A stretch of 64,000 bases of DNA from an uncultured Candidatus Saccharibacteria bacterium (GTDB lineage Bacteria; Patescibacteriota; Minisyncoccia; 2-02-FULL-40-12; GWA2-44-9). Below, piece by piece: positions 1-64,000 of the stretch (the stretch's first letter is position 1; each line of letters begins with the position of its first letter). The notes under the pieces are model-generated. The model was given only the letters and a program-made list of their open reading frames with translations, was not told the origin of the DNA and did no database searches. The stretch is from positions 8,090 through 72,089 of the forward strand of contig CAZENF010000002.1 in assembly GCA_964513645.1 (NCBI GenBank), given 5' to 3'. The translations under genes and the position numbers were made by a program.

Positions 1-1904
1 CTTTGCCCGGATGTATACACATCCAATAGCCATCCCTGGCCGCTAAAAGATAGGCTTTTGCTCAAAACCATAGCAGAACTTGCTCCATAATTGGAAGGTT
101 TTATCCATACTGAGATCGACATCGGACCCAGATTATTTAATAAAGATCCAGAAGTAGTGACCGCTGTATTTGCAGGACCGCCGAAATTTAAAGCTTGGCC
201 GATTTTGCCCGGAACTTTTGTCGGGCCGTTGGTAAGGGTGCCCGAGTTGCCGTTGCCGGATTTGTCGTCCATTTTGTTTGAGCTGTGGATGTCGGCTCCG
301 TCCATCGTCCAATAGCCGACGAGGCCGTTGGTAAGGGATTGGGTTTTGGAGGCGTTGAATTTGGTTTGGGTCTGCTGGTATAGGCGGGAAATCTCTTCTC
401 CGGAAAGAGCACGGTTATACACTCTGGCATCATCTAGAATAGCGTTATTGAGTATTGGCGTAGCAGCAGAATAATTATTGCCCATGCCGACAGTCCCGAC
501 TAAATCCGAAATAGTATCGCAAGCCTTACTGCTAATCAATGACCCATTTTTATAAAAATACATATTCCCTCCTGTATGAGTTAGGGTATACATGTTCCAT
601 TGATTCAGGACTGTTGGGCTCGAGACAACATTATTTAAAAAGGAAGTGCCTGAACATAGCCCGCATATATTTGAAGTCCCTTTGCCAATGGCAAAATAAC
701 CGCCGTGATTACCGGATGAATTATCAGAATCTTCTATGAACTCCTCTCCCTGTCCCTGAACACAGGCATTATTATCCGAGCCATTTGCCGTTGGATAAAC
801 CCAGACCGAGAATGTTCCGTCATTGGCAGACATGTAGCTTGAGAGTGGGGCTGTTGTACTGACATAACTTGATGCCGTACCATTGAATTTTAATCCCTGA
901 CCAACTTTGCCAGGCGCGATGGTCGGCGGCAGAGAACCATTCAAAGTGCCGTTAAAATTCTTGCCCGAACGGTCCTTGGCGATGGTACCGGATGAACCCA
1001 TATCCGCTCCATCAAATGTCCAGTATCCGGTCAGGCCTCTGGATAGTGGGTCACCGGTGGTCGATGAACCACCCGAAGTTGAATGATTAAATTTTGAACC
1101 CGAACCGATGGTGTAGAGACGCTGGATTTCGGTGGCAGATAAGACACGGTTGTAGATGCGCACATCGTCGATAGAACCATTAAAATTCTGGCTTAAAGAC
1201 TGCGCTTGATTACCTATTAAATTAGATGTTGATGAGAACGAAGGACGAGTGTAATTAAAGCTTGTTGCATCTTTAGAGCCATCAATATATAGATTAGCAG
1301 TGCCATTATTATCTGTCCAAACAATATGATGCCAGGATTTATCAAAAGCAACGCCAGTTGATAAAACATCATTCAAGGGCGTTGTGACGCCATTAGTTAG
1401 ATAAAGGTCCACCTTACCAGTATTACCACTCGCATCAGTTCCAAGCCCAAATAGCGTTGAACTATTACAAGGAGGGCCCCCATTACATTCTCCCCAGACA
1501 ACCTTGTCAGCTTGTTTATCGCCTTTGACCCATACCGATATCGAATAGGCAGTATTGTTAGCATAAAGAGGAAATGAGCTTGTGTTATTCGTTATTGCCA
1601 CGTAGCTATTCACTCCATTGAAATTAAGTGCCTGCCCGATTTTGCCCGGTATTGCTGTCGGACCGTTGGTGAGGGTGCCTGAATTGCCGTTGCCGGATTT
1701 GTCATCTGTCTTATTTGAACTCTGGTGGGTATCCAACCCGTCGAAGGTCCAATAGCCGACGAGGCCGCTGTTTAAGCCGAGGTATGTCGGAGCTTTAATG
1801 ATAGTGCCGGCTTCGGCTCCGAGAGGAGCAGTTAAGAAAAATACCAAGCACCAAATTACAAATCCCAAATAAGTTCCAATTTTAAAATTCCAAATTTTAA
1901 ACAT
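1..1904 (-). CDS. Secreted protein with repeated LamG/concanavalin-A-like lectin domains, N-terminus complete and C-terminus cut by the window edge
   Basis: ATG at 1904..1902 starts MFKIWNFKIGTYLGFVIWCLVFFLTAPLGAEA, a signal peptide. Two copies of the LamG-type motif LVGYWTFDG...DKSGNGN(S)GTL.NGPT..PGKIGQALNF are visible at about 1760 and about 320. The track shows no complete ORF of 60 aa or more in any other frame across 440-1900, which fits one open frame running off the edge. Confidence 0.6.
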   Translation of the reverse strand, partial: MFKIWNFKIGTYLGFVIWCLVFFLTAPLGAEAGTIIKAPTYLGLNSGLVGYWTFDGLDTHQSSNKTDDKSGNGNSGTLTNGPTAIPGKIGQALNFNGVNSYVAITNNTSSFPLYANNTAYSISVWVKGDKQADKVVWGECNGGPPCNSSTLFGLGTDASGNTGKVDLYLTNGVTTPLNDVLSTGVAFDKSWHHIVWTDNNGTANLYIDGSKDATSFNYTRPSFSSTSNLIGNQAQSLSQNFNGSIDDVRIYNRVLSATEIQRLYTIGSGSKFNHSTSGGSSTTGDPLSRGLTGYWTFDGADMGSSGTIAKDRSGKNFNGTLNGSLPPTIAPGKVGQGLKFNGTASSYVSTTAPLSSYMSANDGTFSVWVYPTANGSDNNACVQGQGEEFIEDSDNSSGNHGGYFAIGKGTSNICGLCSGTSFLNNVVSSPTVLNQWNMYTLTHTGGNMYFYKNGSLISSKACDTISDLVGTVGMGNNYSAATPILNNAILDDARVYNRALSGEEISRLYQQTQTKFNASKTQSLTNGLVGYWTMDGADIHSSNKMDDKSGNGNSGTLTNGPTKVPGKIGQALNFGGPANTAVTTSGSLLNNLGPMSISVWIKPSNYGASSAMVLSKSLSFSGQGWLLDVYTSGQ

Positions 1905-1909
1905 AAAAA

Positions 1910-2275
1910 TTATAAACTTTTTCCAGCTATCGAAGATAAAATCTTCTTGAGTTCAGTAGCTTCCTGAATTAATTTATTTCCCAAAATACTAAATTCATTA
2001 TCGTTGGTATCCATTATCAATCTTAACCAATAAATACTTTCTTTAGACTCCTTGCGAAAAATTTTTATTCTCATTAGAAAATCTTTTTTGCTTAATGATT
2101 CGTTAGCTTCTATATAATTAGCTCCGATGGAACCAGAAGATCTAATTACTTGTTTCACATATTCAGTATTAACGTTGGTCTTGGGTAATTTTTTTGAGAA
2201 CAAGGCAACATCCCGGGCAAAATTATAAGATCTTTCTTCTAAATCGTAAGGTTTGGAATTTGCTTTTTCTGCCAT
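1910..2275 (-). CDS. Four-helix-bundle protein (TIGR02436-like, the family often found in 23S rRNA intervening sequences)
   Basis: The 121-aa product has the characteristic SIGANYIEA...KDF...IA.KE..E..YWL motif pattern. Confidence 0.55.
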   Translation of the reverse strand: MAEKANSKPYDLEERSYNFARDVALFSKKLPKTNVNTEYVKQVIRSSGSIGANYIEANESLSKKDFLMRIKIFRKESKESIYWLRLIMDTNDNEFSILGNKLIQEATELKKILSSIAGKSL

Positions 2276-2323
2276 TGGAATTTATTTGGGATTTGATACT
2301 TGTTATTTGTAATTTATGGGCGG

Positions 2324-2920
2324 TTATTTCCATTTCCATGTATTCAAGGTCTGACTGATGAGATCGGTGGCGGTTTTGGGTCCAGTTACCTGGTACAATC
2401 GTCCGCTGTGGACGACCCAGACCTCAAAGGTCGCACCCATCGTGTCATCGTTGCCGTCAAAGACCAACGCTTGAGTATTATCGAGCTTGGCATCGCGGGG
2501 GTCATTGATAACCGTATCGGGCAGGTCCTGATGAATACGATCGGAGGTTAAAGCGCCTGGTTCATCGAACGGAAAAGAAAATATCTGGAAACCACTGCCA
2601 TTTTTATCTTCAACCGTTACCACGTCCTGCTTGTTGTTTCCGGGTTCATCTGTAACTTTAAATCCGTCCGGATATCGGATAGCAAACCCGGGACCAGCGA
2701 AATCTTTGCTTAAGGAATCAAAAACTATCGGCTGGGTAAATATTGCATCTGGCTGATTGGAAGTCTGATCTGTTGTCGCAAGAGGCGTTGGCGTTAAGTT
2801 GATTATCTGGGCCATTTTACTGTGGCTGGAGTAACGGAAATAGGCGCCCGCACCTACTGCGCCTAAGACGACCAGGACCAAAATAAATTTGCGCATATTA
2901 TTTAAAATACCAAATTCCAA
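2324..2920 (-). CDS. Hypothetical secreted or membrane-anchored protein
   Basis: The ORF has an N-terminal hydrophobic segment MRKFILVLVVLGAVGAGAYF. The start is ambiguous: a TTG at 2920 or the ATG at 2896. Confidence 0.45.
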   Translation of the reverse strand: MEFGILNNMRKFILVLVVLGAVGAGAYFRYSSHSKMAQIINLTPTPLATTDQTSNQPDAIFTQPIVFDSLSKDFAGPGFAIRYPDGFKVTDEPGNNKQDVVTVEDKNGSGFQIFSFPFDEPGALTSDRIHQDLPDTVINDPRDAKLDNTQALVFDGNDDTMGATFEVWVVHSGRLYQVTGPKTATDLISQTLNTWKWK

Positions 2921-2973
2921 GCGCCAAATTACAAATTAGAATTATTTGGAATTTGGGGTTTGTTATTTGGAAT

Positions 2974-3417
2974 TTACAAATTTAACTTGTTATCTTCTCT
3001 GTCCAAGACTTGGTTGACCAGTTTATCCGCGTCCGTGTTCTTGCCGCGTAGAACGTGTTTGAACTCAACTTTTCCGAAATCGAGTTTCAGATTGTGGACC
3101 TCGATGAACAATTTCTGGATGTTGTCGTCCTTTACTTTATACTCATGACTCAACTGTTTGACCAGAAGCTCGCTGTCCATATAAAAGATCAAGTGGCTTT
3201 TGGCAGCATTATCCCCGCCGACAAGCTGTTTAACTTTTTTTAAAGCAAAAATAACCGCCCGGTACTCGGCTTCATTGTTCGTGGTAATACCGATATATTC
3301 ACCGTATTCTGAAGCGCCCATCACCTGACCCTTGATAACGACACCAATCGCCGCCGGACCTGGATTGCCCCGCGAACCTCCGTCAGTATGGATTGTGAAC
3401 TTTAAACCTCTTTCCAT
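2974..3417 (-). CDS. rnhA: Ribonuclease H (RNase HI type)
   Basis: Motifs TDGGSRGNPGPAA and TNNEAEY match the RNase H fold, as does the ~147 aa length. Confidence 0.7.
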   Translation of the reverse strand: MERGLKFTIHTDGGSRGNPGPAAIGVVIKGQVMGASEYGEYIGITTNNEAEYRAVIFALKKVKQLVGGDNAAKSHLIFYMDSELLVKQLSHEYKVKDDNIQKLFIEVHNLKLDFGKVEFKHVLRGKNTDADKLVNQVLDREDNKLNL

Positions 3418-4235
3418 GGGATTTCGTTTAATGTTTTTACTTCAAAACCTGCCGCCTGTTTATGCCCGCCGCCGCCGTATCTCTTGGCCATTTGGCCGAC
3501 ATCAACAGAACCGTCAGACCTTAATGAAACAATTACCACATCTTTATCATAACTCCAACTGATAGACATCGGCGGAAGTTTTTTATACAAAACCTCGCAA
3601 ACACCTGAAGCATAGAGATGAGGAGCATTCACCGCATATGTTCTGTGACCTTCGAACGTTACCAGACGCGCTGTGTCCTCGACTATTTCCTTCATCATCC
3701 TGTTCTCATACCTGACGATTAAGGAGCCCTGTTCTGACATATTGTTCAACTTCTTATCTGATTCCATCTCGCCGGCTAAACGGTCCCAATTTTTAAAATT
3801 TAGATCCGTAAGGTCAAGAAAGGCACAGATTTCTTTTGTGTTCTTCATTTTGAACTGAAAAAGGTCACGGTCTTCGATATATAAGCAAAGCTGCGGGATT
3901 TTTTGGTCAGGGAAAAAATATTTCCAGGCCAGAACCGCGCCCGAATGAGAATTGTCAAAAAGGGGCTTCTGGGTCATCTCGGCCGCTTCTTTTCCGGTGG
4001 CATGATGGTCAATGATAGTAACCTCCCGGTTGTTTTTTAAAATTTCTTTCAGAACCGGCAGACTGACCGCAAAATCTATCAGATATACCCGCTTGCCCAC
4101 AATGTCTCGAGGCGCGGGGTCTTGATAATGGATTGGCCGGTATTCTGCCGTATCGCCGAATTTTTTCCAGGCCACCCAGGCGGCAGTAAAACCGTCACTG
4201 CAGCCGGCATGGTATAAGATGACTGTGTTTTTCAT
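3402..4235 (-). CDS. DHH/DHHA1 family phosphoesterase (NrnA-like nanoRNase/pAp phosphatase)
   Basis: A DHH motif TIIDHH and a C-terminal DHHA1 motif GGGGH..AAG are present. I place the start at ATG 4235 (MKNTVILYHAG), 1 nt after the pgk stop; the longer ORF in the track overlaps pgk. Confidence 0.65.
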   Translation of the reverse strand: MKNTVILYHAGCSDGFTAAWVAWKKFGDTAEYRPIHYQDPAPRDIVGKRVYLIDFAVSLPVLKEILKNNREVTIIDHHATGKEAAEMTQKPLFDNSHSGAVLAWKYFFPDQKIPQLCLYIEDRDLFQFKMKNTKEICAFLDLTDLNFKNWDRLAGEMESDKKLNNMSEQGSLIVRYENRMMKEIVEDTARLVTFEGHRTYAVNAPHLYASGVCEVLYKKLPPMSISWSYDKDVVIVSLRSDGSVDVGQMAKRYGGGGHKQAAGFEVKTLNEIPWKEV

Positions 4236-4236
4236 T

Positions 4237-5337
4237 TTATTTATAATATCCCAAAGCTTCGAGGCCCGGCATTCGTTTGCCGGCCAGAAATTCGAGCATT
4301 GCTCCCCCGCCGGTCGAAACAAAATCCAATTTATTAAAGATACCCAAATGGTCGACCGCTGAAATAGTATCTCCGCCACCGATAACCTTGTAGCCGCCGG
4401 ATGAGACAACAGCCATACCGACAGCATCAGTTCCGGCCGAGAATCTCGGATCTTCGAACAATCCGAGCGGGCCGTTCCAGATGACTATTTTTGAATTTTT
4501 AATTACTTTAGAGAACTTGGCAACGGTCTTAGGACCGATGTCGTATATTTTACTCTCAAAAATATTAAAATCTTCCGGCAGGACAAGTTTTGTGTCATCG
4601 AGGTCAAGACCAAAAAGAAGCTCTTTTGAATTAGCATCTGACATTGAAGTACCGATATCAACGCCTTTTTCTTTCAAGATATCATTGGCTACAACTCCGC
4701 CCAGAAGTATTTTTTCGGCTTTATCCGTAAAATTCTTCACGACCGGGACCTTTGTTTCGGCTTTGGCTCCGCCGATTACGATAATTTTTCCCTCTTTGGG
4801 CATATCAATCACTTCCTGAAGTTTAGCTGTTTCTTCCTGAACAAGCGGGCCCGGATAAGATGTCAGAAAATGCGTAACAGCTGAAACCGAAGCATGTTCG
4901 CGATGACAGACGGCAAATGCGTTGTTGGCGTAAACATCGAACCCGGTCGATAAATTTTTGGCAAATTCAGTATCATTCTCCTCTTCACCGGGCCAATTGC
5001 GCAGATTCTCGAGAAGATAAAGTTCTCCCGGTTTAAGACCGACAACGGTTTGATTTAATTTAGCAGGGTCATCAATAAAATTTATCTTATGGCCGAGAAC
5101 GCTTTCAAGTTCTTGAAGAAGCGGTTTGAACGATGGCTTGCCGTTTTCCTTTGGCCCGTCTTTTATATGAGCTATCATTACCACCCCACAATTTTCAAGA
5201 AGCCGGTCAATAGCCGGTTTTTGTTTTTCTATTCTAAATTTCTCGGCTATCTTTCCATCCGAAGCCGGCACATCAAAATCAACTCTTAACAGAATTTTTT
5301 TATAATTTTTACTTAAGATTTCAGGAAAAGATCTCAT
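4237..5337 (-). CDS. pgk: Phosphoglycerate kinase
   Basis: The N-terminal LLRVDFDVP motif and overall PGK-like sequence at ~366 aa. Confidence 0.9.
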   Translation of the reverse strand: MRSFPEILSKNYKKILLRVDFDVPASDGKIAEKFRIEKQKPAIDRLLENCGVVMIAHIKDGPKENGKPSFKPLLQELESVLGHKINFIDDPAKLNQTVVGLKPGELYLLENLRNWPGEEENDTEFAKNLSTGFDVYANNAFAVCHREHASVSAVTHFLTSYPGPLVQEETAKLQEVIDMPKEGKIIVIGGAKAETKVPVVKNFTDKAEKILLGGVVANDILKEKGVDIGTSMSDANSKELLFGLDLDDTKLVLPEDFNIFESKIYDIGPKTVAKFSKVIKNSKIVIWNGPLGLFEDPRFSAGTDAVGMAVVSSGGYKVIGGGDTISAVDHLGIFNKLDFVSTGGGAMLEFLAGKRMPGLEALGYYK

Positions 5338-6122
5338 GATAATAGCTGGCCGGCGGTGGCCATTAGGACCTTAACAAATTCCTCTTTGTTCACGCTCGCC
5401 GAACCGACAAGGACACCATTGATGTCTTTGTGTTTAAGAAATTCGGCGGCGTTCTTTGAATTGACGGAACCACCGTATAAAAATAAATTTCCAATTTCCA
5501 ATTTCCAATTTCCAATTAAGGTATCTCGGATTATTTTTATCGATTCGAGCGCGGAGTCAGGGGTATCAGGTTTGGCGCCGAGATTTGATGAGATTGCCCA
5601 AACCGGTTCATAAGCAACAAGACATTTACCTACCTCGTCGGATGTCAGGTCTTTAAAAGTATTCTTAACTTGCTCCTCGAGGAATTTTTTAAAACCTTCA
5701 TTCCTCTCTCTTTCACCGATACAGACAACCGGTGTCAGACCGTTACGCAGAGACGCCTTTAATTTTTTATTGACCAGTTCGTCCGATTCGCCAAGTTTCC
5801 AGCGTCTTTCAGAATGCCCGATGATAACGTACTCCACACCGAGACGAGTAAGCATCGGGCCAGAAACTTCGCCGGTCAGAGCACCCTTATCTTCGGTCGA
5901 GATGTCTTGGGCGCCCAAAGCGGCCTCGTGTTCAAGGTGAGACATATTCAGTTCTTTTGAAACTTCTTCCAGAAAAACAAAAGGCGGACAAAAAACCAGT
6001 CCGAACTTTTCTTTTTCGTTCAGCGAACCGAGATAATCATCGACGTATTCTAAAATATCCCTGGCTTCGGCCAGAGTTTGGGGAGACATTTTCCAATTGG
6101 CGATGATTGTTTTCTTGTCCAT
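5334..6122 (-). CDS. tpiA: Triosephosphate isomerase
   Basis: Motifs IANWKM, GHSERR and YGGSV are present. It overlaps pgk by 4 nt. Confidence 0.9.
   Translation of the reverse strand: MDKKTIIANWKMSPQTLAEARDILEYVDDYLGSLNEKEKFGLVFCPPFVFLEEVSKELNMSHLEHEAALGAQDISTEDKGALTGEVSGPMLTRLGVEYVIIGHSERRWKLGESDELVNKKLKASLRNGLTPVVCIGERERNEGFKKFLEEQVKNTFKDLTSDEVGKCLVAYEPVWAISSNLGAKPDTPDSALESIKIIRDTLIGNWKLEIGNLFLYGGSVNSKNAAEFLKHKDINGVLVGSASVNKEEFVKVLMATAGQLLS
5489..5516. repeat. (TTTCCAA)x4 heptamer tandem repeat inside the tpiA coding sequence
   Basis: Direct reading of the sequence; it encodes IGNWKLEIGNL. Confidence 0.7.
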
Positions 6123-7114
6123 TATATTTTGGCGTTCTTTAACATATTCGCGGCCTCGTCGGGATCAACGACATTTATCTCAACGCCGGTGCCGATCTCA
6201 AAACCGGCATCGATCTTCATGTGCGGGATGACTTCGACATGCCAGCGGTAGAATTCGTGCATTTCAGTATTGAAGTTGCTTGCCAAAGGCGCAGTATGAA
6301 TGAAAAAGTTAAAAGCCGGTTTGCCTAGCGCAACCTTGAGTCTCTGGATGCTTTGATGGAGCGCGTCAGCAAAAAGCGCGTCTTTGTGATCCGGCATTTG
6401 TTCGAAGTGGGCGTGATTCTCTTTGGGGAATATTCTTTGTTCATAGGGGTATTTTGAAACATAAGGGCAGAAGACCACGAACTCATCGTTCTCGTAGACG
6501 ACTCTGGTTTTCTGGGCAAGTTCCCAGTTGACCACTTCATCGTAAACTCTTTTTTTATTTTTTTTATAGTATTCGTGTGAACCGTTGATACTGTGATTAA
6601 CGTCGGGCGGGAGTATCGGCATCGTGATTATTTGGGAATGAGGATGAAAAATACTCGCTCCGGCTTCGGCACCGTGATTGTGGAAAATCAAAATATAACG
6701 GGTACACTCTATCTTCTTGGCAAGTTCGAGATAGCGACGTTTATAGACCTTAACCGCACCAGTTATATCTTCGACGCTAAAGTCATCGAACCTCCGCTCA
6801 TGATCACGGTACACCACCACTTCGTGGTCACCGACAGCTAAATGAGATTTGAAGGGGCCGACTTCAGTATCCTGACCGCAGACGCCGGCTTTTAAAGCCG
6901 GGTATTTGTTTTTTATAACCGCAATCTTCCAGTTCTTGTCATCCGGATATGTCCAGACGAGTTCCTGGCCGGTTTCGACGAGTTCCTCAAAAGGACATCC
7001 TTCCGGAGATTGATAAACATCCTGAACACTGCGCGAATCGGAACGTTTCGAACGGCCGGTCGCAAAAAGCACCCATTCGCCTGATACTAAATCTTGTCTG
7101 AATTCGTTTAACAA
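6122..7114 (-). CDS. galT: Galactose-1-phosphate uridylyltransferase family (HIT superfamily, GalT-like)
   Basis: FHNHGAEAGASIFHPHSQI compares with E. coli FENKGAAMGCSNPHPHGQI. An N-terminal ...GEWVLFATGRSKR and a CPF motif also match. Confidence 0.65.
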   Translation of the reverse strand: MLNEFRQDLVSGEWVLFATGRSKRSDSRSVQDVYQSPEGCPFEELVETGQELVWTYPDDKNWKIAVIKNKYPALKAGVCGQDTEVGPFKSHLAVGDHEVVVYRDHERRFDDFSVEDITGAVKVYKRRYLELAKKIECTRYILIFHNHGAEAGASIFHPHSQIITMPILPPDVNHSINGSHEYYKKNKKRVYDEVVNWELAQKTRVVYENDEFVVFCPYVSKYPYEQRIFPKENHAHFEQMPDHKDALFADALHQSIQRLKVALGKPAFNFFIHTAPLASNFNTEMHEFYRWHVEVIPHMKIDAGFEIGTGVEINVVDPDEAANMLKNAKI

Positions 7115-7123
7115 AACAAGGTC

Positions 7124-7218
7124 GTAGTATGTAGTATGTAGTATGTAGTATGGTTTTGGAATAAGATTCTTAAAACATTTTCTGATCCTTGCTACATGCT
7201 ACTTGATGCATGCTACTT
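7124..7218. repeat. (GTAGTAT)x4 tandem heptamer, followed by an inverted (ATGCTAC)-type repeat block
   Basis: 7124-7151 is gtagtat x4. 7191-7218 is gctacatgctacttgatgcatgctactt, which is the complement with G-U tolerance. It lies between the GT2 stop and the galT start. Confidence 0.7.
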
Positions 7219-7220
7219 AT

Positions 7221-7940
7221 TTAACTATACTTCCCCGTCATCAAACCCCACCTTATCTTAATTGTATCAAATAAAACTTCTTTGTAAGCTTCGAGGCCAA
7301 CATGAGAATTAGGATTGTTATGCCAATCCACCGGAAGTTCTTTTATTTTGAATTTGTACTTCAGGGCTATAGCCAGCATCTCAACATCAAAACCCCAGCG
7401 TTCTATCGTCAATTTCGGAAAGATCGTTTCGGCGGCTTTGGCGGTTACGAGCTTAAAACCTCTCTGGGTATCGTAAATTCCGGGTACGGCCATTATCTGA
7501 ATGAACAGATTTCCTAATTTACCGAAGATCCTCCGCCACAATGGCTCGCTGCCAGAAGAAATCTTATGTCCGCTGATGGCTATAGAACCAATGACGACCT
7601 GGTACCCTTGGTTAGTGTAAGGAAAAAACTTGTCGAGATGATCAATAGAGGTTGAGTTATCGGCATCAGTAAATACCCGGAAATCGCCTTTCGCCTCGAG
7701 CATTCCCTGTTTAACCGCATAGCCCTTGCCGTGGTTCTCCTGGTTCACAACAGCGCGGAGACCTTTTATCTCTGGCTCAAGTGATTTGACCACTTCTCCG
7801 GTCCGGTCTTTTATTCCGTCAATGATAACCAAAATCTCGTAATCATAACTCTGCCTTTTTAAATAGGCATCAATAGACTTGAGAGTCGAGGTTATAACAT
7901 TCTCTTCTTTGTAAGCCGGGATGATGACGCTTAGATACAT
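7221..7940 (-). CDS. Family 2 glycosyltransferase (DPM1-like)
   Basis: N-terminal VIIPAYKEE, a DAD motif, and GT2 architecture. Confidence 0.75.
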   Translation of the reverse strand: MYLSVIIPAYKEENVITSTLKSIDAYLKRQSYDYEILVIIDGIKDRTGEVVKSLEPEIKGLRAVVNQENHGKGYAVKQGMLEAKGDFRVFTDADNSTSIDHLDKFFPYTNQGYQVVIGSIAISGHKISSGSEPLWRRIFGKLGNLFIQIMAVPGIYDTQRGFKLVTAKAAETIFPKLTIERWGFDVEMLAIALKYKFKIKELPVDWHNNPNSHVGLEAYKEVLFDTIKIRWGLMTGKYS

Positions 7941-8021
7941 AGATAACTATTATAATACACCAGACCTGGATTGAGACCAACCCTTGACGAGTGACCAGAA
8001 ACCCTGTATTATCCTTCGGAT

Positions 8022-8900
8022 ATGGATGATTTCCCTATTATATATGTAAGGCCGGGTGATAAGGATTACCCCCAACTTCTGTCAAAAATAGCCGACCCGC
8101 CACAAGGGCTTTATTGCCGCGGGAACATTAAGCTTCTGAACACCTTTTGTTTCAGTATTGTCGGCACCCGCAAAATAACTTCTTACGGCCAGGAAGCGGT
8201 TGACCATATTGTCTCCGGGCTTGCCGGGACCGGCTGGACCATCGTCAGCGGACTCGCCTTGGGAGTTGATGCGGCCGCCCACCGAGCCGCTCTCGAAAAC
8301 GGTCTGCCGACCATTGCCGTCATCGGTTCTCCGGTAGATGACGAGGGTATCGCTCCGAGAACAAATCTTAAGCTTGCCAAAGAAATACTCGAAGCCGGCG
8401 GACTTATAATTTCTGAATACGAAAAACCCAATGAAGTATTTCCGGCAAATTACGCCATCCGGGACCGGATAACCAGCGGCTTGTCCAAGGGAGTCCTGAT
8501 AATTGAAGGCGCGGAGGAAAGCGGTTCTCTGATAACCGCCAAGTCGGCCGCTGACCAGAATCGAGATGTGTTTGCGGTCCCGGGAAATATTTTTTCAAAC
8601 GTTTCAAAGGGAACTAATGCCCTAATAAAAAGCGGTGCAAAGATGGTAACTTCGGCCGAAGACATAATCGAAGAATATTCAAAAAATGCCCAGCTTAAAC
8701 TACCCGCCAAAGTTGACATATCAACAAAAGATCCGGTTGGTCAAAAAATCCTTGCTATACTTGATGAAAAGGGCGAGCTCTCGGCAGATAAAATCATCAG
8801 AGAACTCGAGATGGAGCCGTCAAAAGTAATTTCATCCCTGTCGATGCTTGAATTAAACGACCGGATAAAAAATATTAACGGAAAATATAGATCAAATTAA
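8022..8900 (+). CDS. dprA: DNA processing protein DprA/Smf
   Basis: The GLALGVDAAAHRAAL Rossmann-like DprA core is present. Confidence 0.8.
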   Translation: MDDFPIIYVRPGDKDYPQLLSKIADPPQGLYCRGNIKLLNTFCFSIVGTRKITSYGQEAVDHIVSGLAGTGWTIVSGLALGVDAAAHRAALENGLPTIAVIGSPVDDEGIAPRTNLKLAKEILEAGGLIISEYEKPNEVFPANYAIRDRITSGLSKGVLIIEGAEESGSLITAKSAADQNRDVFAVPGNIFSNVSKGTNALIKSGAKMVTSAEDIIEEYSKNAQLKLPAKVDISTKDPVGQKILAILDEKGELSADKIIRELEMEPSKVISSLSMLELNDRIKNINGKYRSN

Positions 8901-8901
8901 A

Positions 8902-10992
8902 ATGAACCTCGTCATTGTCGAATCACCAACCAAAGCCAAAACCATTTCCCGCTTCCTGGGAGGAGATTTTGTCGTGAAATCATCCTACGGTCATGTCCGC
9001 GACTTACCCAAAAAAGAACTTGGCGTTGATACTGAACACGACTTTGAACCAAAGTATGTGATTCCGACCAAAGCCCGCAAAAATGTAACCGATCTTAAAA
9101 AAACGGCCGAGAAGTCTGACACGATAATTCTCGCAACTGACGAGGACCGCGAAGGCGAATCTATCTCCTGGCATTTGGTCAAAGCTCTCGGCTTGGATGG
9201 TTCGGGAACAAAAAAAACGACCGCCAAATTAAAAAATAAAGAACCAAAAAAAATAGAACGGATAGTCTTCCACGAAATAACCAAGTCCGCCATTGAACAT
9301 GCTTTGAAAAATCCCAGGACCATCGACCAAGACCTGGTTGATGCCCAGCAGGCCAGGCGCGTACTCGACCGCTTAGTAGGTTACAAACTCTCACCTTTTC
9401 TATGGAAAAAAGTGGCCAGAGGACTTTCAGCCGGACGCGTTCAATCAGTCGCGGTCAGATTAGTGGTTGAGAGGGAGCGGGAAATAGAAAAATTCAAAGC
9501 TGATGAATATTGGACCATAACCGCCAATTTATCGGCCGGTTCGGATGCCCAGAAAATATTTCCCGCAAATCTTATAAAGATAGGCGATAAATCTCTTGAA
9601 AAATTAGATATCAAAAACCAGGCAGAGGCCGATAAGATCGTAAAAGACCTCGAAAACGCAAAATATACGGTCCAAAATGTTGAACGGAACGAGGTCAGCC
9701 GCTCACCGATGTCGCCTTTTACAACCAGCACCCTCCAACAGGATGCGGCTAAAAAACTTCACTTCTCGGCAAAACAAACAATGATGTTCGCCCAGCAATT
9801 ATACGAAGGAGTTGAACTTGGTGCCGAAGGTTCTGTCGGTCTCATCACTTATATGAGAACTGATTCGGTCAATCTTTCCGAAGAGTCACTGACAAGAGCC
9901 AAAGATTTTATCACTAAAAGTTTCGGCGCTAATTATTTTGAACAAAGACGTTTTAAGACCAAATCAAAAACCGCCCAGGAAGCTCATGAAGCGGTCAGAC
10001 CGACCGAACCGGAACGCACACCGGACAGTGTCAGAACCTATCTTTCACCCCAGCAATTCAAACTTTACGAACTTATCTGGCGCCGTTTCACAGCTTCACA
10101 GATGACTAAAGCCGTATTTGATTCGACCGCGATCGATATTGCGACCAAGAATTATACTTTCCGGGCCAACGGCCAGACGATGAAATTCGATGGATTCCTC
10201 AAAGTTTATCCCGTTAAATACGAAGAAAATGAACTGCCGGTTGTAAAAGCCGGTGAGGAACTTGAGTTCAAAGAACTCAAACCGGAACAGCATTTCACCA
10301 AACCGCCAGCCAGATTCAACGAGGCTTCTATTATCAAAACTCTCGAAAAAGAAGGTATTGGCCGGCCGTCGACTTACGCTCCGATAATTTCTACTATCGT
10401 CGCCCGGAACTATGTGAACAAAGACCGTTCACGATACTTCCATCCGACCGAAATAGGCATCATGGTCAACGATCTTTTAGTTCAGCATTTCCCGAATATC
10501 GTCGATATAAAATTCACTTCAAAAATGGAAGGTCAGCTTGATGAGATAGCGGACGGAAAAATGAAATGGACCCCGGTCATCAGCGAATTCTATGGCCCGT
10601 TTGCCGAGAATTTGAAAGCTAAATATGAAGAAGTGTCTAAAGAAGAAGTGACCAAACAGGAAGACACCGGCCTACTTTGTGAAAAGTGCGGAAGTAAAAT
10701 GATAGTCAGAATGGGCCGCTATGGTAAGTTTATCGCCTGCTCCAACTTCCCGACCTGTAAAAATATATTAAAAGAAAAGAAAGAAGGAGCCGAACCGGAA
10801 AAGACCGGCGAGAAATGCGACAAATGCGGCGAAGGAGAGATGGTCATAAGAATAGGCCGATTCGGTAAGTTTATCGCCTGCAGTCGCTATCCTAAATGCA
10901 AAAATACAAAAAAGATACCCAAGAACCCCGAAGCATCTCCGGCTGAAGAACAAAAAAGCCCTCAAATTGAAAACGAACCGGCAAAAGAGTAG
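8902..10992 (+). CDS. topA: DNA topoisomerase I with C-terminal zinc ribbons
   Basis: A TOPRIM N-terminus MNLVIVESPTKAKTI and two C-terminal CxxC...CxxC zinc fingers. Confidence 0.92.
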   Translation: MNLVIVESPTKAKTISRFLGGDFVVKSSYGHVRDLPKKELGVDTEHDFEPKYVIPTKARKNVTDLKKTAEKSDTIILATDEDREGESISWHLVKALGLDGSGTKKTTAKLKNKEPKKIERIVFHEITKSAIEHALKNPRTIDQDLVDAQQARRVLDRLVGYKLSPFLWKKVARGLSAGRVQSVAVRLVVEREREIEKFKADEYWTITANLSAGSDAQKIFPANLIKIGDKSLEKLDIKNQAEADKIVKDLENAKYTVQNVERNEVSRSPMSPFTTSTLQQDAAKKLHFSAKQTMMFAQQLYEGVELGAEGSVGLITYMRTDSVNLSEESLTRAKDFITKSFGANYFEQRRFKTKSKTAQEAHEAVRPTEPERTPDSVRTYLSPQQFKLYELIWRRFTASQMTKAVFDSTAIDIATKNYTFRANGQTMKFDGFLKVYPVKYEENELPVVKAGEELEFKELKPEQHFTKPPARFNEASIIKTLEKEGIGRPSTYAPIISTIVARNYVNKDRSRYFHPTEIGIMVNDLLVQHFPNIVDIKFTSKMEGQLDEIADGKMKWTPVISEFYGPFAENLKAKYEEVSKEEVTKQEDTGLLCEKCGSKMIVRMGRYGKFIACSNFPTCKNILKEKKEGAEPEKTGEKCDKCGEGEMVIRIGRFGKFIACSRYPKCKNTKKIPKNPEASPAEEQKSPQIENEPAKE

Positions 10993-11006
10993 TATAGAGC
11001 TACTAT

Positions 11007-12743
11007 ATGGTTCCTGTTCTCGAAAAAATACTCGAAAACCAAAATTTCTCCGAATTAGACAAGAACCTGATACAAAAGGCTTACAATACCGCCGAACTCG
11101 CCCATCGCGGACAAAAACGCCTTTCAGGAGAAGATTACATAACCCATCCCTTGAGTGCGGCTTATTTTTTGATGGGCCTCGGCATGGATGCAACAACCAT
11201 TGCCGCCTGCATCCTTCACGACACGATTGAAGATACTGGCATTAGGCCTGAAGATATCAAGCGTGATTTCGGGCAGGAAGTACTTTTCCTGGTCGAAGGT
11301 GTGACAAAGCTCGGCAAAATAGAATATTCGCCTGATTTTCCAAATAAAAAAACCGCTTTAGAAAATATAAACTCTCTTAAAAAAATGCTTTTCGCAATGG
11401 CTGAAGATATACGGGTAATTATCATAAAGTTAGCCGACCGTTATCACAACTTGGAAACCCTGAAATATCAGAGCGATGTTTCTCAAAAAAGGATAGCTCT
11501 CGAAACACTTGAGATATATGCTCCCATCGCCGCCCGCCTCGGCATGGGAAAATTAAAAGGCCAGCTTGAGGATATGGCCTTTCCTTATGTTTACCCCAAA
11601 GAATATGCCTGGCTTGTAAAAAACATCAAAAGCAAATATAGAGATCTGGCCGATTATCTTGAAAGGACAAAACCTATAATCCGTAAAAACCTTACCGATA
11701 ACGGCATTACTATTATAGATATTCATTCACGGGCCAAACATTACTACAGTCTTTACAACAAAATCATAAAACACGGCATGGATTCGGAAAAAATATTCGA
11801 CCTGGTAGCAATGAGGGTACTCGTTCCGGATGTCAGGTCTTGCTACGAAGCTCTCGGCGTTATTCACAAATACTACAAACCCCTGCCTGGACTGGTCAAA
11901 GATTATATCGCAGTTCCTAAACCCAACGGTTATCAGTCTCTCCACACCACTATTTTCTGTGAAAAAGGTAAAATAGTCGAAATACAGATAAGAACTCCGG
12001 AGATGCATAAACATGCCGAGAACGGAATTGCCGCACATTGGGCATATTCTGAAAGCGGCAAAAGAAAGGTTTTTAAAGCAGACCTCGAGGAAACCCGCTG
12101 GGTGAATCAGCTTAAACAATTCCTTCAGGAAATGAAACCGAACGAAGGTTTGTCCGGTTTGAAAATTGATTTCTTTAAGAACCGGATATTCGCATTTACT
12201 CCAATGGGCGATGTTAAAGATCTACCAGAAGGGGCGACGCCTGTCGATTTTGCTTATGCCATTCATACTGGCCTGGGTCATTCTTTAAAAGGCGCGACTG
12301 TGAACGGAAAAATGGTTTCGCTTGAATATCATCTTCAAAACGGAGATGTGGTTGAAATAATAAAAGGCAAGACGTTGAAGCCTTCTTTTGACTGGCTGAA
12401 GATAGTAAAAACCAATGAAGCCAAGAAAAAAATAAAAGCATGGTTTGTAAATGAGGAAAAGAAATCTCATGAAGGCGAAAAAACAGACTTGGGTGATAAA
12501 AAATACAATAAGCCGAAGAAAAAGATAATTGTTAAACAAGTCAAAAAAGGAGTGCCGGTTATCCAAGGTCAGACCGGGTTAATGTATAAAATAGCCCGAT
12601 GTTGCAACCCTAAAACCGGAGACAAGATAAAAGGTTACATGACCTTAAATCAGGGGGTAAGTATTCATAACATTACCTGCTCAAACCTTAAAAAATCATC
12701 CTCAAACGGAAAAAGAATACTCAATGTAAAGTGGAAGATTTAA
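11007..12743 (+). CDS. RelA/SpoT-family (p)ppGpp synthetase/hydrolase
   Basis: An HD domain (HRGQKR.SGEDYITHP), a synthetase motif (RAKHYYSLYNKI) and a TGS-like GDVVEI segment. Confidence 0.85.
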   Translation: MVPVLEKILENQNFSELDKNLIQKAYNTAELAHRGQKRLSGEDYITHPLSAAYFLMGLGMDATTIAACILHDTIEDTGIRPEDIKRDFGQEVLFLVEGVTKLGKIEYSPDFPNKKTALENINSLKKMLFAMAEDIRVIIIKLADRYHNLETLKYQSDVSQKRIALETLEIYAPIAARLGMGKLKGQLEDMAFPYVYPKEYAWLVKNIKSKYRDLADYLERTKPIIRKNLTDNGITIIDIHSRAKHYYSLYNKIIKHGMDSEKIFDLVAMRVLVPDVRSCYEALGVIHKYYKPLPGLVKDYIAVPKPNGYQSLHTTIFCEKGKIVEIQIRTPEMHKHAENGIAAHWAYSESGKRKVFKADLEETRWVNQLKQFLQEMKPNEGLSGLKIDFFKNRIFAFTPMGDVKDLPEGATPVDFAYAIHTGLGHSLKGATVNGKMVSLEYHLQNGDVVEIIKGKTLKPSFDWLKIVKTNEAKKKIKAWFVNEEKKSHEGEKTDLGDKKYNKPKKKIIVKQVKKGVPVIQGQTGLMYKIARCCNPKTGDKIKGYMTLNQGVSIHNITCSNLKKSSSNGKRILNVKWKI

Positions 12744-12814
12744 TTCAAGTATCCTTAATATAAAATTATAAAGATTAATATTTTGATATGAATCTTTATT
12801 AATCTTTATTAATA

Positions 12815-13546
12815 CTATAATAATTCTCTTGTTATACCCTTCATCCATCCGGCTATTTGTCTTGCCAACATAGAACTTGATGAAACTCTTACTCTTAAGA
12901 GCCCAAATTTACCTCCCTTAAAACTGTGGATATTCTTCTTTTTATTAGCAGTTCTCTGAAAATATACATATCTAAAATTAATCTCCGGAAAACCTGTTAC
13001 TTCTGACCAGTATTCTATATTTTCGAGAGTTACTCTTTTTTGATCTTCAGAAGGTATGTTTTTCTTGTGTCTGTGGTCTTTTATGAAAAGGTCGAATTTA
13101 ATTTCTTTATCTTCAACGTTTCCTATCTCCTGAAGCCATTTTAAGAATATTTTTATCAGATAAGGATCAGTGTTTGTAAAATTAACCCCTTTGCGAAGCT
13201 GTCCTCCGTCATTCAATAATAATCTTTCATGCCAGCATAACATGATGCCCATTAACCAAAGTTCCTTTTTAGAAATTTTTCTTATTTCTTTAGCAGACGA
13301 GAGTTTTATATCCTCTATTATCTTTAAAGTTCTAACTTTTCTCTTTTCTGAATTACTTCGGGCAATGGCTATCATTTTGTTCTTTAATTTTTCTGCTTGA
13401 GGTCCGGTAAGTTTTGTGTTTTTTAACCAAAAAGCTATCGTCGACTTTGGAATGTGCATTGCGTTCTCGATCTCCGAATAAGAATACCCGCGTTTCCGCA
13501 TATCGATGACGATATTTTTTTTATAATTTTCTAAATATTGGCTCAT
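12815..13546 (-). CDS. HTH-domain protein, possibly a free-standing LAGLIDADG-like homing endonuclease
   Basis: The N-terminus has a resolvase-type HTH (SYSEIENAMHIPKSTIAFWLK). The segment YLIKIFLKWLQEIGNV resembles the conserved FLDKLVDEIGVGYV region of I-CreI-type enzymes. The surroundings are AT-rich. Confidence 0.35.
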   Translation of the reverse strand: MSQYLENYKKNIVIDMRKRGYSYSEIENAMHIPKSTIAFWLKNTKLTGPQAEKLKNKMIAIARSNSEKRKVRTLKIIEDIKLSSAKEIRKISKKELWLMGIMLCWHERLLLNDGGQLRKGVNFTNTDPYLIKIFLKWLQEIGNVEDKEIKFDLFIKDHRHKKNIPSEDQKRVTLENIEYWSEVTGFPEINFRYVYFQRTANKKKNIHSFKGGKFGLLRVRVSSSSMLARQIAGWMKGITRELL

Positions 13547-13777
13547 GTTCCTAAAATGTAGATTAAAATCTTTATTCGGGACAAAAATTTGATCTAAAAT
13601 ATCTATTTGACCTTCTGAAATTTATGTTATGAAATAGTATTAGACATGGTATATCATAACTAATTAAATAGTATCACTGTACAATATTTATTCAAAGTAG
13701 CTTATACACAGTCTATATTACTTAATTTTAGACTTATTTAGACCAGATATCAGATATTCTCAAATAAAAACCGGTAT

Positions 13778-14221
13778 TTAACCGGTATTTCTGACCCTGC
13801 ATTCAACGCTCAAGCATGGCTCATATCCATCTTTCACACCATAATCTGTTAAATATGTAGCATATGCTATCGGCAATTGTTCCAATAGGAGCAGAGATTT
13901 TGATCTTATATCCTCCATTGAATTAAATTCCGCCGGATCTACTCCACCTTTCCACCCATCTTCGATGAGCACATAGACCCAATTATGGGCTGTTCCGCTC
14001 CCCTGCCTGACGCTTACCTTGAGACAAGGATACAAAGCTTTTACCGCCTTTTTGACCAACCGGCATCTTATTTTCTTAAAGTCCTTGTAGCTTACTTTAT
14101 TGAAATCTATTGGCATTGCCGTTTTATGCGCCAGCTTATATCCGGGGTCGTTTTGTATCGCCTTCAGCATTAATTCAAAATCGGCTTTATCAACCTGATT
14201 AAGTCCGTTCGGACCACCCAT
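13778..14221 (-). CDS. Hypothetical protein
   Basis: A 147-aa ORF with no recognisable motif, followed by a CCGGT-taaat-ACCGG hairpin plus T-run terminator at 13757-13775. Confidence 0.4.
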   Translation of the reverse strand: MGGPNGLNQVDKADFELMLKAIQNDPGYKLAHKTAMPIDFNKVSYKDFKKIRCRLVKKAVKALYPCLKVSVRQGSGTAHNWVYVLIEDGWKGGVDPAEFNSMEDIRSKSLLLLEQLPIAYATYLTDYGVKDGYEPCLSVECRVRNTG

Positions 14222-14294
14222 ACATATTATCCTTGTCTATAAAACAGCTTGGGTCAGTTTATTATATTGATAAGCCAATTACAACTATCCATAA

Positions 14295-14330
14295 CCAAAA
14301 ACCCTCCGCTAACTAGCGGAGGGTTTTTGG
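14295..14330. terminator. Rho-independent terminator, bidirectional, 16-bp perfect stem
   Basis: ccaaaaaccctccgct-aact-agcggagggtttttgg, flanked by A and T runs, lies downstream of the parB stop. Confidence 0.7.
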
Positions 14331-14346
14331 TTAATACTCTGTGCTT

Positions 14347-15234
14347 CTAATCTATTATCTTCTTTGCCACTTTATTGAGTTCCTGGAGTGAAGCAAATTT
14401 GATAACAATATGACCACCTTTGTCAGTCGAGCGGATAAGCACGGGAACCCTTAACATCTCTCCGAGGTTCTTTTCGAGGGTCTGGAAGCGGTTAACTTCC
14501 TGGGAGGACAACTTAGCTTTTTTGGATTTAGATGGCTTGGAGGTAGAGGCCATTTGTTCTACATCTTTTGAGGATAGGCGGCCGCCCAAGATGTGGCTAT
14601 AGACCTCACGCTGCCTGGATTCATCATTAAAAGCGAGGAGGGCTCTGGCATGGGCGCGGGTCAAAATCCCGCTCCTTAAGGACTCTTTTATGTCTTTGGG
14701 GAGGTTCAGAAGACGTATGGCATTAGCTACAACTTCCCTTGATTTGCCAACCTTGTTTGCAACGTCCTGCTGGGTAAGCTTGAACTCCTTGATAAGCCGG
14801 TCATAAGCCTCGGCTTCTTCAACCGGATTGAGATCTTTTCTTTGGACATTCTCGATAAGAGCCACTTCGAGTTTGAGACTTTTACTGTTAAAATCATCCC
14901 TGATAACAACCGGCACTTGTGCTAATCCCGCAAGCTGGGATGCCCTCAAACGCCTCTCCCCGGCAATAAGCTGATAATAGACATTAAGTCCTCGTGAACT
15001 TTGTTCTTCCATTTTAGAAACTAATAACGGCTGCAGGACACCATATTTCTGGATAGAGCGGGAAAGTTCTTTCAAACCTTCCTGGTCAAAATCCTGACGA
15101 GGCTGGTCAGGGTTAGGTTTGATCTTGTTTATCTCCACATAAAACACATTCTCCTTGGGAGAATCTGGATGCATTTGTTTTGATCTTGGAATAAGAGATT
15201 CAAGGCCCCTGCCTAAACCAAAGGTTTTCTTCAT
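14347..15234 (-). CDS. parB: Chromosome partitioning protein ParB/Spo0J
   Basis: The LIAGERR motif and a ParB N-terminal domain with an HTH. Confidence 0.85.
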   Translation of the reverse strand: MKKTFGLGRGLESLIPRSKQMHPDSPKENVFYVEINKIKPNPDQPRQDFDQEGLKELSRSIQKYGVLQPLLVSKMEEQSSRGLNVYYQLIAGERRLRASQLAGLAQVPVVIRDDFNSKSLKLEVALIENVQRKDLNPVEEAEAYDRLIKEFKLTQQDVANKVGKSREVVANAIRLLNLPKDIKESLRSGILTRAHARALLAFNDESRQREVYSHILGGRLSSKDVEQMASTSKPSKSKKAKLSSQEVNRFQTLEKNLGEMLRVPVLIRSTDKGGHIVIKFASLQELNKVAKKIID

Positions 15235-15236
15235 AA

Positions 15237-16001
15237 TTAGCCTGTTAATTTAATTACCTCTTCCGCTAATCGCCGATATTCATCGGCGGCTTTTGAATTG
15301 GGACTGAACTGGATTATCGGCTTACCGTAACTTGGAGCTTCAGCCAGATCGATCGTTCTTGAGATAGATGTTTCGAACACTCTTCCAGTAAAATTCTTAT
15401 GGACCTCGTTCATTACATGGCGGTTCAATTGATTCCTCTTATCATACATTGTAAGCAATACCCCAAGTACTTGCAAATCCGGGTTGAGGCCCTGCTTTAC
15501 CAGATCAATAGCATAAACCAGTTGGCTAAGACCTTCTAAAGCATAGTACTCACACTGGACCGGTATCAGAACATGATCCGCAGCAGTTAAAGCATTTATC
15601 GTCAAAAGTCCGAGCGAGGGCGGACAGTCAATCAGAATATAGTCGTAATTCATCCTTAAAGAACCCAGGGCCTTCTTGAGGCGGTATTCCCTCTCCCCCA
15701 TCGATACAAGCTCAACCGTCGCTCCGGCAAGCGCTTGGGTCGCCGGAAGAACATCAAAACCGAAGATGGAGGTTTTCTTTATCATTGTCAGGGGGTTCTG
15801 GTCGTTAACGATCGCATGATAGACATTATCGCTCTCTAACGCTAAATTAATGCCCAAACCGCCGGTAGCGTTGGCCTGGGAGTCCATATCTACCAAAAGG
15901 ACGTATTTGCCCAAGGCAGCCAAATAAGCTCCGAGGTTAATGGCCGTGGTGGTTTTACCGACTCCGCCCTTGGCATTACAGATTGTGAGTATTCTTGCCA
16001 T
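15237..16001 (-). CDS. parA: Chromosome partitioning ATPase ParA/Soj
   Basis: The deviant Walker A KGGVGKTT is present. Confidence 0.9.
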   Translation of the reverse strand: MARILTICNAKGGVGKTTTAINLGAYLAALGKYVLLVDMDSQANATGGLGINLALESDNVYHAIVNDQNPLTMIKKTSIFGFDVLPATQALAGATVELVSMGEREYRLKKALGSLRMNYDYILIDCPPSLGLLTINALTAADHVLIPVQCEYYALEGLSQLVYAIDLVKQGLNPDLQVLGVLLTMYDKRNQLNRHVMNEVHKNFTGRVFETSISRTIDLAEAPSYGKPIIQFSPNSKAADEYRRLAEEVIKLTG

Positions 16002-16199
16002 TTATAACTTGCTGGCCGCTCCGCTAATCGCCTGGGGCGATTAAAGCGGTAAGCTCTTGGCCAATATCCAGCCCGAATCGCAACGATTCGTTGCGGGCGG
16101 GTTTCGTTAGAAGCTCCGTTCCTCCTTCACCATAGTTATACTATGGCTCAGTCCGGTACTCGCTTCTGCCTCAATCTTGGCCAAGCCAGCTGCGTTCTA
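16002..16199. repeat. MITE-like repeat element, copy A (198 bp) with imperfect terminal inverted repeats
   Basis: The left end ttataacttgctggccgct abuts the parA ATG. The right end tgcctcaatcttggccaagccagctgcgttctaa is 39/40 identical to the end of copy B at 24818-24973. Internal perfect hairpins include cgcaacg-att-cgttgcg and ccatagt-tata-actatgg. Confidence 0.55.
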
Positions 16200-16329
16200 A
16201 GTATTGATAAGTAAGTATTTTAATTTTATACTCTCCGCCCGAACTTTTCAAATCAAATAAGACTTATTTAAGAAATAAGTTCTTTATTTGAAAAAATCCG
16301 GAAAAGTGATAGAATTACAGGATATTGGG

Positions 16330-16414
16330 GCCCGAGTGGCGGAATTGGCATACGCGCACGACTCAAAATCGTGTGTCCTTACGGACTTGTGGGTTCAACT
16401 CCCACCTCGGGCAC
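16330..16414 (+). tRNA. tRNA-Leu (anticodon CAA)
   Basis: The acceptor gcccgag/ctcgggc, a long variable arm, and the anticodon loop ctCAAaa give a cloverleaf very close to E. coli tRNA-Leu. Confidence 0.85.
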
Positions 16415-16417
16415 ATT

Positions 16418-16455
16418 AAACATAAAGCTGACCCTTAGGGTCAGCTTTATGTTTC
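16418..16455 (+). terminator. Terminator hairpin after tRNA-Leu
   Basis: aaacataaagctgaccc-tta-gggtcagctttatgttt forms a 16-bp stem. Confidence 0.6.
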
Positions 16456-16468
16456 CCACCCCGTCTAC

Positions 16469-16496
16469 TTGCATTAAAAATAAAATAGTATATAAT
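16469..16496 (+). promoter_or_regulatory. Sigma70-like promoter (TTGCAT, 16-bp spacer, TATAAT) for the small ORF at 16525
   Basis: Direct reading. The -10 region is embedded in TAGTATATAAT, which recurs upstream of rpsP and of the rplK-insert ORF. Confidence 0.5.
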
Positions 16497-16524
16497 ATGA
16501 AGGTTGGCCTTCAGAGGAGCTTCC

Positions 16525-16755
16525 ATGGAAATTAGCGAGCGGCTGTTGACTGTCTGGATGTACAAGTTTTTACTTGGCAATCTTTCAAAAGAAAAGACGG
16601 AAAAACTCAAAAAAACAATCCTTGAAAGATACAGCAAGCGTCAAATGAATTCTAACCTTGAAAGACAGTTGGTAGCCGCATTCACTGTTAATCGCAAGTC
16701 CAGAGAATACTTAGGTGAGCTTCTCGACGACTGGGAGAGACGACTCTCCAGATAA
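16525..16755 (+). CDS. Hypothetical small protein (76 aa)
   Basis: An AGGAGC ribosome-binding site lies 6 nt upstream of ATG 16525. The ORF is followed by the terminator at 16754-16777. Confidence 0.4.
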   Translation: MEISERLLTVWMYKFLLGNLSKEKTEKLKKTILERYSKRQMNSNLERQLVAAFTVNRKSREYLGELLDDWERRLSR

Positions 16756-17280
16756 TGCCCTTCGGGGCATTTTTTGTTGAAAAAAATTAAAAGCTACGGC
16801 CGTCAGGATACCCAGAACAGCTCCAGCCACTATATCATACGGCCAGTGAACCCCGCCATATATTCTTGCAAAACCCATCAGACAGGCCGCGGTCAGATAC
16901 AGCCAGCCGTATTTTTTGTTATACAGCCAGACCGCCATTGCTAAAGCGAAGTAAAAAGCGGCATGCCCCGAAGGAAAAGAATATTCATTTTCCTTGGGAA
17001 GCAAAAGATGGACGCTCTGCAAAACCACAAACGGCCTTGGATGATGATAAAAGTACCTTATTATAACAACAAATATAAATCTTGAAACAAAAGCCGAAAC
17101 CAAAGCTAAGATAACCATCGGTCTATATTTCTTGCGTTCAAACCAGAGAAATACTCCTAAACTGGCAATAAGAACATATCCGAACTTATCAGCCGCAAAA
17201 ACCATCAGCTTATCAAGCAGCGGATTTTGGCCAGCCCAGGAATTTATCAATTGGAATAATATATAGTTCATCCCGTACAA
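16711..17280 (-). CDS. PAP2 family phosphatase (undecaprenyl-diphosphatase / phosphatidic acid phosphatase-like)
   Basis: Motifs KENEYSFPSGH and YGGVHWPYDIVAG are present, and the protein is multi-transmembrane. Confidence 0.7.
   Translation of the reverse strand: MYGMNYILFQLINSWAGQNPLLDKLMVFAADKFGYVLIASLGVFLWFERKKYRPMVILALVSAFVSRFIFVVIIRYFYHHPRPFVVLQSVHLLLPKENEYSFPSGHAAFYFALAMAVWLYNKKYGWLYLTAACLMGFARIYGGVHWPYDIVAGAVLGILTAVAFNFFQQKMPRRALSGESSLPVVEKLT
16754..16777 (+). terminator. Rho-independent terminator
   Basis: aatgccc-ttcg-gggcatt followed by tttttt. Confidence 0.65.
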
Positions 17281-17387
17281 AATCGCCGCTGCGCAGTTAG
17301 AAGGTCAATCGTTATTGCGCAAGAGTGACGTTATTTTTAATATAAATTTTGACTCGTTTAACCCGTACTGGCGATTTTGTACGGGAT

Positions 17388-18200
17388 TCACAAGTTTAAT
17401 TTTACCAGATTCATCAAAACAGTAGCAATTACTACCGGACCCATTCCGCCCGGAACTGGAGTGAAGAGCGAGGCTACGCTCGAAACTGAATCTCCGTCCA
17501 TATCCCCGACCATCTTGCCATCTTTTTTCTCATAACCAAAATCAAAGGCGACAACTCCCTTTTTTAACATATCGCCGGTTATAATGCCAGGTTTACCGAC
17601 GCCCGAAACCACAATGTCCGCTCTTTTGACTCCTTCTTCAAAATCTTTAGTCTTGCTTCTTATCCGGATAACTCTGGCTCCGGCTGCTTCAAGCCAATGA
17701 GCTATCGGTTTGCCGATAAGCATGCCTTGCCCAAACACGGCAACGGTCCTGTCTTTAACATTGATACCATTCCTCTCGATGATTATCCTGACCGCCTCTA
17801 CCGCTGGTGGAAATATTTTTGATGCATTTTCATAGAACAGTTCCTGACTTTCGTCCGACAAAACATCCACATCCTTGGAAACCGGTACCGAACTTAGTAC
17901 TTCGGAAGCATTAATATGTTCGGGTAATGGCAATTCGATTAAAACCCCGTCGGCCCTGGCTGAAATAGCCGCCGATTCCTCCTTTAGTTTTTGAGTAGTT
18001 ATATCTTCAGGAAATTCGCACATCTTAAAACTTACTCCGATCTTTTCCGCCGCCTTGCCTTTTAACTCAACAAATTTTTTAAATTCAGGGCTTGTCCCGA
18101 CTAAAACAGCTGCCAATTGCAGCTTTAGATCCTTGTCTTCAACTTCTTTTTTGAGCTGATTTAAAAGCTCTTCGGCGATAAGCCGACCCTGAATTATCAT
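17388..18200 (-). CDS. folD: Bifunctional methylene-THF dehydrogenase/cyclohydrolase
   Basis: FolD-like sequence at ~270 aa. It overlaps glyA by 4 nt. Confidence 0.88.
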   Translation of the reverse strand: MIIQGRLIAEELLNQLKKEVEDKDLKLQLAAVLVGTSPEFKKFVELKGKAAEKIGVSFKMCEFPEDITTQKLKEESAAISARADGVLIELPLPEHINASEVLSSVPVSKDVDVLSDESQELFYENASKIFPPAVEAVRIIIERNGINVKDRTVAVFGQGMLIGKPIAHWLEAAGARVIRIRSKTKDFEEGVKRADIVVSGVGKPGIITGDMLKKGVVAFDFGYEKKDGKMVGDMDGDSVSSVASLFTPVPGGMGPVVIATVLMNLVKLNL

Positions 18201-19351
18201 TTTCTTGAAAATATCTCTTTTATCCTGCGAGCTATTTTTACCATATCTTCCTCTTTCATGCCACGGGTCGTTACCGCCGGCGTACCAAGACGAATACCTG
18301 ACGGGTCCCAGGGACGGCGGGTGTCGAAAGGTATCATATTCTTATTGACGATTATCCCATCTTTTTCAAGTTTATCCGAAGCCTGCTGCCCGGTCAGGCC
18401 AAAAGGCGTAGTATCGATAAGAACCATGTGATTATCGGTGCCGCCTGAAATTACTTGAAAACCCTGGTTCTTCAGTTCCTCGGAGAGAGCTTTAGCGTTT
18501 TTAACAATCTGTTGGGCATATTCCTTAAATTCTGGCTTAAGCGATTCTTCTAACGCCACGCCGGTTGCGGCAATGGCATTCATATGAGGACCGCCCTGAA
18601 TGCCCGGGAAAACGGTTTTATCGACATTGTCGGCAAGGTTTCTTTTAGATATTATTATCGCGCTTCGAGGACCACGCAGGGTCTTGTGGGTCGTTGTGGT
18701 CACAATATCGGCATAAGGAAAAGGAGAAGGGTGAGCACCGCCGATAACCAAGCCTGCAATGTGGGCGATATCAGCCATTAAAAGCGCTCCGACAGAATCA
18801 GCTATTTCTTTAAATCTTTTGAAATCCAAAGTTCTCGAATAAGCGGAGGTTCCGGTAATTATTAGTTTCGGCCTGAAGCGTTTAGCGATCTCGGCAACGG
18901 TATCATAATTTATGAATCCGTCCTCACCGACGCCATAGTGTTCAAACTGGAATATCTTGCCGGTGATGCTGGCTGTATGACCATGGGTCAAATGACCGCC
19001 ATGTTCAAGAGACATCGAAAGTACCTCATCATTAATATTAAGCACCCCGAAATAGGCAGCGATATTGGCAATACTGCCCGAATAAGGCTGAACATTGACC
19101 GCGTATTCATCGGCATGAATATTAAAAGCTTTATACACCAGGTCCACAACCGTATCTTCGAGTTCATCTATGAATTGGTTACCTGCATAATAGCGTCGGT
19201 GAGGAGAACCCTCGGCGTATTTATTCGTAAAGACCGAGCCCAGCGCCCGCAGAACGTCATCCGAGACAAAATTCTCCGATGGTATCAGATTAATGACTTC
19301 CTTCTGGCGTTTTTCTTCTTTTTCGAGTATATCGAATATCTTGGATGACAT
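18197..19351 (-). CDS. glyA: Serine hydroxymethyltransferase
   Basis: Motifs LIPSENF, TNKYAEG and HGGHLTHGH are present. Confidence 0.92.
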   Translation of the reverse strand: MSSKIFDILEKEEKRQKEVINLIPSENFVSDDVLRALGSVFTNKYAEGSPHRRYYAGNQFIDELEDTVVDLVYKAFNIHADEYAVNVQPYSGSIANIAAYFGVLNINDEVLSMSLEHGGHLTHGHTASITGKIFQFEHYGVGEDGFINYDTVAEIAKRFRPKLIITGTSAYSRTLDFKRFKEIADSVGALLMADIAHIAGLVIGGAHPSPFPYADIVTTTTHKTLRGPRSAIIISKRNLADNVDKTVFPGIQGGPHMNAIAATGVALEESLKPEFKEYAQQIVKNAKALSEELKNQGFQVISGGTDNHMVLIDTTPFGLTGQQASDKLEKDGIIVNKNMIPFDTRRPWDPSGIRLGTPAVTTRGMKEEDMVKIARRIKEIFSRK

Positions 19352-19410
19352 CAGGTAGTGAATCTCCGATTTAAATTAGCCGCCAGGCAGTCGGAGATTC
19401 TACTACCTGA
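19352..19410. repeat. Palindromic hairpin repeat with CAGGTAGTGAAT-type arms (copy 1), abutting the glyA start codon
   Basis: tcaggtagtgaatctccga...tcggagattctactacctga forms an 18-19 bp stem with a 22-nt loop. The same arm 12-mers recur at 25437-25513. Confidence 0.6.
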
Positions 19411-19687
19411 CATTGGCTTTATAGTATCAAAAAGGATAATAGCAGTAAAACTTCCTCTCCGATTTCTCACCCCTTCGCCTCATCAACAAATCCTAAACTA
19501 TTTATTATGTTGTTATGCTCATACAGGAGCCATAACAACCATTTTTCCTACAAAAATTCAGTACCCCTCTAAAACATCGGACCGAATTTTTGTGAATAGT
19601 AAAAATTTCATAAATAGCTTATATTTGTCGTGACTCGGCTCAAAGGATTCGAGAATCGGCACAGAAGTTTTACCAATTATAGTTAGT

Positions 19688-19738
19688 AAAAAAAATCCCT
19701 TCCTTTGTCCTGAATATATCGAGGGACTCCAGAAGGGT
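19688..19738 (-). terminator. Rho-independent terminator for the 19756..20121 gene
   Basis: On the minus strand, cccttctggagtccctcgatatattcaggacaaaggaaggg is followed by tttttttt. Confidence 0.6.
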
Positions 19739-19755
19739 ATCCGTCATTTAGGCGA

Positions 19756-20121
19756 TTATTTTAGGTTGGCCTTGAGAAGCTTCAAAATTTCCTTTTCAAC
19801 GGCTTCTTTTTTTTGTTCATTAGATCTTTCATCTATTTCAGAAAGATATAAAGCGAATTTCAACTCATATATTTCCCGATGCCATTTCTTATCAAGATTA
19901 GGACATGTAAAACTATCATGTAAAACTTCGACTTTAGCAAGTGACTCGATAAAGCTCCGAGGACCAAGAATATTTCGTTCAACGACCATCCGGGTATTAC
20001 AAATACCGCATTTCATAGAATCTTTAACCCCGGGGTTAGGATAGGCACGACCAAAGTTACCATACCAACTTATTTTAAAACGATTTTGGGAAATCCTCGT
20101 TGGCACTAATGGATGCGGCAA
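19756..20121 (-). CDS. Hypothetical Cys-containing protein, start uncertain
   Basis: A 121-aa ORF from TTG. The frame stays open for a further 43 codons upstream and includes an AAGGAGG motif at about 20246-20252, but no ATG/GTG/TTG occurs there. Confidence 0.4.
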   Translation of the reverse strand: MPHPLVPTRISQNRFKISWYGNFGRAYPNPGVKDSMKCGICNTRMVVERNILGPRSFIESLAKVEVLHDSFTCPNLDKKWHREIYELKFALYLSEIDERSNEQKKEAVEKEILKLLKANLK

Positions 20122-20294
20122 CCCATGTCTTTTTTCAAATTCTTCTTTTTCTTTCGGATCTGTTATATGTTTCGCGCCTAGATCCTTTGCTATCTTTTTC
20201 GGGTCGAGTTTGTATTTTATTGTCCTCTTTTTCTTCTTAACCTGTATTCCTCCTTCAAAGAACCTTCAATATACTATCAAAATAAATTTGAATG

Positions 20295-20515
20295 GCAAGA
20301 TAGTTAATAATTTCGCAGACCATCTTTTTTCGAGGTTAAGCAAAAATCAAATTAACCGATAATTTATGTTTTATTCCACAAATTTGAGGGGAGTTCCTCC
20401 GCCTATTAGGCGGATAACAGGACGACGAGGCTCAAATTTGTTAACTAAATTTAGGTTAATTTGATTTTTGTACGAAGATAAAAAGTAGGTCGAGAAAATT
20501 ATTAACTATCTTGCT
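20295..20515. repeat. Long imperfect palindrome of 221 bp with nested perfect inverted repeats
   Basis: Outer IR: gcaagatagttaataattt (20295-20313) against 20497-20515. Middle IR: caaaaatcaaattaacc against ggttaatttgatttttg. Central hairpin: tccgcc-tatta-ggcgga near 20406. The right arm overlaps the tsaC stop codon. Confidence 0.6.
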
Positions 20516-21155
20516 ATAGACGCAGTAACTTGAGAAACTCCTCCGGTTTTGAGGGACCGACACGTGAGATCTTGGGTTTATCGCCGGTCAGGTCAAGGAT
20601 GGCCGAAGGTTCTGATTTGGGAAGAATGCCGACATCAAGAACAAGATCCGGCTGCCGGGAAAGTTTGCCGGAAAAAGAATCAATGATTTTGTGTATATTC
20701 CCTGTTCCTTCTTCACCCGAAATATTGGCCGAAGTGGAGACTATCGGATGACCGAACAATTTGAGAAGCTGGTCGACCAATGGATAGTCGGCAATCCTCA
20801 AACCGACGGTTTTGTGGCCTGAAGTAAGGATATCAGGAACAATGTCTTTTTTGTTTAAAACGACCGTAACTTTGCCCGGCCAGACTTTATGGAGAATATC
20901 TTCATCGCCCTTTTTAACATAGGCCAACTCCTTGGCCCATTTGATACTCCTGATGATCATCGGCAAAGGTTTGGAAAGCTGACGTTCCTTAATATCAAAA
21001 ACCTTTCTGACCGCTTTTTCATCCAGAGCATTGCCTCCGACGCCGTAAATAGTGTCCGTCGGATATACTATTACTCCTCCGGCCTCGAGAACTCTTACCG
21101 CTTCTTCGATAGCCGTAGAATAATCTTTGTTCAAATCCACCTGAATTATTTTCAC
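20514..21155 (-). CDS. tsaC: L-threonylcarbamoyladenylate synthase (YrdC/Sua5 family)
   Basis: The YrdC motifs VYPTDTIYGVGGNA are present. Confidence 0.8.
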   Translation of the reverse strand: MKIIQVDLNKDYSTAIEEAVRVLEAGGVIVYPTDTIYGVGGNALDEKAVRKVFDIKERQLSKPLPMIIRSIKWAKELAYVKKGDEDILHKVWPGKVTVVLNKKDIVPDILTSGHKTVGLRIADYPLVDQLLKLFGHPIVSTSANISGEEGTGNIHKIIDSFSGKLSRQPDLVLDVGILPKSEPSAILDLTGDKPKISRVGPSKPEEFLKLLRL

Positions 21156-21847
21156 GGGGTCATTTTGTTTAAAAAACTTTCGGCCGGAGGAATATCATGG
21201 GGATAGCCGATAGGATGCCAGAAACTGGAACGTATTGCTTTGAACTTATGGCCGTCTGCTATCATCTGCGAAATAGAGTCCGTCAGATAATGCTCTCCGT
21301 TGGAGTGGCGACGGGCGGGGTAGTTGAAAATATTATCATCTAAAATCAGGACTCCGGCGGAAACAAGATTCGTTTTAGGATTTTCCGGTTTTTCCTCAAT
21401 GCCTGTTATATAATTTTCAGCATCTACTTCTAAGACCCCGAATTTACGAGGGTTCTCGGCTTCAGAAACTAAAAGTGACCGGTGTTCTGAAGCAACACAT
21501 TTTTCGAGACCAACCCAACCATGGATATCATCGGCGTAGAGAAGGAGAAATTTCTCGCCTTTGTTTAAAAGATGGCGACATAAACTAAGGGCATGATAAG
21601 TCCCATGTTTTCCGTCCTGGACAACATAATCGATATTAAAACGTTCAAAACTTTTCCCGAAATAGTTCGTTATCTTATCTTGAAGATAGCCGACGACTAT
21701 CACCAGGTCAGTAACTTTTTCCGGCAAAGCAGTTATGATATGTTCCAAGATCGGCTTACCGGCAACAAGGACCATCGGCTTTGGAGTATCATTGGTGAGA
21801 GGTCTCAATCTTACCCCTTCACCTGCCGCCAAGATTATACATTTCAT
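21152..21847 (-). CDS. Sugar-phosphate nucleotidyltransferase (NTP_transferase family)
   Basis: The N-terminus MKCIILAAGEGVRLRPLT matches the NTP_transferase signature. Confidence 0.75.
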   Translation of the reverse strand: MKCIILAAGEGVRLRPLTNDTPKPMVLVAGKPILEHIITALPEKVTDLVIVVGYLQDKITNYFGKSFERFNIDYVVQDGKHGTYHALSLCRHLLNKGEKFLLLYADDIHGWVGLEKCVASEHRSLLVSEAENPRKFGVLEVDAENYITGIEEKPENPKTNLVSAGVLILDDNIFNYPARRHSNGEHYLTDSISQMIADGHKFKAIRSSFWHPIGYPHDIPPAESFLNKMTP

Positions 21848-21899
21848 GTGTTTGATTTATAAAAAGCCCTCTGCCGGGCTTTTTATATGTGTTTGTTGT

Positions 21900-22223
21900 T
21901 TATTGGGTCGGGGCGGTCGTAGCCGGGGCAGGCGCAGCTTCAGCTGTTAGTTCTTTTTTCTTAGGCTTCCAACTTTGCATCTTTTCCTTATTCCAAACCT
22001 TGTAATTGACCATTAGATTATTGACTGTCGGTGAAATCTGGGCACCTTTTGATATCCAGTATTCTATTCTATCCTTCTTAACCTTAAACTCTTTCTGGTG
22101 AGGATTATAATTACCCAAAAGCTCAAGGTATTTGCCCTTGACCCTGGAGGTATGTTCGAGGATAACGACCCTGAAATAGGCCTGTCCTCGCTTACCTGTC
22201 CTTTGTAATCTAATCATAAGCAT
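21900..22223 (-). CDS. rpsP: 30S ribosomal protein bS16 with a C-terminal extension
   Basis: MIRLQRTGKRGQAYFRVV matches the bS16 N-terminus. Confidence 0.85.
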   Translation of the reverse strand: MLMIRLQRTGKRGQAYFRVVILEHTSRVKGKYLELLGNYNPHQKEFKVKKDRIEYWISKGAQISPTVNNLMVNYKVWNKEKMQSWKPKKKELTAEAAPAPATTAPTQ

Positions 22224-22262
22224 GGATTATATACTAACAAAATTTATAAAATAAGCAAGGGA
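22224..22262 (-). promoter_or_regulatory. Promoter-like TTGTTAGTATATAAT motif directly upstream of rpsP (possible very short leader)
   Basis: The minus strand reads ccttgcttattttataaattttgttagtatataatcc-ATG. The same plus-strand 14-mer TATATACTAACAAA sits in the promoter of the rplK-insert ORF. Confidence 0.4.
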
Positions 22263-22275
22263 TTGCTCAAGGGGC

Positions 22276-22424
22276 TATCCATCTTCCGACACGCCTCCGG
22301 TGGGATAACTTGTCCCTAAGTTATCCCACCTCGGCTACAATCGCCCGGAGATTGGCCAATGGTGGACTTTGTCCGATATTATACCGTTGGCCAATCTCGG
22401 TGTCTCCAGTGTCTCAGATGGATA
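22276..22424. other. Highly structured intergenic element of about 150 nt (candidate ncRNA or palindromic repeat)
   Basis: A closing IR tatccatct/agatggata. A perfect 12-bp hairpin gtgggataactt-gtccct-aagttatcccac. A 16-bp hairpin ggagattggccaatgg...ccgttggccaatctcg. Confidence 0.3.
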
Positions 22425-22541
22425 ATCTCTTTCTCTTGTTTTCAAATAGTTTTGAAATTAATAAGACCTCGTTCGTTTGCAGGCAAAATTATTGTATTTT
22501 AATTCAAATCGTTATAAAATCTTGTTATCTTTGAAAATTTA

Positions 22542-22865
22542 GTGAAAGGGTCAAAATTGGCACTATATTTACTCTTTCTTTTAGTCGGATTTATACTTGG
22601 TTATTTTCTGAACTTATATCTAGCGGCTGTACTGGCTGGTATTGCTTGTGTTCTCATTTTTATTCTTATTGGGGATCTTTATTTTCATCCCGGACCCTCA
22701 GGAACATCAGGGGGTTTGGGTGTATTAATTCTGATAACCTTTCTGCTAACATTTCTTGTCGGTTTGTTCATCGGCTTTGCCCCAGCTCTGCCCTGGAACA
22801 AATTATATCACTGGCTGAATCCGCAAAAAATCTGGGAGTTCGTTAAAACACACATCTTTAGATAA
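22542..22865 (+). CDS. Hypothetical small membrane protein
   Basis: Hydrophobic segments are present. The ORF has a GTG start and the terminator 22904-22930 follows it. Confidence 0.4.
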   Translation: MKGSKLALYLLFLLVGFILGYFLNLYLAAVLAGIACVLIFILIGDLYFHPGPSGTSGGLGVLILITFLLTFLVGLFIGFAPALPWNKLYHWLNPQKIWEFVKTHIFR

Positions 22866-22903
22866 GGGGGAACAATAATCAACTACTTTGAGCGTCAATC
22901 AAA

Positions 22904-22930
22904 AACAGGATAACCAATCCTGTTTTTTCT
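22904..22930. terminator. Rho-independent terminator (bidirectional)
   Basis: aacaggat-aacca-atcctgtt followed by ttttttc. Confidence 0.6.
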
Positions 22931-22950
22931 TTTTTGCATATAAAAACAAA

Positions 22951-23322
22951 CTAAACTGATCCTGCTATTTCCGCTAGTTTAGAGACCTTTTCAGACCCAA
23001 CCTTAGGAGACATATAATCGACATAGCTTTTGAGTATTTTTTTAAAGACGTTATGGCTCACCTGGTCAAGTTCTTCATTACTATAAAGTTCTTTTATTAA
23101 ATCGTGTAAAATCTCGGCCTGTTCAGGGTCAGCATCTTTATTTTTTAAATTGGCCGCTAACCAGTCCTGCTGCTCTTTAGATAACTTCCCTTCAAGGGCC
23201 ATCATAAGATCTAACGCAAATTTGTTCTTAAAACTTGCCAGCGACCTCTGTTTTTCCTCTTCAGAAAAACCTAAAACATCATAAATTTTAAAGAGTATAT
23301 CTTTGTATTCTCCTTTTGCCAT
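22951..23322 (-). CDS. Hypothetical acidic protein
   Basis: ORF with a probable ATG start at 23322 (MAKGEYKDIL). A 45-aa upstream ORF (23343..23480) in another frame is possible. Confidence 0.4.
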   Translation of the reverse strand: MAKGEYKDILFKIYDVLGFSEEEKQRSLASFKNKFALDLMMALEGKLSKEQQDWLAANLKNKDADPEQAEILHDLIKELYSNEELDQVSHNVFKKILKSYVDYMSPKVGSEKVSKLAEIAGSV

Positions 23323-23481
23323 GTTTTTACATTGAAAAAGACTCTTCAACCAAATCGCCCAGTATTTCCATCGGCAATACCGGCAACTCTAAAGCCAGCT
23401 CGAGAATTTCCCAGCCCTGAGAAACTTCAAAGAGATCCATAGATGATTCAAAACCTTCAGCCATATCAAATTAATTATAGT

Positions 23482-24186
23482 TCACCAACCTTTTTTAGCA
23501 AGCGCATCTTGGGCGGCTTCCTGCTGGGCTTCCTGCTTGGAAAGACCCTGGCCCTCACCGGCTTTTTCCTTTTCAAGAAAAACTCCTATCTTGAAGTTCC
23601 GGGCATGGTCAGGGCCCCACTCTTCGAGAACTTCATAGGTCGGAGTGACGCCGACTTTTTCCTGAGCCTGCTCCTGGAACAAACTTTTAGCATCGCGGTA
23701 TAAACGTTTCTCGATTATCGAAGGAAGTTCCTTTAAAACAAACCTGGAAATAAATTTTTCAGAAGGTTCGTAACCTTGGTCAAGATAGATTGCGCCGATT
23801 AGCGCCTCAATCGCGTTGGCCAAGATATATTGCCTGGCCCGGCCGGTGTCTTTGGCCTCACCGCGCGAAAGCAGAACAAAATCATTCAGATCAAATTCGT
23901 TCGATATCTTGGAAAGTATATTTGCGTTGACCAAGGCCGCCCGCCAGTTGGTCATTTCCCCTTCCGGATTCGGATACTTGTTATAAAGATATTCGGTAAC
24001 AACCAACTCCAGAACCGCATCGCCCAAAAACTCAAGACGTTCATTGTGATCCAGACGCCATTTTGGATTCTCGTTGAGATATGAACGGTGGGTTAAGGCC
24101 TGCAGAAGCAGGTCCTTATCCTTAAATTCGAAGCCGATCTTGGCTTCAAGCTGAGATGTTTTATCTTCTGACATATCTATAACCAA
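23482..24186 (-). CDS. rnc: Ribonuclease III
   Basis: The signature ERLEFLGDAVLEL and a C-terminal dsRBD. Confidence 0.9.
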   Translation of the reverse strand: MVIDMSEDKTSQLEAKIGFEFKDKDLLLQALTHRSYLNENPKWRLDHNERLEFLGDAVLELVVTEYLYNKYPNPEGEMTNWRAALVNANILSKISNEFDLNDFVLLSRGEAKDTGRARQYILANAIEALIGAIYLDQGYEPSEKFISRFVLKELPSIIEKRLYRDAKSLFQEQAQEKVGVTPTYEVLEEWGPDHARNFKIGVFLEKEKAGEGQGLSKQEAQQEAAQDALAKKGW

Positions 24187-24253
24187 CTCCGAATATCAAA
24201 ATCCTAAATACTAAACAATACCGAATATATAATTTCAAAATTCAAAATGTTTT

Positions 24254-24305
24254 GAATTTAAATATTGGGATTTTGTATTTGTTTAGAATTTAAATATTGG
24301 GATTT
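24254..24305. repeat. Direct repeat, 2 x gaatttaaatattgggattt with a 32-bp period
   Basis: Direct reading. It lies between the nusB stop and the rnc start. Confidence 0.6.
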
Positions 24306-24316
24306 AGAAATTAATT

Positions 24317-24817
24317 TCATTCCTTATTACTAACCCCTTCTTTCTCTCCTGCTAGTTCGCCTGAATCTTTTGCGGGAGGAGCATCATCTTTACCCGGTTC
24401 CCCTATTTCACGATAAACAGTACCTAAAACACCGTTAACAAATTTACCCGAAGACTCACCGCCGAACGATTTAGCAAGTTCTATTGCTTCATTGATCGCA
24501 ACCTTAGGCGGGACTTCTTCCCTTTTGCCGAAAAGAAGTTCATACAGACCGAGACGAAGAACATTTCTGTCGACAACCGCAACTTGATTCAAAGGCCATT
24601 GAGGGGCGGCCTTTTCAATTATCTTATCGATAGCGCCGACGTGACTGATCGTCCCTTCGATCAGCTGATTAATGAATGAGGTATCTTCCATTCCGGAAGC
24701 GAATTCTTTGATATTCCTTTCAGTGATACCGGGAAGTTCTTCCATTTTTCTGCCCCGAAAATCCCACTCATAGAGGGTTTGCATCGCAACACTTCTTGAT
24801 AAATGCCTACTAGCCAT
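24317..24817 (-). CDS. nusB: Transcription antitermination factor NusB with a C-terminal extension
   Basis: A NusB-like N-terminus ([14 protein letters not shown]) and the [10 protein letters not shown] motif. Confidence 0.85.
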
Positions 24818-24973
24818 TTATAACTTGCTGGCCGCTCTCGTTTTAAGATTTTGCAAGGACGCTCTTGACCAATATTTTCGTTAAAAGTTCCGCTTGCTCG
24901 TCATCATATTGCAATATGTTTCCTCGCAATGCTCACCTTTGCCTCAATCTTGGTCAAGCCAGCTGCGTTCTAA
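24818..24973. repeat. MITE-like repeat element, copy B (156 bp)
   Basis: It shares the 19-nt left end (abutting the nusB ATG) and the 40-nt right end with copy A. The middle has diverged and carries a degenerate cttgaccaatatt motif. Confidence 0.55.
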
Positions 24974-24996
24974 ATTATAAAATTACTCATTTATTC

Positions 24997-25218
24997 TTAG
25001 CTTTGGCGCTTTTTCATCTTTTCCTGTTTCTTCAATTCTTTGGCCAAAACATTGACCACTTCTTTGCCCTGATAAAATCCGCAATGTTTGCAGACCAAAT
25101 GCGGCAAGGTCTTTTTCTTGCATTGGGAACAGTCAACTAATTTTAACGGCTTCAAGGCGAGGTGGCTTCGTCTGCGAAGCTGCTTGCCTTTGGCCATGTG
25201 GTGACGTGGTACTGCCAT
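24997..25218 (-). CDS. rpmF: 50S ribosomal protein bL32
   Basis: MAVPRHHMAKGKQLRRRSH... plus CxxC and CxxC zinc-ribbon motifs. I trimmed the track ORF to the MAV start. Confidence 0.8.
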   Translation of the reverse strand: MAVPRHHMAKGKQLRRRSHLALKPLKLVDCSQCKKKTLPHLVCKHCGFYQGKEVVNVLAKELKKQEKMKKRQS

Positions 25219-25436
25219 AATTGTTGAATTTTTTGGAGCTCTTTGTAGTGAACAAAAATTCACTACAATTATGAGCATCCCGCCTCATCTGGCCGTTAGA
25301 CTAGTGTTAAGTACCAAAAAAGACGAAGTCGAATTTGCAATTGTAAACTTTATCTAAAAATAAGCACCACCCCAGATGGAGCGGGGAGCCCACATTTAGT
25401 AATTATATCCTAACATAAATATTTAATCTTTGCAAA

Positions 25437-25513
25437 CCAGGTAGTAGATATTTGAGTTGGCTTTGCCTTAGTAATTTTCTTTAGAAAATTACATCTCAAA
25501 TATTCACTACCTG
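25437..25513. repeat. Palindromic hairpin repeat with CAGGTAGTGAAT-type arms (copy 2)
   Basis: ccaggtagtagatatttgag...ctcaaatattcactacctgg forms a 20-bp stem with an inner taattttc-ttta-gaaaatta hairpin. Confidence 0.6.
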
Positions 25514-25541
25514 GCAAATAAAAAGCTTCCCTAAAGGAAGC

Positions 25542-25745
25542 TTAGAATGGCAGGTCATCTATCCGTTTCAAGACTATTCTGAATTCTTCTTCCGTTGCTC
25601 CTATCGCCTCTCTGGTCAAGAGTGCATCCGGCGGAATATCGTCTCTAAAAGAATATTCTATGGCTTTGGCTATTAATTCGACGATGCGTTGTTCGGTTAC
25701 GGATTTTGTTTCAGACATTTCATTTCTTCTTAAAAACCCAATCAA
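25542..25745 (-). CDS. Hypothetical small protein
   Basis: A 67-aa ORF whose stop lies in the aagcttcc-ctaaa-ggaagctt hairpin terminator. Confidence 0.3.
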   Translation of the reverse strand: MIGFLRRNEMSETKSVTEQRIVELIAKAIEYSFRDDIPPDALLTREAIGATEEEFRIVLKRIDDLPF

Positions 25746-26238
25746 AACCCTTTTTCAGAAATTCGACCTTTTCTTCCTGCTGTCGTACCGCCATAACACC
25801 CTGGTTATAGGTTTTATATCTCTCAAGCGTCTCCTCCGCTTCTTTGATAGAATACTCATCACTCGGAATATTCATGACCAAATATTCTCCGTCAGACCTT
25901 TTTTCCCATTTAACCGTCCCGATAACAGGATAATCCAGAAATTTAAAAGCAAAGTGCTCATTGTCAGAGAACCATATCTCGCTTTCGAGTCGAACTTTTA
26001 TTTTAACATTATCCATTCTGGGCAGATAAAAAACAATTGCCGCCTTTTTGTCTCTTTTGGCTCCTAATATTTCCATTTCTCCGCCTTCGCCCGGCAAAGT
26101 TCCGACCTTTCCGCAAATGGATGTATCCATTGAGACGATATCGAAACGCTCAGTGTGATGATATTGCTTCTTAAACGGCATAGAAACACATGCAGGCGTC
26201 AGTAGTAATGAGAAGATGACCAACCTTGAGTTCCTCAA
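25720..26238 (-). CDS. Hypothetical lipoprotein
   Basis: The signal peptide ends in a lipobox-like LLLTPAC. Confidence 0.45.
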   Translation of the reverse strand: MRNSRLVIFSLLLTPACVSMPFKKQYHHTERFDIVSMDTSICGKVGTLPGEGGEMEILGAKRDKKAAIVFYLPRMDNVKIKVRLESEIWFSDNEHFAFKFLDYPVIGTVKWEKRSDGEYLVMNIPSDEYSIKEAEETLERYKTYNQGVMAVRQQEEKVEFLKKGFDWVFKKK

Positions 26239-26304
26239 CCTTATTCCTCGCCCTTTTTTAATGTTCTTAGGCTAATATTATAGAAACTAGTGTTTTTTCG
26301 CAAC

Positions 26305-26328
26305 TAAAAACCGCTTTCGCGGTTTTGA
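26305..26328. terminator. Rho-independent terminator (bidirectional)
   Basis: aaaaccgc-tttc-gcggtttt. Confidence 0.6.
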
Positions 26329-26344
26329 TAGCATCAAGTCTTGT

Positions 26345-26614
26345 TCAGACCGGACGCTTTAAAGAAAATTTGGAACTATATACTAATGTAAGCGCCAGTG
26401 TCAGCGAAAAAAAGAACTGTAGAAGAGCTTGGGTGTAATACCAGCTGAAATTCGGCATTAAACCTCCGTCCGAAGAAACAAAGTTAGAATGATAAGCCAG
26501 TGCTGCCAAAGAAACAGCAAAAATCAGCAAACTCACAAGGCCAACAGTCTTGTCTCTGGGTAAAAGCAGGCCGATTGCCAACCCGATAAGAGCAAAAATG
26601 ACGTGTCCTTCCAC
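26345..26614 (-). CDS. Hypothetical small membrane protein
   Basis: Three predicted hydrophobic helices. Confidence 0.4.
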   Translation of the reverse strand: MEGHVIFALIGLAIGLLLPRDKTVGLVSLLIFAVSLAALAYHSNFVSSDGGLMPNFSWYYTQALLQFFFSLTLALTLVYSSKFSLKRPV

Positions 26615-26755
26615 TTTTTCACCTCCGGGAACCTATTACCGCCCAGTATTAATACCATATTCATAAAATAAAGTCAAATTAAACAACTTATCAACAATTT
26701 TTCCTCGTTGTCCGAATTTCTATGAGTGGTAAAATTAAAATATAAATTTGATTTA

Positions 26756-29700
26756 ATGAAATTCACCCATTTACACACTCACTCCCATTACTCGCTCCTG
26801 GACGGACTCTCGAAAGTGGATGATCTGGTCAATCGGGCAAAAGAAATGGGAATGGAATCTTTAGCTTTGACCGATCATGGCGTCATGTATGGCGCCATTG
26901 AGTTTTATATGAAAGCCAAGAAGGCCGGCATCAAGCCGATAATCGGATGCGAGATCTATGTTTCAGAAAACTCAATGCACGATAAGCGTCCCAATATCGA
27001 TAATAAGCGTTATCACCTTATACTTTTAGCGAGAAGCACTGAAGGTTACAAAAACCTCATCCAAATTGTCAGTGCTGCACACATTGACGGCTACTATTAC
27101 AAGCCCAGAGTAGATAAGAACTTCCTTCGCGGTCATTCAGAAGGACTGATCGCATTATCAGCTTGCTTAGGTGGAGAATTATCGAGAACCCTCCAGACGA
27201 AAAGCTATGAAGATGCAAAAAAAACTGCTTTAGAACATCAGGAAATATTCGGTAAAGGAAACTATTACATAGAAATTCAGGTCCATCCCCACATAAACGA
27301 CCAGAACATCGTTACCCCAAAACTAATAAAGCTATCCAAAGAAACCGGCATACCGATGGTCGCCACCCAGGACTCTCATTATACCCATTCGGAAGATGCT
27401 CACGCGCATGACGTTCTTTTAGCCGTTCAAACTGGCAATAAACTTGATGACGCCGACCGACTGACAATGCGCGAAGACGACTTTTCCCTTCTTTCAGGAG
27501 AAAAAGTTTATGAAAAATTTAAAATCATCGGTGAAGAAGATGCTCGAACAGCAATAGAGAACACGAACAAAATAGCTAATGAGTGTGACTTGGAACTTAC
27601 CTTAGGTAAATTTATATTTCCGAATTTCGCTCTTGAGCCCGGTAAGACCGCAGATGAAATGTTGGCTGAATTGACCAAGGAAGGAATGAAAAAGCATGAC
27701 TTAGACAATGATCCCCAGGCCGAAGAAAGGAGATCATACGAACTTGGTGTCATTAAAAGTAAAAATTATGCTCCCTATTTCCTGGTTGTTGCCGATATCC
27801 TCCGTTTTGCCCATGAGCGCCACATATATACGACGGTCAGAGGTTCGGTCGCGGGTTCTCTGGTTGCTTACTTATCCGGCATAACTAACGTGGATCCGAT
27901 GGATTTCCAACTTCCATTTGAAAGATTCCTTAACCCTTTCCGGCCTTCCGCGCCTGATATCGACATGGATTTCGCCGATAACCGCCGGGAAGAAGTTGTT
28001 GAATATGCTAAACAAAAATACGGTTCGGATAAAGTGGCACAAATTGTCACCTTTGGTACGATGCTGGCCCGAGGTGCGGTCCGTGATGTTGCCAGAGCGC
28101 TTGGCAAACCCTACGAGACCGGCGACAAGATCGCTAAGCTGATACCAATGGGTTCTCAAGGCTTCCCGATGACAATAGACCATGCCATGGAGCTTGACCC
28201 TGAATTAAAAAACCTCTACCAACAGAACGTTGAGGCAAGAGAAATTTTAGATATAGCCAGGAAACTTGAAGGCACCGTCCGCCATGCATCCGTTCATGCG
28301 GCCGGAGTTGTTATAAGTCCTCAAAAGCTGACAGAATATACGCCCATCCAATATGACCCGAAAGAGAATAACAAACTTATCACCCAATATGATATGTACA
28401 CCGTCGGTGAAGATGGCGTTGGTCTGACCAAACTTGATTTTTTGGGCATCCGAAATTTGGCGATCCTCGAAAACGCGGTCCAATTGGTCAAAGAACATCA
28501 GAATAAAGATATAAATATCGAAGAGATACCTTTTAATGACAAGAAAACATTTGCAATGTTGGCCAAAGGCGAAACCGAAGGCCTTTTCCAATTAAATGGT
28601 TCCGGTATGACCAAATATCTCGTCGATCTTAAACCGACGACCATTCACGACATAAACGCCATGATCGCTTTATACCGGCCCGGCCCAATAAATAACATCC
28701 CAGAATACATTGCCCGCAAAAAAGGCCGGAGTTCAATAAAGTATTTTCATCCTAAAGCTGAAAAATTCCTTGATAAATCATATGGCATCCTGGTTTATCA
28801 GGACGACCTTCTTTTTACTGCAATGGAACTTGCCGGTTATGACTGGGAGTCCGTCGATAAATTCAGAAAGGCGGTTGGGAAAAAGATCCCGGCTGAAATG
28901 GCCAAGCAGCATGAGATATTCGTTCAGGGCTGTCAAAGCCATAGCGGAATTTCAAAAGAAAAAGCCGAACAGATCTGGAATCTTTTCGAACCTTTCCAGG
29001 GCTATGGTTTCAACAAAGCTCACGCTGCCTGTTACGGACGCGTCGCTTACCAAACCGCTTACATGAAAGCCAACTTTCCTTCTGAATACATGTGCGCCGT
29101 CCTAACCGCTGAATCAGGCGAAACAGAAAAGATCGCTGAAATAATTTCGGATTGCAAAAGGATGAATATTCCAGTCCTTCCGCCAGACATTAACAGTTCT
29201 TTTGAGAAATTCACGGTAATTAAAGGGGATAAAGACCAGATACGCTTCGGCCTCCTGACCATTAAAAACCTCGGTGAGAACATAGCCAAGGCGATAATCG
29301 CCGAACGGACAATGAACGGGCCCTTCAAAAACATCGATGATTTTGTGACGAGAGTTCAAAACAAAGATTTGAACAAAAAATCACTTGAAAGTCTTATAAA
29401 ATGCGGGGCCTTGGATAATTTTGAAGAAAGAAATACCTTGTTAAGCAACATTGAGGCGCTCTTGTCCCACTCCCGCGACAAACAAAAGCAAGCTTCGACC
29501 GGACAAATAAGTTTGTTCGGGGATTCCGTCGATGCCGCTTTGCCCGGATTACGGCTCATCCAAAACGAACCGGCTAAAAGCTGGGAAAAATTAATGTGGG
29601 AAAAAGAACTTCTGGGACTTTATGTCTCTGACCATCCCTTGAACAGTTACCAAACTCAATTCAAACTTGAGAAAGTTATGCCGATAAATACAATTTCGGT

Positions 29701-29965
29701 AAATACAACAGGGTCAATAAAGATCGGCGGCGTCATTACTAAGATCCAGAAAATAATGACCAAAACCGGCCGGCCGATGCTCTTCTCGCATGTTGAAGAC
29801 CTGACCTCAAAGATAGAACTCGTTGTTTTCCCTAACGTTCTTGAGAAAAACCCTGAAGTTTGGAAAGAGAACAATATTGTTATCGCCCGAGGCAAGGTCA
29901 ACGACCGCGACGGAGCGATAAAGCTGCTCTGCGATGACGTTAAGCCACTTACTCTGGGCGCTTAA
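26756..29965 (+). CDS. dnaE: DNA polymerase III alpha subunit
   Basis: A PHP domain (HLHTHSHYSLLDG), polymerase-core and OB-fold regions. The start is probably MKFTHLH at 26756; the track ORF starts at 26726. Confidence 0.9.
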   Translation: MKFTHLHTHSHYSLLDGLSKVDDLVNRAKEMGMESLALTDHGVMYGAIEFYMKAKKAGIKPIIGCEIYVSENSMHDKRPNIDNKRYHLILLARSTEGYKNLIQIVSAAHIDGYYYKPRVDKNFLRGHSEGLIALSACLGGELSRTLQTKSYEDAKKTALEHQEIFGKGNYYIEIQVHPHINDQNIVTPKLIKLSKETGIPMVATQDSHYTHSEDAHAHDVLLAVQTGNKLDDADRLTMREDDFSLLSGEKVYEKFKIIGEEDARTAIENTNKIANECDLELTLGKFIFPNFALEPGKTADEMLAELTKEGMKKHDLDNDPQAEERRSYELGVIKSKNYAPYFLVVADILRFAHERHIYTTVRGSVAGSLVAYLSGITNVDPMDFQLPFERFLNPFRPSAPDIDMDFADNRREEVVEYAKQKYGSDKVAQIVTFGTMLARGAVRDVARALGKPYETGDKIAKLIPMGSQGFPMTIDHAMELDPELKNLYQQNVEAREILDIARKLEGTVRHASVHAAGVVISPQKLTEYTPIQYDPKENNKLITQYDMYTVGEDGVGLTKLDFLGIRNLAILENAVQLVKEHQNKDINIEEIPFNDKKTFAMLAKGETEGLFQLNGSGMTKYLVDLKPTTIHDINAMIALYRPGPINNIPEYIARKKGRSSIKYFHPKAEKFLDKSYGILVYQDDLLFTAMELAGYDWESVDKFRKAVGKKIPAEMAKQHEIFVQGCQSHSGISKEKAEQIWNLFEPFQGYGFNKAHAACYGRVAYQTAYMKANFPSEYMCAVLTAESGETEKIAEIISDCKRMNIPVLPPDINSSFEKFTVIKGDKDQIRFGLLTIKNLGENIAKAIIAERTMNGPFKNIDDFVTRVQNKDLNKKSLESLIKCGALDNFEERNTLLSNIEALLSHSRDKQKQASTGQISLFGDSVDAALPGLRLIQNEPAKSWEKLMWEKELLGLYVSDHPLNSYQTQFKLEKVMPINTISVNTTGSIKIGGVITKIQKIMTKTGRPMLFSHVEDLTSKIELVVFPNVLEKNPEVWKENNIVIARGKVNDRDGAIKLLCDDVKPLTLGA

Positions 29966-30019
29966 AACTAAACCGTCGGGTCTTTTTTAACTCGGGCTTT
30001 TTTGTTATTATGATTCCTA

Positions 30020-31774
30020 ATGGTAAAAGACCTTGAGAAAATACGACACTCCCTTGCCCACCTTCTGGGTGCGGCTGTTTTGGAATTATACCCAGGCTCA
30101 AAACTCGCTATCGGCCCGGCCATCGATGACGGATTTTACTACGACATTGATATCAAAGGCAAAATTTCGGATGATGACCTGTCAAAGATAGAAGACAAGA
30201 TGAAAGATATCCTCAAGACCTGGGACAAATTCGAAGGCAAAGAAACTTCTGCCAAAGAAGCTCTGAAATTATTTAAAGATAATCCATTCAAAGAAGAACT
30301 GATAAAAGACCTTGACGAGAAGAAAGAAAAAATAACCCTATATACCTCGGGTGAATTTACCGACCTTTGCCGAGGCGGCCACGTTGAAAATGCCAAAGAC
30401 ATTAAGCCCGACTCTTTCAAATTATCCCATGTTGCCGGTGCTTACTGGCGTGGCAGCGAAAAGAATCCGCAGCTTACCAGAATATATGGTCTCGCCTTTG
30501 AAACCAAAACAGATCTCGAAAAACATCTGGTTATGCTCGAAGAAGCAAAAAAGCGCGACCACCGCAAACTCGGAAAAGAACTTAAGCTTTTTACTTTTAG
30601 TGATTATGTCGGGCCCGGTCTGCCTATTTGGCTGCCGAATGGCACTATCTTAATAGAGGAACTTGAAAAACTCGCCAAAGAAACCGAACTTAAAGCCGGT
30701 TACAAGCAAGTCCGCACCCCTCATATCGCAAAAGAGGAAATGTATAAAACATCAGGTCACCTGCCGTATTATGCCGAGAGCATGTTCCCGCCGATGGTAA
30801 TGAAGGAAGAGAATAGTGAAGAGGTCTACTACCTTAAAGCAATGAACTGTCCTCACCACCACCAGATATATGCGGCTGAAACAAGAAGTTACCGTGATCT
30901 GCCCTTGCGTCTGGCTGAATATGGCACCGTCTACCGCTATGAAAAAAGTGGCGAACTTTTCGGATTAATGAGGGTTCGAATGCTTTCAATGAATGATGCC
31001 CATATCTATACCATCGAAGAGCAGTTTGCTGACGAGTTCAGGGCGGTGAATGATATGTACCTACATTATTTTAAATTGTTCGGCATTGATAAATATGTAA
31101 TGAGGTTTTCAACTCACGATTCGAAAGAACTCGGCAAAAAATATATCGACAATCCTAAACTCTGGAAGAAAACCGAGGATATGGTCAGGACCGTATTAAA
31201 AGAGAGTGGAATAAATTATATTGAAGTACCGAACGAAGCAGCCTTTTATGGTCCCAAAATAGACGTCCAAATCTGGAGCTCAATTGGCCGAGAATTCACT
31301 ATTGCCACCAATCAGGTTGATTTTGCACAACCTGAAAGATTCGGCCTGACTTACGTTGACACTGATGGAAAAAATAAAACCCCGATCGTAATTCACCGAG
31401 CACCCTTAGGAACACACGAAAGATTTATCGGTTTTCTTATCGAGCATTACGCCGGCGCTTTTCCGGTCTGGCTCTCTCCTGTTCAGGCCATTGTTCTGCC
31501 GATATCCGAAAAACAATCTGAATATGCCGAAAAGGTTCTTAAAGAACTAAAGGAAAACGGTATCCGATCCGAAATCGATCTTTCCAATGAAACTCTCGGC
31601 AAAAAAATAAGGAATTCTGAAACGAGAAAAATCCCCTACCTGTTGGTGGTTGGAGACAAAGAGGTTCAGGCTGAAAAAGTTGCCGTCAGACAAAGAGGTA
31701 AGGGTGATGCAGGACAATTAAAACTTGGTGACTTCGTCAAAAAAATAAAAGAAGAGATCTCTCAAAAAACATAA
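30020..31774 (+). CDS. thrS: Threonyl-tRNA synthetase, short form lacking the N-terminal TGS domain
   Basis: A class II core (HRKLGKEL, MNCPHHHQIY) and an anticodon-binding domain. Confidence 0.92.
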   Translation: MVKDLEKIRHSLAHLLGAAVLELYPGSKLAIGPAIDDGFYYDIDIKGKISDDDLSKIEDKMKDILKTWDKFEGKETSAKEALKLFKDNPFKEELIKDLDEKKEKITLYTSGEFTDLCRGGHVENAKDIKPDSFKLSHVAGAYWRGSEKNPQLTRIYGLAFETKTDLEKHLVMLEEAKKRDHRKLGKELKLFTFSDYVGPGLPIWLPNGTILIEELEKLAKETELKAGYKQVRTPHIAKEEMYKTSGHLPYYAESMFPPMVMKEENSEEVYYLKAMNCPHHHQIYAAETRSYRDLPLRLAEYGTVYRYEKSGELFGLMRVRMLSMNDAHIYTIEEQFADEFRAVNDMYLHYFKLFGIDKYVMRFSTHDSKELGKKYIDNPKLWKKTEDMVRTVLKESGINYIEVPNEAAFYGPKIDVQIWSSIGREFTIATNQVDFAQPERFGLTYVDTDGKNKTPIVIHRAPLGTHERFIGFLIEHYAGAFPVWLSPVQAIVLPISEKQSEYAEKVLKELKENGIRSEIDLSNETLGKKIRNSETRKIPYLLVVGDKEVQAEKVAVRQRGKGDAGQLKLGDFVKKIKEEISQKT

Positions 31775-31775
31775 A

Positions 31776-31800
31776 ACCCCGCCTTGGCGGGGTCAGATAT
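31776..31800. terminator. Rho-independent terminator
   Basis: ccccgcc-ttgg-cggggtc followed by a T-rich stretch. Confidence 0.55.
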
Positions 31801-32212
31801 TTTTGCCTGAATGAGCGGCAAAGAAAGAAGCGATAATTATCAAGATAACCGCTATCCATCCGCTGCGGTTAAAGGTCTCGCCGGCGGTCAATCTCATGAA
31901 AAAAACATAATTCATAAGATTGGCAATTACCGTAACTATCAGTCCGGTCGATAGCCCGTTAAAATATTTTATTGACAGAACGAAACTATAAGTGGTCAGT
32001 ACGGTTGCCCAAGGGTAACAGAATATACTGTTAAACAACCAACCAGCAACGGTAAATGAAGCCAGGCTTTTAAACACATGGTCACAAAATGGGAGTTTGT
32101 AATTCCCGAATTTTATCCGGGAATAGATCACTTCAAAATTAAAAAAGTTGAACCATATCTGGGCAGATATGGCCAAACCGTAGATTTGGAGGAAGCGTAA
32201 CATGTCTTTCAT
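31793..32212 (-). CDS. Small polytopic membrane protein (GtrA-like?)
   Basis: Four hydrophobic segments. The family assignment is weak. Confidence 0.35.
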   Translation of the reverse strand: MKDMLRFLQIYGLAISAQIWFNFFNFEVIYSRIKFGNYKLPFCDHVFKSLASFTVAGWLFNSIFCYPWATVLTTYSFVLSIKYFNGLSTGLIVTVIANLMNYVFFMRLTAGETFNRSGWIAVILIIIASFFAAHSGKNI

Positions 32213-32985
32213 GAGTCACCCTCTCTGCGTTCTTTATATTTTCCGTAAAAAATATATCCCAAAAACAATACTGCTAACACTGTGACCGTTTGCCAATTAA
32301 GCTTATTGATAATTACGTGCCAGCCAAGGACCATATATGCGGTCTTGGCAATATCACAGATTATCAGAACAACAAGATATTTCTTATTGTTTATCGAACG
32401 ACAGGTTATCATTGCAACCGTTCTGGCAAAAGGTTCAGGACTTACGGCTAAAACTATAAAGGCAATGCCGCCGCCACGTTTTAATAATTTCCAGAATCTA
32501 TGGTCCTGGTCGAACATTTTGTTATACCATGTGATGACCTCGGATTGAACCCAGCTGATAAATTGTTTGCTTGTTAAACCTTTCCTTCTGACGAGTTGGG
32601 TTTCTATTTCTTTTTCTATTTTTTCTCCAATCTCTTTGCCGATCTCAATGGCTTCCTGAACCAGCTTTTCTTTTTCGGCTTTTTCGGCCAGATTTTTGGC
32701 AATATATACGCTCAAGCCGCCTATCCAGCCTAAAAACCAGTAAGAGTAGGCGAGCAACAAAAGAGAAATGGTCTCTGAAATTAAAAATATGGACCATAAA
32801 GATAGTTGGGGTATAAGCCAGGACATATCTCCAAGGTCAAAAATTCCCCAGAAGATAAGGCGGCGCCGGGTCAGTGTTGGTATAACATTGCCGTCAATAT
32901 ACAGCAGACAGACAAGGCCCATGACGACAAAAGGCCAGATGAAAGGCCACCTTTTTCGCCACTTAGTAAACCAGTTGATTTTCAA
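32209..32985 (-). CDS. Hypothetical membrane protein with a central coiled-coil
   Basis: N-terminal transmembrane helices, a KAEKEKLVQEAIEIGKEIGEKIEKEIE segment, and it overlaps the downstream gene by 4 nt. Confidence 0.4.
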   Translation of the reverse strand: MKINWFTKWRKRWPFIWPFVVMGLVCLLYIDGNVIPTLTRRRLIFWGIFDLGDMSWLIPQLSLWSIFLISETISLLLLAYSYWFLGWIGGLSVYIAKNLAEKAEKEKLVQEAIEIGKEIGEKIEKEIETQLVRRKGLTSKQFISWVQSEVITWYNKMFDQDHRFWKLLKRGGGIAFIVLAVSPEPFARTVAMITCRSINNKKYLVVLIICDIAKTAYMVLGWHVIINKLNWQTVTVLAVLFLGYIFYGKYKERREGDS

Positions 32986-33031
32986 TGTACATCCTTCAAA
33001 AAACGGGGATATTCGGCTATACTAACCGAAA

Positions 33032-33928
33032 ATGGATAAAAAAACCACCGGGCAAAAGATTATCGTTATTGTCGGCCCAACTGCATCCGGAAAATCAGAC
33101 TTAGCCATTAAATTAGCCAAAAAACTCGGAGGTGAGATAATTTCGGCTGACAGCCGGCAAGTTTACCGTGGAATGGATATTGGGACTGGTAAAGTAACCA
33201 AAAAAGAACAAAAAATCGTGAAACATCACCTTATTGATATAATTTCCCCAAAAAACCAGTTCACGGTTTCAGAGTTTAAAAGATTGTCTGAAAAAGTGTT
33301 GGAAAAACTTTACACTCAAGGTAAGGTTCCCATAATTGTGGGCGGGACTGGGCTGTATATCGATGTTCTGACCGGCAGAATGGCTATCGCGGAAGTCCCG
33401 CCCAATAAAAAACTACGCGCGGAACTTGAGAAACAAACAGCAGAACAACTTTTCAAACATTTAGAAAAAATTGATCCGGCAAGAGCTGTCGATATCGACC
33501 GCCACAACAAGAGACGCCTGATAAGAGCTCTCGAAATAGTCGTCTCAACAAAAAAAACAATTCCCAAGAACACACCGATAAATAATTACCAGATACTATG
33601 GTTAGGGTTGAGACCTGCTAATTTGGAAAAAAGAATCAAAGATCGTTTAAACGAACGTCTCGAACACGGAATGGTATCAGAGACAAAAAAACTCCGCCAG
33701 AACGGTGTCACCTGGAAAAGACTCGACGACTTCGGCCTTGAATATAGATGGGCAGCAAGATCTTTAAAAAAAGAACTGGCCGAAAAAGAATTTCAGGAAA
33801 ACCTTTATAAGGATATTGTTCGATATTCAAAACGCCAGATGACCTGGTTCAAAAAAAACAAAGAGATACACTGGATAAAAAACTTAAAAGAGGCGGAGAG
33901 ACTGGTCTCTAACTTTCTTCGGGCTTAG
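33032..33928 (+). CDS. miaA: tRNA dimethylallyltransferase
   Basis: P-loop GPTASGKS and the SADSRQVYRGMDIGTGK motif. Confidence 0.9.
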   Translation: MDKKTTGQKIIVIVGPTASGKSDLAIKLAKKLGGEIISADSRQVYRGMDIGTGKVTKKEQKIVKHHLIDIISPKNQFTVSEFKRLSEKVLEKLYTQGKVPIIVGGTGLYIDVLTGRMAIAEVPPNKKLRAELEKQTAEQLFKHLEKIDPARAVDIDRHNKRRLIRALEIVVSTKKTIPKNTPINNYQILWLGLRPANLEKRIKDRLNERLEHGMVSETKKLRQNGVTWKRLDDFGLEYRWAARSLKKELAEKEFQENLYKDIVRYSKRQMTWFKKNKEIHWIKNLKEAERLVSNFLRA

Positions 33929-34136
33929 AGTCACTGGGTCCTAAAATTTCTGACTCTGGAGGAGTTTCTCTTTTCTTTTTTTCATCGTGTAGCCTTTCAT
34001 GCTCTCTTTCCATTGCCTGTCGTCTCCTTTCTTCCGCAAGTTCCCGTTCTATCTTCTCCTGCTGATGAAATTGTTTCTCCCCTCTCGAAACCTCACTGAA
34101 ACCTACCAATTTTGCGAAAAATTTTCTCATGATTAT

Positions 34137-35687
34137 CTATTTTAACATTTCTTTTAATATTCCTTCAACAACTTGAGGATTGGCTTTGCCTTTTGATTCA
34201 CGCATAACCATACCGATAAGGAATTTTAGAGGTGCTTCGTTCCCGGCTTTATAATCAAAAACTGCTTTGGTATTTCCGGCGATAACCTTTGCCACGATTT
34301 TATTGAGTTCTCCGGTATCAGAAACTTGACCAAGATCCTTTTCTCTCATTATTTCTTCAGGATGATTGCCGGTTTCCGCCATTACTTTAAGGACTTCCTT
34401 GGCTCCGGTTGAGGAAAGTTCTTTGTGAAATACCAAGACCATCAGTTCGGCAAACGCCTCAGCTGATATTTTTATACTTTCTATCGCTTCGTCCATTTCT
34501 GCTCCAGATGCCTTAAGAAGCCCAGGAAATTCAGTAATTATATAATTCGCGGCAAGAGAGTGGAGTTTTTCCAAGACGTGGGGTTCGTCAGGTTCACCGC
34601 CTTCGAGACCCTTTTTCTTATGGTAATCTTTGGCCGCCGCATCAAGTTCACTTGCCGTTTCTTCATAGTAATTACCGAGATGTTTTGAAAAGACGAAAAT
34701 ATCGATCTGGTTATCGGCTAAACCGTAATTTTTCTTGAAACGTTCGCGACGGCCCGAAGGCAATTCCGCCATCTCCGTCCTTATTTCTTCTATAGCAAAT
34801 GGTAGCGGCCCGCTTTGCTCCAAAGGAGCAAGCGAGGCTCGCCCATCCACATTTATGTGGATGGGCGGTAGGTCTGGTTCGGGAAAATAGCGATAATCAT
34901 GTGCTTCTTCTTTTGAACGCTGGCTGAATGTCTGTTTCTTATTCTCGTCCCAACCTCGTGTTTCCTGTTTTACCTTCTCTCCGTTATCAAGGAGTTCCGA
35001 CTGTCTCTTAATCTCATAGTCAACCGCATCTGCAGCGAATTTAATTGAATTCAGGTTCTTTATCTCAACCTTTGTCCCCCATTTTCCGGCAACGCCAGTC
35101 ATAGAAATATTGACCTCAACCCGCATTTCGCCCTTTTCCATATTCGCTTCTGAAATATTCAAATACTGCCAGATAAGTTGAAGCTCAGAGGCAAAATCTC
35201 TTACCTCTTGGCCGGTCTCAAAATCAGGCTCGGTAACAAGTTCCATCAACGGAACTCCGGCTCGGTTATAGTCGACAAGCGAATAATCCTTACCTGGCAG
35301 ATGGTAAAGACGTCCTGCATCTTCTTCCAGGTGAATTCGCGTAATTCGGAATTTTTTGCCTTTTATCTCAAGTTTCCCGTCATAACATAAAGGTTTTTGA
35401 TATTGAGAGATTTGATATCCTTTAGGCAGATCGGGGTAAAAATAATTTTTACGTTCAAAAAAAGTATCTTTTTCTATCTTGCAGTTCAAGGCCAGGCCGG
35501 CCATGATAACTTTGTTTACCGCCTCCCCGTTTATAACCGGCAAAGTCCCCGGATGACCCATACATATCGGACAAACATTAATGTTCGGGTGTTTTTCATC
35601 CGGGTCATTTAAAGAATCACAAAACATTTTTGTCTTGGTTCTTAGTTCGGCGTGTATTTCCAATCCTATCACCGGCTTATATGGCAT
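34137..35687 (-). CDS. gatB: Asp/Glu-tRNA amidotransferase subunit B
   Basis: MPYKPVIGLEIHAEL and a C-terminal GatB/YqeY domain. Confidence 0.92.
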   Translation of the reverse strand: MPYKPVIGLEIHAELRTKTKMFCDSLNDPDEKHPNINVCPICMGHPGTLPVINGEAVNKVIMAGLALNCKIEKDTFFERKNYFYPDLPKGYQISQYQKPLCYDGKLEIKGKKFRITRIHLEEDAGRLYHLPGKDYSLVDYNRAGVPLMELVTEPDFETGQEVRDFASELQLIWQYLNISEANMEKGEMRVEVNISMTGVAGKWGTKVEIKNLNSIKFAADAVDYEIKRQSELLDNGEKVKQETRGWDENKKQTFSQRSKEEAHDYRYFPEPDLPPIHINVDGRASLAPLEQSGPLPFAIEEIRTEMAELPSGRRERFKKNYGLADNQIDIFVFSKHLGNYYEETASELDAAAKDYHKKKGLEGGEPDEPHVLEKLHSLAANYIITEFPGLLKASGAEMDEAIESIKISAEAFAELMVLVFHKELSSTGAKEVLKVMAETGNHPEEIMREKDLGQVSDTGELNKIVAKVIAGNTKAVFDYKAGNEAPLKFLIGMVMRESKGKANPQVVEGILKEMLK

Positions 35688-35715
35688 AATTAATTAATTT
35701 ATCACGATTTTACCA

Positions 35716-35740
35716 ATAAAAAAAGCCCCTATCAGGGCTG
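35716..35740 (-). terminator. Rho-independent terminator overlapping the thyX stop codon
   Basis: On the minus strand, agccc-tgata-ggggct followed by ttttttt. Confidence 0.65.
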
Positions 35741-36640
35741 TATTAATTTTAGTTTTTTTAATTTTCCCACGAACTCATCTTTCTCCCTCTTATTGTTCAT
35801 GTATAAGGTTAGGCTTGCCAAGGTCTGCTCTTCTGTTCTTGGCCAGGCAAATTTTTGAATGATATTTATTTCTGGACCAGATAATGTCATAGAATCAACT
35901 CTGTAATCCAAAAAGGCCTTGTAAGCGATCGGCACAGATTCTTGAACGATATGCCCAAGACTTTGTCCATAAACCTGAATTTCATGCTGGGCATGACTAT
36001 CCAATCGTAAACGGAGAAAATGCATTAAATTGTGAAGATCTATCTTCCAATACCATTGGGTGTAATTCGCGACCGAAAGACCGATCCTGGCCAATTCTCT
36101 GGCCAGATTCAGGTCAAGGAATTTCCTGTATTTATCGTATTGCGAGACATATTCGGATTTTAGTACATCGAGTATAAACTGCTGCTGATCCGAACTAAGT
36201 TCGTCTCCCCTTCCTTGTCTGTTGCCGGAAGATTGGCTCCGAATCTGAGAAATATCCGGAATATAAAACTCATCAAGCATTTCCGAATAACGTCCTGAGT
36301 ACTCGTTCACGCTCGCCATCCGATGCCGAATCCACTGACGGGCAACGAAAATAGGCATCTTACAGTGAAATTTAAACTCGACCATTTCAAAAGGCGTCGT
36401 ATGAGCATGCCGCAATAGATAGCGTATAAGACCCTCATTGGTATTAATCTTTTTTGTACCTTCGCCGTAGGAAACGCGAGCAGCCTGGGCAATAGCTTGA
36501 TCATTACCCATATAATCAACAAGGTAAACGAAACCATGGTCAAGACATTTTACAGGACGGTTGAGCCATTTCTCGGCGCCCTCGCTAACAGATCTCAAGG
36601 TTGTATGATATTCCTCTATGATCCTATCCGGCAGATCCAC
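35732..36640 (-). CDS. thyX: Flavin-dependent thymidylate synthase
   Basis: The ThyX RHRxxS motif appears as QWIRHRMASVNEYSGRY. Confidence 0.9.
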   Translation of the reverse strand: MDLPDRIIEEYHTTLRSVSEGAEKWLNRPVKCLDHGFVYLVDYMGNDQAIAQAARVSYGEGTKKINTNEGLIRYLLRHAHTTPFEMVEFKFHCKMPIFVARQWIRHRMASVNEYSGRYSEMLDEFYIPDISQIRSQSSGNRQGRGDELSSDQQQFILDVLKSEYVSQYDKYRKFLDLNLARELARIGLSVANYTQWYWKIDLHNLMHFLRLRLDSHAQHEIQVYGQSLGHIVQESVPIAYKAFLDYRVDSMTLSGPEINIIQKFAWPRTEEQTLASLTLYMNNKREKDEFVGKLKKLKLIQP

Positions 36641-36692
36641 TTATAGACTCCTTTTTAAAGTACGGTGTCAGAATATTACCAAAGATTTTTAA

Positions 36693-36721
36693 ATAAAAAA
36701 AGCCCTTCGTAATTAAGGGCT
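36693..36721 (-). terminator. Rho-independent terminator
   Basis: On the minus strand, agccctt-aattacg-aagggct followed by ttttttt. Confidence 0.6.
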
Positions 36722-37382
36722 ATTTCGGATCTATTTCCAATACTTTCGACAAAATTTCCCAGACATCATCAAATATCACCTTCGGATCGCGATTGCCGTC
36801 AACAATATGACAATTGGGGTACATATTTGCAAACTGGGTATAGTTATCCCGAACCTGAAGTTGTTTTGTGGGATTTTCGAATTCATCTTTCGGACGATTC
36901 GCGGCTTTGGCCCGCTCGCTAAATACCTCGATAGGGATATCGAAGATGATATTGGCATCTGGCCAAACAAAAGGAACTTCAGCTCCTAAAAAGAATTGCC
37001 ACTGTATCTCCATTAGGTGACGAATATCGCCGATATGACTCGCGCCGAAAACAACTGACAATGGACCACGATCCATCATCACTGATTCACCTCTTTCAAG
37101 AGCCGGTATGACGTTTCGCTTGTAATCATGAACTCTGTCCCGGAAATACCAGGCCTGAAATTCATAAGAATGCATTTCGCCAAGTCTATAGAGCTTGTGG
37201 CGACCAAACAAGACATCATATATCTCCTTATCTACCGGTTCTTTGAGATATTGAACCTTTAATTTGGGAAAATAAGCTGACAAATATTTCTTTACTCTGT
37301 CGTACTGTTCGCTTTTCCCGGAAAAATCTATTCCTTCAAAACTAACAAATTTGCCTGAGTAAGGTTTTGGCACGATATTCAT
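36720..37382 (-). CDS. Thymidylate kinase-like (d)NMP kinase
   Basis: The P-loop FEGIDFSGKSEQ resembles the Tmk signature xEGxDGxGKxT. It sits between thyX and the dCMP deaminase. Confidence 0.5.
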   Translation of the reverse strand: MNIVPKPYSGKFVSFEGIDFSGKSEQYDRVKKYLSAYFPKLKVQYLKEPVDKEIYDVLFGRHKLYRLGEMHSYEFQAWYFRDRVHDYKRNVIPALERGESVMMDRGPLSVVFGASHIGDIRHLMEIQWQFFLGAEVPFVWPDANIIFDIPIEVFSERAKAANRPKDEFENPTKQLQVRDNYTQFANMYPNCHIVDGNRDPKVIFDDVWEILSKVLEIDPK

Positions 37383-37439
37383 CCTTTTAAATAGCTTAAG
37401 AGATTTTACAAAAAAAATTGATTCTAAACAAGTTCATAA

Positions 37440-37856
37440 CTAAAAGTTGTGCAGGATGAGCTTAGAGATCTTTATTTTCCCTCTCTCAAGAACTTCCAAC
37501 CCTTCACCTGAACGGTAATTCGAAAAATAACAGACTTGAGACGCACCGGAATTAACGATCATCTTAGCACACATTTTACAAGGTGAACGGGTCACAAAAA
37601 TAACCTTGTCAGGATCATAGGTAGAGCATTTTATTAAAGCATTCAATTCGGCATGGATACAGCCGCATTTGCCTGGCTCCGAAGAATCACAAGCATTTGA
37701 AAAACCACGGGCATTGCCATTATAGCCGTATGAGTAAACTCTCTGAAAGTCACTCGAGGTAATTATACAACCGACCTTCAACCTCTCACAGGTACTCCTG
37801 GAGGATAAAAGCAGGGCAAATTTCATTAAAACTGATTCGATAGATTCCCTTTCCAT
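37440..37856 (-). CDS. dCMP/cytidine deaminase family zinc enzyme
   Basis: Zinc-binding motifs HAELNAL and PCKMCA. Confidence 0.75.
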   Translation of the reverse strand: MERESIESVLMKFALLLSSRSTCERLKVGCIITSSDFQRVYSYGYNGNARGFSNACDSSEPGKCGCIHAELNALIKCSTYDPDKVIFVTRSPCKMCAKMIVNSGASQVCYFSNYRSGEGLEVLERGKIKISKLILHNF

Positions 37857-37919
37857 AATCTAATCCTGGCCTGAATCATTAAAAAAGTCAAAAACGGCTT
37901 ATGGTCACTTTTAAAGGTA

Positions 37920-37947
37920 TTTACAAAATATAAGTTTATGTTACAAT
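37920..37947 (+). promoter_or_regulatory. Sigma70-like promoter TTTACA, 16-bp spacer, TACAAT
   Basis: Direct reading. A GGAGAG ribosome-binding site lies 6 nt before ATG 37976. Confidence 0.5.
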
Positions 37948-37975
37948 GTCATAGTGACACTTGGGAGAGATTTTC

Positions 37976-38152
37976 ATGAACTACGTTGTTATTCGCCCAA
38001 ATGGATCCGAGCAAAAAAAGATTTGGTGGCCTATAGCCGTTTTTCCAACTTTAGCAGAGGTAATCGAAATCGCCCAGAAAGAATTCCCGGGAACCCCTCT
38101 CGACAAGCTGAGAATTACTGAAGCCGTAACTCTCGAACAAAAGTCGCTATAA
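37976..38152 (+). CDS. Hypothetical small protein (58 aa)
   Basis: A good promoter and ribosome-binding site, with a terminator-like hairpin at 38170-38198. Confidence 0.4.
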   Translation: MNYVVIRPNGSEQKKIWWPIAVFPTLAEVIEIAQKEFPGTPLDKLRITEAVTLEQKSL

Positions 38153-38193
38153 CCACAACTGACACTACAAGCACGGTATAAAACTGTGCTTTT

Positions 38194-38238
38194 TTATTTA
38201 ACTTCAACCCCCATTGAGCGAGCAGTACCTTCGACGAA
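38194..38238. repeat. Duplicated copy of the rplK 3' end (last 13 codons plus stop)
   Basis: The 28-bp core cccattgagcgagcagtaccttcgacga is identical at 38211-38238 and 38820-38847. The minus strand encodes [13 protein letters not shown], against the rplK end [14 protein letters not shown]. Confidence 0.7.
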
Positions 38239-38359
38239 AACCCAAGAAAACTACAAAAACACTGTTTTCTGTCTTTGTATAATATTGCCGTGGATTAAAA
38301 TAAGGTCAACAAAAAAGTGCGAGATTATCGCACTAATAATTATTTCCAAACTTTATAAA

Positions 38360-38707
38360 TTACCAAGCTCCACCTTCACAAAAAGTGTCTTCATATCTGT
38401 GATAACCGCCTTTACTATTTTGCGTTTTTATTTTTTTAAGTTCTTCTATCTTATCTGGGGTTAATCCACTATTTAGAATGATTTTTAAACTATTCCTACT
38501 AATGTCAAAGACGGATCGATCTATGCACATTTTTTGACCAAAATATGAAAGACCGTGTCTATCAAAATTATAACTGTATCCGTCCGGCCAAGGAATCACG
38601 ACAATAACTCCTGGGATGAGAATTTGTTTAACTTTTCGCTTGAAATAACATGCAGTTTCACCATCAGGGTGTACAATATAAAATGTAGCCCTGATTTTAC
38701 CAAACAT
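38360..38707 (-). CDS. Hypothetical protein of 115 aa carried on an insert between the rplK 3'-end duplicates
   Basis: It has its own promoter-like TTTGTTAGTATATAG, an AAGGAGA ribosome-binding site 7 nt from the ATG, and a downstream hairpin gtgcga-taatc-tcgcac with a T-run. The sequence (MFGKIRATFYIVHPDGETACYF...) is unrecognised. Confidence 0.45.
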   Translation of the reverse strand: MFGKIRATFYIVHPDGETACYFKRKVKQILIPGVIVVIPWPDGYSYNFDRHGLSYFGQKMCIDRSVFDISRNSLKIILNSGLTPDKIEELKKIKTQNSKGGYHRYEDTFCEGGAW

Positions 38708-38801
38708 GCCACTTCTCCTTGTTAATGAACGTGTTCTATATACTAACAAAGCATTTGACTAAATGTCAAGTGCTTTGTGTTTGAGATTATTTATCTTACT
38801 T

Positions 38802-39221
38802 TTACTTCACCTCAATCCCCATTGAGCGAGCAGTACCTTCGACGATCTTCATCGCCGCATCGACATCATTCGCATTCAAATCATTCATTTTCTTTTCGGC
38901 TATTTCTTTGACCTGGGCCTTAGTAACTTTGCCGACTTTGTCCTTATTAGGCGTTCCGGAACCCTTGTCTATTCCGGCGGCCTTGCGGAGCAAGAATGCG
39001 GCCGGAGGAGTTTTAAGTTTGAACTCAAAAGTCCTGTCTTCATAGATAGTTATTTCCACCGGCATGACTTCGCCGATATTGTTCTTGGTCGCCTCATTCA
39101 CCTGTTGCATGAACTGCTGAAGGTTTATTCCTTGAGGACCCAAAGCCTGACCGATCTTAGCCGGTTCAAGCGCTCCGCCGGTTACTTGAATTTTTACTTG
39201 TGTTTTTATTTTTTTTGCCAT
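38802..39221 (-). CDS. rplK: 50S ribosomal protein uL11
   Basis: [37 protein letters not shown]. Confidence 0.92.
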
Positions 39222-39305
39222 TTTTGTCTATAAGCGTAGCGAATAGCTACAAAAATGAGCACCTCGCCGAAGCCATAGCGAAGGCGGGTAGCCCAAATAT
39301 TATCT

Positions 39306-39851
39306 CTATAGTTTTTTGATCTGCAAGAAATCCAGTTCAACCGGTGTTTCCCGGCCGAATATCGTCACCAATACCTTAACCCTTCCCCGTTCCATGTCAA
39401 TCTCGGAAACTTTGCCATCGAAATCCTTGAACGGGCCGTCGTTGATCTTAACCCTGTCTCCAACCTGAACATCTATCTTGTATTTAGGTTCTTCCACGCC
39501 CATCCTCTTCATCAAGCCGTCAACTTCGGTTGAGGCCAAAGGAGTAGGGATGGTTCCAGCGCCGATAAAACCTGTGACGTTAGGAGTATTTCTGACGACA
39601 TACCAAGATGCATCGTCGACTATCATTTCAACCAGAACATATCCGGGGTATATCTTCTCTTCTATGATCTCCCTTTTGCCACCTTTTATCTTTATCTTTT
39701 TCTCTTTGGGAACGATGACACTGAAGATGCGGTCCTCAAAACCAAGTGAATCAACACGCTGTTTAAGGTTCCTGGCAACGGTATCCTCGTACCCAGAATA
39801 GGTATGGATGGCGTACCAATGGCGTTCTCCGGTTGCAACTTGTTTAGGCAT
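39306..39851 (-). CDS. nusG: Transcription termination/antitermination factor NusG
   Basis: An NGN domain and the KOW motif GDRVKINDGPFKDFDGKV. Confidence 0.9.
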   Translation of the reverse strand: MPKQVATGERHWYAIHTYSGYEDTVARNLKQRVDSLGFEDRIFSVIVPKEKKIKIKGGKREIIEEKIYPGYVLVEMIVDDASWYVVRNTPNVTGFIGAGTIPTPLASTEVDGLMKRMGVEEPKYKIDVQVGDRVKINDGPFKDFDGKVSEIDMERGRVKVLVTIFGRETPVELDFLQIKKL

Positions 39852-39852
39852 G

Positions 39853-40041
39853 CTATTGTTTCAAAATTAATTTATTCAAAGCAAGCTGAAGAAGATAATC
39901 TACTCCGCCCAAAAACAGAGCCACAAAAAGACTTAAACCTATGACAACAAATGTATATTGTACGGTCTGTTCCCTGGTCGGCCAGGTAACCTTTGAAAGC
40001 TCGATTCTGACGTCTTTTAAGAATTCGACTAATTTATTCAT
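39853..40041 (-). CDS. secE: Preprotein translocase subunit SecE
   Basis: A 62-aa single-transmembrane protein in the conserved secE-nusG-rplK order. Confidence 0.75.
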   Translation of the reverse strand: MNKLVEFLKDVRIELSKVTWPTREQTVQYTFVVIGLSLFVALFLGGVDYLLQLALNKLILKQ

Positions 40042-40049
40042 AATTTTTC

Positions 40050-40074
40050 GATTTTAAAACGCCCCTCGGCGTAT
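40050..40074 (-). terminator. Rho-independent terminator downstream of gyrB
   Basis: On the minus strand, acgcc-gaggg-gcgt followed by tttaaaa. Confidence 0.5.
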
Positions 40075-40116
40075 TAACCTACATAATACTCCCCTTGAAT
40101 TAATAAGTCAATTGTA

Positions 40117-42261
<2,145 letters not shown>

Positions 42262-42431
42262 TTATTTCAAACGATTATCCCGCGTTCTGGAGAGGTTTTT
42301 GGCCCTGCATTACTTGGCCAATATCTCCACGGCGGGATAATACTTTATAACTAAATTCTATCATTTTTACATCTAAAAATCAACCCCAAAATGTGGCTAA
42401 TTTTCCAACAAAAAACGCCCGTTTAAAGGCG

Positions 42432-42713
42432 CTATTTGAACATTAAATGGAAGTTAAATACCAAGGTTCCAACAATAATACCAATTACATAATAGACCAA
42501 TGAACCGGCAATAAACACACCCGACAGACTACCTTCACCCACATTCAATATAATCCACCATATTAGGGCTGCTCCGACTATAAAGACAAATAAACCAAAG
42601 AATGTCAGATAAGCGGCGGTGAATATCCCGGCAAGTATCAAAAGGATGGCCAAGAGAGCTAATAATGGCCTGCCTTCGTTGTGCTCGAGAAGTTGTTCAA
42701 GAAATTCTTCCAA
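42432..42713 (-). CDS. Hypothetical small membrane protein
   Basis: Two to three hydrophobic helices. Confidence 0.4.
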   Translation of the reverse strand: MEEFLEQLLEHNEGRPLLALLAILLILAGIFTAAYLTFFGLFVFIVGAALIWWIILNVGEGSLSGVFIAGSLVYYVIGIIVGTLVFNFHLMFK

Positions 42714-42785
42714 AATTTACTCCGATCTCAAAAAGCTGTTGAAGAATATACTAAAATATTTACCGGATGTCAAGCTATGGGTAAA

Positions 42786-42810
42786 TTAAAAATGCCCGTA
42801 TTGGGCATTT
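42786..42810 (-). terminator. Rho-independent terminator
   Basis: On the minus strand, aatgccc-aatac-gggcatt followed by ttttaa. Confidence 0.6.
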
Positions 42811-42813
42811 GAT

Positions 42814-43164
42814 TCAGTTACTCTTCCTGTCTTTGGGATACAATATCGTCTCTCCTTTCAGAGCCCATCCCCCTTCGAGAGAATTATGGTCAATATCGAC
42901 CTCATAGTGTGTTTGGTCATTCTCAAAGATAAAACGGTGAGATATCTCATTTTTCTCCGAATCTTCAAACGAACTTTTTTGGATAAGATCTTTAAGTTCG
43001 AGGGTCCGGCCTTCTATGTTCTCCACAAAAACCAGAGGGATTTTTGCTCCACCGCAGACAATCACATCGTTTCCGGTAACGATAGGTTCCTGGCGTAAAA
43101 ATAATGTCATTTTCTTTTCGTAAAATATCATCCTGGCCGATTCAATGATCATTATCGGTACCAA
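42814..43164 (-). CDS. Hypothetical protein
   Basis: A 116-aa ORF upstream of pheS with no recognised motif. Confidence 0.4.
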   Translation of the reverse strand: MVPIMIIESARMIFYEKKMTLFLRQEPIVTGNDVIVCGGAKIPLVFVENIEGRTLELKDLIQKSSFEDSEKNEISHRFIFENDQTHYEVDIDHNSLEGGWALKGETILYPKDRKSN

Positions 43165-43210
43165 TTTTCAAGTTACTCCGTAATCATATTCCCAATAACG
43201 GAGGCAGCTG

Positions 43211-44377
43211 TCAACGCAATTCAGCTTTGAATTGCAGAGCAGTTTCGTCGTAGATTTTTTTCTGGACAGGTTCGATTTCTTCCGTAGTCAGAGTTCTTTC
43301 GGGAGAACGGTAAACTATCCGGTATGTGTAGCTCATCTTATCCGGGCCGAATTTTTTGGCATTTTCATATTTATCCAAAAGCTCTACCTGCTCAATCAGC
43401 TCCCCCCCCAGATCACGGATAAGATCAAAATAGTTGTTGGGTATGAAATCTTTATTTACCACAAAAGAAATATCTCTCGTTATCGGCGGATATTTGGAAA
43501 CTTCTTTGAATTTATTTCCCAGTTTAAGTTGTTTTATGACCCGTGGATCTTTGGACCAGAGCAAACGTATGTCCGGAAGCTCCATTGAAGCGATGGCCAG
43601 ACGCTCGAGACCAAAACCGAAAGCCCAGCCGTTATAGCCCTTGAGTCCCATATTCTCTAAAACAGATTTACGGACCAGGCCTGAACCGAGCATTTCTATC
43701 CATTGACCATTGATCTCCGCTTCCATTTCGAAACTCGGATCGGTGTAAGGAAAATTGTGATCATAGAACCTGAAATTAGCTTTAAAAACGTTGGTCGCGA
43801 TATCAGATAAAGCATTTTTAAGATCGGCAGCGGTTATTATTTTTTTCTCATCCGGCGCTATTAGCCAAGCTCCGAACTGATGAAAAACATTCATATGCCG
43901 GCGATCGATCTCGTCCTTACGATAAACTTTACCGTAACAGATCGCGCCTAAAGTTTCCTTGTTCTCGATTCTTTTTTTAATTTCCGGATGGTTCAGATAA
44001 TAGTACCAGAACACTGTGTCGTGTGTTCTTAAAACATGAGTATCGTCAAGATAATAAGTATCGGACTTAGATCGGGCCGGATGCTCCGGTGGCATATTAA
44101 AAAGGTCGAACAAGATATTGGTCGGCACTATTTCCGGTACCTGAATGACATCAAATCCTTTAAGGCTTTTTACGCTCGAAGCTCGAAAGACTATTTCCTT
44201 AAGAGGGCTGCCCTCGGTCCGAGACAAATCCGGCATGGTCAAAAAACGTTTTATTCTCTCGGAGTCAGGGTCGGTTTTTTTATTTAAAACCTTGAGAAGC
44301 TCCTCAGAATCTTTATCCATTTTTACCTCGAGATATTTCATAGATAATTTTTTATCACATATCCCTCTCTGAATCAA
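43211..44377 (-). CDS. pheS: Phenylalanyl-tRNA synthetase alpha subunit
   Basis: A class II core with FYDHNFPYTDPSFEMEAEINGQWIEMLGSG. An alternative start at 44341 (MKYLEV) would avoid the overlap with the upstream gene. Confidence 0.9.
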   Translation of the reverse strand: MIQRGICDKKLSMKYLEVKMDKDSEELLKVLNKKTDPDSERIKRFLTMPDLSRTEGSPLKEIVFRASSVKSLKGFDVIQVPEIVPTNILFDLFNMPPEHPARSKSDTYYLDDTHVLRTHDTVFWYYYLNHPEIKKRIENKETLGAICYGKVYRKDEIDRRHMNVFHQFGAWLIAPDEKKIITAADLKNALSDIATNVFKANFRFYDHNFPYTDPSFEMEAEINGQWIEMLGSGLVRKSVLENMGLKGYNGWAFGFGLERLAIASMELPDIRLLWSKDPRVIKQLKLGNKFKEVSKYPPITRDISFVVNKDFIPNNYFDLIRDLGGELIEQVELLDKYENAKKFGPDKMSYTYRIVYRSPERTLTTEEIEPVQKKIYDETALQFKAELR

Positions 44378-44732
44378 CGGAGATTTTTGAATACATATAG
44401 ATCCAAAATTCAGCCAGCATGGTCAGAATTATCGCCGCAAAACCTGTATACCAATGAAGGATTCCGTATTTTTTAAAAAAAACAATTATCAAAGCCAGGA
44501 GCGCGACAAAAAATCCTCTTCTCAATGCATCCGAGGTCCGGTCATGAGAAAAAAGATTGAGGATGAAAAAAACTATCGCTCCACAGCCCCATAAAAAAGC
44601 AGATAACGAGGCAAAGAAAAGTAGCTTAACTGTTCCAGTTGCAGTGAACGGGTCAAAAGTGACCGAAACTATCCCAAGACTTATTGCCGCCAAGGCAGTC
44701 AAGGGAATTAATCCAAAGAACAGCTTATTCAT
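44355..44732 (-). CDS. Hypothetical polytopic membrane protein
   Basis: Four hydrophobic helices. Confidence 0.4.
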   Translation of the reverse strand: MNKLFFGLIPLTALAAISLGIVSVTFDPFTATGTVKLLFFASLSAFLWGCGAIVFFILNLFSHDRTSDALRRGFFVALLALIIVFFKKYGILHWYTGFAAIILTMLAEFWIYMYSKISVDSERDM

Positions 44733-45229
44733 GTCCTGTGTTGTAATTCATATATCATCAATTTTATCTTGTTCGGGTCAGGCATATCCCGGATAATGAA
44801 CTCTTCATCCGTTCCTGCTGACTGGATCTGGATAGAACCGAAGTTCAAGACAGTTCTGATGATGCCGTTAATCGTAATGGTTATATCCTGGACCTTATCG
44901 ATGCTCAAGGTCGAGACCTCTCTCCTAAAAAAACCATTTTGTTTGATATCGATTATCCTTCTGTCGGTAATGACCAGAACATCCAGATAGTAATTGGTCC
45001 AAACGGAAAAGAACATCATCCAGGCGATAAGAAGTATCAGCGAATAAACGCCACTAAACAGGGCGGTATTATTGCCAGGTATATTTACTTCCATCTTAAG
45101 AATGGCAAAGAGAAGCGGAGGTAGAATAACGAAAAAAATAAGAAAAAGACTGTGAAAAACCAGGCTAAGTTTGTAACGCCTGACTTTTAAATATACCTTT
45201 TCCGCCGGTTCGAGGTCGAGCATTGTCAT
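44729..45229 (-). CDS. Membrane-flanked bacterial PH domain protein (YdbS/YdbT-like, bPH_2)
   Basis: Two N-terminal transmembrane helices and the VITDRRIIDIKQNGFFRREVSTLSIDKVQDI motif. Confidence 0.55.
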   Translation of the reverse strand: MTMLDLEPAEKVYLKVRRYKLSLVFHSLFLIFFVILPPLLFAILKMEVNIPGNNTALFSGVYSLILLIAWMMFFSVWTNYYLDVLVITDRRIIDIKQNGFFRREVSTLSIDKVQDITITINGIIRTVLNFGSIQIQSAGTDEEFIIRDMPDPNKIKLMIYELQHRT

Positions 45230-45250
45230 CGAGGGGCCACAATCATTTCA

Positions 45251-45377
45251 GATGAATCCTAATAAAGAAGTCCCTGTCGGATTAGCTTCCGAGAGATTTG
45301 CTTCTTTATTAGGATTCATCGATAACAGATTATCGGCCGATCGCTTTAGCGGTCGTAGCCGATAGATTATCTGTTAG
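45251..45377. repeat. Two tandem long hairpins
   Basis: Hairpin 1: a 20-bp perfect IR gatgaatcctaataaagaag (45251-70) against 45301-20, with a 30-nt loop. Hairpin 2: gataacagattatcggc against gccgatagattatctgtta, with an inner cgatcgc-ttta-gcggtcg hairpin. Confidence 0.6.
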
Positions 45378-45395
45378 AAATGACTGGGGTCGATG

Positions 45396-45683
45396 TTAAA
45401 CCGAATTTAAATAAAAAACCGCTGACATAACCATCATTACCCACAAAACAGCCGAGACACAATAATATATCAGCGAAGCTTTAGCCATTATAAAATCATC
45501 GACACCGAATCTCCGCCAATGATATGAAAATATATAGCTCATTATCCCGAAAAATAAACCAAAAATACCGATAAAAACCCAGGACAACTGGGGTGTTATA
45601 AACGAAAAATAGCCGCTTAAATTAACCGCCGGAATGAACTGGTTATAATTAACCTGTGGTTGGGTTAAAGGAAGCTGGGTCAT
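45396..45683 (-). CDS. Hypothetical small membrane protein
   Basis: Three hydrophobic helices. Confidence 0.35.
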   Translation of the reverse strand: MTQLPLTQPQVNYNQFIPAVNLSGYFSFITPQLSWVFIGIFGLFFGIMSYIFSYHWRRFGVDDFIMAKASLIYYCVSAVLWVMMVMSAVFYLNSV

Positions 45684-45691
45684 ATAAATTG

Positions 45692-45765
45692 CGCGGGCGA
45701 CGGGACTCGAACCCGCGACCTCTGCCGTGACAGGGCAGCGCTCTAACCAATTGAGCTACGCCCGC
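45692..45765 (-). tRNA. tRNA-Asp (anticodon GTC)
   Basis: The minus strand reads gcgggcgtagctcaattggttagagcgctgccctGTCacggcagaggtcgcgggttcgagtcccgtcgcccgcg, a canonical cloverleaf. Confidence 0.85.
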
Positions 45766-45861
45766 CTGCGCCAGCCACGGCTGGCTACGGCGGATAGGCC
45801 CGTAAGACAGCAGAGACTGATTATCCAATATTAACCTTGAAATTCTAACACATTTTCCTTT

Positions 45862-45888
45862 AAATTAAAACCCCGCCTAAGCGGGGCT
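45862..45888 (-). terminator. Rho-independent terminator directly after the guaB stop
   Basis: On the minus strand, ccccgc-ttag-gcgggg followed by ttttaattt. Confidence 0.6.
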
Positions 45889-47353
45889 ATCTGTCCCAAG
45901 ATTCCTTTTTTGAGCTCTCGGACAATTTTTTAAGGAAATACGAGGGAGCTGTCATAAATATCCTTTTGGCATCTTCAAGATTCATGGATCCCATATAGCT
46001 GACCATTGAGGCGAGATGTCCTGCGATATCCCGCAATATCGGAACGGCCGAACCGCGGTATTCTACCTGCTTCTCTATTCCCTCCGGACTTAGCCGGGAG
46101 GTTGTTTCATACGGATCGTCGGCCTCTTCCGCTCTTAACCTTTCATACATAGCTTCCCGCGAAGCCATGCCCCTGAAACTTTTAACTTTATTCCCGCGAG
46201 AATTTCTGAAAACAAGTCCAGGTGTTTCATCAGTCCCGGCAAGCATCCCGCCGAGCATTACCGAATCACCGCCCAGAATAAGAGCCAGGCCGATGTGGCC
46301 GTCCCTTTTTATACCACCGTCGGCACAAACCGGGATATCAGAAACAACCGAACATGAATAGACCGCCTCGGCTTGGGTCACACCGACATTGGTGTTAAAC
46401 CTCGTAGTACAGGCCGAACCGGGACCCAAACCAATTTTTACACCCGCAACTCCCATCTCCTGATATAGCTTAGCGGCCATAGGTAAAACAATATTCCCGA
46501 CGACCAGATCAACCTTATTCCCTGAAAAGGTGTTTAAAAACGCCTCGGCGGCATGTTTACCGACATCAGATTGAAAATTGGCAATATCCATGACTATCAC
46601 ATCGACACCCGATTTGATAAGTTCAGACGACCTTTCAATATAATCACCAGTGGCACCAACAGCCGCTCCGACCATCAACTGACCATTCTCATCCTTGTTC
46701 GCCAGAGGAAATTTCTCGAGATTATCGATATCAACTGAAGCTATAAGGCCCCGTAATGTGAAGTTATCGTCGACTAATGGCAGTTTCTCAATGCGATTAG
46801 CGTCCATAAGATTTCTGGCTAAATTCCGAGATATCTCCGATAACTTGGCGGTTATCAAATTTTCCCCGGCAGTCATTCTGTTTTCAACTACAGTATCGTC
46901 GGGACAATATCTTACATCCCGGCTTGTCAGCATCCCGACGAGCCGCCCGTTCTGGTCAACAACAACCAGACCACCGACTTTGTTTTTGTCCATTATATTC
47001 CTGGCCTCACCTATTGTAGACTTAGGCGAAATACTATAAGGATTCTCGATAATGAAATTTTCTTCTCTTTTAACTTCTTTGACCTTCAAACATTGATCCT
47101 CGATACTTAAGTAACGGTGAATAATGCCAAGACCGCCTTCTTTAGCAACGGCAACGGCCATGCGAGCACCAGTAATGGTGTCCATGTTCGCAGACACAAT
47201 CGGCAGATTTAGCTTAATATTTTTGGAGAAATTCGAAACCAGAGAAATGTCTTTACGGCTCTTGGCAGTGCCCCAACCTGGTTTTATAAGAAAATCGTCA
47301 AAAGTGCACCCGGCCAGAACGTTTGCCAGCCATTGGCGCTCTAAGCTTCTCAT
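45887..47353 (-). CDS. guaB: IMP dehydrogenase with a CBS pair
   Basis: A TIM-barrel core with GGLGIIHRY and the catalytic loop ...GIGPGSICTT-like GLGPGSACTTR. Confidence 0.92.
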   Translation of the reverse strand: MRSLERQWLANVLAGCTFDDFLIKPGWGTAKSRKDISLVSNFSKNIKLNLPIVSANMDTITGARMAVAVAKEGGLGIIHRYLSIEDQCLKVKEVKREENFIIENPYSISPKSTIGEARNIMDKNKVGGLVVVDQNGRLVGMLTSRDVRYCPDDTVVENRMTAGENLITAKLSEISRNLARNLMDANRIEKLPLVDDNFTLRGLIASVDIDNLEKFPLANKDENGQLMVGAAVGATGDYIERSSELIKSGVDVIVMDIANFQSDVGKHAAEAFLNTFSGNKVDLVVGNIVLPMAAKLYQEMGVAGVKIGLGPGSACTTRFNTNVGVTQAEAVYSCSVVSDIPVCADGGIKRDGHIGLALILGGDSVMLGGMLAGTDETPGLVFRNSRGNKVKSFRGMASREAMYERLRAEEADDPYETTSRLSPEGIEKQVEYRGSAVPILRDIAGHLASMVSYMGSMNLEDAKRIFMTAPSYFLKKLSESSKKESWDR

Positions 47354-47392
47354 ATCTTCCCTTTTTAAAGGTACTTAACGGATAATTAATAT

Positions 47393-47421
47393 CAAAAAAA
47401 ACCGCTTTTGGGAAGCGGTTT
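47393..47421 (-). terminator. Rho-independent terminator
   Basis: On the minus strand, aaccgctt-cccaa-aagcggtt followed by tttttttt. Confidence 0.65.
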
Positions 47422-47884
47422 AATCTTTGTCTAACTCCGGGTGCCAGAGAATCTTTTCAATTTTGCGGGTATTATCGTATGTGTAATCATGTTCAACGGG
47501 TACGCCTTCATTGAATGAGCTGTTACTGACGGCCTTATTGTTGCCGATATAAAATCCGATGTGGCTATGTTCTACTCCATCGCCAAAATCTTTTTTTTCC
47601 CAAACAAGAACTGCTCCCGGCTGGAAATTGGTTGTTTCCGACCAACCAGAACTCAAAAGATCCTCAACTGTTCTTTCTACTGTTGCATGGATGTCTGAAA
47701 TGAGCTTGTTAATATACAAGATCGATGACACGAATACGGCGCAGCTTAAGCGGCCGTTATCGAGGATATCTTTCTCAACACCGTCAGATTCAACATACAA
47801 ATTCCGGAACATCATATTCCGCGGTTGAACTGAATTACCTATCATGGTCAGATAGTTTTTCTTTTGAAGTAACCTCAACGGCAT
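47420..47884 (-). CDS. Putative NlpC/P60-like or permuted papain-fold hydrolase
   Basis: A Cys (SCAVFVSS) and a HSHIGFYIGN His motif. The assignment is weak. Confidence 0.35.
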   Translation of the reverse strand: MPLRLLQKKNYLTMIGNSVQPRNMMFRNLYVESDGVEKDILDNGRLSCAVFVSSILYINKLISDIHATVERTVEDLLSSGWSETTNFQPGAVLVWEKKDFGDGVEHSHIGFYIGNNKAVSNSSFNEGVPVEHDYTYDNTRKIEKILWHPELDKD

Positions 47885-47922
47885 GGTTTTTATTTTAAAA
47901 AATCTTTTGTCAGTTTACCAAA

Positions 47923-47960
47923 TAAAACCACCTCTTTGCAATAAGCAAAGAGGTGGTTTT
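47923..47960. terminator. Strong bidirectional terminator with a 16-bp perfect stem
   Basis: aaaaccacctctttgc-aata-gcaaagaggtggtttt. Confidence 0.7.
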
Positions 47961-47970
47961 AATATTTACT

Positions 47971-50900
47971 CTAATATGGCGCGACTTCACGCCACTGGGG
48001 CAGTTTCTGGCCGATATAGAGATTGTTTTGATAGGTACATGAACCAGCATTATCAGTTGCGGTCAAAGAAACAGGAAAAGAACCGTTACCCGTAAATACA
48101 ACGCTGTAAGGCCCTTGAGTCCCTGTACCGGCCGGTGTCGGTACACCGGTTCCAAAATTCCAACTCCATGTCTTTCCCGATGAACTAGGGGCAAATACGG
48201 TCGAATCGGTAAAAGTAACAGGCGAACCGGATACTGGACTTGCCGGACTATAAGTAAAGGCGGTTTGAGGAAATGCATGAACCGGAGTCGTCCAACTTGC
48301 CTGCGATGCCGGCGGATTTACGCCATTAATATATGTACTCATCTTAACCCATGGCGACCAAACTCCGCTTGAATTCTGAACTCTGCCCCAGGCGGTATAT
48401 GTCGTATTCCAGACCATCTGACATGTCGTCTGTGGGCGGGTATCGGTCGGATTTAAAGTTACATTCGTGGAATTGTTGACCGGACAATTCGAAGTACTGC
48501 TTGAAAAAGTAGAGCCGCTGGTTATCGCTACCGGCACAGTTCCAGACTCCCATTCAGGATTCATGCTTGCACTGGCAACATTCGGATCGCTGACCAAATC
48601 ATTATCAATCATTGCTTGATAATTGATAGCGTTGAGACTTCCCGGATCTGTATAGATTCCCGAGACGGTAGCATGGACACCGGCACTGCAATAATAACCA
48701 TTGTTAACAGTCACGGTCATATTTGAAACACTTGGAGTCGGCACCGCGACATTGACAGTTACCTGGTCGGTGGCAATTCCTGCCGATCCATTACATGATA
48801 AAGTGTAAGTCGTATTCGCTATCAGGTTTGCGGTCGCAAGTGAGGTATTAACTATCGGGCCGTTAATGAAGTACCACTTCTGATTTGACGGTCGCCAGAC
48901 CGCAACTTCGGCCTTGCCTTTACTGTGATAGTATCCAGGGACAGGAACATCACCCGGAATACCGAGTTTTAAATTATAAGAGGCGGTGTAATTGCTTTCC
49001 GAGGTATATATAAACCAGTCCCCGGTACTTGGACGATATACGGCCAGGTCGGCCTTGCCGTCGCCGGTATAGTCTGCAGGTACCGGAATATCGGTTGCGG
49101 TGGCTAAGGCCAAGGTATAGCTGAGGCCGGCAGTCCAATTGCTGTTTGAAGTAAGTACCCACCAGGTTGTACTGGAAGGACGCCAAACAGCCATATCCGT
49201 TTTCCCGTCTCCGGTATAGTCTGCCTGAACAGGAACATCACCGGTCGTACCCCATGCTCTTGTAAAATATGTCTTATTGTTGTCATCGGAATTTAAAACA
49301 TACCAATAACCGGTATCCGGCTGGCCTGCACCAGAACGCCAAACAGCTAAATCTGCTTTCCCGTCACCGGTATAATCGCCTGGAACTGCAAGATCAAAAG
49401 TGGGAGTAGCTCCAAGACCCCAGCTAATATAAGGAGAAGGTGGGACAAGAACTGTATACCAACTCGTATAATTACTTTCCGAGGTCAGAACATACCAAGG
49501 ACCAGAACCGCTTCGCCATTCGCCAATATCTGTTTTTCCGTCACCGGTAAAATCAGCCATAGTCGGAACATCATAATAAGGACTATAAGCCAAAGTGAAC
49601 GGTATCGGAGTAACGTCGGTAACACCGTTTGGCGGAGAATAATCTATCGTCCAGCCGGAAGTTGCACTGTTAAAAATTGCAAGGTCTGTCAAGCCATCCC
49701 CGTTAAAATCACCCGACAACGGTGAACCTATCGCAGCTTTAAGATTAAGAGTTGTCGAATCGACTATTTGCTCGGCTGATTCGGGACGGCCGCCGGCAAC
49801 GCCAAATTGAAGCGAATAGGACGCTGGCCCAGGAGAAATAGTGCAACTATCGACGCTCGAACAGTTTACTCCGGTAGTTCCGCACCATCTTAAATTAGTA
49901 GAAGTGCCGGAATTAACACTGCAAGGACCGTTTGAAAAAGCTCCTGCTCCATTCGACTGACAAGTTGCATCAGCTGTCGCAGCGTTGGCATTGATAGTTA
50001 TCGCTGTGTCTGTGGAGTTACCGCCTGGATCAACACAGGTCAGATAAAAAGTTTTGCTTGGAGTTGTTATCGGACCCGTGGAATAAGTTCCGGAAGTTTG
50101 TCCATTATATAATTTTGCACTAAGTATCATGGTTCCGGGATCATACAAAGAAGTATCCAGACCGAGCGGGTAAGTTGGCGGTACGGTGCTGGTATAAAGT
50201 AAATTTCCATTTTGATAATATTTAACGGTTCCAAACTCAACCGCCACTCGCAAAAGGTCTCCGGCTGTATACGCTGCCAAAGGTCCTGCTTTCAAACTCC
50301 CTCCTTCGAATATATACAGATTGCCATCGACGTTGGGATATATCCCGTAATCAATGTCAGTATAGCTTTGATTTGAATCGCCATTTCCAAGTCCGGCAAT
50401 TTTATATTTAGTGGTATCGCCGACCACAAACTCAACATAGCCATCCCCCGAGGATATGGTTTGAATTGAAGAAGCACCTGTATCCCAGGCAGCCACTCCA
50501 CCTGTTTTAGTTATGGAACTTGCACCCACAGTGATATTTGCTGACGGTAGAATATTTTGCCATTGAACATTTGCGGCAGTCGGAGATACAAGTCCTGTTC
50601 CGATGTGGACATTGGATAAAGTCGCTCCGATACTGTAGAAAGATGAATCGAACAACAAAGGATAGGTCGGGAGGTTGGGGCTTGTGAACAAAAGCATCCC
50701 GTTCTTAAAATATTTAACCACACCCTTCTGTATTGCAACCCTGAAAATATCGCCTGCAACATAAGTCCCGACCGCAGCCCCGCCGTTTTGGAAAGCTGCG
50801 TTCTCTATGATATAGACATGGCCGTCTCCAGCAGCATAGAGAGCATATTTCATCTCAACATAACTCGGCGTGGTATCACTCGAGCTAAACCCTCCCATTT

Positions 50901-52161
50901 TATAAGCAGTGTTCTCAACGGTAGTAAATTCGACATAGCCGTCGCCGGAAGCGATAGTCTGGGTAGATGAGGCGCCTGCATCCCAGACATTATTTGTACC
51001 TCCGGTTTTGGTCAAAGTATTCCCGGTCACCGTTAAGGCGGTTACGTTCTGCCAAGTCGCATTGGACGGCGCACTCGTTGCCAGAGCACAGTATTGGGAA
51101 TTGGGACAAGGATTAGAAGCACCTCCGCACCATCTCAAATTAGTAGAAGCTCCCGAATCAACCGTGCAAGGACCATTTGAATAAGCTCCGGCTCCATTAG
51201 ATTGGCAGGTAATATCAGCTACCGGCGCTGGAACCAAAAGATTAAAATTAGTCTGAAAATTTACCCAGCCGGAAGATAAAGTTGTTAGGCCATTATAGAG
51301 ATAACCGGAAATATCATTATCGATGACCGGGGTTGTGTAGGGCAACTGGAAACGGACGGTAAAAACCGTAGTTCTGCTGTTTCCTGAAACAGAAGTAGTA
51401 CAAGCATCGAGATGGATGTTGGCGTCGCCATAACCTGGCTGAACCGCCGCATGGCCGCCTCCGGTACAGGCCCGGTAATCCTGATAGCCGTTCCAAGCAT
51501 CTAAATAATACCAGGTCAAATATCCCCTGTATAAAGGAGCGTTCTCACCTTGAAGATTTATAAGAACATATTCATGAGTGATATTCGCGCTCCCGGTGGA
51601 ATCGGAGCCGGTAATCGTAATATTATACTGGGTCGTATTGTCGGTCGTAACCAAAGGAGAACTGATGGTAACATTGTCTACGGTTGGGGGAGGGGCGGCG
51701 TATGCGGCCTGGGCATAATAAGCTGCCTGCCCATAATAAGTCGACTGGGCGTAGTAGGATGATTGGGAATAGCCATACGTTCCTTGGGCATAAGGATATG
51801 TTGCTTCGGCATAAGGATATGTTCCTTGGGCATAAGGATATGTTGCTTCGGCATAAGGATATGCTGCTTCGGCATAAGTTATAATACAAGATTCAAAAGG
51901 CCCGCAAGCATAAGCAGGGGCCGCACATCCGCCGCACGAATAAGTCGTCCCATAACAAGGGTCGTCGTTTCTTGTAGCACAAGAAGTACACACGTCAGAA
52001 CTATAAACCGGGTTGTCTCCGCAAGGAGGATCGTTATTACCATGACATGTGTATCTTAAAAGACACACCATTGACGAAGCGTCTTTAACGCTTAAAGACA
52101 AGCTCAGAAATATAACAGCCACAGGAACTAAGACCAAAAAAACAGCATACCGATGTTTCAT
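47971..52161 (-). CDS. Giant secreted protein of 1396 aa with a Cys-rich N-domain, Tyr-rich tandem repeats, a duplicated module and six FG-GAP/VCBS-like repeats
   Basis: N-terminal transmembrane/signal segment. A Cys-rich block DDPCYGTTYSCGGCAAPAYACGPFESC. YPYAEAT x5 and YYAQ-type repeats. A CQSNGAGAxSNGPCxVxSGxSTNLRWCG module occurs twice. Repeats DFNGDGLTDLAIF, DFTGDGKTDIGEWR, DYTGDGKADLAVWR, DYTGDGKTDMAVWRP and DYTGDGKADLAVYRP follow. Confidence 0.7.
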   Translation of the reverse strand: MKHRYAVFLVLVPVAVIFLSLSLSVKDASSMVCLLRYTCHGNNDPPCGDNPVYSSDVCTSCATRNDDPCYGTTYSCGGCAAPAYACGPFESCIITYAEAAYPYAEATYPYAQGTYPYAEATYPYAQGTYGYSQSSYYAQSTYYGQAAYYAQAAYAAPPPTVDNVTISSPLVTTDNTTQYNITITGSDSTGSANITHEYVLINLQGENAPLYRGYLTWYYLDAWNGYQDYRACTGGGHAAVQPGYGDANIHLDACTTSVSGNSRTTVFTVRFQLPYTTPVIDNDISGYLYNGLTTLSSGWVNFQTNFNLLVPAPVADITCQSNGAGAYSNGPCTVDSGASTNLRWCGGASNPCPNSQYCALATSAPSNATWQNVTALTVTGNTLTKTGGTNNVWDAGASSTQTIASGDGYVEFTTVENTAYKMGGFSSSDTTPSYVEMKYALYAAGDGHVYIIENAAFQNGGAAVGTYVAGDIFRVAIQKGVVKYFKNGMLLFTSPNLPTYPLLFDSSFYSIGATLSNVHIGTGLVSPTAANVQWQNILPSANITVGASSITKTGGVAAWDTGASSIQTISSGDGYVEFVVGDTTKYKIAGLGNGDSNQSYTDIDYGIYPNVDGNLYIFEGGSLKAGPLAAYTAGDLLRVAVEFGTVKYYQNGNLLYTSTVPPTYPLGLDTSLYDPGTMILSAKLYNGQTSGTYSTGPITTPSKTFYLTCVDPGGNSTDTAITINANAATADATCQSNGAGAFSNGPCSVNSGTSTNLRWCGTTGVNCSSVDSCTISPGPASYSLQFGVAGGRPESAEQIVDSTTLNLKAAIGSPLSGDFNGDGLTDLAIFNSATSGWTIDYSPPNGVTDVTPIPFTLAYSPYYDVPTMADFTGDGKTDIGEWRSGSGPWYVLTSESNYTSWYTVLVPPSPYISWGLGATPTFDLAVPGDYTGDGKADLAVWRSGAGQPDTGYWYVLNSDDNNKTYFTRAWGTTGDVPVQADYTGDGKTDMAVWRPSSTTWWVLTSNSNWTAGLSYTLALATATDIPVPADYTGDGKADLAVYRPSTGDWFIYTSESNYTASYNLKLGIPGDVPVPGYYHSKGKAEVAVWRPSNQKWYFINGPIVNTSLATANLIANTTYTLSCNGSAGIATDQVTVNVAVPTPSVSNMTVTVNNGYYCSAGVHATVSGIYTDPGSLNAINYQAMIDNDLVSDPNVASASMNPEWESGTVPVAITSGSTFSSSTSNCPVNNSTNVTLNPTDTRPQTTCQMVWNTTYTAWGRVQNSSGVWSPWVKMSTYINGVNPPASQASWTTPVHAFPQTAFTYSPASPVSGSPVTFTDSTVFAPSSSGKTWSWNFGTGVPTPAGTGTQGPYSVVFTGNGSFPVSLTATDNAGSCTYQNNLYIGQKLPQWREVAPY

Positions 52162-52682
52162 TGAATTGAGACTAATAATATTTTTACTTTAATATTGTCT
52201 TTTGTTGTCTGCTCCATCTCTATTCTACCCTGGTAAATTACGCCTTGAATTTCTATGATGGCAGATCTTTCATCCCTGATGCCGCCCAACAATTTCCAGT
52301 CGTTGGAGTAAAGCACTTTAAAATAATCGAAATACGGTTGAGGAAGATTGCTTTTGATATCGAAATTAAATTCGTATCCATTTTTACCATTTTCGTATTG
52401 TACTTCTCTGGCTTGAAAGTTAGTGGCATTATTTGGTTTTAAAAAATTAAGTTCTGTCTGGAACGTGGCCGCACTTTTTTCTGACGCAATCGGAGGAATA
52501 ACAAGCTTTCCTGCATAACCGGAAATATTGAGTGATAAATTAGTATCCGGACTGGGAGCAGGTGTAGCCGAATTTACCAATAAATGACTGTCTTGTTTCT
52601 GGGTCTCGTACTTTGAGATCATAAAAAAAACCGAGGCCGCCAAAATCATCAAACCGAATATAATACCTTTTTTATCATTCAT
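52158..52682 (-). CDS. N-terminally membrane-anchored partner protein of 174 aa, paralogue of 54749..55279
   Basis: It overlaps the upstream giant gene by 4 nt. Its KPNNATNFQAREVQYENGKNGYEFNF compares with KINGATNLRISKVNYINGKQGYTDSF in the 176-aa paralogue. Confidence 0.5.
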   Translation of the reverse strand: MNDKKGIIFGLMILAASVFFMISKYETQKQDSHLLVNSATPAPSPDTNLSLNISGYAGKLVIPPIASEKSAATFQTELNFLKPNNATNFQAREVQYENGKNGYEFNFDIKSNLPQPYFDYFKVLYSNDWKLLGGIRDERSAIIEIQGVIYQGRIEMEQTTKDNIKVKILLVSIQ

Positions 52683-52732
52683 ATTTTAATAAAATGTAAA
52701 TTCTCTAAACTATATATATTATAACGCACCCC

Positions 52733-52781
52733 TAAAAATAAAAAAGCCGGTTTAGCAACCTTCTGATCGCTAAACCGGCTT
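52733..52781 (-). terminator. Rho-independent terminator with a 13-bp stem
   Basis: aagccggtttagc...gctaaaccggctt, followed by a T-run on the minus strand. Confidence 0.65.
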
Positions 52782-52796
52782 GAAATTTGAGGTGCA

Positions 52797-53276
52797 TTAT
52801 TTGAGCACCCCGTAGAACTTGATCCAGCCGCTGACACTTACTTCTTTGTTTGACCTAAAACCTACAAACTTATTGCCATCCAGTCCGTTAACTTCCAACT
52901 CGATACTTTTGGGATCGACTTCCATGTTTGAGTTCCGTACAACAATAACCCAGCACTTGTAACCACTGTGAATGTCGTTCCAAGACAAATCACAATGATC
53001 GGATCCTGGCCTGTTCTCCATAATAGCAATCTCGGTGTAAGCATCCGGTGGCCCTGGCACAGATCCAACCTCGGCCTTAAGGACCCCTTTCCCGAAATCA
53101 TTCAGGTCCACTTCGTAGCCACCCCACGGACCCGGCCAGTTAGTTCCAAAGATCTGCCGGAGCTGATATTCGGACGGCGTGTTATGAGCACTTGGAGCTA
53201 CGGGATTGAGGGATCCCCGATCGCAACCAGCAATCAATGGGACCACTAAAACCAGGGCCACGGAAAATAACTTCAT
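52797..53276 (-). CDS. Hypothetical lipoprotein
   Basis: A signal peptide with the lipobox LIAGC. Confidence 0.5.
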   Translation of the reverse strand: MKLFSVALVLVVPLIAGCDRGSLNPVAPSAHNTPSEYQLRQIFGTNWPGPWGGYEVDLNDFGKGVLKAEVGSVPGPPDAYTEIAIMENRPGSDHCDLSWNDIHSGYKCWVIVVRNSNMEVDPKSIELEVNGLDGNKFVGFRSNKEVSVSGWIKFYGVLK

Positions 53277-53411
53277 TACATCCTCCTAATTTCAGACTTT
53301 TTTAAGGATATCTTGTAAATGACCTATATGGATGAATTATACCACAAATTACCCAAAAAAGCAACGAGTTCTCCGGTTCCTGCCAAAGACACGATAAAAC
53401 GTATTTAATCC

Positions 53412-54752
53412 TCAAGGTATCGGCGGCCTCTGGCCTCTAAGAATGGAGTCGACGAGGTAGACGAAACCTTTGCCGATAAGGACGATTATAAACCCGATAA
53501 GAGCCCAGAAGAGGATATTCTTGGCCTTTTGGATCTCACCAGGGTTACCTCTCGAAAAGACGAACCTTATGCCGGCGTATAGGATAAGGATGACTATTAA
53601 TGAACCTGCGATGTTTAATATCCAATTGGAGATGAGGGTTATTAGTCCAAAGATATCATAAGGCTGGCCGTAGAGAGGATTTACTATCCTCCAGGGGATG
53701 CTGACGGGTTGGCCGGGGTTGATAGGGCCCGGACCATTATTACAAGCACTGCTACCTGTCTGGCAAATGGTAACATTGGCGGACTGGGTTATGGTATAGT
53801 CGGGCCACAAAGCCCCCCCGTCACATTCTATCTTTGCGTAGTAATATTTAGTCCCGGTCGATTGGGGAGGATAAAAAGTAAAATTAGCACTTTCGTTTAA
53901 GTTCACTAATTGTTGAGTATTATCGAAATTAGCTACCCGCCGATAAATGAGAGGAACACCATTATCGTCAAAAATTGACCACAAAACATCTGTTGGCGGA
54001 TTACCAAAGGTGCTGTTGCACTTACCCCAGTCTATCAGTAAGGCCGGATAGACGTTTATACCGACTGTGGCATTTAGATTATCTCCGGAATTAGCTTGTT
54101 TTGGTTGAATATCAAATGTGACATCGACTCCAGGAATGGCTTGTGGGTTGGGAGTTGAGGTGGGGGGAATAGGCGTTGGGGTGGTATATGTTGCTTGAGC
54201 ATAATAGGCTGATTGGGCATAGTAGGATGATTGAGAATAGCCCGGGCCATATGATGCTTGGGCATAGTAGGCAGCTTGGGCATAGTAGGCAGCTTGGGCA
54301 TAGTAGGCAGCTTGGGCATAGTAAGTCGATTGACCGTAGTATGCGGACTGGCCATAATAGGATGACTGACCGTAGTATGTTGATTGGGCATAGTAAGATG
54401 CCTGACTATAGTAAGACGCTTGAGCATAGTAGCTTGACTCTGAATAATACGCCGCCTCTGAATACGCGGCAACGCAACTATAAAAAGGTCCACAGGATCT
54501 TCCGGCTGAACATCCACCGCAGGTATAGGTTGCACCGCCACAGGGATCATCTGTTCTTTGAACGCATGTCCCGCTGCAAGCTGACATGACCGGACAATCA
54601 CCACAAAAACCGGTTCCAGGCCCGCAGTTAGGAGAACATTGGTAGCCAGTAATGCAGGAGGTCTGGGCAGAAACATACCCGCTAAAATACAAAAACGCCA
54701 GGATTACCAAGATAAAGGTTAAGATCGTTGTGAAAAGATATTTTTGTCTCAT
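53412..54752 (-). CDS. Secreted Cys-rich / Tyr-repeat protein with a C-terminal two-helix hairpin resembling VirB2/TrbC-type pilins
   Basis: The N-terminal domain is paralogous to the 1396-aa protein (DDPCGGATYTCGGCSAGRSCGPFYSC). It carries (S/A)YYAQ x~14 repeats. The C-terminus GLITLISNWILNIAGSLIVILILYAGIRFVFSRGNPGEIQKAKNILFWALIGFIIVLIG has two transmembrane helices separated by a short charged loop. Confidence 0.55.
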   Translation of the reverse strand: MRQKYLFTTILTFILVILAFLYFSGYVSAQTSCITGYQCSPNCGPGTGFCGDCPVMSACSGTCVQRTDDPCGGATYTCGGCSAGRSCGPFYSCVAAYSEAAYYSESSYYAQASYYSQASYYAQSTYYGQSSYYGQSAYYGQSTYYAQAAYYAQAAYYAQAAYYAQASYGPGYSQSSYYAQSAYYAQATYTTPTPIPPTSTPNPQAIPGVDVTFDIQPKQANSGDNLNATVGINVYPALLIDWGKCNSTFGNPPTDVLWSIFDDNGVPLIYRRVANFDNTQQLVNLNESANFTFYPPQSTGTKYYYAKIECDGGALWPDYTITQSANVTICQTGSSACNNGPGPINPGQPVSIPWRIVNPLYGQPYDIFGLITLISNWILNIAGSLIVILILYAGIRFVFSRGNPGEIQKAKNILFWALIGFIIVLIGKGFVYLVDSILRGQRPPIP

Positions 54753-55279
54753 GGAAGGGTCACAATATATATATCGATATCAACCTTGCCGTTTCCTTTG
54801 GGATAAAATACGATCCGGCTTTGATAATTAAAAGTTTTTAGATCGATAACGGACAAAGCGTTGTTGTGGGCCGCATACACAACCTGCCAATCCTGATTAG
54901 AATTAAATTTTAAAGAATATTCGGAAAAGACATTTTCCATTGACCGGCCTACTTCAAAAGAATCAGTATAACCTTGTTTACCATTGATATAATTAACTTT
55001 GCTAATGCGGAGATTCGTTGCACCGTTAATTTTAAAAATATTAAAAACTGGGGGTAATGAATTTACTCCTGTTCGAGAAGCGACTCTCGGAAAGTCTATA
55101 TTGTCACCGAGTACGGAATTTCTCACACCGGAAACGGAGGGCAACGGTGATTTAGGCCCAATTTTGTCGGAATTCGTTTGGGTCCTACTCTTGATTATAA
55201 TGAGATACGAGGACCCTAAAGCCATGATTATAATAAACGTGCTTATTATAATAGTTTTCTTGGAGGCCATACTATTCAA
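54749..55279 (-). CDS. Membrane-anchored partner protein of 176 aa, paralogue of 52158..52682
   Basis: A 4-nt overlap with the upstream gene, an N-terminal transmembrane segment, and colinear similarity to the 174-aa protein. Confidence 0.5.
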   Translation of the reverse strand: MNSMASKKTIIISTFIIIMALGSSYLIIIKSRTQTNSDKIGPKSPLPSVSGVRNSVLGDNIDFPRVASRTGVNSLPPVFNIFKINGATNLRISKVNYINGKQGYTDSFEVGRSMENVFSEYSLKFNSNQDWQVVYAAHNNALSVIDLKTFNYQSRIVFYPKGNGKVDIDIYIVTLP

Positions 55280-55328
55280 TTTTATCTAAATTTTGACAAG
55301 CAAACAAGTACAAAGTCAACAATGAGTT

Positions 55329-56528
55329 CTACTTAAAACATTTTGTTTTCCAGGGTTCGGGTAAGGCGTTGCACATATTGATGAAATCCGAAGAGCCCTG
55401 ATGAAAATTATATTTTGAATAGAAAAGGAGTTCATTGTAACAAGTGTCCCCCACTCCGAACTCCTCGGCTGCCCGGCAAAAGGCAACCGATTTATCTATA
55501 AGCCGGTAGTCCGTTTCTATGAACCTGGAGGCCGAATCGGCAAAACATTGGCCTTTGATATTCTGGGGTAAAGCCCGACATAGAGTTTCAATTGTCGGCT
55601 GGTCAAAATTCACCTGAACCGGTATCACAAAGAACATTGCACTCAAACATCTGTTCTTTAAATTTTGGTCCCGGGTAAAGGAACAAAATTTGACCAGGCC
55701 GTCCGGAGTTAATATCTGACTACGTGATAGCGGCCAGGATTCATTGTGGCATGAGGCCGCAGGAATACTTGAGAACTTGTCGCACAACTTAAAAGCCGCC
55801 GCCGGTGTGTGGGGAGCGATATTTTTCACCAAAGCAAAATCTTCATCTTCAAGCGGTTGGAATATTTGCATAAAATTCCCGTCGTAACATACCTGAAGAA
55901 AATTGCGTCCGTCCGGTTTAACCGCGACTTTCTGGCAAAGGTCATTGGACTTTTTAGCATCCGCTTCGGTAATATACATCAGAAGATGTCCCAATGCATG
56001 GTAACAACTGGCCTGCTCCATTCCGGTCGGATGCCAATTCTGTCTTTCTTCACAGACCCCCTGAAGTTGGGGCAAAATGCTGTTTATTTGACTGTCATCA
56101 AGCGCCTCCGTCCTGAATCTCTCCTGAAAAGCCCCGTGGATACAGCCATTAGAACAGAGCCCGCTCGGACACTCGGTCACAACATCCGCCCATTTCGAAG
56201 GATCTTTTTTTGTTTCCCGCGCACTTAAGTTATGACCCAGAACATGACAGAACACATAACTTTTGTCCTCGTCCTGAACAAGTCTGGTAACCTGAAAAGC
56301 ATCTTGCATTGAAATATAGTCCATCAGTTTCGGTATCTCGGTGTCATAGCAGGTCGGTTTATAAGATTCTTTGGAACACTTAACCACGATCTGGTCGGCA
56401 TATTCCTGAAGGGTTTTGACAGATCCGGTTTTAGAGATCTTAAAAAAATAAATACCGTAAGCCGAGGCCGCTCCGACAAGGATTATAAATAGAGAAAGGT
56501 AAAAAGTTTTGGATGAAAAAAGTTTCAT
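55329..56528 (-). CDS. Secreted Cys/His-rich protein, paralogue family member 1
   Basis: An N-terminal transmembrane segment, FCHVLGHNL and CYHALGHLL motifs, and about 22 Cys. Confidence 0.5.
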   Translation of the reverse strand: MKLFSSKTFYLSLFIILVGAASAYGIYFFKISKTGSVKTLQEYADQIVVKCSKESYKPTCYDTEIPKLMDYISMQDAFQVTRLVQDEDKSYVFCHVLGHNLSARETKKDPSKWADVVTECPSGLCSNGCIHGAFQERFRTEALDDSQINSILPQLQGVCEERQNWHPTGMEQASCYHALGHLLMYITEADAKKSNDLCQKVAVKPDGRNFLQVCYDGNFMQIFQPLEDEDFALVKNIAPHTPAAAFKLCDKFSSIPAASCHNESWPLSRSQILTPDGLVKFCSFTRDQNLKNRCLSAMFFVIPVQVNFDQPTIETLCRALPQNIKGQCFADSASRFIETDYRLIDKSVAFCRAAEEFGVGDTCYNELLFYSKYNFHQGSSDFINMCNALPEPWKTKCFK

Positions 56529-56532
56529 AAAT

Positions 56533-58032
56533 TTATTGACCGGAACAGAATTTTTGATAATCTTTGTCGACCGATGAACAGATCTCGGTCCTCTTTTGAG
56601 AATTGTACCAAATGCTCAACCTCGTCAAAATATATCTGTAACACTCGTTTCGTTCATCGTCCTTAAGTTCGGGCCGTTTACAAAATGCCAAACCCTTAAC
56701 ATATTCTTTGCCAGGTTCTCCGTATTTCATGTGTCCGCCGGCCAATCCTTCTACACACGGCAGTCTTAGGTCACCAGAAACAGAGTGGCATAAATTTATT
56801 CCATCCAAAATATCAAAATCCTGGCTACGAGTATGCAATCTTATGTATTCATGGAACAAACTTACCGCGGTCATTTCCTTAACCGTGTAGCCGAAGAGCT
56901 CGAGATTTTCCTTATCACCATCAGAAGGAATTGTTTCGATCTTTTTTACTTCTTCTTTAAAATTCTCACGATAAAGAATTTCAATTGCCGGAAGCATATT
57001 GGTATAGCAAGCTTCCTTGTTGTTTATCGGCTGGGTTTTACAGAAAGAAAAAGGGTCTTTAGCCAACTCATCTAATTGATATTTATCATTGTGAGACAGG
57101 ATCTCAATAGAGTTATAGGCCCCGGAAATGCAGCGGTACCTTTCCATCGGATTGCTTGCCACGCCATCACATATCTTCAATCCGGGTTTGATCATTTTTT
57201 CAGGGTCTCCCCAGGCCTCGGTATCGTCGCCATCCACTGTCCCGTGGCCTATTCCATGAAAACACGCTCCCCCGGCATCGGAGGTTTGTCCGCTTAGTTG
57301 TTTTTGGGCATAATCACAAAATTCTTTGGCCTTGGACGGGTCTCCGGTTTTTTTCAAAAGCGCTTCCATAAAACCATGATAAAAACCATAAGCGCAGTAT
57401 GATGTCTTGGGGCTTAATTTGATATCTTGATGTTGAGAAAATCTTTCATAAGCCGCCTGACCGAGACGATGAACAAAACCGTGGCAGTTGGCGGCAAAAT
57501 ACGGGTCAGACTCGTAAAGCTGGGCTAATTGCTGGAAAGCAACGTCAAGACCTTTGGTTTCGAGGGTGTTGTCCAAGGAATCTTCCCAGCATTGGATCTT
57601 GTCGTTTTGTTGAGGATCATTGCAGTTAATTTTTACGGCCGAACCGTTACGGTCGAGAACATTTATCACTCCTCTTGAAGAAGGATCTAAGTGGTTATGA
57701 AATTTCCAGCTGCCGATCCTATCAAATTTAAAACTCCATGATTTATCGGGGTCTACCGGGTGCTTCGGGTCAAATTCAGGATAAATGTCGTGTGTCGGAT
57801 GCGGATCGGAAGCAGGCCAGAATGCTTGGTCTAATTGGGTCGTAAAGATTACAGTATCTCCCTGGTTGATGGTCAATGTTGAAGGGAAAAAACCGTCTTT
57901 GGTCATAGAAACGGTATAATTTTTGGAATTAGCAGGAAAATATTTATAAAAAAATCCAAAAACATAAATGAGAGTTAAGAAAAGAACCAAGACGATTATT
58001 TTAAGCTTCGTGTTTTGTAAAATTTTTATCAA
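56533..58032 (-). CDS. Secreted protein with a cupredoxin-like N-domain plus a Cys/His-rich domain, paralogue family member 2
   Basis: N-terminal transmembrane segment. TINQGDTVIFTT...WPASDPHPTHDIYPEF...SWSFKF..GSWKFHNHLDP is a cupredoxin/EfeO-like beta-sandwich pattern. It also carries CHGFVHRLG and CFHGIGHG. Confidence 0.5.
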   Translation of the reverse strand: MIKILQNTKLKIIVLVLFLTLIYVFGFFYKYFPANSKNYTVSMTKDGFFPSTLTINQGDTVIFTTQLDQAFWPASDPHPTHDIYPEFDPKHPVDPDKSWSFKFDRIGSWKFHNHLDPSSRGVINVLDRNGSAVKINCNDPQQNDKIQCWEDSLDNTLETKGLDVAFQQLAQLYESDPYFAANCHGFVHRLGQAAYERFSQHQDIKLSPKTSYCAYGFYHGFMEALLKKTGDPSKAKEFCDYAQKQLSGQTSDAGGACFHGIGHGTVDGDDTEAWGDPEKMIKPGLKICDGVASNPMERYRCISGAYNSIEILSHNDKYQLDELAKDPFSFCKTQPINNKEACYTNMLPAIEILYRENFKEEVKKIETIPSDGDKENLELFGYTVKEMTAVSLFHEYIRLHTRSQDFDILDGINLCHSVSGDLRLPCVEGLAGGHMKYGEPGKEYVKGLAFCKRPELKDDERNECYRYILTRLSIWYNSQKRTEICSSVDKDYQKFCSGQ

Positions 58033-58047
58033 AGATGTGATGATTTT

Positions 58048-59484
58048 TTATTTTACCGGGGCACATTTCTTATTATATTTAACATCGATCTGAGAACAAA
58101 TATATTTTTGTTTCTCTGCTGGGTAAATGTTGCTTTCCTGCCAGATCAAATTATTATAACAAGCGATTTTTTGTTCTTCGGTAAGAAGAGGGTTAGCGCA
58201 AAACGCTAAGGGCTTGGTATATTCCAGATCAGGCGTACCAACCTCGATCAAACCCTCAATGTATCCTTCAATACACGGGGTGACCAGTCTTTTCTGAAGA
58301 GATTGGCAAACTTTTACCTGTTTTGAATAATCAGCCAGGTCCCACCCCGATTGTCCGTTAACATCCGACAAACTTCTCATGGTAGAAATGGCGTATTCAT
58401 CCTCTTTTATTGCTTCGACAAATTTAATAGCTTTTAAGAAATCGGAGTTGCTTATCGCCATTAGGTACGTGTTCATCTCCTCATAGCAAGTCAGTTTGGC
58501 ATAATCTTTTTCTAAGCTCCGACAATAAAAAAGAGGGTCGGACTCGTTCTTGCGCAACTTTCCTTGATTATATGCAATTGCCATTGCATTGAACACTCCG
58601 CTTCCGCAGCGGTTAAGCATCTGGGGGTTAGGCGCAACCTTTTCGCACAAGGCCAGAGCAGGCATCACGACCGATCTTTCATTCGGCCAATCATTGTCAT
58701 CATCAACCGCGCCATGACCGATACCATGATAACATTTCCCCAAAGTATCAGCACTTACATTTTTCATCTTATCGTAGGCATAATTACAAAAATCCCTTGC
58801 CACACTCAAGTCATTAGTTTCATGAAGAAGAGTTTGCATAAAGCCGTGATAAAATCCGAAACTGCAATAAGAAACTTTTTCCGGTAAGGTAAAGTTTTTG
58901 TGTTCAGAAAATAAATAATACGCTTTTTCTCCCAACTTATGGACCAAGCCGTGGCAGTAGTATTTAAAATCCGGGTCATTGTTATATGAGTCCGAGATCA
59001 TATTAAATGTTCCTTCCAATCCTTTGCTCTCAATAATAGAATCGATGTTGGTGTCCCAGCATTGAGCCCTATTTTCCTCCGAAACATGTACGCAATCAAC
59101 ATAAGGAATCTTACCGTCAGAGCCACGAACTTTGACTATCCCCTGGTAGTAAGGATCGAGGTGGTCATGGAATTTCCAATTACCGGCTTTATCGAACTTA
59201 AAGCTCCAAGATTTATCAGAGTCTATCGGACGTTTGGGATCAAATTCCGGGTACAAGGTGTGGGTCGGATGGATATCCGAAGCCGGCCAGAATGGTTTCG
59301 TAAGTCGGGTAGTGAAAACTACCATGTCGCCCTGGTTAATAGTTATGTTTGAGGGTGAAAAGCCGTCTTTGGTTAGAGAAATGTAGTAAGTGGCTGGCGA
59401 CTGATGGATAAAAAATTTAAACAGGTAAAAAGCCCCTAAAACAGCACAAAAAAGAATGAGAAGTAAGATCAGACGGTATTTCAT
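58048..59484 (-). CDS. Secreted protein with a cupredoxin-like N-domain plus a Cys/His-rich domain, paralogue family member 3
   Basis: Colinear with the 499-aa paralogue: ITINQGDMVVFTT...WPASDIHPTHTLYPEF, CHGLVHKLG and CYHGIGHG. Confidence 0.5.
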   Translation of the reverse strand: MKYRLILLLILFCAVLGAFYLFKFFIHQSPATYYISLTKDGFSPSNITINQGDMVVFTTRLTKPFWPASDIHPTHTLYPEFDPKRPIDSDKSWSFKFDKAGNWKFHDHLDPYYQGIVKVRGSDGKIPYVDCVHVSEENRAQCWDTNIDSIIESKGLEGTFNMISDSYNNDPDFKYYCHGLVHKLGEKAYYLFSEHKNFTLPEKVSYCSFGFYHGFMQTLLHETNDLSVARDFCNYAYDKMKNVSADTLGKCYHGIGHGAVDDDNDWPNERSVVMPALALCEKVAPNPQMLNRCGSGVFNAMAIAYNQGKLRKNESDPLFYCRSLEKDYAKLTCYEEMNTYLMAISNSDFLKAIKFVEAIKEDEYAISTMRSLSDVNGQSGWDLADYSKQVKVCQSLQKRLVTPCIEGYIEGLIEVGTPDLEYTKPLAFCANPLLTEEQKIACYNNLIWQESNIYPAEKQKYICSQIDVKYNKKCAPVK

Positions 59485-59493
59485 CGACGATAA

Positions 59494-60699
59494 TTATCCC
59501 ACCCTTAATACTTTTTTGCATTCGGCCTTGTGAATTTCAGGCACCGTAGAACAAAATGACTTATAGTATCCGGGGTCTTTGATATAGTAGCTGACCATTC
59601 CAAAGAGATCTTCAAAACAAGGGTACTGGTAAACCTGGTCCGAAATAGAATTGCAAAACCTTATTGCACCGTCCGGCTTATTCTCCCCTCCCCAGTATAG
59701 AGAGGCGGTCGAATTTTCAATGCACGCCTGTGTTCCGTTCTTGTCATTTGCCAAAAGGCACCAAGCATAAACTTTCTGAAATTGTTCGGTTGTCATATCT
59801 GCAACATTTCTGATGTCCCGGTTCTGAGCCAGGACAATGAACTCTTTGCCAAATCCTCCGTAGCAAATATTCCGGTTTGGATCCGATAGCGGTAATTTAG
59901 AACAATACTGAAATGCTTTTGAGAAATCAGCCGGGCCGGGATGATTAATATCCGCTCCGGCAAATTCGAAAAGATACGGCGTTAAATAGGTATAGCACAT
60001 TAATTTCGCCCCGGAAGGGATTAAGTCCGTATCGCAGGGGGTCAGAGCATCATTCTTGGTAAAGTATATCTTTCTCTGACGCCCCCATGCGATCTTGTCG
60101 TGGAATCCCCCGCTTATCATCTCCATTATCGAACCTCCGACACATTGCGGATATTCCTGATAATTATATTCCGGCGTACCGGTCTTTTGGCACATCTCCA
60201 CCGTTTTTTTAAGGTCGTAATCCAGATACGCCAGGATACCATGACCAAGTCCGTGGAAACACATGGTATAGGCACCTGACCCCCCCGGAGCATGTCTGCA
60301 GGCATCAGAGATTGCGTCAAGAGCACTTTCGCCCTTATCAAAAAAGAGTCCAACCACGATAGAGTGCGAACAGGCGTTCCTGAAATCTTGGGTACATTTA
60401 TAAATACCTTTCAAACCTTCTTTTTTATACAAAACATCGCCGATCGCATGACCAAGGAGATGGAAGTCCGTATTCGGAGGCAAGTCAGCGGTTTTTAAAA
60501 CCTCAAAAGCATATTCAGGACTTTTTTGATTTGCGAGGTCCTCAAAATATTTTTTAAGCTCACTGAAAGACTGGGAATGTTTTTTCACGTCCTGAAGTTC
60601 TGGATAAGATGTTTTCTTAGAAGAGTAAGACCATACTAAAAGACCTGCCACCAGAACCAATAAAAAAAGACCTGAAAATATTTTATAAGACAGTTTCAT
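59494..60699 (-). CDS. Secreted Cys/His-rich protein, paralogue family member 4
   Basis: An N-terminal transmembrane segment with FHLLGHAIG and CFHGLGHG. Confidence 0.5.
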   Translation of the reverse strand: MKLSYKIFSGLFLLVLVAGLLVWSYSSKKTSYPELQDVKKHSQSFSELKKYFEDLANQKSPEYAFEVLKTADLPPNTDFHLLGHAIGDVLYKKEGLKGIYKCTQDFRNACSHSIVVGLFFDKGESALDAISDACRHAPGGSGAYTMCFHGLGHGILAYLDYDLKKTVEMCQKTGTPEYNYQEYPQCVGGSIMEMISGGFHDKIAWGRQRKIYFTKNDALTPCDTDLIPSGAKLMCYTYLTPYLFEFAGADINHPGPADFSKAFQYCSKLPLSDPNRNICYGGFGKEFIVLAQNRDIRNVADMTTEQFQKVYAWCLLANDKNGTQACIENSTASLYWGGENKPDGAIRFCNSISDQVYQYPCFEDLFGMVSYYIKDPGYYKSFCSTVPEIHKAECKKVLRVG

Positions 60700-60723
60700 T
60701 AAAATATCCCGGCAAAGAATGGT

Positions 60724-61206
60724 TTATTTGGAACTTCGTGGTTTAGGGATCGATTTTGGCGTTCCGTTGAAGAAAACAGGGGCTGTATAACGGATCTCGG
60801 CCGCGGTGAATTTTTTAGTTCCCGTTATATTATCCGTAGCAATTATAACAACATTTGAATTGTTCGGATTATAGAGATCGGCAAGACTACCTTCTAAAGA
60901 ACCGGATTTCAAATTAGTCGGCGTATATTTACCATCTGGAGGAGGTATCAAGGTTATTTTTACAAATTTGGTATTGGAATTTGTTATAACCGATACCACT
61001 TCAGTTGGACCATAGGATTTGCCGTCAATCATGACCGTACCAGCAACAGATAGTTGAGTTTCGGTTATTCCGGCTATTTTACCCCTAAATTCAGAACTTT
61101 TTATATTGTCATTTTTAGACGGGAGACCTTTTGCAAAAAGTAAAACGACTGCGATCAGAAAGATCATTATCGCTATACTTGTCCCTTTCCGGCGTCGGGT
61201 ATGCAT
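60724..61206 (-). CDS. Hypothetical secreted protein
   Basis: An N-terminal transmembrane anchor followed by an S/T/N-rich domain. Confidence 0.4.
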   Translation of the reverse strand: MHTRRRKGTSIAIMIFLIAVVLLFAKGLPSKNDNIKSSEFRGKIAGITETQLSVAGTVMIDGKSYGPTEVVSVITNSNTKFVKITLIPPPDGKYTPTNLKSGSLEGSLADLYNPNNSNVVIIATDNITGTKKFTAAEIRYTAPVFFNGTPKSIPKPRSSK

Positions 61207-61221
61207 AATTTAAGTATAAAT

Positions 61222-62655
61222 TTAGTTCCGAATATTATCAATAACGGAACTGATATGAGCTTTGAGGTCCTGAATCTTGATCCTGTCCTGCTTGGCAGTA
61301 TCCCTGTCACGAATCGTAACAGTATCTTTCAGCTCGGGTTTTTCTCCCAAAGTATCAAAATCGATGGTGATAGACAAAGGTGTACCTATCTCGTCTTGCG
61401 AGTAATAACGTTTACCGATGTTTCCCCGGTCGTCCCAGACAACGTTGAAGTGTTTCTTGAGGTCTTTATAGATCTCTCTGGCTTTTTCGACGAGTTCAGG
61501 CTTATTTTTAAGCAGAGGAAAAACCGCCGCTTTGTACGGCGCAAGCTTCGGGCTAAGTTTTAAAACGACCCTGTCCCCGTCCTCGTGATAAGCGTCGCAT
61601 AGAACAGCCAAAGCAATGCGGTCAACTCCGGCTGAAGGTTCTATTACATAGGGAACAAAAACTTCCCCGGAGTCAGGATCCCTGAACGACATATCCTGGC
61701 CTGAACTTTTCTGATGAGACTGGAGGTCAAAATCTCCCCGGTTGGCGATGCCTTCTATTTCTTTGGTGCCGAACGGGAAATCATATTCAATGTCGATGGT
61801 TTCTTTTGAATAATGGGCTCTTTCTTCTTTGGTCTGTTCTCTTTTGTGAACGTTTTTTAAGCCTATTTTCTTGTACCATTCAAAACGTGAAGCAACCCAT
61901 TCTTTAAAATATTTCTCATCTTCACCTGGTTTAACAAAATATTCTAACTCCATCTGTTCGAATTCCCTTGTCCGGAAAATATAATCTTTAGGGTTTATTT
62001 CATTACGAAAAGCTTTGCCTATCTGGGCAATACCGAACGGAACCCTAACTCTTGTTGAGTCGACGACATTATTGAAGTTAACAAAAATACCTCCGGCAGT
62101 TTCCGGACGAAGATAAGCAACCGAGGCGGTGTCTTCGGCCGGTCCGACAAATGTTTTGAACATTAAATTAAATGATTTGGCTTCAGTAAATTCTTTTCCT
62201 CCACAAACTTCGCATCCATTTTCCTTCAATTCCAAGGTTCTTTTTTTAAGAATTCTCTTACCCTCCTCTGCTACCTGCTCTCCAATGCTTTTTTCTATAT
62301 TTCTTTTGGGTCGGAATTGGTCTTCGGGTTTATATATATCTTCGGGCCTATATCTTTTATGACATTTCTTGCACTCAATTAATGGGTCTGAAAATCCTCC
62401 GACATGGCCGGAAGCAACCCAGGCTTGAGGATTCATTATCAAAGCGGCCGATAAGCCGACGACATCATCTCTTTCCCGAACAACCGACTTCCACCACTCC
62501 TGTTTAAGATTAAATTTGAGTTCTGCTCCAAGCGGCCCGAAATCATAAAAACCTCCGATGCCACCGTATATCTCGGAACCCGGAAATATAAAACCGCGCC
62601 GTTTGCATAAGGCAACTACTTTATCCAACAAATTTTGCTCTTTATTTTTTTCCAT
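61222..62655 (-). CDS. glyQS: Glycyl-tRNA synthetase (alpha2 single-chain type)
   Basis: A class II core with FPGSEIYGGIGGFYDFGPLG and an anticodon-binding domain. Confidence 0.92.
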   Translation of the reverse strand: MEKNKEQNLLDKVVALCKRRGFIFPGSEIYGGIGGFYDFGPLGAELKFNLKQEWWKSVVRERDDVVGLSAALIMNPQAWVASGHVGGFSDPLIECKKCHKRYRPEDIYKPEDQFRPKRNIEKSIGEQVAEEGKRILKKRTLELKENGCEVCGGKEFTEAKSFNLMFKTFVGPAEDTASVAYLRPETAGGIFVNFNNVVDSTRVRVPFGIAQIGKAFRNEINPKDYIFRTREFEQMELEYFVKPGEDEKYFKEWVASRFEWYKKIGLKNVHKREQTKEERAHYSKETIDIEYDFPFGTKEIEGIANRGDFDLQSHQKSSGQDMSFRDPDSGEVFVPYVIEPSAGVDRIALAVLCDAYHEDGDRVVLKLSPKLAPYKAAVFPLLKNKPELVEKAREIYKDLKKHFNVVWDDRGNIGKRYYSQDEIGTPLSITIDFDTLGEKPELKDTVTIRDRDTAKQDRIKIQDLKAHISSVIDNIRN

Positions 62656-62671
62656 ACTACCTGATACTATT

Positions 62672-64000
62672 TTATTGTACTATTCCCTGCCCCGGCCGGT
62701 CAGACAGGTCATTTGTCGTAACCGGGTCTCTGGTAATTGTAATCGTCTGATTTGAAAAACTGTCAGTTCCGGCAAACTTGGGTCCGCCGATAAGCTGGAT
62801 GGAATTTCCTTTGTCGCTGTCTGCCGGTATAACTTTGACCCTGAAACTGGCTTCATACTTGCTACCAAGAGTTCCGGTCCCGTAAGGCAGTTTGGGCAGG
62901 TCCCAGACAACCGTCCCGGTGCTTGAATTATAGGCCGGTGACGGAAGGCCGTTGTTAGCCCATACCATATTATCCCATTGTACATTAGCCGGGAGCTTTG
63001 CGGAAACCTCGACGTTATTAATATCATTGCCGGGATTGGTCAGTTGCCAGTGAACATTGAACGAGGTCATATCTCCTACGTGCATCGGCAAAGGACCGAC
63101 CGACTGGAAATTCGGGTCATTATAGTAGACCGATTGGTTTAAGGCCGGCTGACTGCTTATTTTGGTGACAAGATTGGAAGATGCCGAGATTTGATTGCCG
63201 TCAAAACCTTCCGGAACATTCGGAGTCATGAATACGGATGAAACTTTTACGAAACGGTCCTGGGAAGAACCAGGTATTGCAGATGAGAAAGTCGGCTTGA
63301 GAGAGACTGAAAAATTTATCTGGCCGCTCATTCCAGGAACAAAATTATTAAAATCAGAAATAGTGGTCGAATCCCAGGTGATTGTTTTGGCCGAACTGTC
63401 ATATAGACCGCCGTTGGTGTTGAGGGTTCCAAGATTGAAAGTATCTCCTTCAAGTTTTACAACCAGGTTCATGCCCGAAAAATTTATATTTGAATTATTC
63501 GAATATTGGACGGTATAGGATAGGTTATCACCAAGAGAAGCGGTATAATCTGTCGAGTTATTTACTTGCATCCCCAAACCAAGAATGGGGTTCGATATCA
63601 CGGTTGTGGCCGAAGACTTCTGATAGTCAACGTAATCGCTGTCCAATTTTCGTTTCAGGATTACAGAGACCATTTTGTTGTCACCCTCGCTGCCGGTTAA
63701 AATTCCATTGACGGTTATCCTTCCGCCTTTGCCCTTTTTTATCGTATCAATATGCCAAGTATTATCACCGAGAACTGGCTGTGGGTCATAGCTTTTTGGA
63801 CGAAAACCGTCGGGATAATCAAACTCGACCATCAGATCAGAGAGATCGTCATCAGAAGTATTTCTATAATCGAGGATATACTGGGCGGTAGAACCCGAAA
63901 CAGAATTAGGTGGAGCGACCAGGGTTAAAGTTATCGGAGTTTTAACTATTGTGGTCGAAAAGGTTATGCTTTTCTCAAAATTAGAACTTAAGCTTCCCGC
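62672..64000 (-). CDS. Repeat-rich secreted/surface protein, N-terminus beyond the window
   Basis: I translated 63833-64000 on the minus strand by hand and found no stop, so the ORF continues upstream of the M at 63832. It is S/T/N-rich with beta-sandwich-like repeats. Confidence 0.5.
   Translation of the reverse strand, partial: AGSLSSNFEKSITFSTTIVKTPITLTLVAPPNSVSGSTAQYILDYRNTSDDDLSDLMVEFDYPDGFRPKSYDPQPVLGDNTWHIDTIKKGKGGRITVNGILTGSEGDNKMVSVILKRKLDSDYVDYQKSSATTVISNPILGLGMQVNNSTDYTASLGDNLSYTVQYSNNSNINFSGMNLVVKLEGDTFNLGTLNTNGGLYDSSAKTITWDSTTISDFNNFVPGMSGQINFSVSLKPTFSSAIPGSSQDRFVKVSSVFMTPNVPEGFDGNQISASSNLVTKISSQPALNQSVYYNDPNFQSVGPLPMHVGDMTSFNVHWQLTNPGNDINNVEVSAKLPANVQWDNMVWANNGLPSPAYNSSTGTVVWDLPKLPYGTGTLGSKYEASFRVKVIPADSDKGNSIQLIGGPKFAGTDSFSNQTITITRDPVTTNDLSDRPGQGIVQ

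What the first reader, a model, noticed from the sequence alone, without database searches (positions are those of the whole stretch)
53412..55279. Adhesin-like protein ending in a VirB2/TrbC-type pilin hairpin, duplicated as a module with a small partner
The 446-aa protein has the same Cys-rich N-domain as the 1396-aa giant (conserved DDPC.G.TY.CGGC....CGPF.SC) and (S/A)YYAQ repeats. It ends with two hydrophobic helices separated by a short charged loop (…ILYAGIRFVFSRGNPGEIQKAKNILFWALIGFIIVLIG…), the topology of conjugative and T4SS pilins.

Both this gene and the giant gene are followed, with a 4-nt overlap, by paralogous ~175-aa membrane-anchored partners (52158..52682 and 54749..55279). 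That arrangement implies a two-component structural unit (fibre subunit plus assembly or anchor factor?) that has been duplicated and diversified.
Basis: inference. Interest (0 to 1): 0.62.

Follow-up and report, generated by a model that had tools for sequence, protein, structure and literature searches.

The report
Surface protein anchored by conjugative-type pilin
An ultra-small (Patescibacteria) bacterium encodes a 446-residue secreted surface protein whose tail is a known VirB2-like secretion-system pilin domain. The small gene next to it belongs to a separate, undescribed family that accompanies cysteine-rich secreted proteins in general, not pilins.

Summary
ORF 53412..54752 (-) encodes 446 aa in this order: signal peptide, a 12-Cys knot, about 16 (S/A)YYAQ repeats, an Ig-like beta-sandwich and a C-terminal helical hairpin. 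The hairpin passes Pfam's threshold for T4SS_pilin (PF18895, 37 bits against 26.6). That family is the VirB2-like pilins already described in Patescibacteria.

Related loci show that "long" pilins carrying passenger domains are routine:
- 73 of 85 loci hold one, 182-1480 aa long.
- They almost always sit inside tandem arrays of 3-8 pilin genes.

Here the gene is solitary. The 64-kb window holds no other pilin and no T4SS or type IV pilus machinery.

The ~175-aa "partners" are real paralogues, each joined to its large gene by an ATGA overlap. They lie upstream of the large genes, not after them. They belong to an unannotated family of 171 cluster representatives.
- The family is absent from all 85 pilin loci.
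- In all 6 external contexts it directly precedes a secreted protein with a Cys-rich N-terminus and no pilin domain.

So the duplicated unit is partner plus Cys/Tyr-rich N-module. The pilin tail is an independent addition. This is a new variant of a known kind, of moderate interest.

The parts
54749..55279 (-). Partner 2. Membrane-anchored protein of about 175 aa: N-terminal TM helix plus an alpha+beta ectodomain. The probable start is the ATG at 55270 (173 aa). Its stop overlaps the start of the pilin-fusion gene (ATGA).
   Evidence: ORF. Paralogous to 52158..52682, E=3e-15. The family has 171 representatives at E<=1e-3 and no Pfam match. AlphaFold2 gives pLDDT 90.6, with a TM helix at 5-31 and the domain at 66-174. 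Junction shown. P0035 gives the start.
53412..54752 (-). 446-aa long-form VirB2-like pilin protein. It carries a passenger ectodomain followed by a C-terminal T4SS_pilin hairpin.
54666..54752 (-). Signal peptide, aa 1-29 (MRQKYLF...GYVSA|QT).
   Evidence: Read from the sequence: a hydrophobic core followed by VSA-Q. The model shows a helix at 2-29. Homologues carry equivalent N-termini. No dedicated signal-peptide predictor was available.
54468..54665 (-). Cys-rich N-domain, aa 30-95, with 12 Cys. Shared with the giant protein.
   Evidence: AlphaFold2 confidence is low here (pLDDT <50).
54192..54467 (-). Tyr-rich (S/A)YYAQ pentapeptide repeat region, aa 96-187, 32% Tyr.
   Evidence: DNA tandem repeats at 54195..54432. 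The same repeat type occurs in unrelated secreted proteins.
53748..54134 (-). Ig-like beta-sandwich domain, aa 207-335. Shared with other long pilins (P0008, P0009, P0010, P0013, P0021).
   Evidence: The model has strands from 209 to 331 with pLDDT about 70-89. Foldseek returns generic Ig-like, fn3 and carbohydrate-binding folds, E about 1e-3. Homologues cover 33-54% of the query.
53415..53654 (-). T4SS_pilin (VirB2-like) helical hairpin, aa 367-446. Helix 1 is 367-399, the basic loop is SRGNPGEIQKAK, helix 2 is 404-438. The Pfam match covers aa 369-433 (53454..53648).
   Evidence: PF18895 E=3.7e-9, 37 bits against a cut-off of 26.6. Model. The subfamily alignment has 61% mean column identity, with G56, P58 and GKGF invariant.
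52797..53276 (-). 159-aa predicted lipoprotein (lipobox LIAGC). It is the last gene of the partner2/pilin operon. Function unknown.
   Evidence: for the sequence. No Pfam or NCBIfam match.
52744..52781 (-). Intrinsic-terminator-like hairpin (17-bp stem plus T-run) that separates the two operons.
52158..52682 (-). Partner 1 (174 aa), paralogue of partner 2. Joined by an ATGA overlap to the giant gene.
   Evidence: The partner HMM gives E=7.8e-47.
47971..52161 (-). 1396-aa giant surface protein. It has the same signal peptide, Cys-rich and Tyr-rich N-module, then FG-GAP repeats and a PKD domain. It has no pilin hairpin and no C-terminal TM segment.
   Evidence: Its C-terminal 250 aa are homologous to the partner-coupled 1138-aa protein in L096, E=2e-20.

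Best explanation
The 446-aa gene encodes a 'long-form' member of the Patescibacteria VirB2-like pilin family (Pfam T4SS_pilin, PF18895).

**Proposed route for the protein (inferred).**
1. The Sec system exports it and the signal peptide is removed.
2. The C-terminal hairpin inserts in the cytoplasmic membrane. Its basic loop, SRGNPGEIQKAK, faces the cytoplasm.
3. The 340-residue N-terminal passenger (Cys knot, Tyr-rich stalk, Ig-like domain) is held outside the cell.

**Most likely function (inferred).** The hairpin is the handle by which a T4SS encoded elsewhere in the genome recognises the protein. That T4SS then incorporates it as a minor, tip or decorating subunit of a VirB2-type pilus built mainly from short pilins. 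The passenger acts as the contact or adhesive end towards the host cell.

**The small upstream gene is a separate matter.** It belongs to an undescribed family of N-terminally anchored alpha+beta proteins. That family is translationally coupled to secreted proteins with Cys-rich N-termini. The duplicated unit in this window is [partner + Cys/Tyr-rich N-module]. In one copy the module is fused to a pilin-bearing body, and in the other to an FG-GAP/PKD giant. The partner most plausibly docks or chaperones the N-module of its cognate protein at the membrane surface (inferred).

**What is shown and what is inferred.** Shown: family membership, domain order, the arrays and long forms in relatives, and the independence of partner and pilin. 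Inferred: pilus incorporation, adhesion and the partner's role.
For: **The C-terminus is a pilin domain**
- The Pfam PF18895 match is above the gathering score.
- A helical hairpin is predicted with good confidence.
- Twenty-two of the 34 homologues carry PF18895, and they share only the last ~95 residues, at 46-76% identity. Their N-termini are unrelated.

**Long forms are normal in relatives**
- An HMM of this C-terminus directly recovers short (~100-150 aa) pilins in the same loci.
- 80 of 85 loci have at least 3 tandem pilin ORFs.
- 73 of 85 loci include a long ORF (182-1480 aa) with the domain at the extreme C-terminus.
- A 781-aa relative passes both PF18895 and TrbC/VirB2 PF04956, the latter at 33.7 bits against a cut-off of 27.9.
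- Passenger domains in relatives are typical surface modules: beta-propeller, fn3, Ig-like, SdrD_B.

**Conservation argues against a passive anchor**
- The cytoplasmic loop and the GKGF motif are invariant, while the passengers cannot be aligned.

**Literature**
- VirB2-like pilin arrays are widespread in Patescibacteria (PMC12102498).
- They are essential for epibiotic growth in Southlakia (PMC10633639, PMC12857230).

**Partner**
- The family has 171 representatives.
- The model is confident, pLDDT 90.6.
- ATGA coupling occurs twice here and once in L096.
- In all 6 external contexts a protein with a signal peptide and a Cys-rich N-terminus follows the partner gene on the same strand. In 5 the junction ranges from a 17-nt overlap to an 18-nt gap; L088 has an ~850-nt gap.
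Against: - The window holds no second pilin gene and no VirB4, VirB6, VirB3 or VirD4. Relatives sit in arrays, so this copy is atypical and could be a decoupled anchor.
- No pilus has been demonstrated for any Patescibacteria T4SS (PMC12857230).
- The TrbC model scores only 10.4 bits on this protein.
- A profile of the hairpin finds no solved pilin by sequence.
- Foldseek with the full model returned only beta-sandwich matches and no VirB2 or TraA.
- A 340-aa passenger on every subunit would be sterically hard to pack in a VirB2-type filament. Only sparse or tip incorporation is plausible.
- Partner-client binding is untested.
- The partner fold has no significant structural relative (best E=0.012, TM<=0.42).
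Confidence: 0.55

Rival explanations
1. Anchor only. The pilin hairpin has been co-opted purely as a C-terminal two-helix membrane anchor. It displays the ectodomain on the cell surface. The protein is never polymerised and never handled by a T4SS.
For: - The gene is solitary. It is far from any array or T4SS gene within 64 kb.
- Monoderm CPR lack sortase-type anchoring in many lineages (own knowledge).
- A large passenger is hard to fit into a filament.
- Some relatives carry the domain in the N-terminal part of a protein of 372-661 aa (L016-L018, L020-L025, L027). That shows it tolerates being an internal membrane module.
Against: - A passive anchor should drift. Instead the hairpin is 46-76% identical across genera, with an invariant cytoplasmic loop and GKGF motif, while the passengers are unalignable.
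- In 73 of 85 loci long forms are embedded in pilin arrays alongside short pilins.
Confidence: 0.28
2. The small partner is an assembly or anchor factor specific for the pilin-type fibre subunit, and the pair forms a two-component fibre unit.
For: - ATGA translational coupling and duplication of the pair.
- The partner is membrane-anchored with a folded ectodomain.
Against: - The partner HMM finds nothing in 85 pilin loci.
- None of the downstream cognates in the 6 external partner contexts has a pilin domain.
- The second copy in this window pairs with a protein that has no hairpin.
- The conserved upstream neighbour of orthologous long pilins in Yanofskybacteria is a different, unrelated protein.
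Confidence: 0.07
3. Pro-region. The 340-aa N-terminal part is a long leader or pro-domain. It is cleaved near the conserved W-x-I-x-N-P-L motif to release a small mature pilin.
For: - Classical VirB2 and TraA have unusually long leaders that are removed (own knowledge).
- A conserved motif, WxIxNPL, lies 10-20 residues before helix 1 in the long subfamily.
Against: - The protein already has a canonical signal peptide at its extreme N-terminus.
- The passenger contains a well-folded, conserved Ig-like domain. Relatives carry adhesin-type modules. Both are unlike a disposable leader.
- No protease is encoded nearby.
Confidence: 0.07
4. Chance resemblance. The C-terminus is simply two hydrophobic helices and has no evolutionary relation to T4SS pilins.
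For: - The TrbC/VirB2 model scores below threshold on this protein.
- No PDB pilin is found by sequence.
Against: - PF18895 gives E=3.7e-9, above the curated cut-off.
- There is direct HMM linkage to short pilins in arrays.
- Relatives pass PF04956.
- A sub-threshold hit to the Mycoplasma ICE pilin-like protein NF045849 covers the whole hairpin.
Confidence: 0.03

Closest known systems
Patescibacteria VirB2-like pilins (Pfam PF18895 T4SS_pilin): the pilin arrays of Southlakia epibionticum and TM7x (Wang et al. 2023, PMC10633639; Quinonero-Coronel et al. 2025, PMC12102498)
   Same: - Same Pfam family, above threshold.
- Same layout of signal peptide followed by a two-helix hairpin with a basic loop.
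- Same phylum.
- Relatives of this exact subfamily sit in such arrays.
   Different: - 446 aa with a 340-aa passenger, against the ~100-150 aa pilins the papers describe.
- Solitary: not in an array and not near virB4 within the window.
- Preceded by a partner-family gene.
- The papers read here do not discuss passenger-bearing long forms, although they occur in 73 of 85 loci examined.
Classical conjugative pilins TrbC/VirB2/TraA (Pfam PF04956) of diderm T4SS
   Same: - Hairpin of two hydrophobic helices joined by a short positively charged loop.
- Sec-dependent membrane insertion.
- Related long forms pass the PF04956 threshold.
   Different: - This protein scores 10.4 bits against a cut-off of 27.9.
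- No sequence match to any solved pilin.
- Monoderm host.
- Large N-terminal passenger.
- No evidence of cyclisation or of an assembled pilus.
Two-domain tip adhesins and minor pilins of other pilus systems, such as FimH (lectin domain plus pilin domain) and large type IV minor pilins. This is an analogy from general knowledge.
   Same: The design principle: a receptor-binding or contact domain covalently fused to a pilin module, which lets the filament machinery incorporate it.
   Different: - Unrelated folds and assembly machines.
- Here the pilin module is C-terminal and of the T4SS type.
- Incorporation into a filament is not shown.
Mycoplasma ICE 'Mbov_0395 family pilin-like conjugal transfer protein' (NCBIfam NF045849)
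   Same: - The whole hairpin (aa 367-433) aligns to profile positions 9-75 of 80, E=1.2e-5.
- It is a monoderm conjugation system of the MPF-FATA type, to which the Patescibacteria T4SS is related (PMC12102498).
   Different: The score is 24.9 bits, below the curated cut-off of 40, so this is a lead and not membership.
For the partner: Eag/SciW (DUF1795) chaperones, START/Bet v 1 helix-grip proteins and LolA-type carriers
   Same: Curved antiparallel sheet packed against helices. Foldseek probabilities run up to 0.99-1.00.
   Different: - E>=0.012 and TM<=0.42, so the match is not significant.
- The partner is N-terminally membrane-anchored and extracytoplasmic.
- No Pfam, NCBIfam or PDB sequence match.

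Membership tests
Pfam PF18895 T4SS_pilin (Patescibacteria VirB2-like pilins) | Match to the family HMM at or above the gathering score. | tested here: met
   E=3.7e-9, 37.0 bits against a cut-off of 26.6, aa 369-433 on profile positions 7-70 of 71.
Pfam PF18895 T4SS_pilin (Patescibacteria VirB2-like pilins) | Two hydrophobic helices forming a hairpin with a short, positively charged connecting loop. | tested here: met
   The AlphaFold2 model has helices at 367-399 and 404-438 with pLDDT about 80-86. The loop RFVFSRGNPGEIQKAKN carries a net positive charge (sequence).
Pfam PF18895 T4SS_pilin (Patescibacteria VirB2-like pilins) | N-terminal Sec signal peptide. | tested here: met
   Hydrophobic N-terminus ending VSA|Q, and a modelled helix at 2-29. 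This was read from the sequence. No dedicated predictor was available.
Pfam PF18895 T4SS_pilin (Patescibacteria VirB2-like pilins) | Gene lies in a tandem pilin array and/or next to virB4-type T4SS genes. This is typical but not obligatory: 1135 of 1948 assemblies have the pilin near virB4 (PMC12102498). | tested here: not met
   Only one pilin domain in 64 kb, with both the narrow and the broadened HMM. No T4SS Pfam families in any ORF of at least 120 aa. The rest of the 283-kb contig could not be reached.
Pfam PF18895 T4SS_pilin (Patescibacteria VirB2-like pilins) | Small size, about 100-150 aa. | tested here: not met
   446 aa. Long forms of 182-1480 aa are nevertheless present in 73 of 85 related loci, so small size is not a true requirement of the family.
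Classical TrbC/VirB2 conjugative pilin (Pfam PF04956) | Match to PF04956 above the gathering score. | tested here: not met
   10.4 bits against 27.9, E=0.77. A 781-aa relative in L001 does pass, at 33.7 bits.
Classical TrbC/VirB2 conjugative pilin (Pfam PF04956) | Sequence similarity to structurally solved conjugative pilins. | tested here: not met
   A profile of the hairpin against all PDB chains gave 0 hits at E<=10.
Classical TrbC/VirB2 conjugative pilin (Pfam PF04956) | Polymerises into an extracellular pilus, dependent on VirB4 and VirB6. | not testable with these tools
   Needs microscopy or biochemistry. Per PMC12857230, no pilus has yet been shown for any Patescibacteria T4SS.
Partner as a VirB8/PrgL-like T4SS component (N-terminal TM plus NTF2-like domain) | NTF2-like fold, or a match to a VirB8 or PrgL family. 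| tested here: not met
   No Pfam or NCBIfam hit in any of 62 members. No VirB8, PrgL or TcpC among the top 50 Foldseek PDB matches. Absent from 85 pilin loci.
Partner as an Eag/SciW (DUF1795) or START-like hydrophobic-ligand chaperone | Significant fold similarity (TM of at least 0.5, or E below 1e-3). | tested here: not met

The most novel reading that the evidence does not exclude
Two linked possibilities remain open.

1. **Covalent adhesin-pilin fusions.** Patescibacteria may build T4SS-type pili whose contact or adhesive domains are covalently fused to VirB2-like pilins. This design is unknown in classical T4SS, where VirB5 or TraN-type adhesins are separate proteins. The protein here would be one such 'adhesin-pilin'.

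2. **A new two-gene surface-display module.** The partner family plus the Cys-rich/Tyr-rich N-module may form a surface-display or bio-adhesive system. The membrane-anchored partner would dock or mature Cys-knot, Tyr-rich stalks. These stalks resemble the Tyr-rich repeats of marine adhesive proteins. Maturation might involve the neighbouring cupredoxin-like and Cys/His-rich proteins and DsbA-type oxidoreductases seen in related loci, for example through oxidative cross-linking.
Probability: 0.2. Interest if true: 0.65.

Novelty: new variant of a known kind. Interest (0 to 1): 0.4.

Why it matters
Patescibacteria are obligate epibionts. Their T4SS and its pilin array are essential for life on the host, yet nobody knows what the system builds or touches.

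Long pilins with surface-module passengers are common in these arrays. If they prove to be filament subunits, they are the obvious candidates for the host-contact end of the apparatus, and so for host specificity.

The partner family is a widespread, unannotated companion of Cys-rich secreted proteins in these reduced genomes. It offers a defined, testable two-gene unit for asking how giant surface proteins without anchors are retained or matured on a cell that lacks conventional anchoring systems.

If neither idea holds, the locus is simply one more variable surface-protein cluster of a CPR genome.

Tried and rejected
**Reaching the rest of the source genome**
- Exact look-ups of window proteins returned only short Logan contigs identical to the window.
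- Cluster look-ups gave no names. Whether the genome has a T4SS or a pilin array therefore remains open.

**Database scans for relatives**
- The genome-contig scan did not return the source genome.
- A closer pair of partners found nothing in metagenome contigs.
- The Cys-rich N-domain pair found nothing in metagenome contigs.
- Word-indexed homologue searches for the partner found only itself or 4 proteins. The exhaustive profile search was needed to reveal the family.

**Structure and family comparisons**
- Foldseek/PDB on the partner gave nothing significant.
- Foldseek/PDB on the full 446-aa model was dominated by generic beta-sandwiches. It could not test the hairpin against VirB2 or TraA.
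- PDB sequence searches were negative for the hairpin and matched only the TM region for the partner.

**Homology between upstream neighbours**
- I tested whether the conserved 245-262-aa upstream neighbour of orthologous long pilins is a disguised partner homologue. It is not: BLAST found nothing, hhalign gave probability 15%, and only TM helices aligned.

**Other checks**
- A literature search for the YYAQ repeat gave nothing relevant.
- Rfam and tRNA scans found only two tRNAs, neither near the locus.
- The alternative-frame ORFs inside the repeat (54074..54676 on the minus strand, 54176..54589 on the plus strand) are rejected as shadow ORFs of the low-complexity region.
Full report
**1. 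What is in the sequence**

The window is a chromosomal stretch of a Patescibacteria (CPR) genome. Housekeeping genes run along its whole length: DnaE, GyrB, TopA, RelA/SpoT, several aminoacyl-tRNA synthetases, ParAB and ribosomal proteins. The closest protein relatives come from Yanofskybacteria, Taylorbacteria and Paceibacterota.

All genes of the finding lie on the minus strand. In transcriptional order they are:
- partner 2, 54749..55279
- the 446-aa gene, 53412..54752
- a 159-aa lipoprotein gene, 52797..53276
- a strong terminator hairpin, 52781..52744
- partner 1, 52158..52682
- the 1396-aa giant, 47971..52161
- a second terminator-like hairpin

Both partner/large-gene junctions are ATGA overlaps. 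The partners therefore precede their large genes.

**2. Checking the observation**

- The N-termini of the 446-aa protein and the giant align at 43% identity over 152 residues, E=5e-20.
- Residues 30-95 contain 12 Cys. Residues 96-187 are 32% Tyr, in about 16 (S/A)YYAQ-type pentapeptides. The repeats are also visible as DNA tandem repeats.
- The two partners are 25% identical over their full length, E=3e-15.
- Short-read contigs from the same organism end inside the repeat, and a gene caller there picked a shadow frame. So the repeat number is an assembly uncertainty. The out-of-frame ORFs at 54074..54676 and 54176..54589 are artefacts.

**3. The C-terminus is a known pilin domain**

- Pfam T4SS_pilin (PF18895) matches residues 369-433 at E=3.7e-9, 37 bits against a gathering score of 26.6.
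- The classical TrbC/VirB2 model gives only 10.4 bits.
- AlphaFold2, run with 24 aligned sequences, gives these regions:
  - a signal-peptide helix
  - a low-confidence region at 29-202 (Cys-rich plus Tyr-rich)
  - a beta-sandwich at 209-331 (pLDDT ~70-89)
  - a helical hairpin at 367-399/404-438 (pLDDT ~80-86)
- Foldseek against the PDB returns only generic Ig-like, fn3 and carbohydrate-binding sandwiches. 'Adhesin-like' is therefore no more than a generic statement.
- A profile of the hairpin finds no solved structure by sequence.
- NCBIfam gives a sub-threshold, full-length hit to the Mycoplasma ICE 'pilin-like conjugal transfer protein'.

PF18895 is exactly the family used to define the VirB2-like pilins of Patescibacteria. 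These pilins occur in 1948 assemblies, often as arrays of 2-11 genes (PMC12102498). They are essential in Southlakia (PMC10633639). Whether they form a pilus is still open (PMC12857230).

**4. How this protein compares with its relatives**

Homologues share only the last ~95 residues, at 46-76% identity. Their N-termini are unrelated. A scan of species-representative genomes with that C-terminal alignment gave 80 loci. Together with three metagenomic contexts they show the following:
- 80 of 85 loci have at least 3 same-strand pilin ORFs.
- 73 of 85 loci contain at least one long ORF (182-1480 aa, median ~295) with the pilin domain at the extreme C-terminus, next to short ~100-150-aa pilins.
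- The passengers are beta-propeller repeats, fn3/Pur_ac_phosph_N, Ig-like or SdrD_B modules.
- One 781-aa relative passes the TrbC/VirB2 threshold as well.

Passenger-bearing long pilins are therefore a regular component of Patescibacteria pilin arrays, although the papers I could read do not discuss them.

In Parcubacteria the array sits in a conserved housekeeping synteny: GyrA, methyltransferase, SBP, the pilins, VanW, PrsW, IleRS. No VirB4 lies within 10 kb.

The window differs. Both a narrow and a broadened pilin HMM find a single pilin domain in 64 kb. No T4SS or type IV pilus family appears in any ORF of at least 120 aa. The remainder of the source contig (283 kb) could not be retrieved.

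**5. The partner is a separate story**

*The family*
- An exhaustive profile search finds 171 cluster representatives at E<=1e-3. Nearly all are 160-215 aa and matched end to end.
- None of 62 members has a meaningful Pfam match.
- The AlphaFold2 model is confident, pLDDT 90.6. It shows an N-terminal TM helix, a linker, then an alpha+beta domain with a curved sheet.
- Its best PDB matches are START, SciW/Eag and LolA. None is significant (E>=0.012, TM<=0.42).

*No link to pilins*
- The partner HMM finds no hit in any of the 85 pilin loci.
- The conserved upstream neighbour of orthologous long pilins is an unrelated signal-peptide/TM protein.

*A consistent downstream neighbour*

In all 6 external partner contexts I could retrieve, the gene directly downstream on the same strand encodes a protein with a signal peptide and 8-17 Cys in its first 150 residues. 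None of these proteins has a pilin domain.

| Locus | Junction | Downstream protein |
|---|---|---|
| L096 | ATGA overlap | 1138 aa; C-terminal 250 residues homologous to the giant's (E=2e-20), with the same ...P-x-W-[KR]-E-V-[SA]-P end |
| L094 | 4-nt gap | 531 aa; Cys-rich, then (P[ST]YP)n Tyr/Pro repeats |
| L090 | 1-nt gap | 369 aa |
| L092 | 18-nt gap | cut by the contig end |
| L088 (related to L092) | ~850-nt gap | cut by the contig end |
| L097 | 17-nt overlap | interrupted by an N run; lies next to a DsbA-like thioredoxin inside a type IV pilus gene cluster |

The conserved, duplicated unit is therefore [partner + secreted protein with a Cys-rich, often Tyr-rich, N-module]. In this window one copy of that N-module has been joined to an Ig-like-plus-pilin body of the Yanofskybacteria type. 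The other copy has been joined to an FG-GAP/PKD giant.

**6. Mechanism**

*Shown:* domain order, family membership, the prevalence of arrays and long forms, the conservation pattern, and the independence of partner and pilin.

*Inferred:* Sec export, then insertion of the hairpin with the basic loop inside the cell and the passenger outside.

The hairpin, including its cytoplasmic loop (SRGNPGE...) and the GKGF motif, is nearly invariant, while the passengers are unalignable. I therefore favour recognition by a conserved machine, meaning T4SS-dependent extraction or incorporation as a minor or tip subunit, over a passive anchor. The solitary position and the absence of any demonstrated pilus keep the 'anchor only' rival substantial.

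For the partner I propose membrane-proximal docking or chaperoning of the N-module. This would also explain how the anchor-less giant is retained. It is inference from gene coupling only.

**7. Verdict**

The pilin reading is right, but it identifies a member of a family already described. The protein is an unusual member: long, solitary, with a lineage-restricted Cys/Tyr-rich N-module.

The 'two-component unit' is real but is not a pilin-assembly unit. It belongs to an undescribed partner family that accompanies Cys-rich secreted proteins across Patescibacteria.

Interest is moderate. The locus points to two testable questions: are long pilins the host-contact subunits, and what does the partner do? 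It does not by itself overturn anything.

Noticed in passing
window 55329..60699 (-), four ORFs: 55329-56528, 56533-58032, 58048-59484, 59494-60699: Four tandem paralogous Cys-rich, N-terminally anchored proteins of 399-499 aa sit immediately upstream of the finding. The two central ones are 39% identical (E=3e-134) and start with a cupredoxin-like domain (Pfam below threshold, E=0.027). All carry repeated C..HG.GH-type motifs. None has a Pfam family. Homologues lie next to a partner-family gene in L094: three ~400-aa proteins (E down to 3e-20) and a stand-alone 130-aa cupredoxin 48% identical to the N-domain. The neighbourhood is therefore conserved.
   Followed up: partly
P0027, P0032, P0028, P0029, P0033, P0030 (homologues): The (S/A/G)YYAQ-type Tyr-rich pentapeptide repeats recur in otherwise unrelated secreted proteins. 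Examples are two type IV pilin-like proteins with an N-terminal methylation motif (PF07963 on record for P0032), PG_binding_1 proteins, a subtilase and a lamin-tail protein. The repeats are C-terminal in the two pilin-like proteins and the subtilase. The repeat looks like a promiscuous extracellular module. L094's partner-coupled protein has an analogous (P[ST]YP)n repeat.
   Followed up: partly
window 47971..52161 (-) giant, aa ~365-500 and ~525-660; P0003-P0006: A domain with the signature WQN..T..GNT[IL]TKTGG..WDAGASS.Q.I.SGDGYVEF occurs twice inside the giant. The same domain forms the N-terminal passenger of long pilins P0003-P0006. This indicates shuffling of surface modules between giants and pilin fusions.
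   Followed up: no
window 47971..48010 (C-terminus of the giant); L096 13900..13929; L094 and L090 neighbours: Partner-coupled proteins end in short conserved tails. The giant ends ...LPQWREVAPY and L096 ends ...PIPVWKEVSPK. Two L094 proteins end ...PTIIEVP. L090 and L097 proteins end ...F.Y.E[FL]. These may be C-terminal sorting or processing signals. They remain unexplained.
   Followed up: no
L097 1340..9764 and 14780..17405: In one genome (GCA_964464975.1) the partner module sits inside a type IV pilus cluster, directly after a DsbA-like thioredoxin gene. The cluster holds PilM, a PilO-like gene, PilB, PilT, PilC, N_methyl pilins and a prepilin peptidase. This fits Cys-rich clients that need disulfide formation.
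   Followed up: no
L001-L003, L006, L007, L009, L018, L021, L022: Parcubacteria pilin arrays sit in a conserved synteny: GyrA, methyltransferase, SBP_bac_1, pilin, a 245-262-aa signal-peptide/TM protein, long pilin(s), short pilins, VanW, PrsW, IleRS. No VirB4 lies within 10 kb. The 245-262-aa protein is a conserved family without Pfam. In L006 GyrA carries an intein.
   Followed up: partly
L016-L018, L020-L025, L027 (first pilin ORF of each array): Some array members carry the pilin domain near the N-terminus (aa ~25-160) of proteins of 372-661 aa. This is the opposite arrangement, with a C-terminal extension.
   Followed up: no
window 54074..54676 (-) and 54176..54589 (+); L004: Long shadow ORFs run in other frames or strands across the Tyr-rich repeat. 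In a short-read contig of the same organism the assembly stops within the repeat, and the gene caller chose the shadow frame (46-style look-up, 91).
   Followed up: yes
window 47420..47884 (-): The 154-aa protein just downstream of the giant has a weak match (E=6e-4) to the C-terminal part of the EntFM/CwpFM cell-wall peptidase. It may be an NlpC/P60-like hydrolase.
   Followed up: no
window 12001..14000: G+C drops to 0.346 here against ~0.42-0.45 elsewhere. The 243-aa ORF at 12815..13546 has a weak transposase-type HTH hit. This may be a mobile or foreign insert.
   Followed up: no
window 1910..2275 (-): A gene for a 23S rRNA intervening-sequence protein (PF05635) is present although the window holds no rRNA.
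   Followed up: no

Follow-up and report, generated by a model that had tools for sequence, protein, structure and literature searches.

A Large Patescibacteria-Restricted Family of His/Cys-Rich Helical Proteins and Its Association With Cys-Free Cupredoxins

Introduction

In proteins of the MCO/NirK type, the histidines of domain 1 are ligands of type-2 or trinuclear copper, located where two domains or subunits meet. All-histidine metal sites carried by helices are found in the type-3 copper proteins tyrosinase and hemocyanin, which share an H-x3-H...H arrangement, in S100/calprotectin, and in the H-x3-H motif of APP-E2. Helicobacter cysteine-rich proteins and Sel1-like repeats are secreted α/α repeats with a Cys pair bridging every hairpin. 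Cupredoxins lacking the Cys ligand ("Cup-II") include Pfam Cupredoxin_1 and the Cup domain of EfeO as well as FtrB, a Cys-less protein that binds Cu2+ and oxidises Fe2+ (PMC11966278).

The proteins described here are encoded in a window of 64,000 nucleotides, the whole stretch of DNA analysed, from an uncultured Candidatus Saccharibacteria bacterium (contig CAZENF010000002.1), by four genes that are designated A to D in the order of their reading direction:

60699..59494, minus strand: gene A, ORF of 401 aa; TM anchor and helical His/Cys domain; subfamily A
59484..58048, minus strand: gene B, ORF of 478 aa; TM anchor, cupredoxin and helical His/Cys domain
58032..56533, minus strand: gene C, ORF of 499 aa with a TTG start; TM anchor, cupredoxin and helical His/Cys domain
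56528..55329, minus strand: gene D, ORF of 399 aa; TM anchor and helical His/Cys domain with 20 Cys; subfamily D

An Operon-Like Array of Divergent Paralogues

Genes A–D are co-directional, separated by gaps of 9, 15, and 4 nt, and form an operon-like array of divergent paralogues. Four tandem paralogues of these lengths had been proposed in an earlier sequence-only reading of this DNA, and both pairwise and profile comparisons bear this out. B and C are 39% identical (E 1e-134), while the more distant pairs are still detected by pairwise comparison (A and D, E 2e-7; C and D, E 6e-5; A and C, E 2e-4). A profile built exclusively from orthologues of A and compared with the 153 ORFs of the window recovers D (E 3.7e-15) and C (E 9.6e-8). 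Judged by these similarities, the paralogy of A–D is far above chance expectation. A, the first gene of the array, belongs to the most conserved subfamily. Within the window, a T4SS-pilin-like protein and a surface protein of the FG-GAP/PKD type are encoded beside the array.

The family is defined by an N-terminal TM helix, an H-x3-H motif, a single His, a C-x-H-x3-H motif, at least six conserved Cys pairs, and a match to the family profile; every one of these features is found in each of A, B, C, and D. The motifs and domains are positioned as follows:

60448..60462, minus strand: A motif 1, HLLGH (H80, H84); both His invariant in the cross-family alignment
60238..60261, minus strand: A motif 2, CFHGLGHG (C147, H149, H153), from the sequence and the cross-family alignment
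59122..59388, minus strand: B cupredoxin, with WPASDIHPTH (H72, H75) and WKFHDH (H106, H108); homologous to the modelled C domain
58930..58956, minus strand: B motif 1, CHGLVHKLG, from the sequence
58711..58734, minus strand: B motif 2, CYHGIGHG, from the sequence
57655..57921, minus strand: C cupredoxin, residues 38-126, with invariant H78, H81, H112, and H114 and no Cys, from the alignment and AF2 model
57460..57486, minus strand: C motif 1, CHGFVHRLG (H184, H188), from the sequence and alignment
57241..57264, minus strand: C motif 2, CFHGIGHG (H259, H263), from the sequence and alignment
56223..56249, minus strand: D motif 1, CHVLGHNLS, from the sequence
55983..56006, minus strand: D motif 2, CYHALGHL, from the sequence

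Much of this layout had been anticipated by the sequence-only reading, which quoted both His motifs of each protein exactly and recognised the N-terminal TM segment, present as a hydrophobic helix in all four proteins (residues 2-27 in A and 3-31 in C according to AF2), as well as the additional β segment of B and C (TINQGD..FWPASD.HPTH..YPEFDP..SWSFKF..WKFH.H). Its estimate of about 20 Cys per protein holds for D, with exactly 20, and is slightly high for A (16), B (17, including one within the TM helix), and C (16); the number of Cys in the ectodomain is always even. It overlooked a third conserved His position, represented by H112 of A, within C-x-H, and by the His of [YI]-H-G in the other three proteins (H219 in C). 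The AF2 model of C (pLDDT 89.5, pTM 0.82) consists of a TM helix, a β-sandwich, and an all-helical domain, and that of A (pLDDT 92.8) is all-helical. The extracellular location that had been suggested fits these proteins, given their TM anchor and paired Cys, and they are predicted to be extracytoplasmic.

The Cupredoxin Domain of B and C

The N-terminal domain of B and C, modelled in C, is a Greek-key β-sandwich that can be superposed on known cupredoxins, and thus belongs to this fold. Pfam and NCBIfam searches with A–D returned nothing beyond sub-threshold matches of B (16.1 bits) and C (15.0 bits) to Cupredoxin_1 (PF13473), whose gathering cut-off is 27. Among fused homologues compared with Pfam, all eight match Cupredoxin_1 at E ≤ 1 (best 1.3e-7), and three also match Cu-oxidase_3 (best 6.6e-5); the kinship to Cupredoxin_1 is therefore real and the window copies are divergent. 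A profile of the B/C cupredoxin finds its best match in NirK/MCO (E 3.8e-7).

H78, H81, H112, and H114 are invariant, and the domain is free of Cys, in all 40 sequences aligned. The only segment of the C model with pLDDT below 50 is the loop carrying H78, as would be expected of an empty metal loop. Profile alignment places the Y-H-(D/N)-H of this domain on the Y-H-C-H of MCO/NirK domain 1 and the Y-H-C-T of amicyanin, so that Asp or Asn stands in place of the type-1 Cys while the flanking His are retained. Relative to plastocyanin and amicyanin, the Cys, second His, and Met ligands are absent, and the β7-β8 loop comprises only ~2 residues. Replacement of the Cys and loss of the Met/His loop exclude a classical blue-copper site with its His/Cys/His/Met ligands; the positions aligned with amicyanin Cys92, His95, and Met98 hold Asp/Asn and non-ligand residues, respectively.

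In the alignments, the conserved set of four His instead resembles the ligands of type-2/trinuclear copper in domain 1 of MCO/NirK (Cu-oxidase_3), with G.W.[YF]H.H aligning with the ..YHCH/WYHSH copper motif. Several differences set B and C apart from that family. Their first motif reads H-x-x-H in place of H-x-H, and there are no partner motifs of domains 2 and 3; whereas MCO/NirK proteins contain at least two cupredoxins with four H-x-H motifs and H-C-H, B and C have a single domain, one H-x-H, and D/N for Cys. The partner of this cupredoxin would be the helical domain or another subunit. The comparison with EfeO made in the sequence-only reading was apt for the cupredoxin fold and goes no further, since EfeO consists of Cup followed by an M75/imelysin domain with HxxE and the partner domain in B and C is not M75/imelysin. 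Among Cys-less Cup-II cupredoxins, FtrB has a proposed Asp/His pair, in contrast to the four invariant His (HPxH and H-D/N-H) of B and C.

The Helical His/Cys Domain

All four motif His are retained in 818 of 828 domains and the fifth His in 824, and the rare losses co-occur. Across subfamilies that are only ~20% identical, the cross-family alignment contains four invariant His, 13 Cys, and two Gly, and no conserved acidic residue or other carboxylate. Every subfamily has many additional polar and Gly-rich positions of its own, and in subfamily A these include invariant stretches (DFRNACSHS, APGGSGAY, GGFGKEF, RDIR, and WGGEN). Such positions might reflect enzyme pockets or dedicated interfaces in proteins that are more than metal carriers.

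Mean-field direct coupling analysis (DCA; Neff 770) recovers hairpins stapled by Cys, with several Cys pairs coupled. The Cys sit where helix A of a hairpin ends and helix B begins, and the members of a pair are 8-18 residues apart. The helices of motif 1 and motif 2 emerge as parallel, in-register neighbours, as revealed by the pairs 185-252, 189-255, 195-256, H184-H259, and H188-H263; the signal is ambiguous as to where exactly the third His lies and as to C183-C213 pairing. In the product of gene A, the AF2 DSSP string has a single long helix where DCA indicates a hairpin. Covariation and co-conservation, by which clustering was assessed in place of distances in models, argue that the motif His are spatially clustered.

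The sequence-only reading did not recognise the His motifs as a named domain, and in a Pfam search of 32 family members the helical domain had no match. A PDB sequence search with a single sequence and two profiles gave no match or noise, e.g., caspase-7 (E 0.04); fold comparison returned generic α-solenoids only; and self-comparison for internal repeats gave weak signals with a probability of at most 66%, one match of 75% between overlapping segments being set aside. The predicted Cys pairs of the hairpins recall those of Helicobacter cysteine-rich and Sel1-like proteins, although neither the Sel1 repeat profile nor an SLR-type fold is found. Likeness to type-3 copper proteins, S100/calprotectin, and APP-E2 is limited to the motif level, i.e., i/i+4 His pairs on neighbouring helices together with one more His, and no sequence or fold similarity of the helical domain to these all-His families was detected. 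Type-3 copper proteins have six His in a four-helix bundle with a tyrosinase/hemocyanin profile or fold, whereas this family conserves five His and lacks that profile and fold, making the resemblance a lead rather than a sign of membership.

Family Size, Distribution, and Related Loci

Homologues of A number 1099 (50-59% identity, all unnamed or "hypothetical"), those of C 548 (length about 480-500 aa), and those of D 755 (50-60% identity). The family profile finds 6,811 cluster representatives, so that the family comprises no fewer than 6,800 clusters at the 50% identity level, and it occupies up to 1.9% of a 721-kb genome. Giant proteins contain 2-7 copies of the domain and are fused to FG-GAP repeats or, in a single instance, to GH3 together with LRV/HEAT repeats; the occasional fusions to Wzy_C, to GH3, and to GT2 (the last from precomputed annotation) are each a single case. 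Searches of the literature on cupredoxins and Patescibacteria and on CPR protein families yielded no description of the family, which is very large, restricted to Patescibacteria, and completely uncharacterised.

With a subfamily-A alignment as query, 79 related, independent loci were collected. They contain a median of five and a maximum of 11 family genes in same-strand runs, in which subfamilies A, E, D, and B/C recur together in tandem, mostly with A first. A cupredoxin, fused or separate, is present in 60 of these loci. The 41 stand-alone cupredoxins are small, anchored proteins with the identical motif FWPAS.HP.H...HDH; the window has no such stand-alone gene, and A and D are without a cupredoxin. 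Since the cupredoxin also occurs as a separate gene inside the arrays, the cupredoxin and helical modules are likely to work together. At the same time, helical domains outnumber cupredoxins by ~3 to 1 overall, so the function of the His cluster cannot depend on a cupredoxin of its own.

A 180-aa Ig-like protein, absent from the window, is encoded in 34 of the 79 loci and has an invariant His at its mature N-terminus, after the signal peptide. It shares a signal peptide, His as first mature residue, β-sandwich, and C-terminal TM helix with the histidine-brace proteins YcnI/CopC, but its only matches are weak Ig-like ones, and neither DUF1775 nor CopC is matched in Pfam. An ArsR-type regulator adjoins one array, and 20 related loci encode Tyr-rich repeat proteins akin to the neighbouring surface proteins of the window. 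The conserved neighbours include neither a copper transporter nor a known cuproenzyme, and Ftr1/EfeU permeases and DyP peroxidases were likewise not seen nearby.

Possible Functions of the Array

Beyond the paralogy, folds, conservation, gene linkage, and taxonomic range established above, we give about an even chance to an explanation in which a new extracytoplasmic all-His metal site, probably for copper, and a type-2-like cupredoxin operate in a surface assembly of several paralogues. Each protein would be anchored by its single N-terminal TM helix and would expose an all-α domain of ~350 aa outside the cell, its helix hairpins each stapled by a Cys pair to give a predicted 8-10 disulfides. 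Three neighbouring helices would present the five near-invariant His of H-x3-H, the single H, and C-x-H-x3-H as a putative all-histidine transition-metal site, most likely for copper. In B and C, a cupredoxin of MCO/NirK lineage separates the anchor from the helical domain, with its invariant HPxH and HxH at the copper end forming a candidate type-2-like site that a partner may complete. Because the subfamilies recur together in tandem arrays, their products probably form a hetero-oligomeric metalloprotein on the cell surface, which might bind and redox-cycle copper as an oxidase or a copper-handling relay. Quite unlikely is the bolder form of this proposal, in which the His cluster is a novel and possibly multinuclear copper centre, the fused proteins join four cupredoxin His to four or five helical His as 8-9 ligands resembling a trinuclear cluster, and the array makes up a hetero-oligomeric surface copper oxidase or electron conduit in organisms that are considered to live by fermentation alone. 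Regarding the metal, five His without a conserved carboxylate would also suit Zn, Ni, or Mn. The main proposal is further weakened by the conserved neighbourhood without copper transporter or known cuproenzyme, the lack of a cupredoxin in A and D, the sub-threshold Cupredoxin_1 scores of B and C, the polar and Gly-rich positions particular to each subfamily, and the prevailing picture of most Patescibacteria as fermenters in which redox metabolism plays little part.

Metal binding may serve capture rather than redox chemistry. The helical domains would then bind Zn, Mn, Ni, or Cu outside the cell with high affinity, using H-x3-H as S100/calprotectin and APP E2 do, and would scavenge or buffer metals for a minimal-genome cell, with the cupredoxin and N-terminal-His proteins as extra binding modules. 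An extracytoplasmic, His-only site conserved in 99% of domains, the many copies per genome, a Cys-free cupredoxin with four His, and the ArsR-family regulator beside one array all agree with sequestration, but the neighbourhood has no conserved transporter, the cupredoxin descends from redox enzymes, and buffering hardly explains the need for at least four ancient, separately conserved subfamilies; we consider it unlikely. A small but appreciable probability attaches to a structural or adhesive scaffold, in which disulfide-stapled α-solenoids build an envelope or host-contact apparatus and the His cluster merely stabilises fold or assembly. The purely generic solenoid matches, the multi-domain giants with FG-GAP and the GH3 protein with LRV/HEAT, the pilin-like and FG-GAP/PKD neighbours, the Tyr-rich proteins of 20 loci, and the genome share devoted to the family are what such a scaffold might entail; it leaves the tight linkage to a metal-type cupredoxin unexplained, and invariance of five His and flanking Gly at ~20% identity is rare for purely structural proteins. 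The invariant polar/Gly-rich stretches of subfamily A and the fusions to Wzy_C, GH3, and GT2 could also point to an enzyme acting on envelope or host polymers (a hydrolase, lyase, or transferase), whose solenoid groove binds glycan or peptidoglycan and whose His are catalytic, with or without metal. Such an enzyme is decidedly improbable, given that the domain has no similarity to a CAZy-type or peptidase fold or a Pfam family, that no acidic residue is conserved across subfamilies, and that the fusions are isolated cases.

Significance

Patescibacteria, the candidate phyla radiation, represent a large share of bacterial diversity, and to our knowledge most of their conserved lineage-specific surface proteins are of unknown function. 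This family is abundant, ancient, with at least four orthologous subfamilies retained together, and costly for tiny genomes, and its signature of five His and disulfides is unusually sharp. If a metal centre does operate together with the Cys-free cupredoxin, extracellular metal or redox chemistry would exist in supposedly minimal metabolisms, bioinorganic chemistry would gain a new metal-binding fold, and there would be a testable handle on the dealings of episymbionts with oxygen, metals, or hosts. Some members carry the database label "plastocyanin", and labels of this kind would need correction.

Organization of the Array

Four co-directional genes, A to D, lie in tandem in the window, and the gaps between them (A–B, 9 nt; B–C, 15 nt; C–D, 4 nt) make the arrangement operon-like.

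60699..59494, minus strand, gene A, ORF of 401 aa
59484..58048, minus strand, gene B, ORF of 478 aa
58032..56533, minus strand, gene C, ORF of 499 aa with a TTG start
56528..55329, minus strand, gene D, ORF of 399 aa

The encoded proteins contain 16 (A), 17 (B, one inside the TM helix), 16 (C), and 20 (D) Cys residues. B shares 39% identity with C (E = 1e-134), and A compared with D, or either of these with B or C, shows 20–25% identity that is still significant (E = 2e-7 to 2e-4). A profile built from A orthologues alone recovered D (3.7e-15) and C (9.6e-8) from the 153 window ORFs. These comparisons and the ORFs themselves bear out the proposal of the sequence-only reading that the genes are tandem paralogues, and the His motifs that it quoted are present exactly in all four proteins. 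The public annotation of gene C (56533..58032, minus strand; P0001, 457 aa) takes an internal Met (residue 43) as its start, which leaves out the TM helix; the upstream TTG start is supported by homologues of 480–500 aa and by paralogue B.

A glycyl-tRNA synthetase gene and one small ORF are found immediately upstream of the array. This ORF (60724..61206, minus strand), between glyS and gene A, encodes a TM-anchored protein of 160 aa that contains neither Cys nor His, has no Pfam match, and was not among the conserved neighbors found in related loci. The remaining window genes have housekeeping functions (topoisomerase I, RelA/SpoT, DnaE, ThrRS, GatB, GyrB, IMPDH, PheRS, SHMT, and PGK), which indicates that the array is part of the core chromosome and not a mobile element.

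Fold and Conservation of the Helical Domain

AlphaFold2 models of A and C were built from 40-sequence alignments. The C model (pLDDT 89.5, pTM 0.82) consists of a TM helix (residues 3–31), an eight-stranded β domain (38–126), and an all-helical domain (142–495), while the A model (pLDDT 92.8, pTM 0.86) consists of a TM helix and the all-helical domain; the extracellular location proposed for the proteins holds up. Most Cys residues of the helical domain are paired at a spacing of 8–18 residues, with one near a helix end and its partner about six residues inside the following helix, the pattern expected of one disulfide per helix hairpin in the predicted fold. Internal repeats are weakly detectable.

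Alignment of 32 sequences across subfamilies, which share ~20% identity with one another, left only 19 invariant positions: the four His of two H-x3-H motifs (motifs 1 and 2), 13 Cys, and two Gly. Among 828 usable domains of the 906 excised from all collected sequences, 818 retain all four motif His, and the Cys pair around motif 2 is invariant save for one gap. A fifth His, located in the helix between the motifs within Y/I-H-G in B, C, and D and C-x-H in A, is retained in 824. The rare His losses co-occur.

Mean-field DCA of the 828 domains (Neff ~770) provided an independent test of His proximity. It reproduced the antiparallel hairpins predicted by AlphaFold2 and the coupling of several Cys pairs (C137–C148, C239–C257, C288–C301, C331–C342, C415–C426, and C485–C496; protein C numbering). 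The motif-1 and motif-2 helices emerged as parallel, in-register neighbors (185–252, 189–255, and 195–256), with His pairs coupled across them (H184–H259 and H188–H263), and the ladder runs on into the next repeats (257–301, 260–303, and 263–307). The fifth-His helix packs on this layer, the exact position of its His being ambiguous. The covariation supports a putative clustered His site.

A New Protein Family in Patescibacteria

The helical domain matches nothing in Pfam or NCBIfam, in agreement with the earlier view, which recognized no named domain in the His motifs. Single-sequence and profile searches of the PDB gave nothing meaningful, Foldseek found no match at E ≤ 1e-3, and literature searches returned no description of the family. 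The domain represents a new family, for which no functionally characterized relative could be detected.

By word-index search, C has 548 relatives, A 1099, and D 755. All of these are either without a name or annotated as “plastocyanin,” “hypothetical,” or “cupredoxin domain-containing,” and almost every named relative belongs to a Patescibacteria lineage. When 1.84 billion cluster representatives were searched with a profile, 6,811 matched at E ≤ 1e-3, of which 5,302 also passed E ≤ 1e-10. The 80 loci found by scanning GTDB species genomes are all in small MAGs, from Kaiser-, Nomura-, Yanofsky-, Adler-, Sung-, Colwell-, Specht-, Doudna-, and Daviesbacteria or similar lineages. Several MAGs bearing typical arrays have titles that name Nanoarchaeia, Gammaproteobacteria, or Bacteroidetes (loci include L008, L016, L017, and L021); these labels, and those of many “uncultured Candidatus Saccharibacteria” records, are probably wrong, the genomes being Patescibacteria bins. 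The profile matches include giant proteins with 2–7 tandem helical domains (among P0361, of 3580 aa, P0362, P0364–P0366, P0370, P0456, and P0504). An N-terminal Wzy_C O-antigen-ligase membrane domain, a C-terminal cupredoxin, FG-GAP repeats, and GH3 with LRV/HEAT repeats each occur as fusion partners in single cases.

The Cupredoxin Domain of B and C

The cupredoxin fold suspected in B and C holds up. A profile of the domain matches amicyanin (E = 1e-5) and, better, a NirK-type MCO (E = 3.8e-7), and fused homologues have Pfam matches (Cupredoxin_1 in 8/8 tested and Cu-oxidase_3 in 3/8); B and C themselves fall under the Cupredoxin_1 cut-off. The domain contains no Cys, and its invariant residues are W72-P-A-S75, H78, P79, H81, F87, D88, H112, and H114. 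HMMER aligns Y-H-(D/N)-H with Y-H-C-H of MCO/NirK domain 1 and Y-H-C-T of amicyanin, which implies that the type-1 Cys of the classical copper site has been substituted and both flanking His retained. In MCO/NirK proteins, those His sit at an interface, where they coordinate type-2 or trinuclear copper. In the C model, pLDDT drops below 50 nowhere but in the H78 loop. Alignments, conservation, and model together indicate a domain that lacks a blue site but has a set of four conserved His at its copper end. It is a genuine but atypical cupredoxin variant. FtrB demonstrates that a cupredoxin lacking Cys is able to bind Cu2+ and oxidize Fe2+ (PMC11966278).

Arrays in Related Loci

Gene content was counted in 79 independent loci, 10 kb to each side of the A gene. 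Family genes follow one another on the same strand, overlapping or only slightly apart; their number per locus has a median of 5 and a maximum of 11, and is at least three in 71 loci. Subfamily A is present in 78 loci, D in 65, E (a further recurring subfamily, missing from the window) in 62, C in 53, and B in 24. A cupredoxin, fused or stand-alone, occurs in 60 of the 79. The stand-alone forms are 41 small TM-anchored proteins (125–185 aa; L059, L050, L049, L064, and others) encoded within or beside arrays and bearing an identical FWPAS.HP.H...[FY]HDH signature; in one subgroup, a C-x-x-S-S-F-D-x-C loop is inserted. In the complete 721-kb genome of L059, ten family genes and a stand-alone cupredoxin gene are consecutive and take up ~13.7 kb (1.9% of the total).

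A 180-aa protein, usually adjoining cupredoxin genes, is encoded in 34/79 loci (L050, 17698..18240; L004, 18271..18813; and 32 others), with no copy in the window and no Pfam family. It comprises a signal peptide, an Ig-like body, and, at the C terminus, a TM helix. The signal peptide ends in A-x-A; the mature protein begins with an invariant His and has an invariant Glu seven residues on. Its architecture resembles that of histidine-brace copper proteins such as YcnI, although homology was not detected, and it could be such a protein.

In L004, an ArsR-family (HTH_5) regulator gene (9068..9448, minus strand) lies divergently upstream of the array and adjoins a gene for a 170-aa cupredoxin-like protein that contains Cys. 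In a Yanofskybacteria array (L001, 6397..9461), a Fic-domain gene has apparently truncated a cupredoxin-fused gene, leaving a fragment of 100 aa, and toxin-antitoxin-like genes (DUF6922/AbiEii and Polbeta NTase/HepT) come after the next paralogue; arrays thus seem tolerant of insertions.

Possible Functions

These analyses define a family of extracytoplasmic paralogues that is ancient, restricted to its lineage, and marked by a signature of five His and disulfides; an atypical cupredoxin is linked to it as a partner through fusion and neighborhood. The most economical inference from these sequence patterns is that the helical domain contains a putative all-histidine transition-metal site. Metal binding by the family is plausible, and copper is the best candidate, favored by the MCO/NirK ancestry of the partner, the lack of conserved carboxylates, and the neighbor with an N-terminal His. 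Distinct, individually well-conserved subfamilies co-occur in tandem arrays, usually with A first, which suggests that the A–D-type paralogues may build a hetero-oligomeric surface assembly instead of being simply redundant. Such an assembly may oxidize a substrate, reduce O2, or do no more than bind metal and hand it on. Helical domains outnumber cupredoxins by approximately three to one, and neither A nor D of the window has a cupredoxin, which counts against a strictly cupredoxin-dependent mechanism.

Other roles appear less probable. Metal capture without redox activity is unlikely, and a structural or adhesive scaffold is to be doubted to the same degree. An enzyme active on polymers is more improbable still, although the many additional invariant polar and Gly-rich stretches of subfamily A speak in its favor.

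Surface Genes Downstream of the Array

Two genes just downstream of the window array (53412..54752 and 47971..52161, both minus strand) encode surface proteins that have in common a Cys-rich segment at the N terminus and, after it, long Tyr-rich repeats (AYYAQ/YPYAQGTYPY). The former (446 aa) has a C-terminal T4SS_pilin domain (PF18895, E = 3.7e-9) and the latter (1396 aa) FG-GAP and PKD domains. Immediately upstream of each is a gene for a small TM-anchored protein (54749..55279, 176 aa, and 52158..52682, 174 aa; both minus strand); these two proteins have no Pfam match and are paralogues (25% identity, E = 3e-15), the whole constituting a duplicated two-gene module. Similar Tyr-rich repeat proteins are encoded in 20 related loci.
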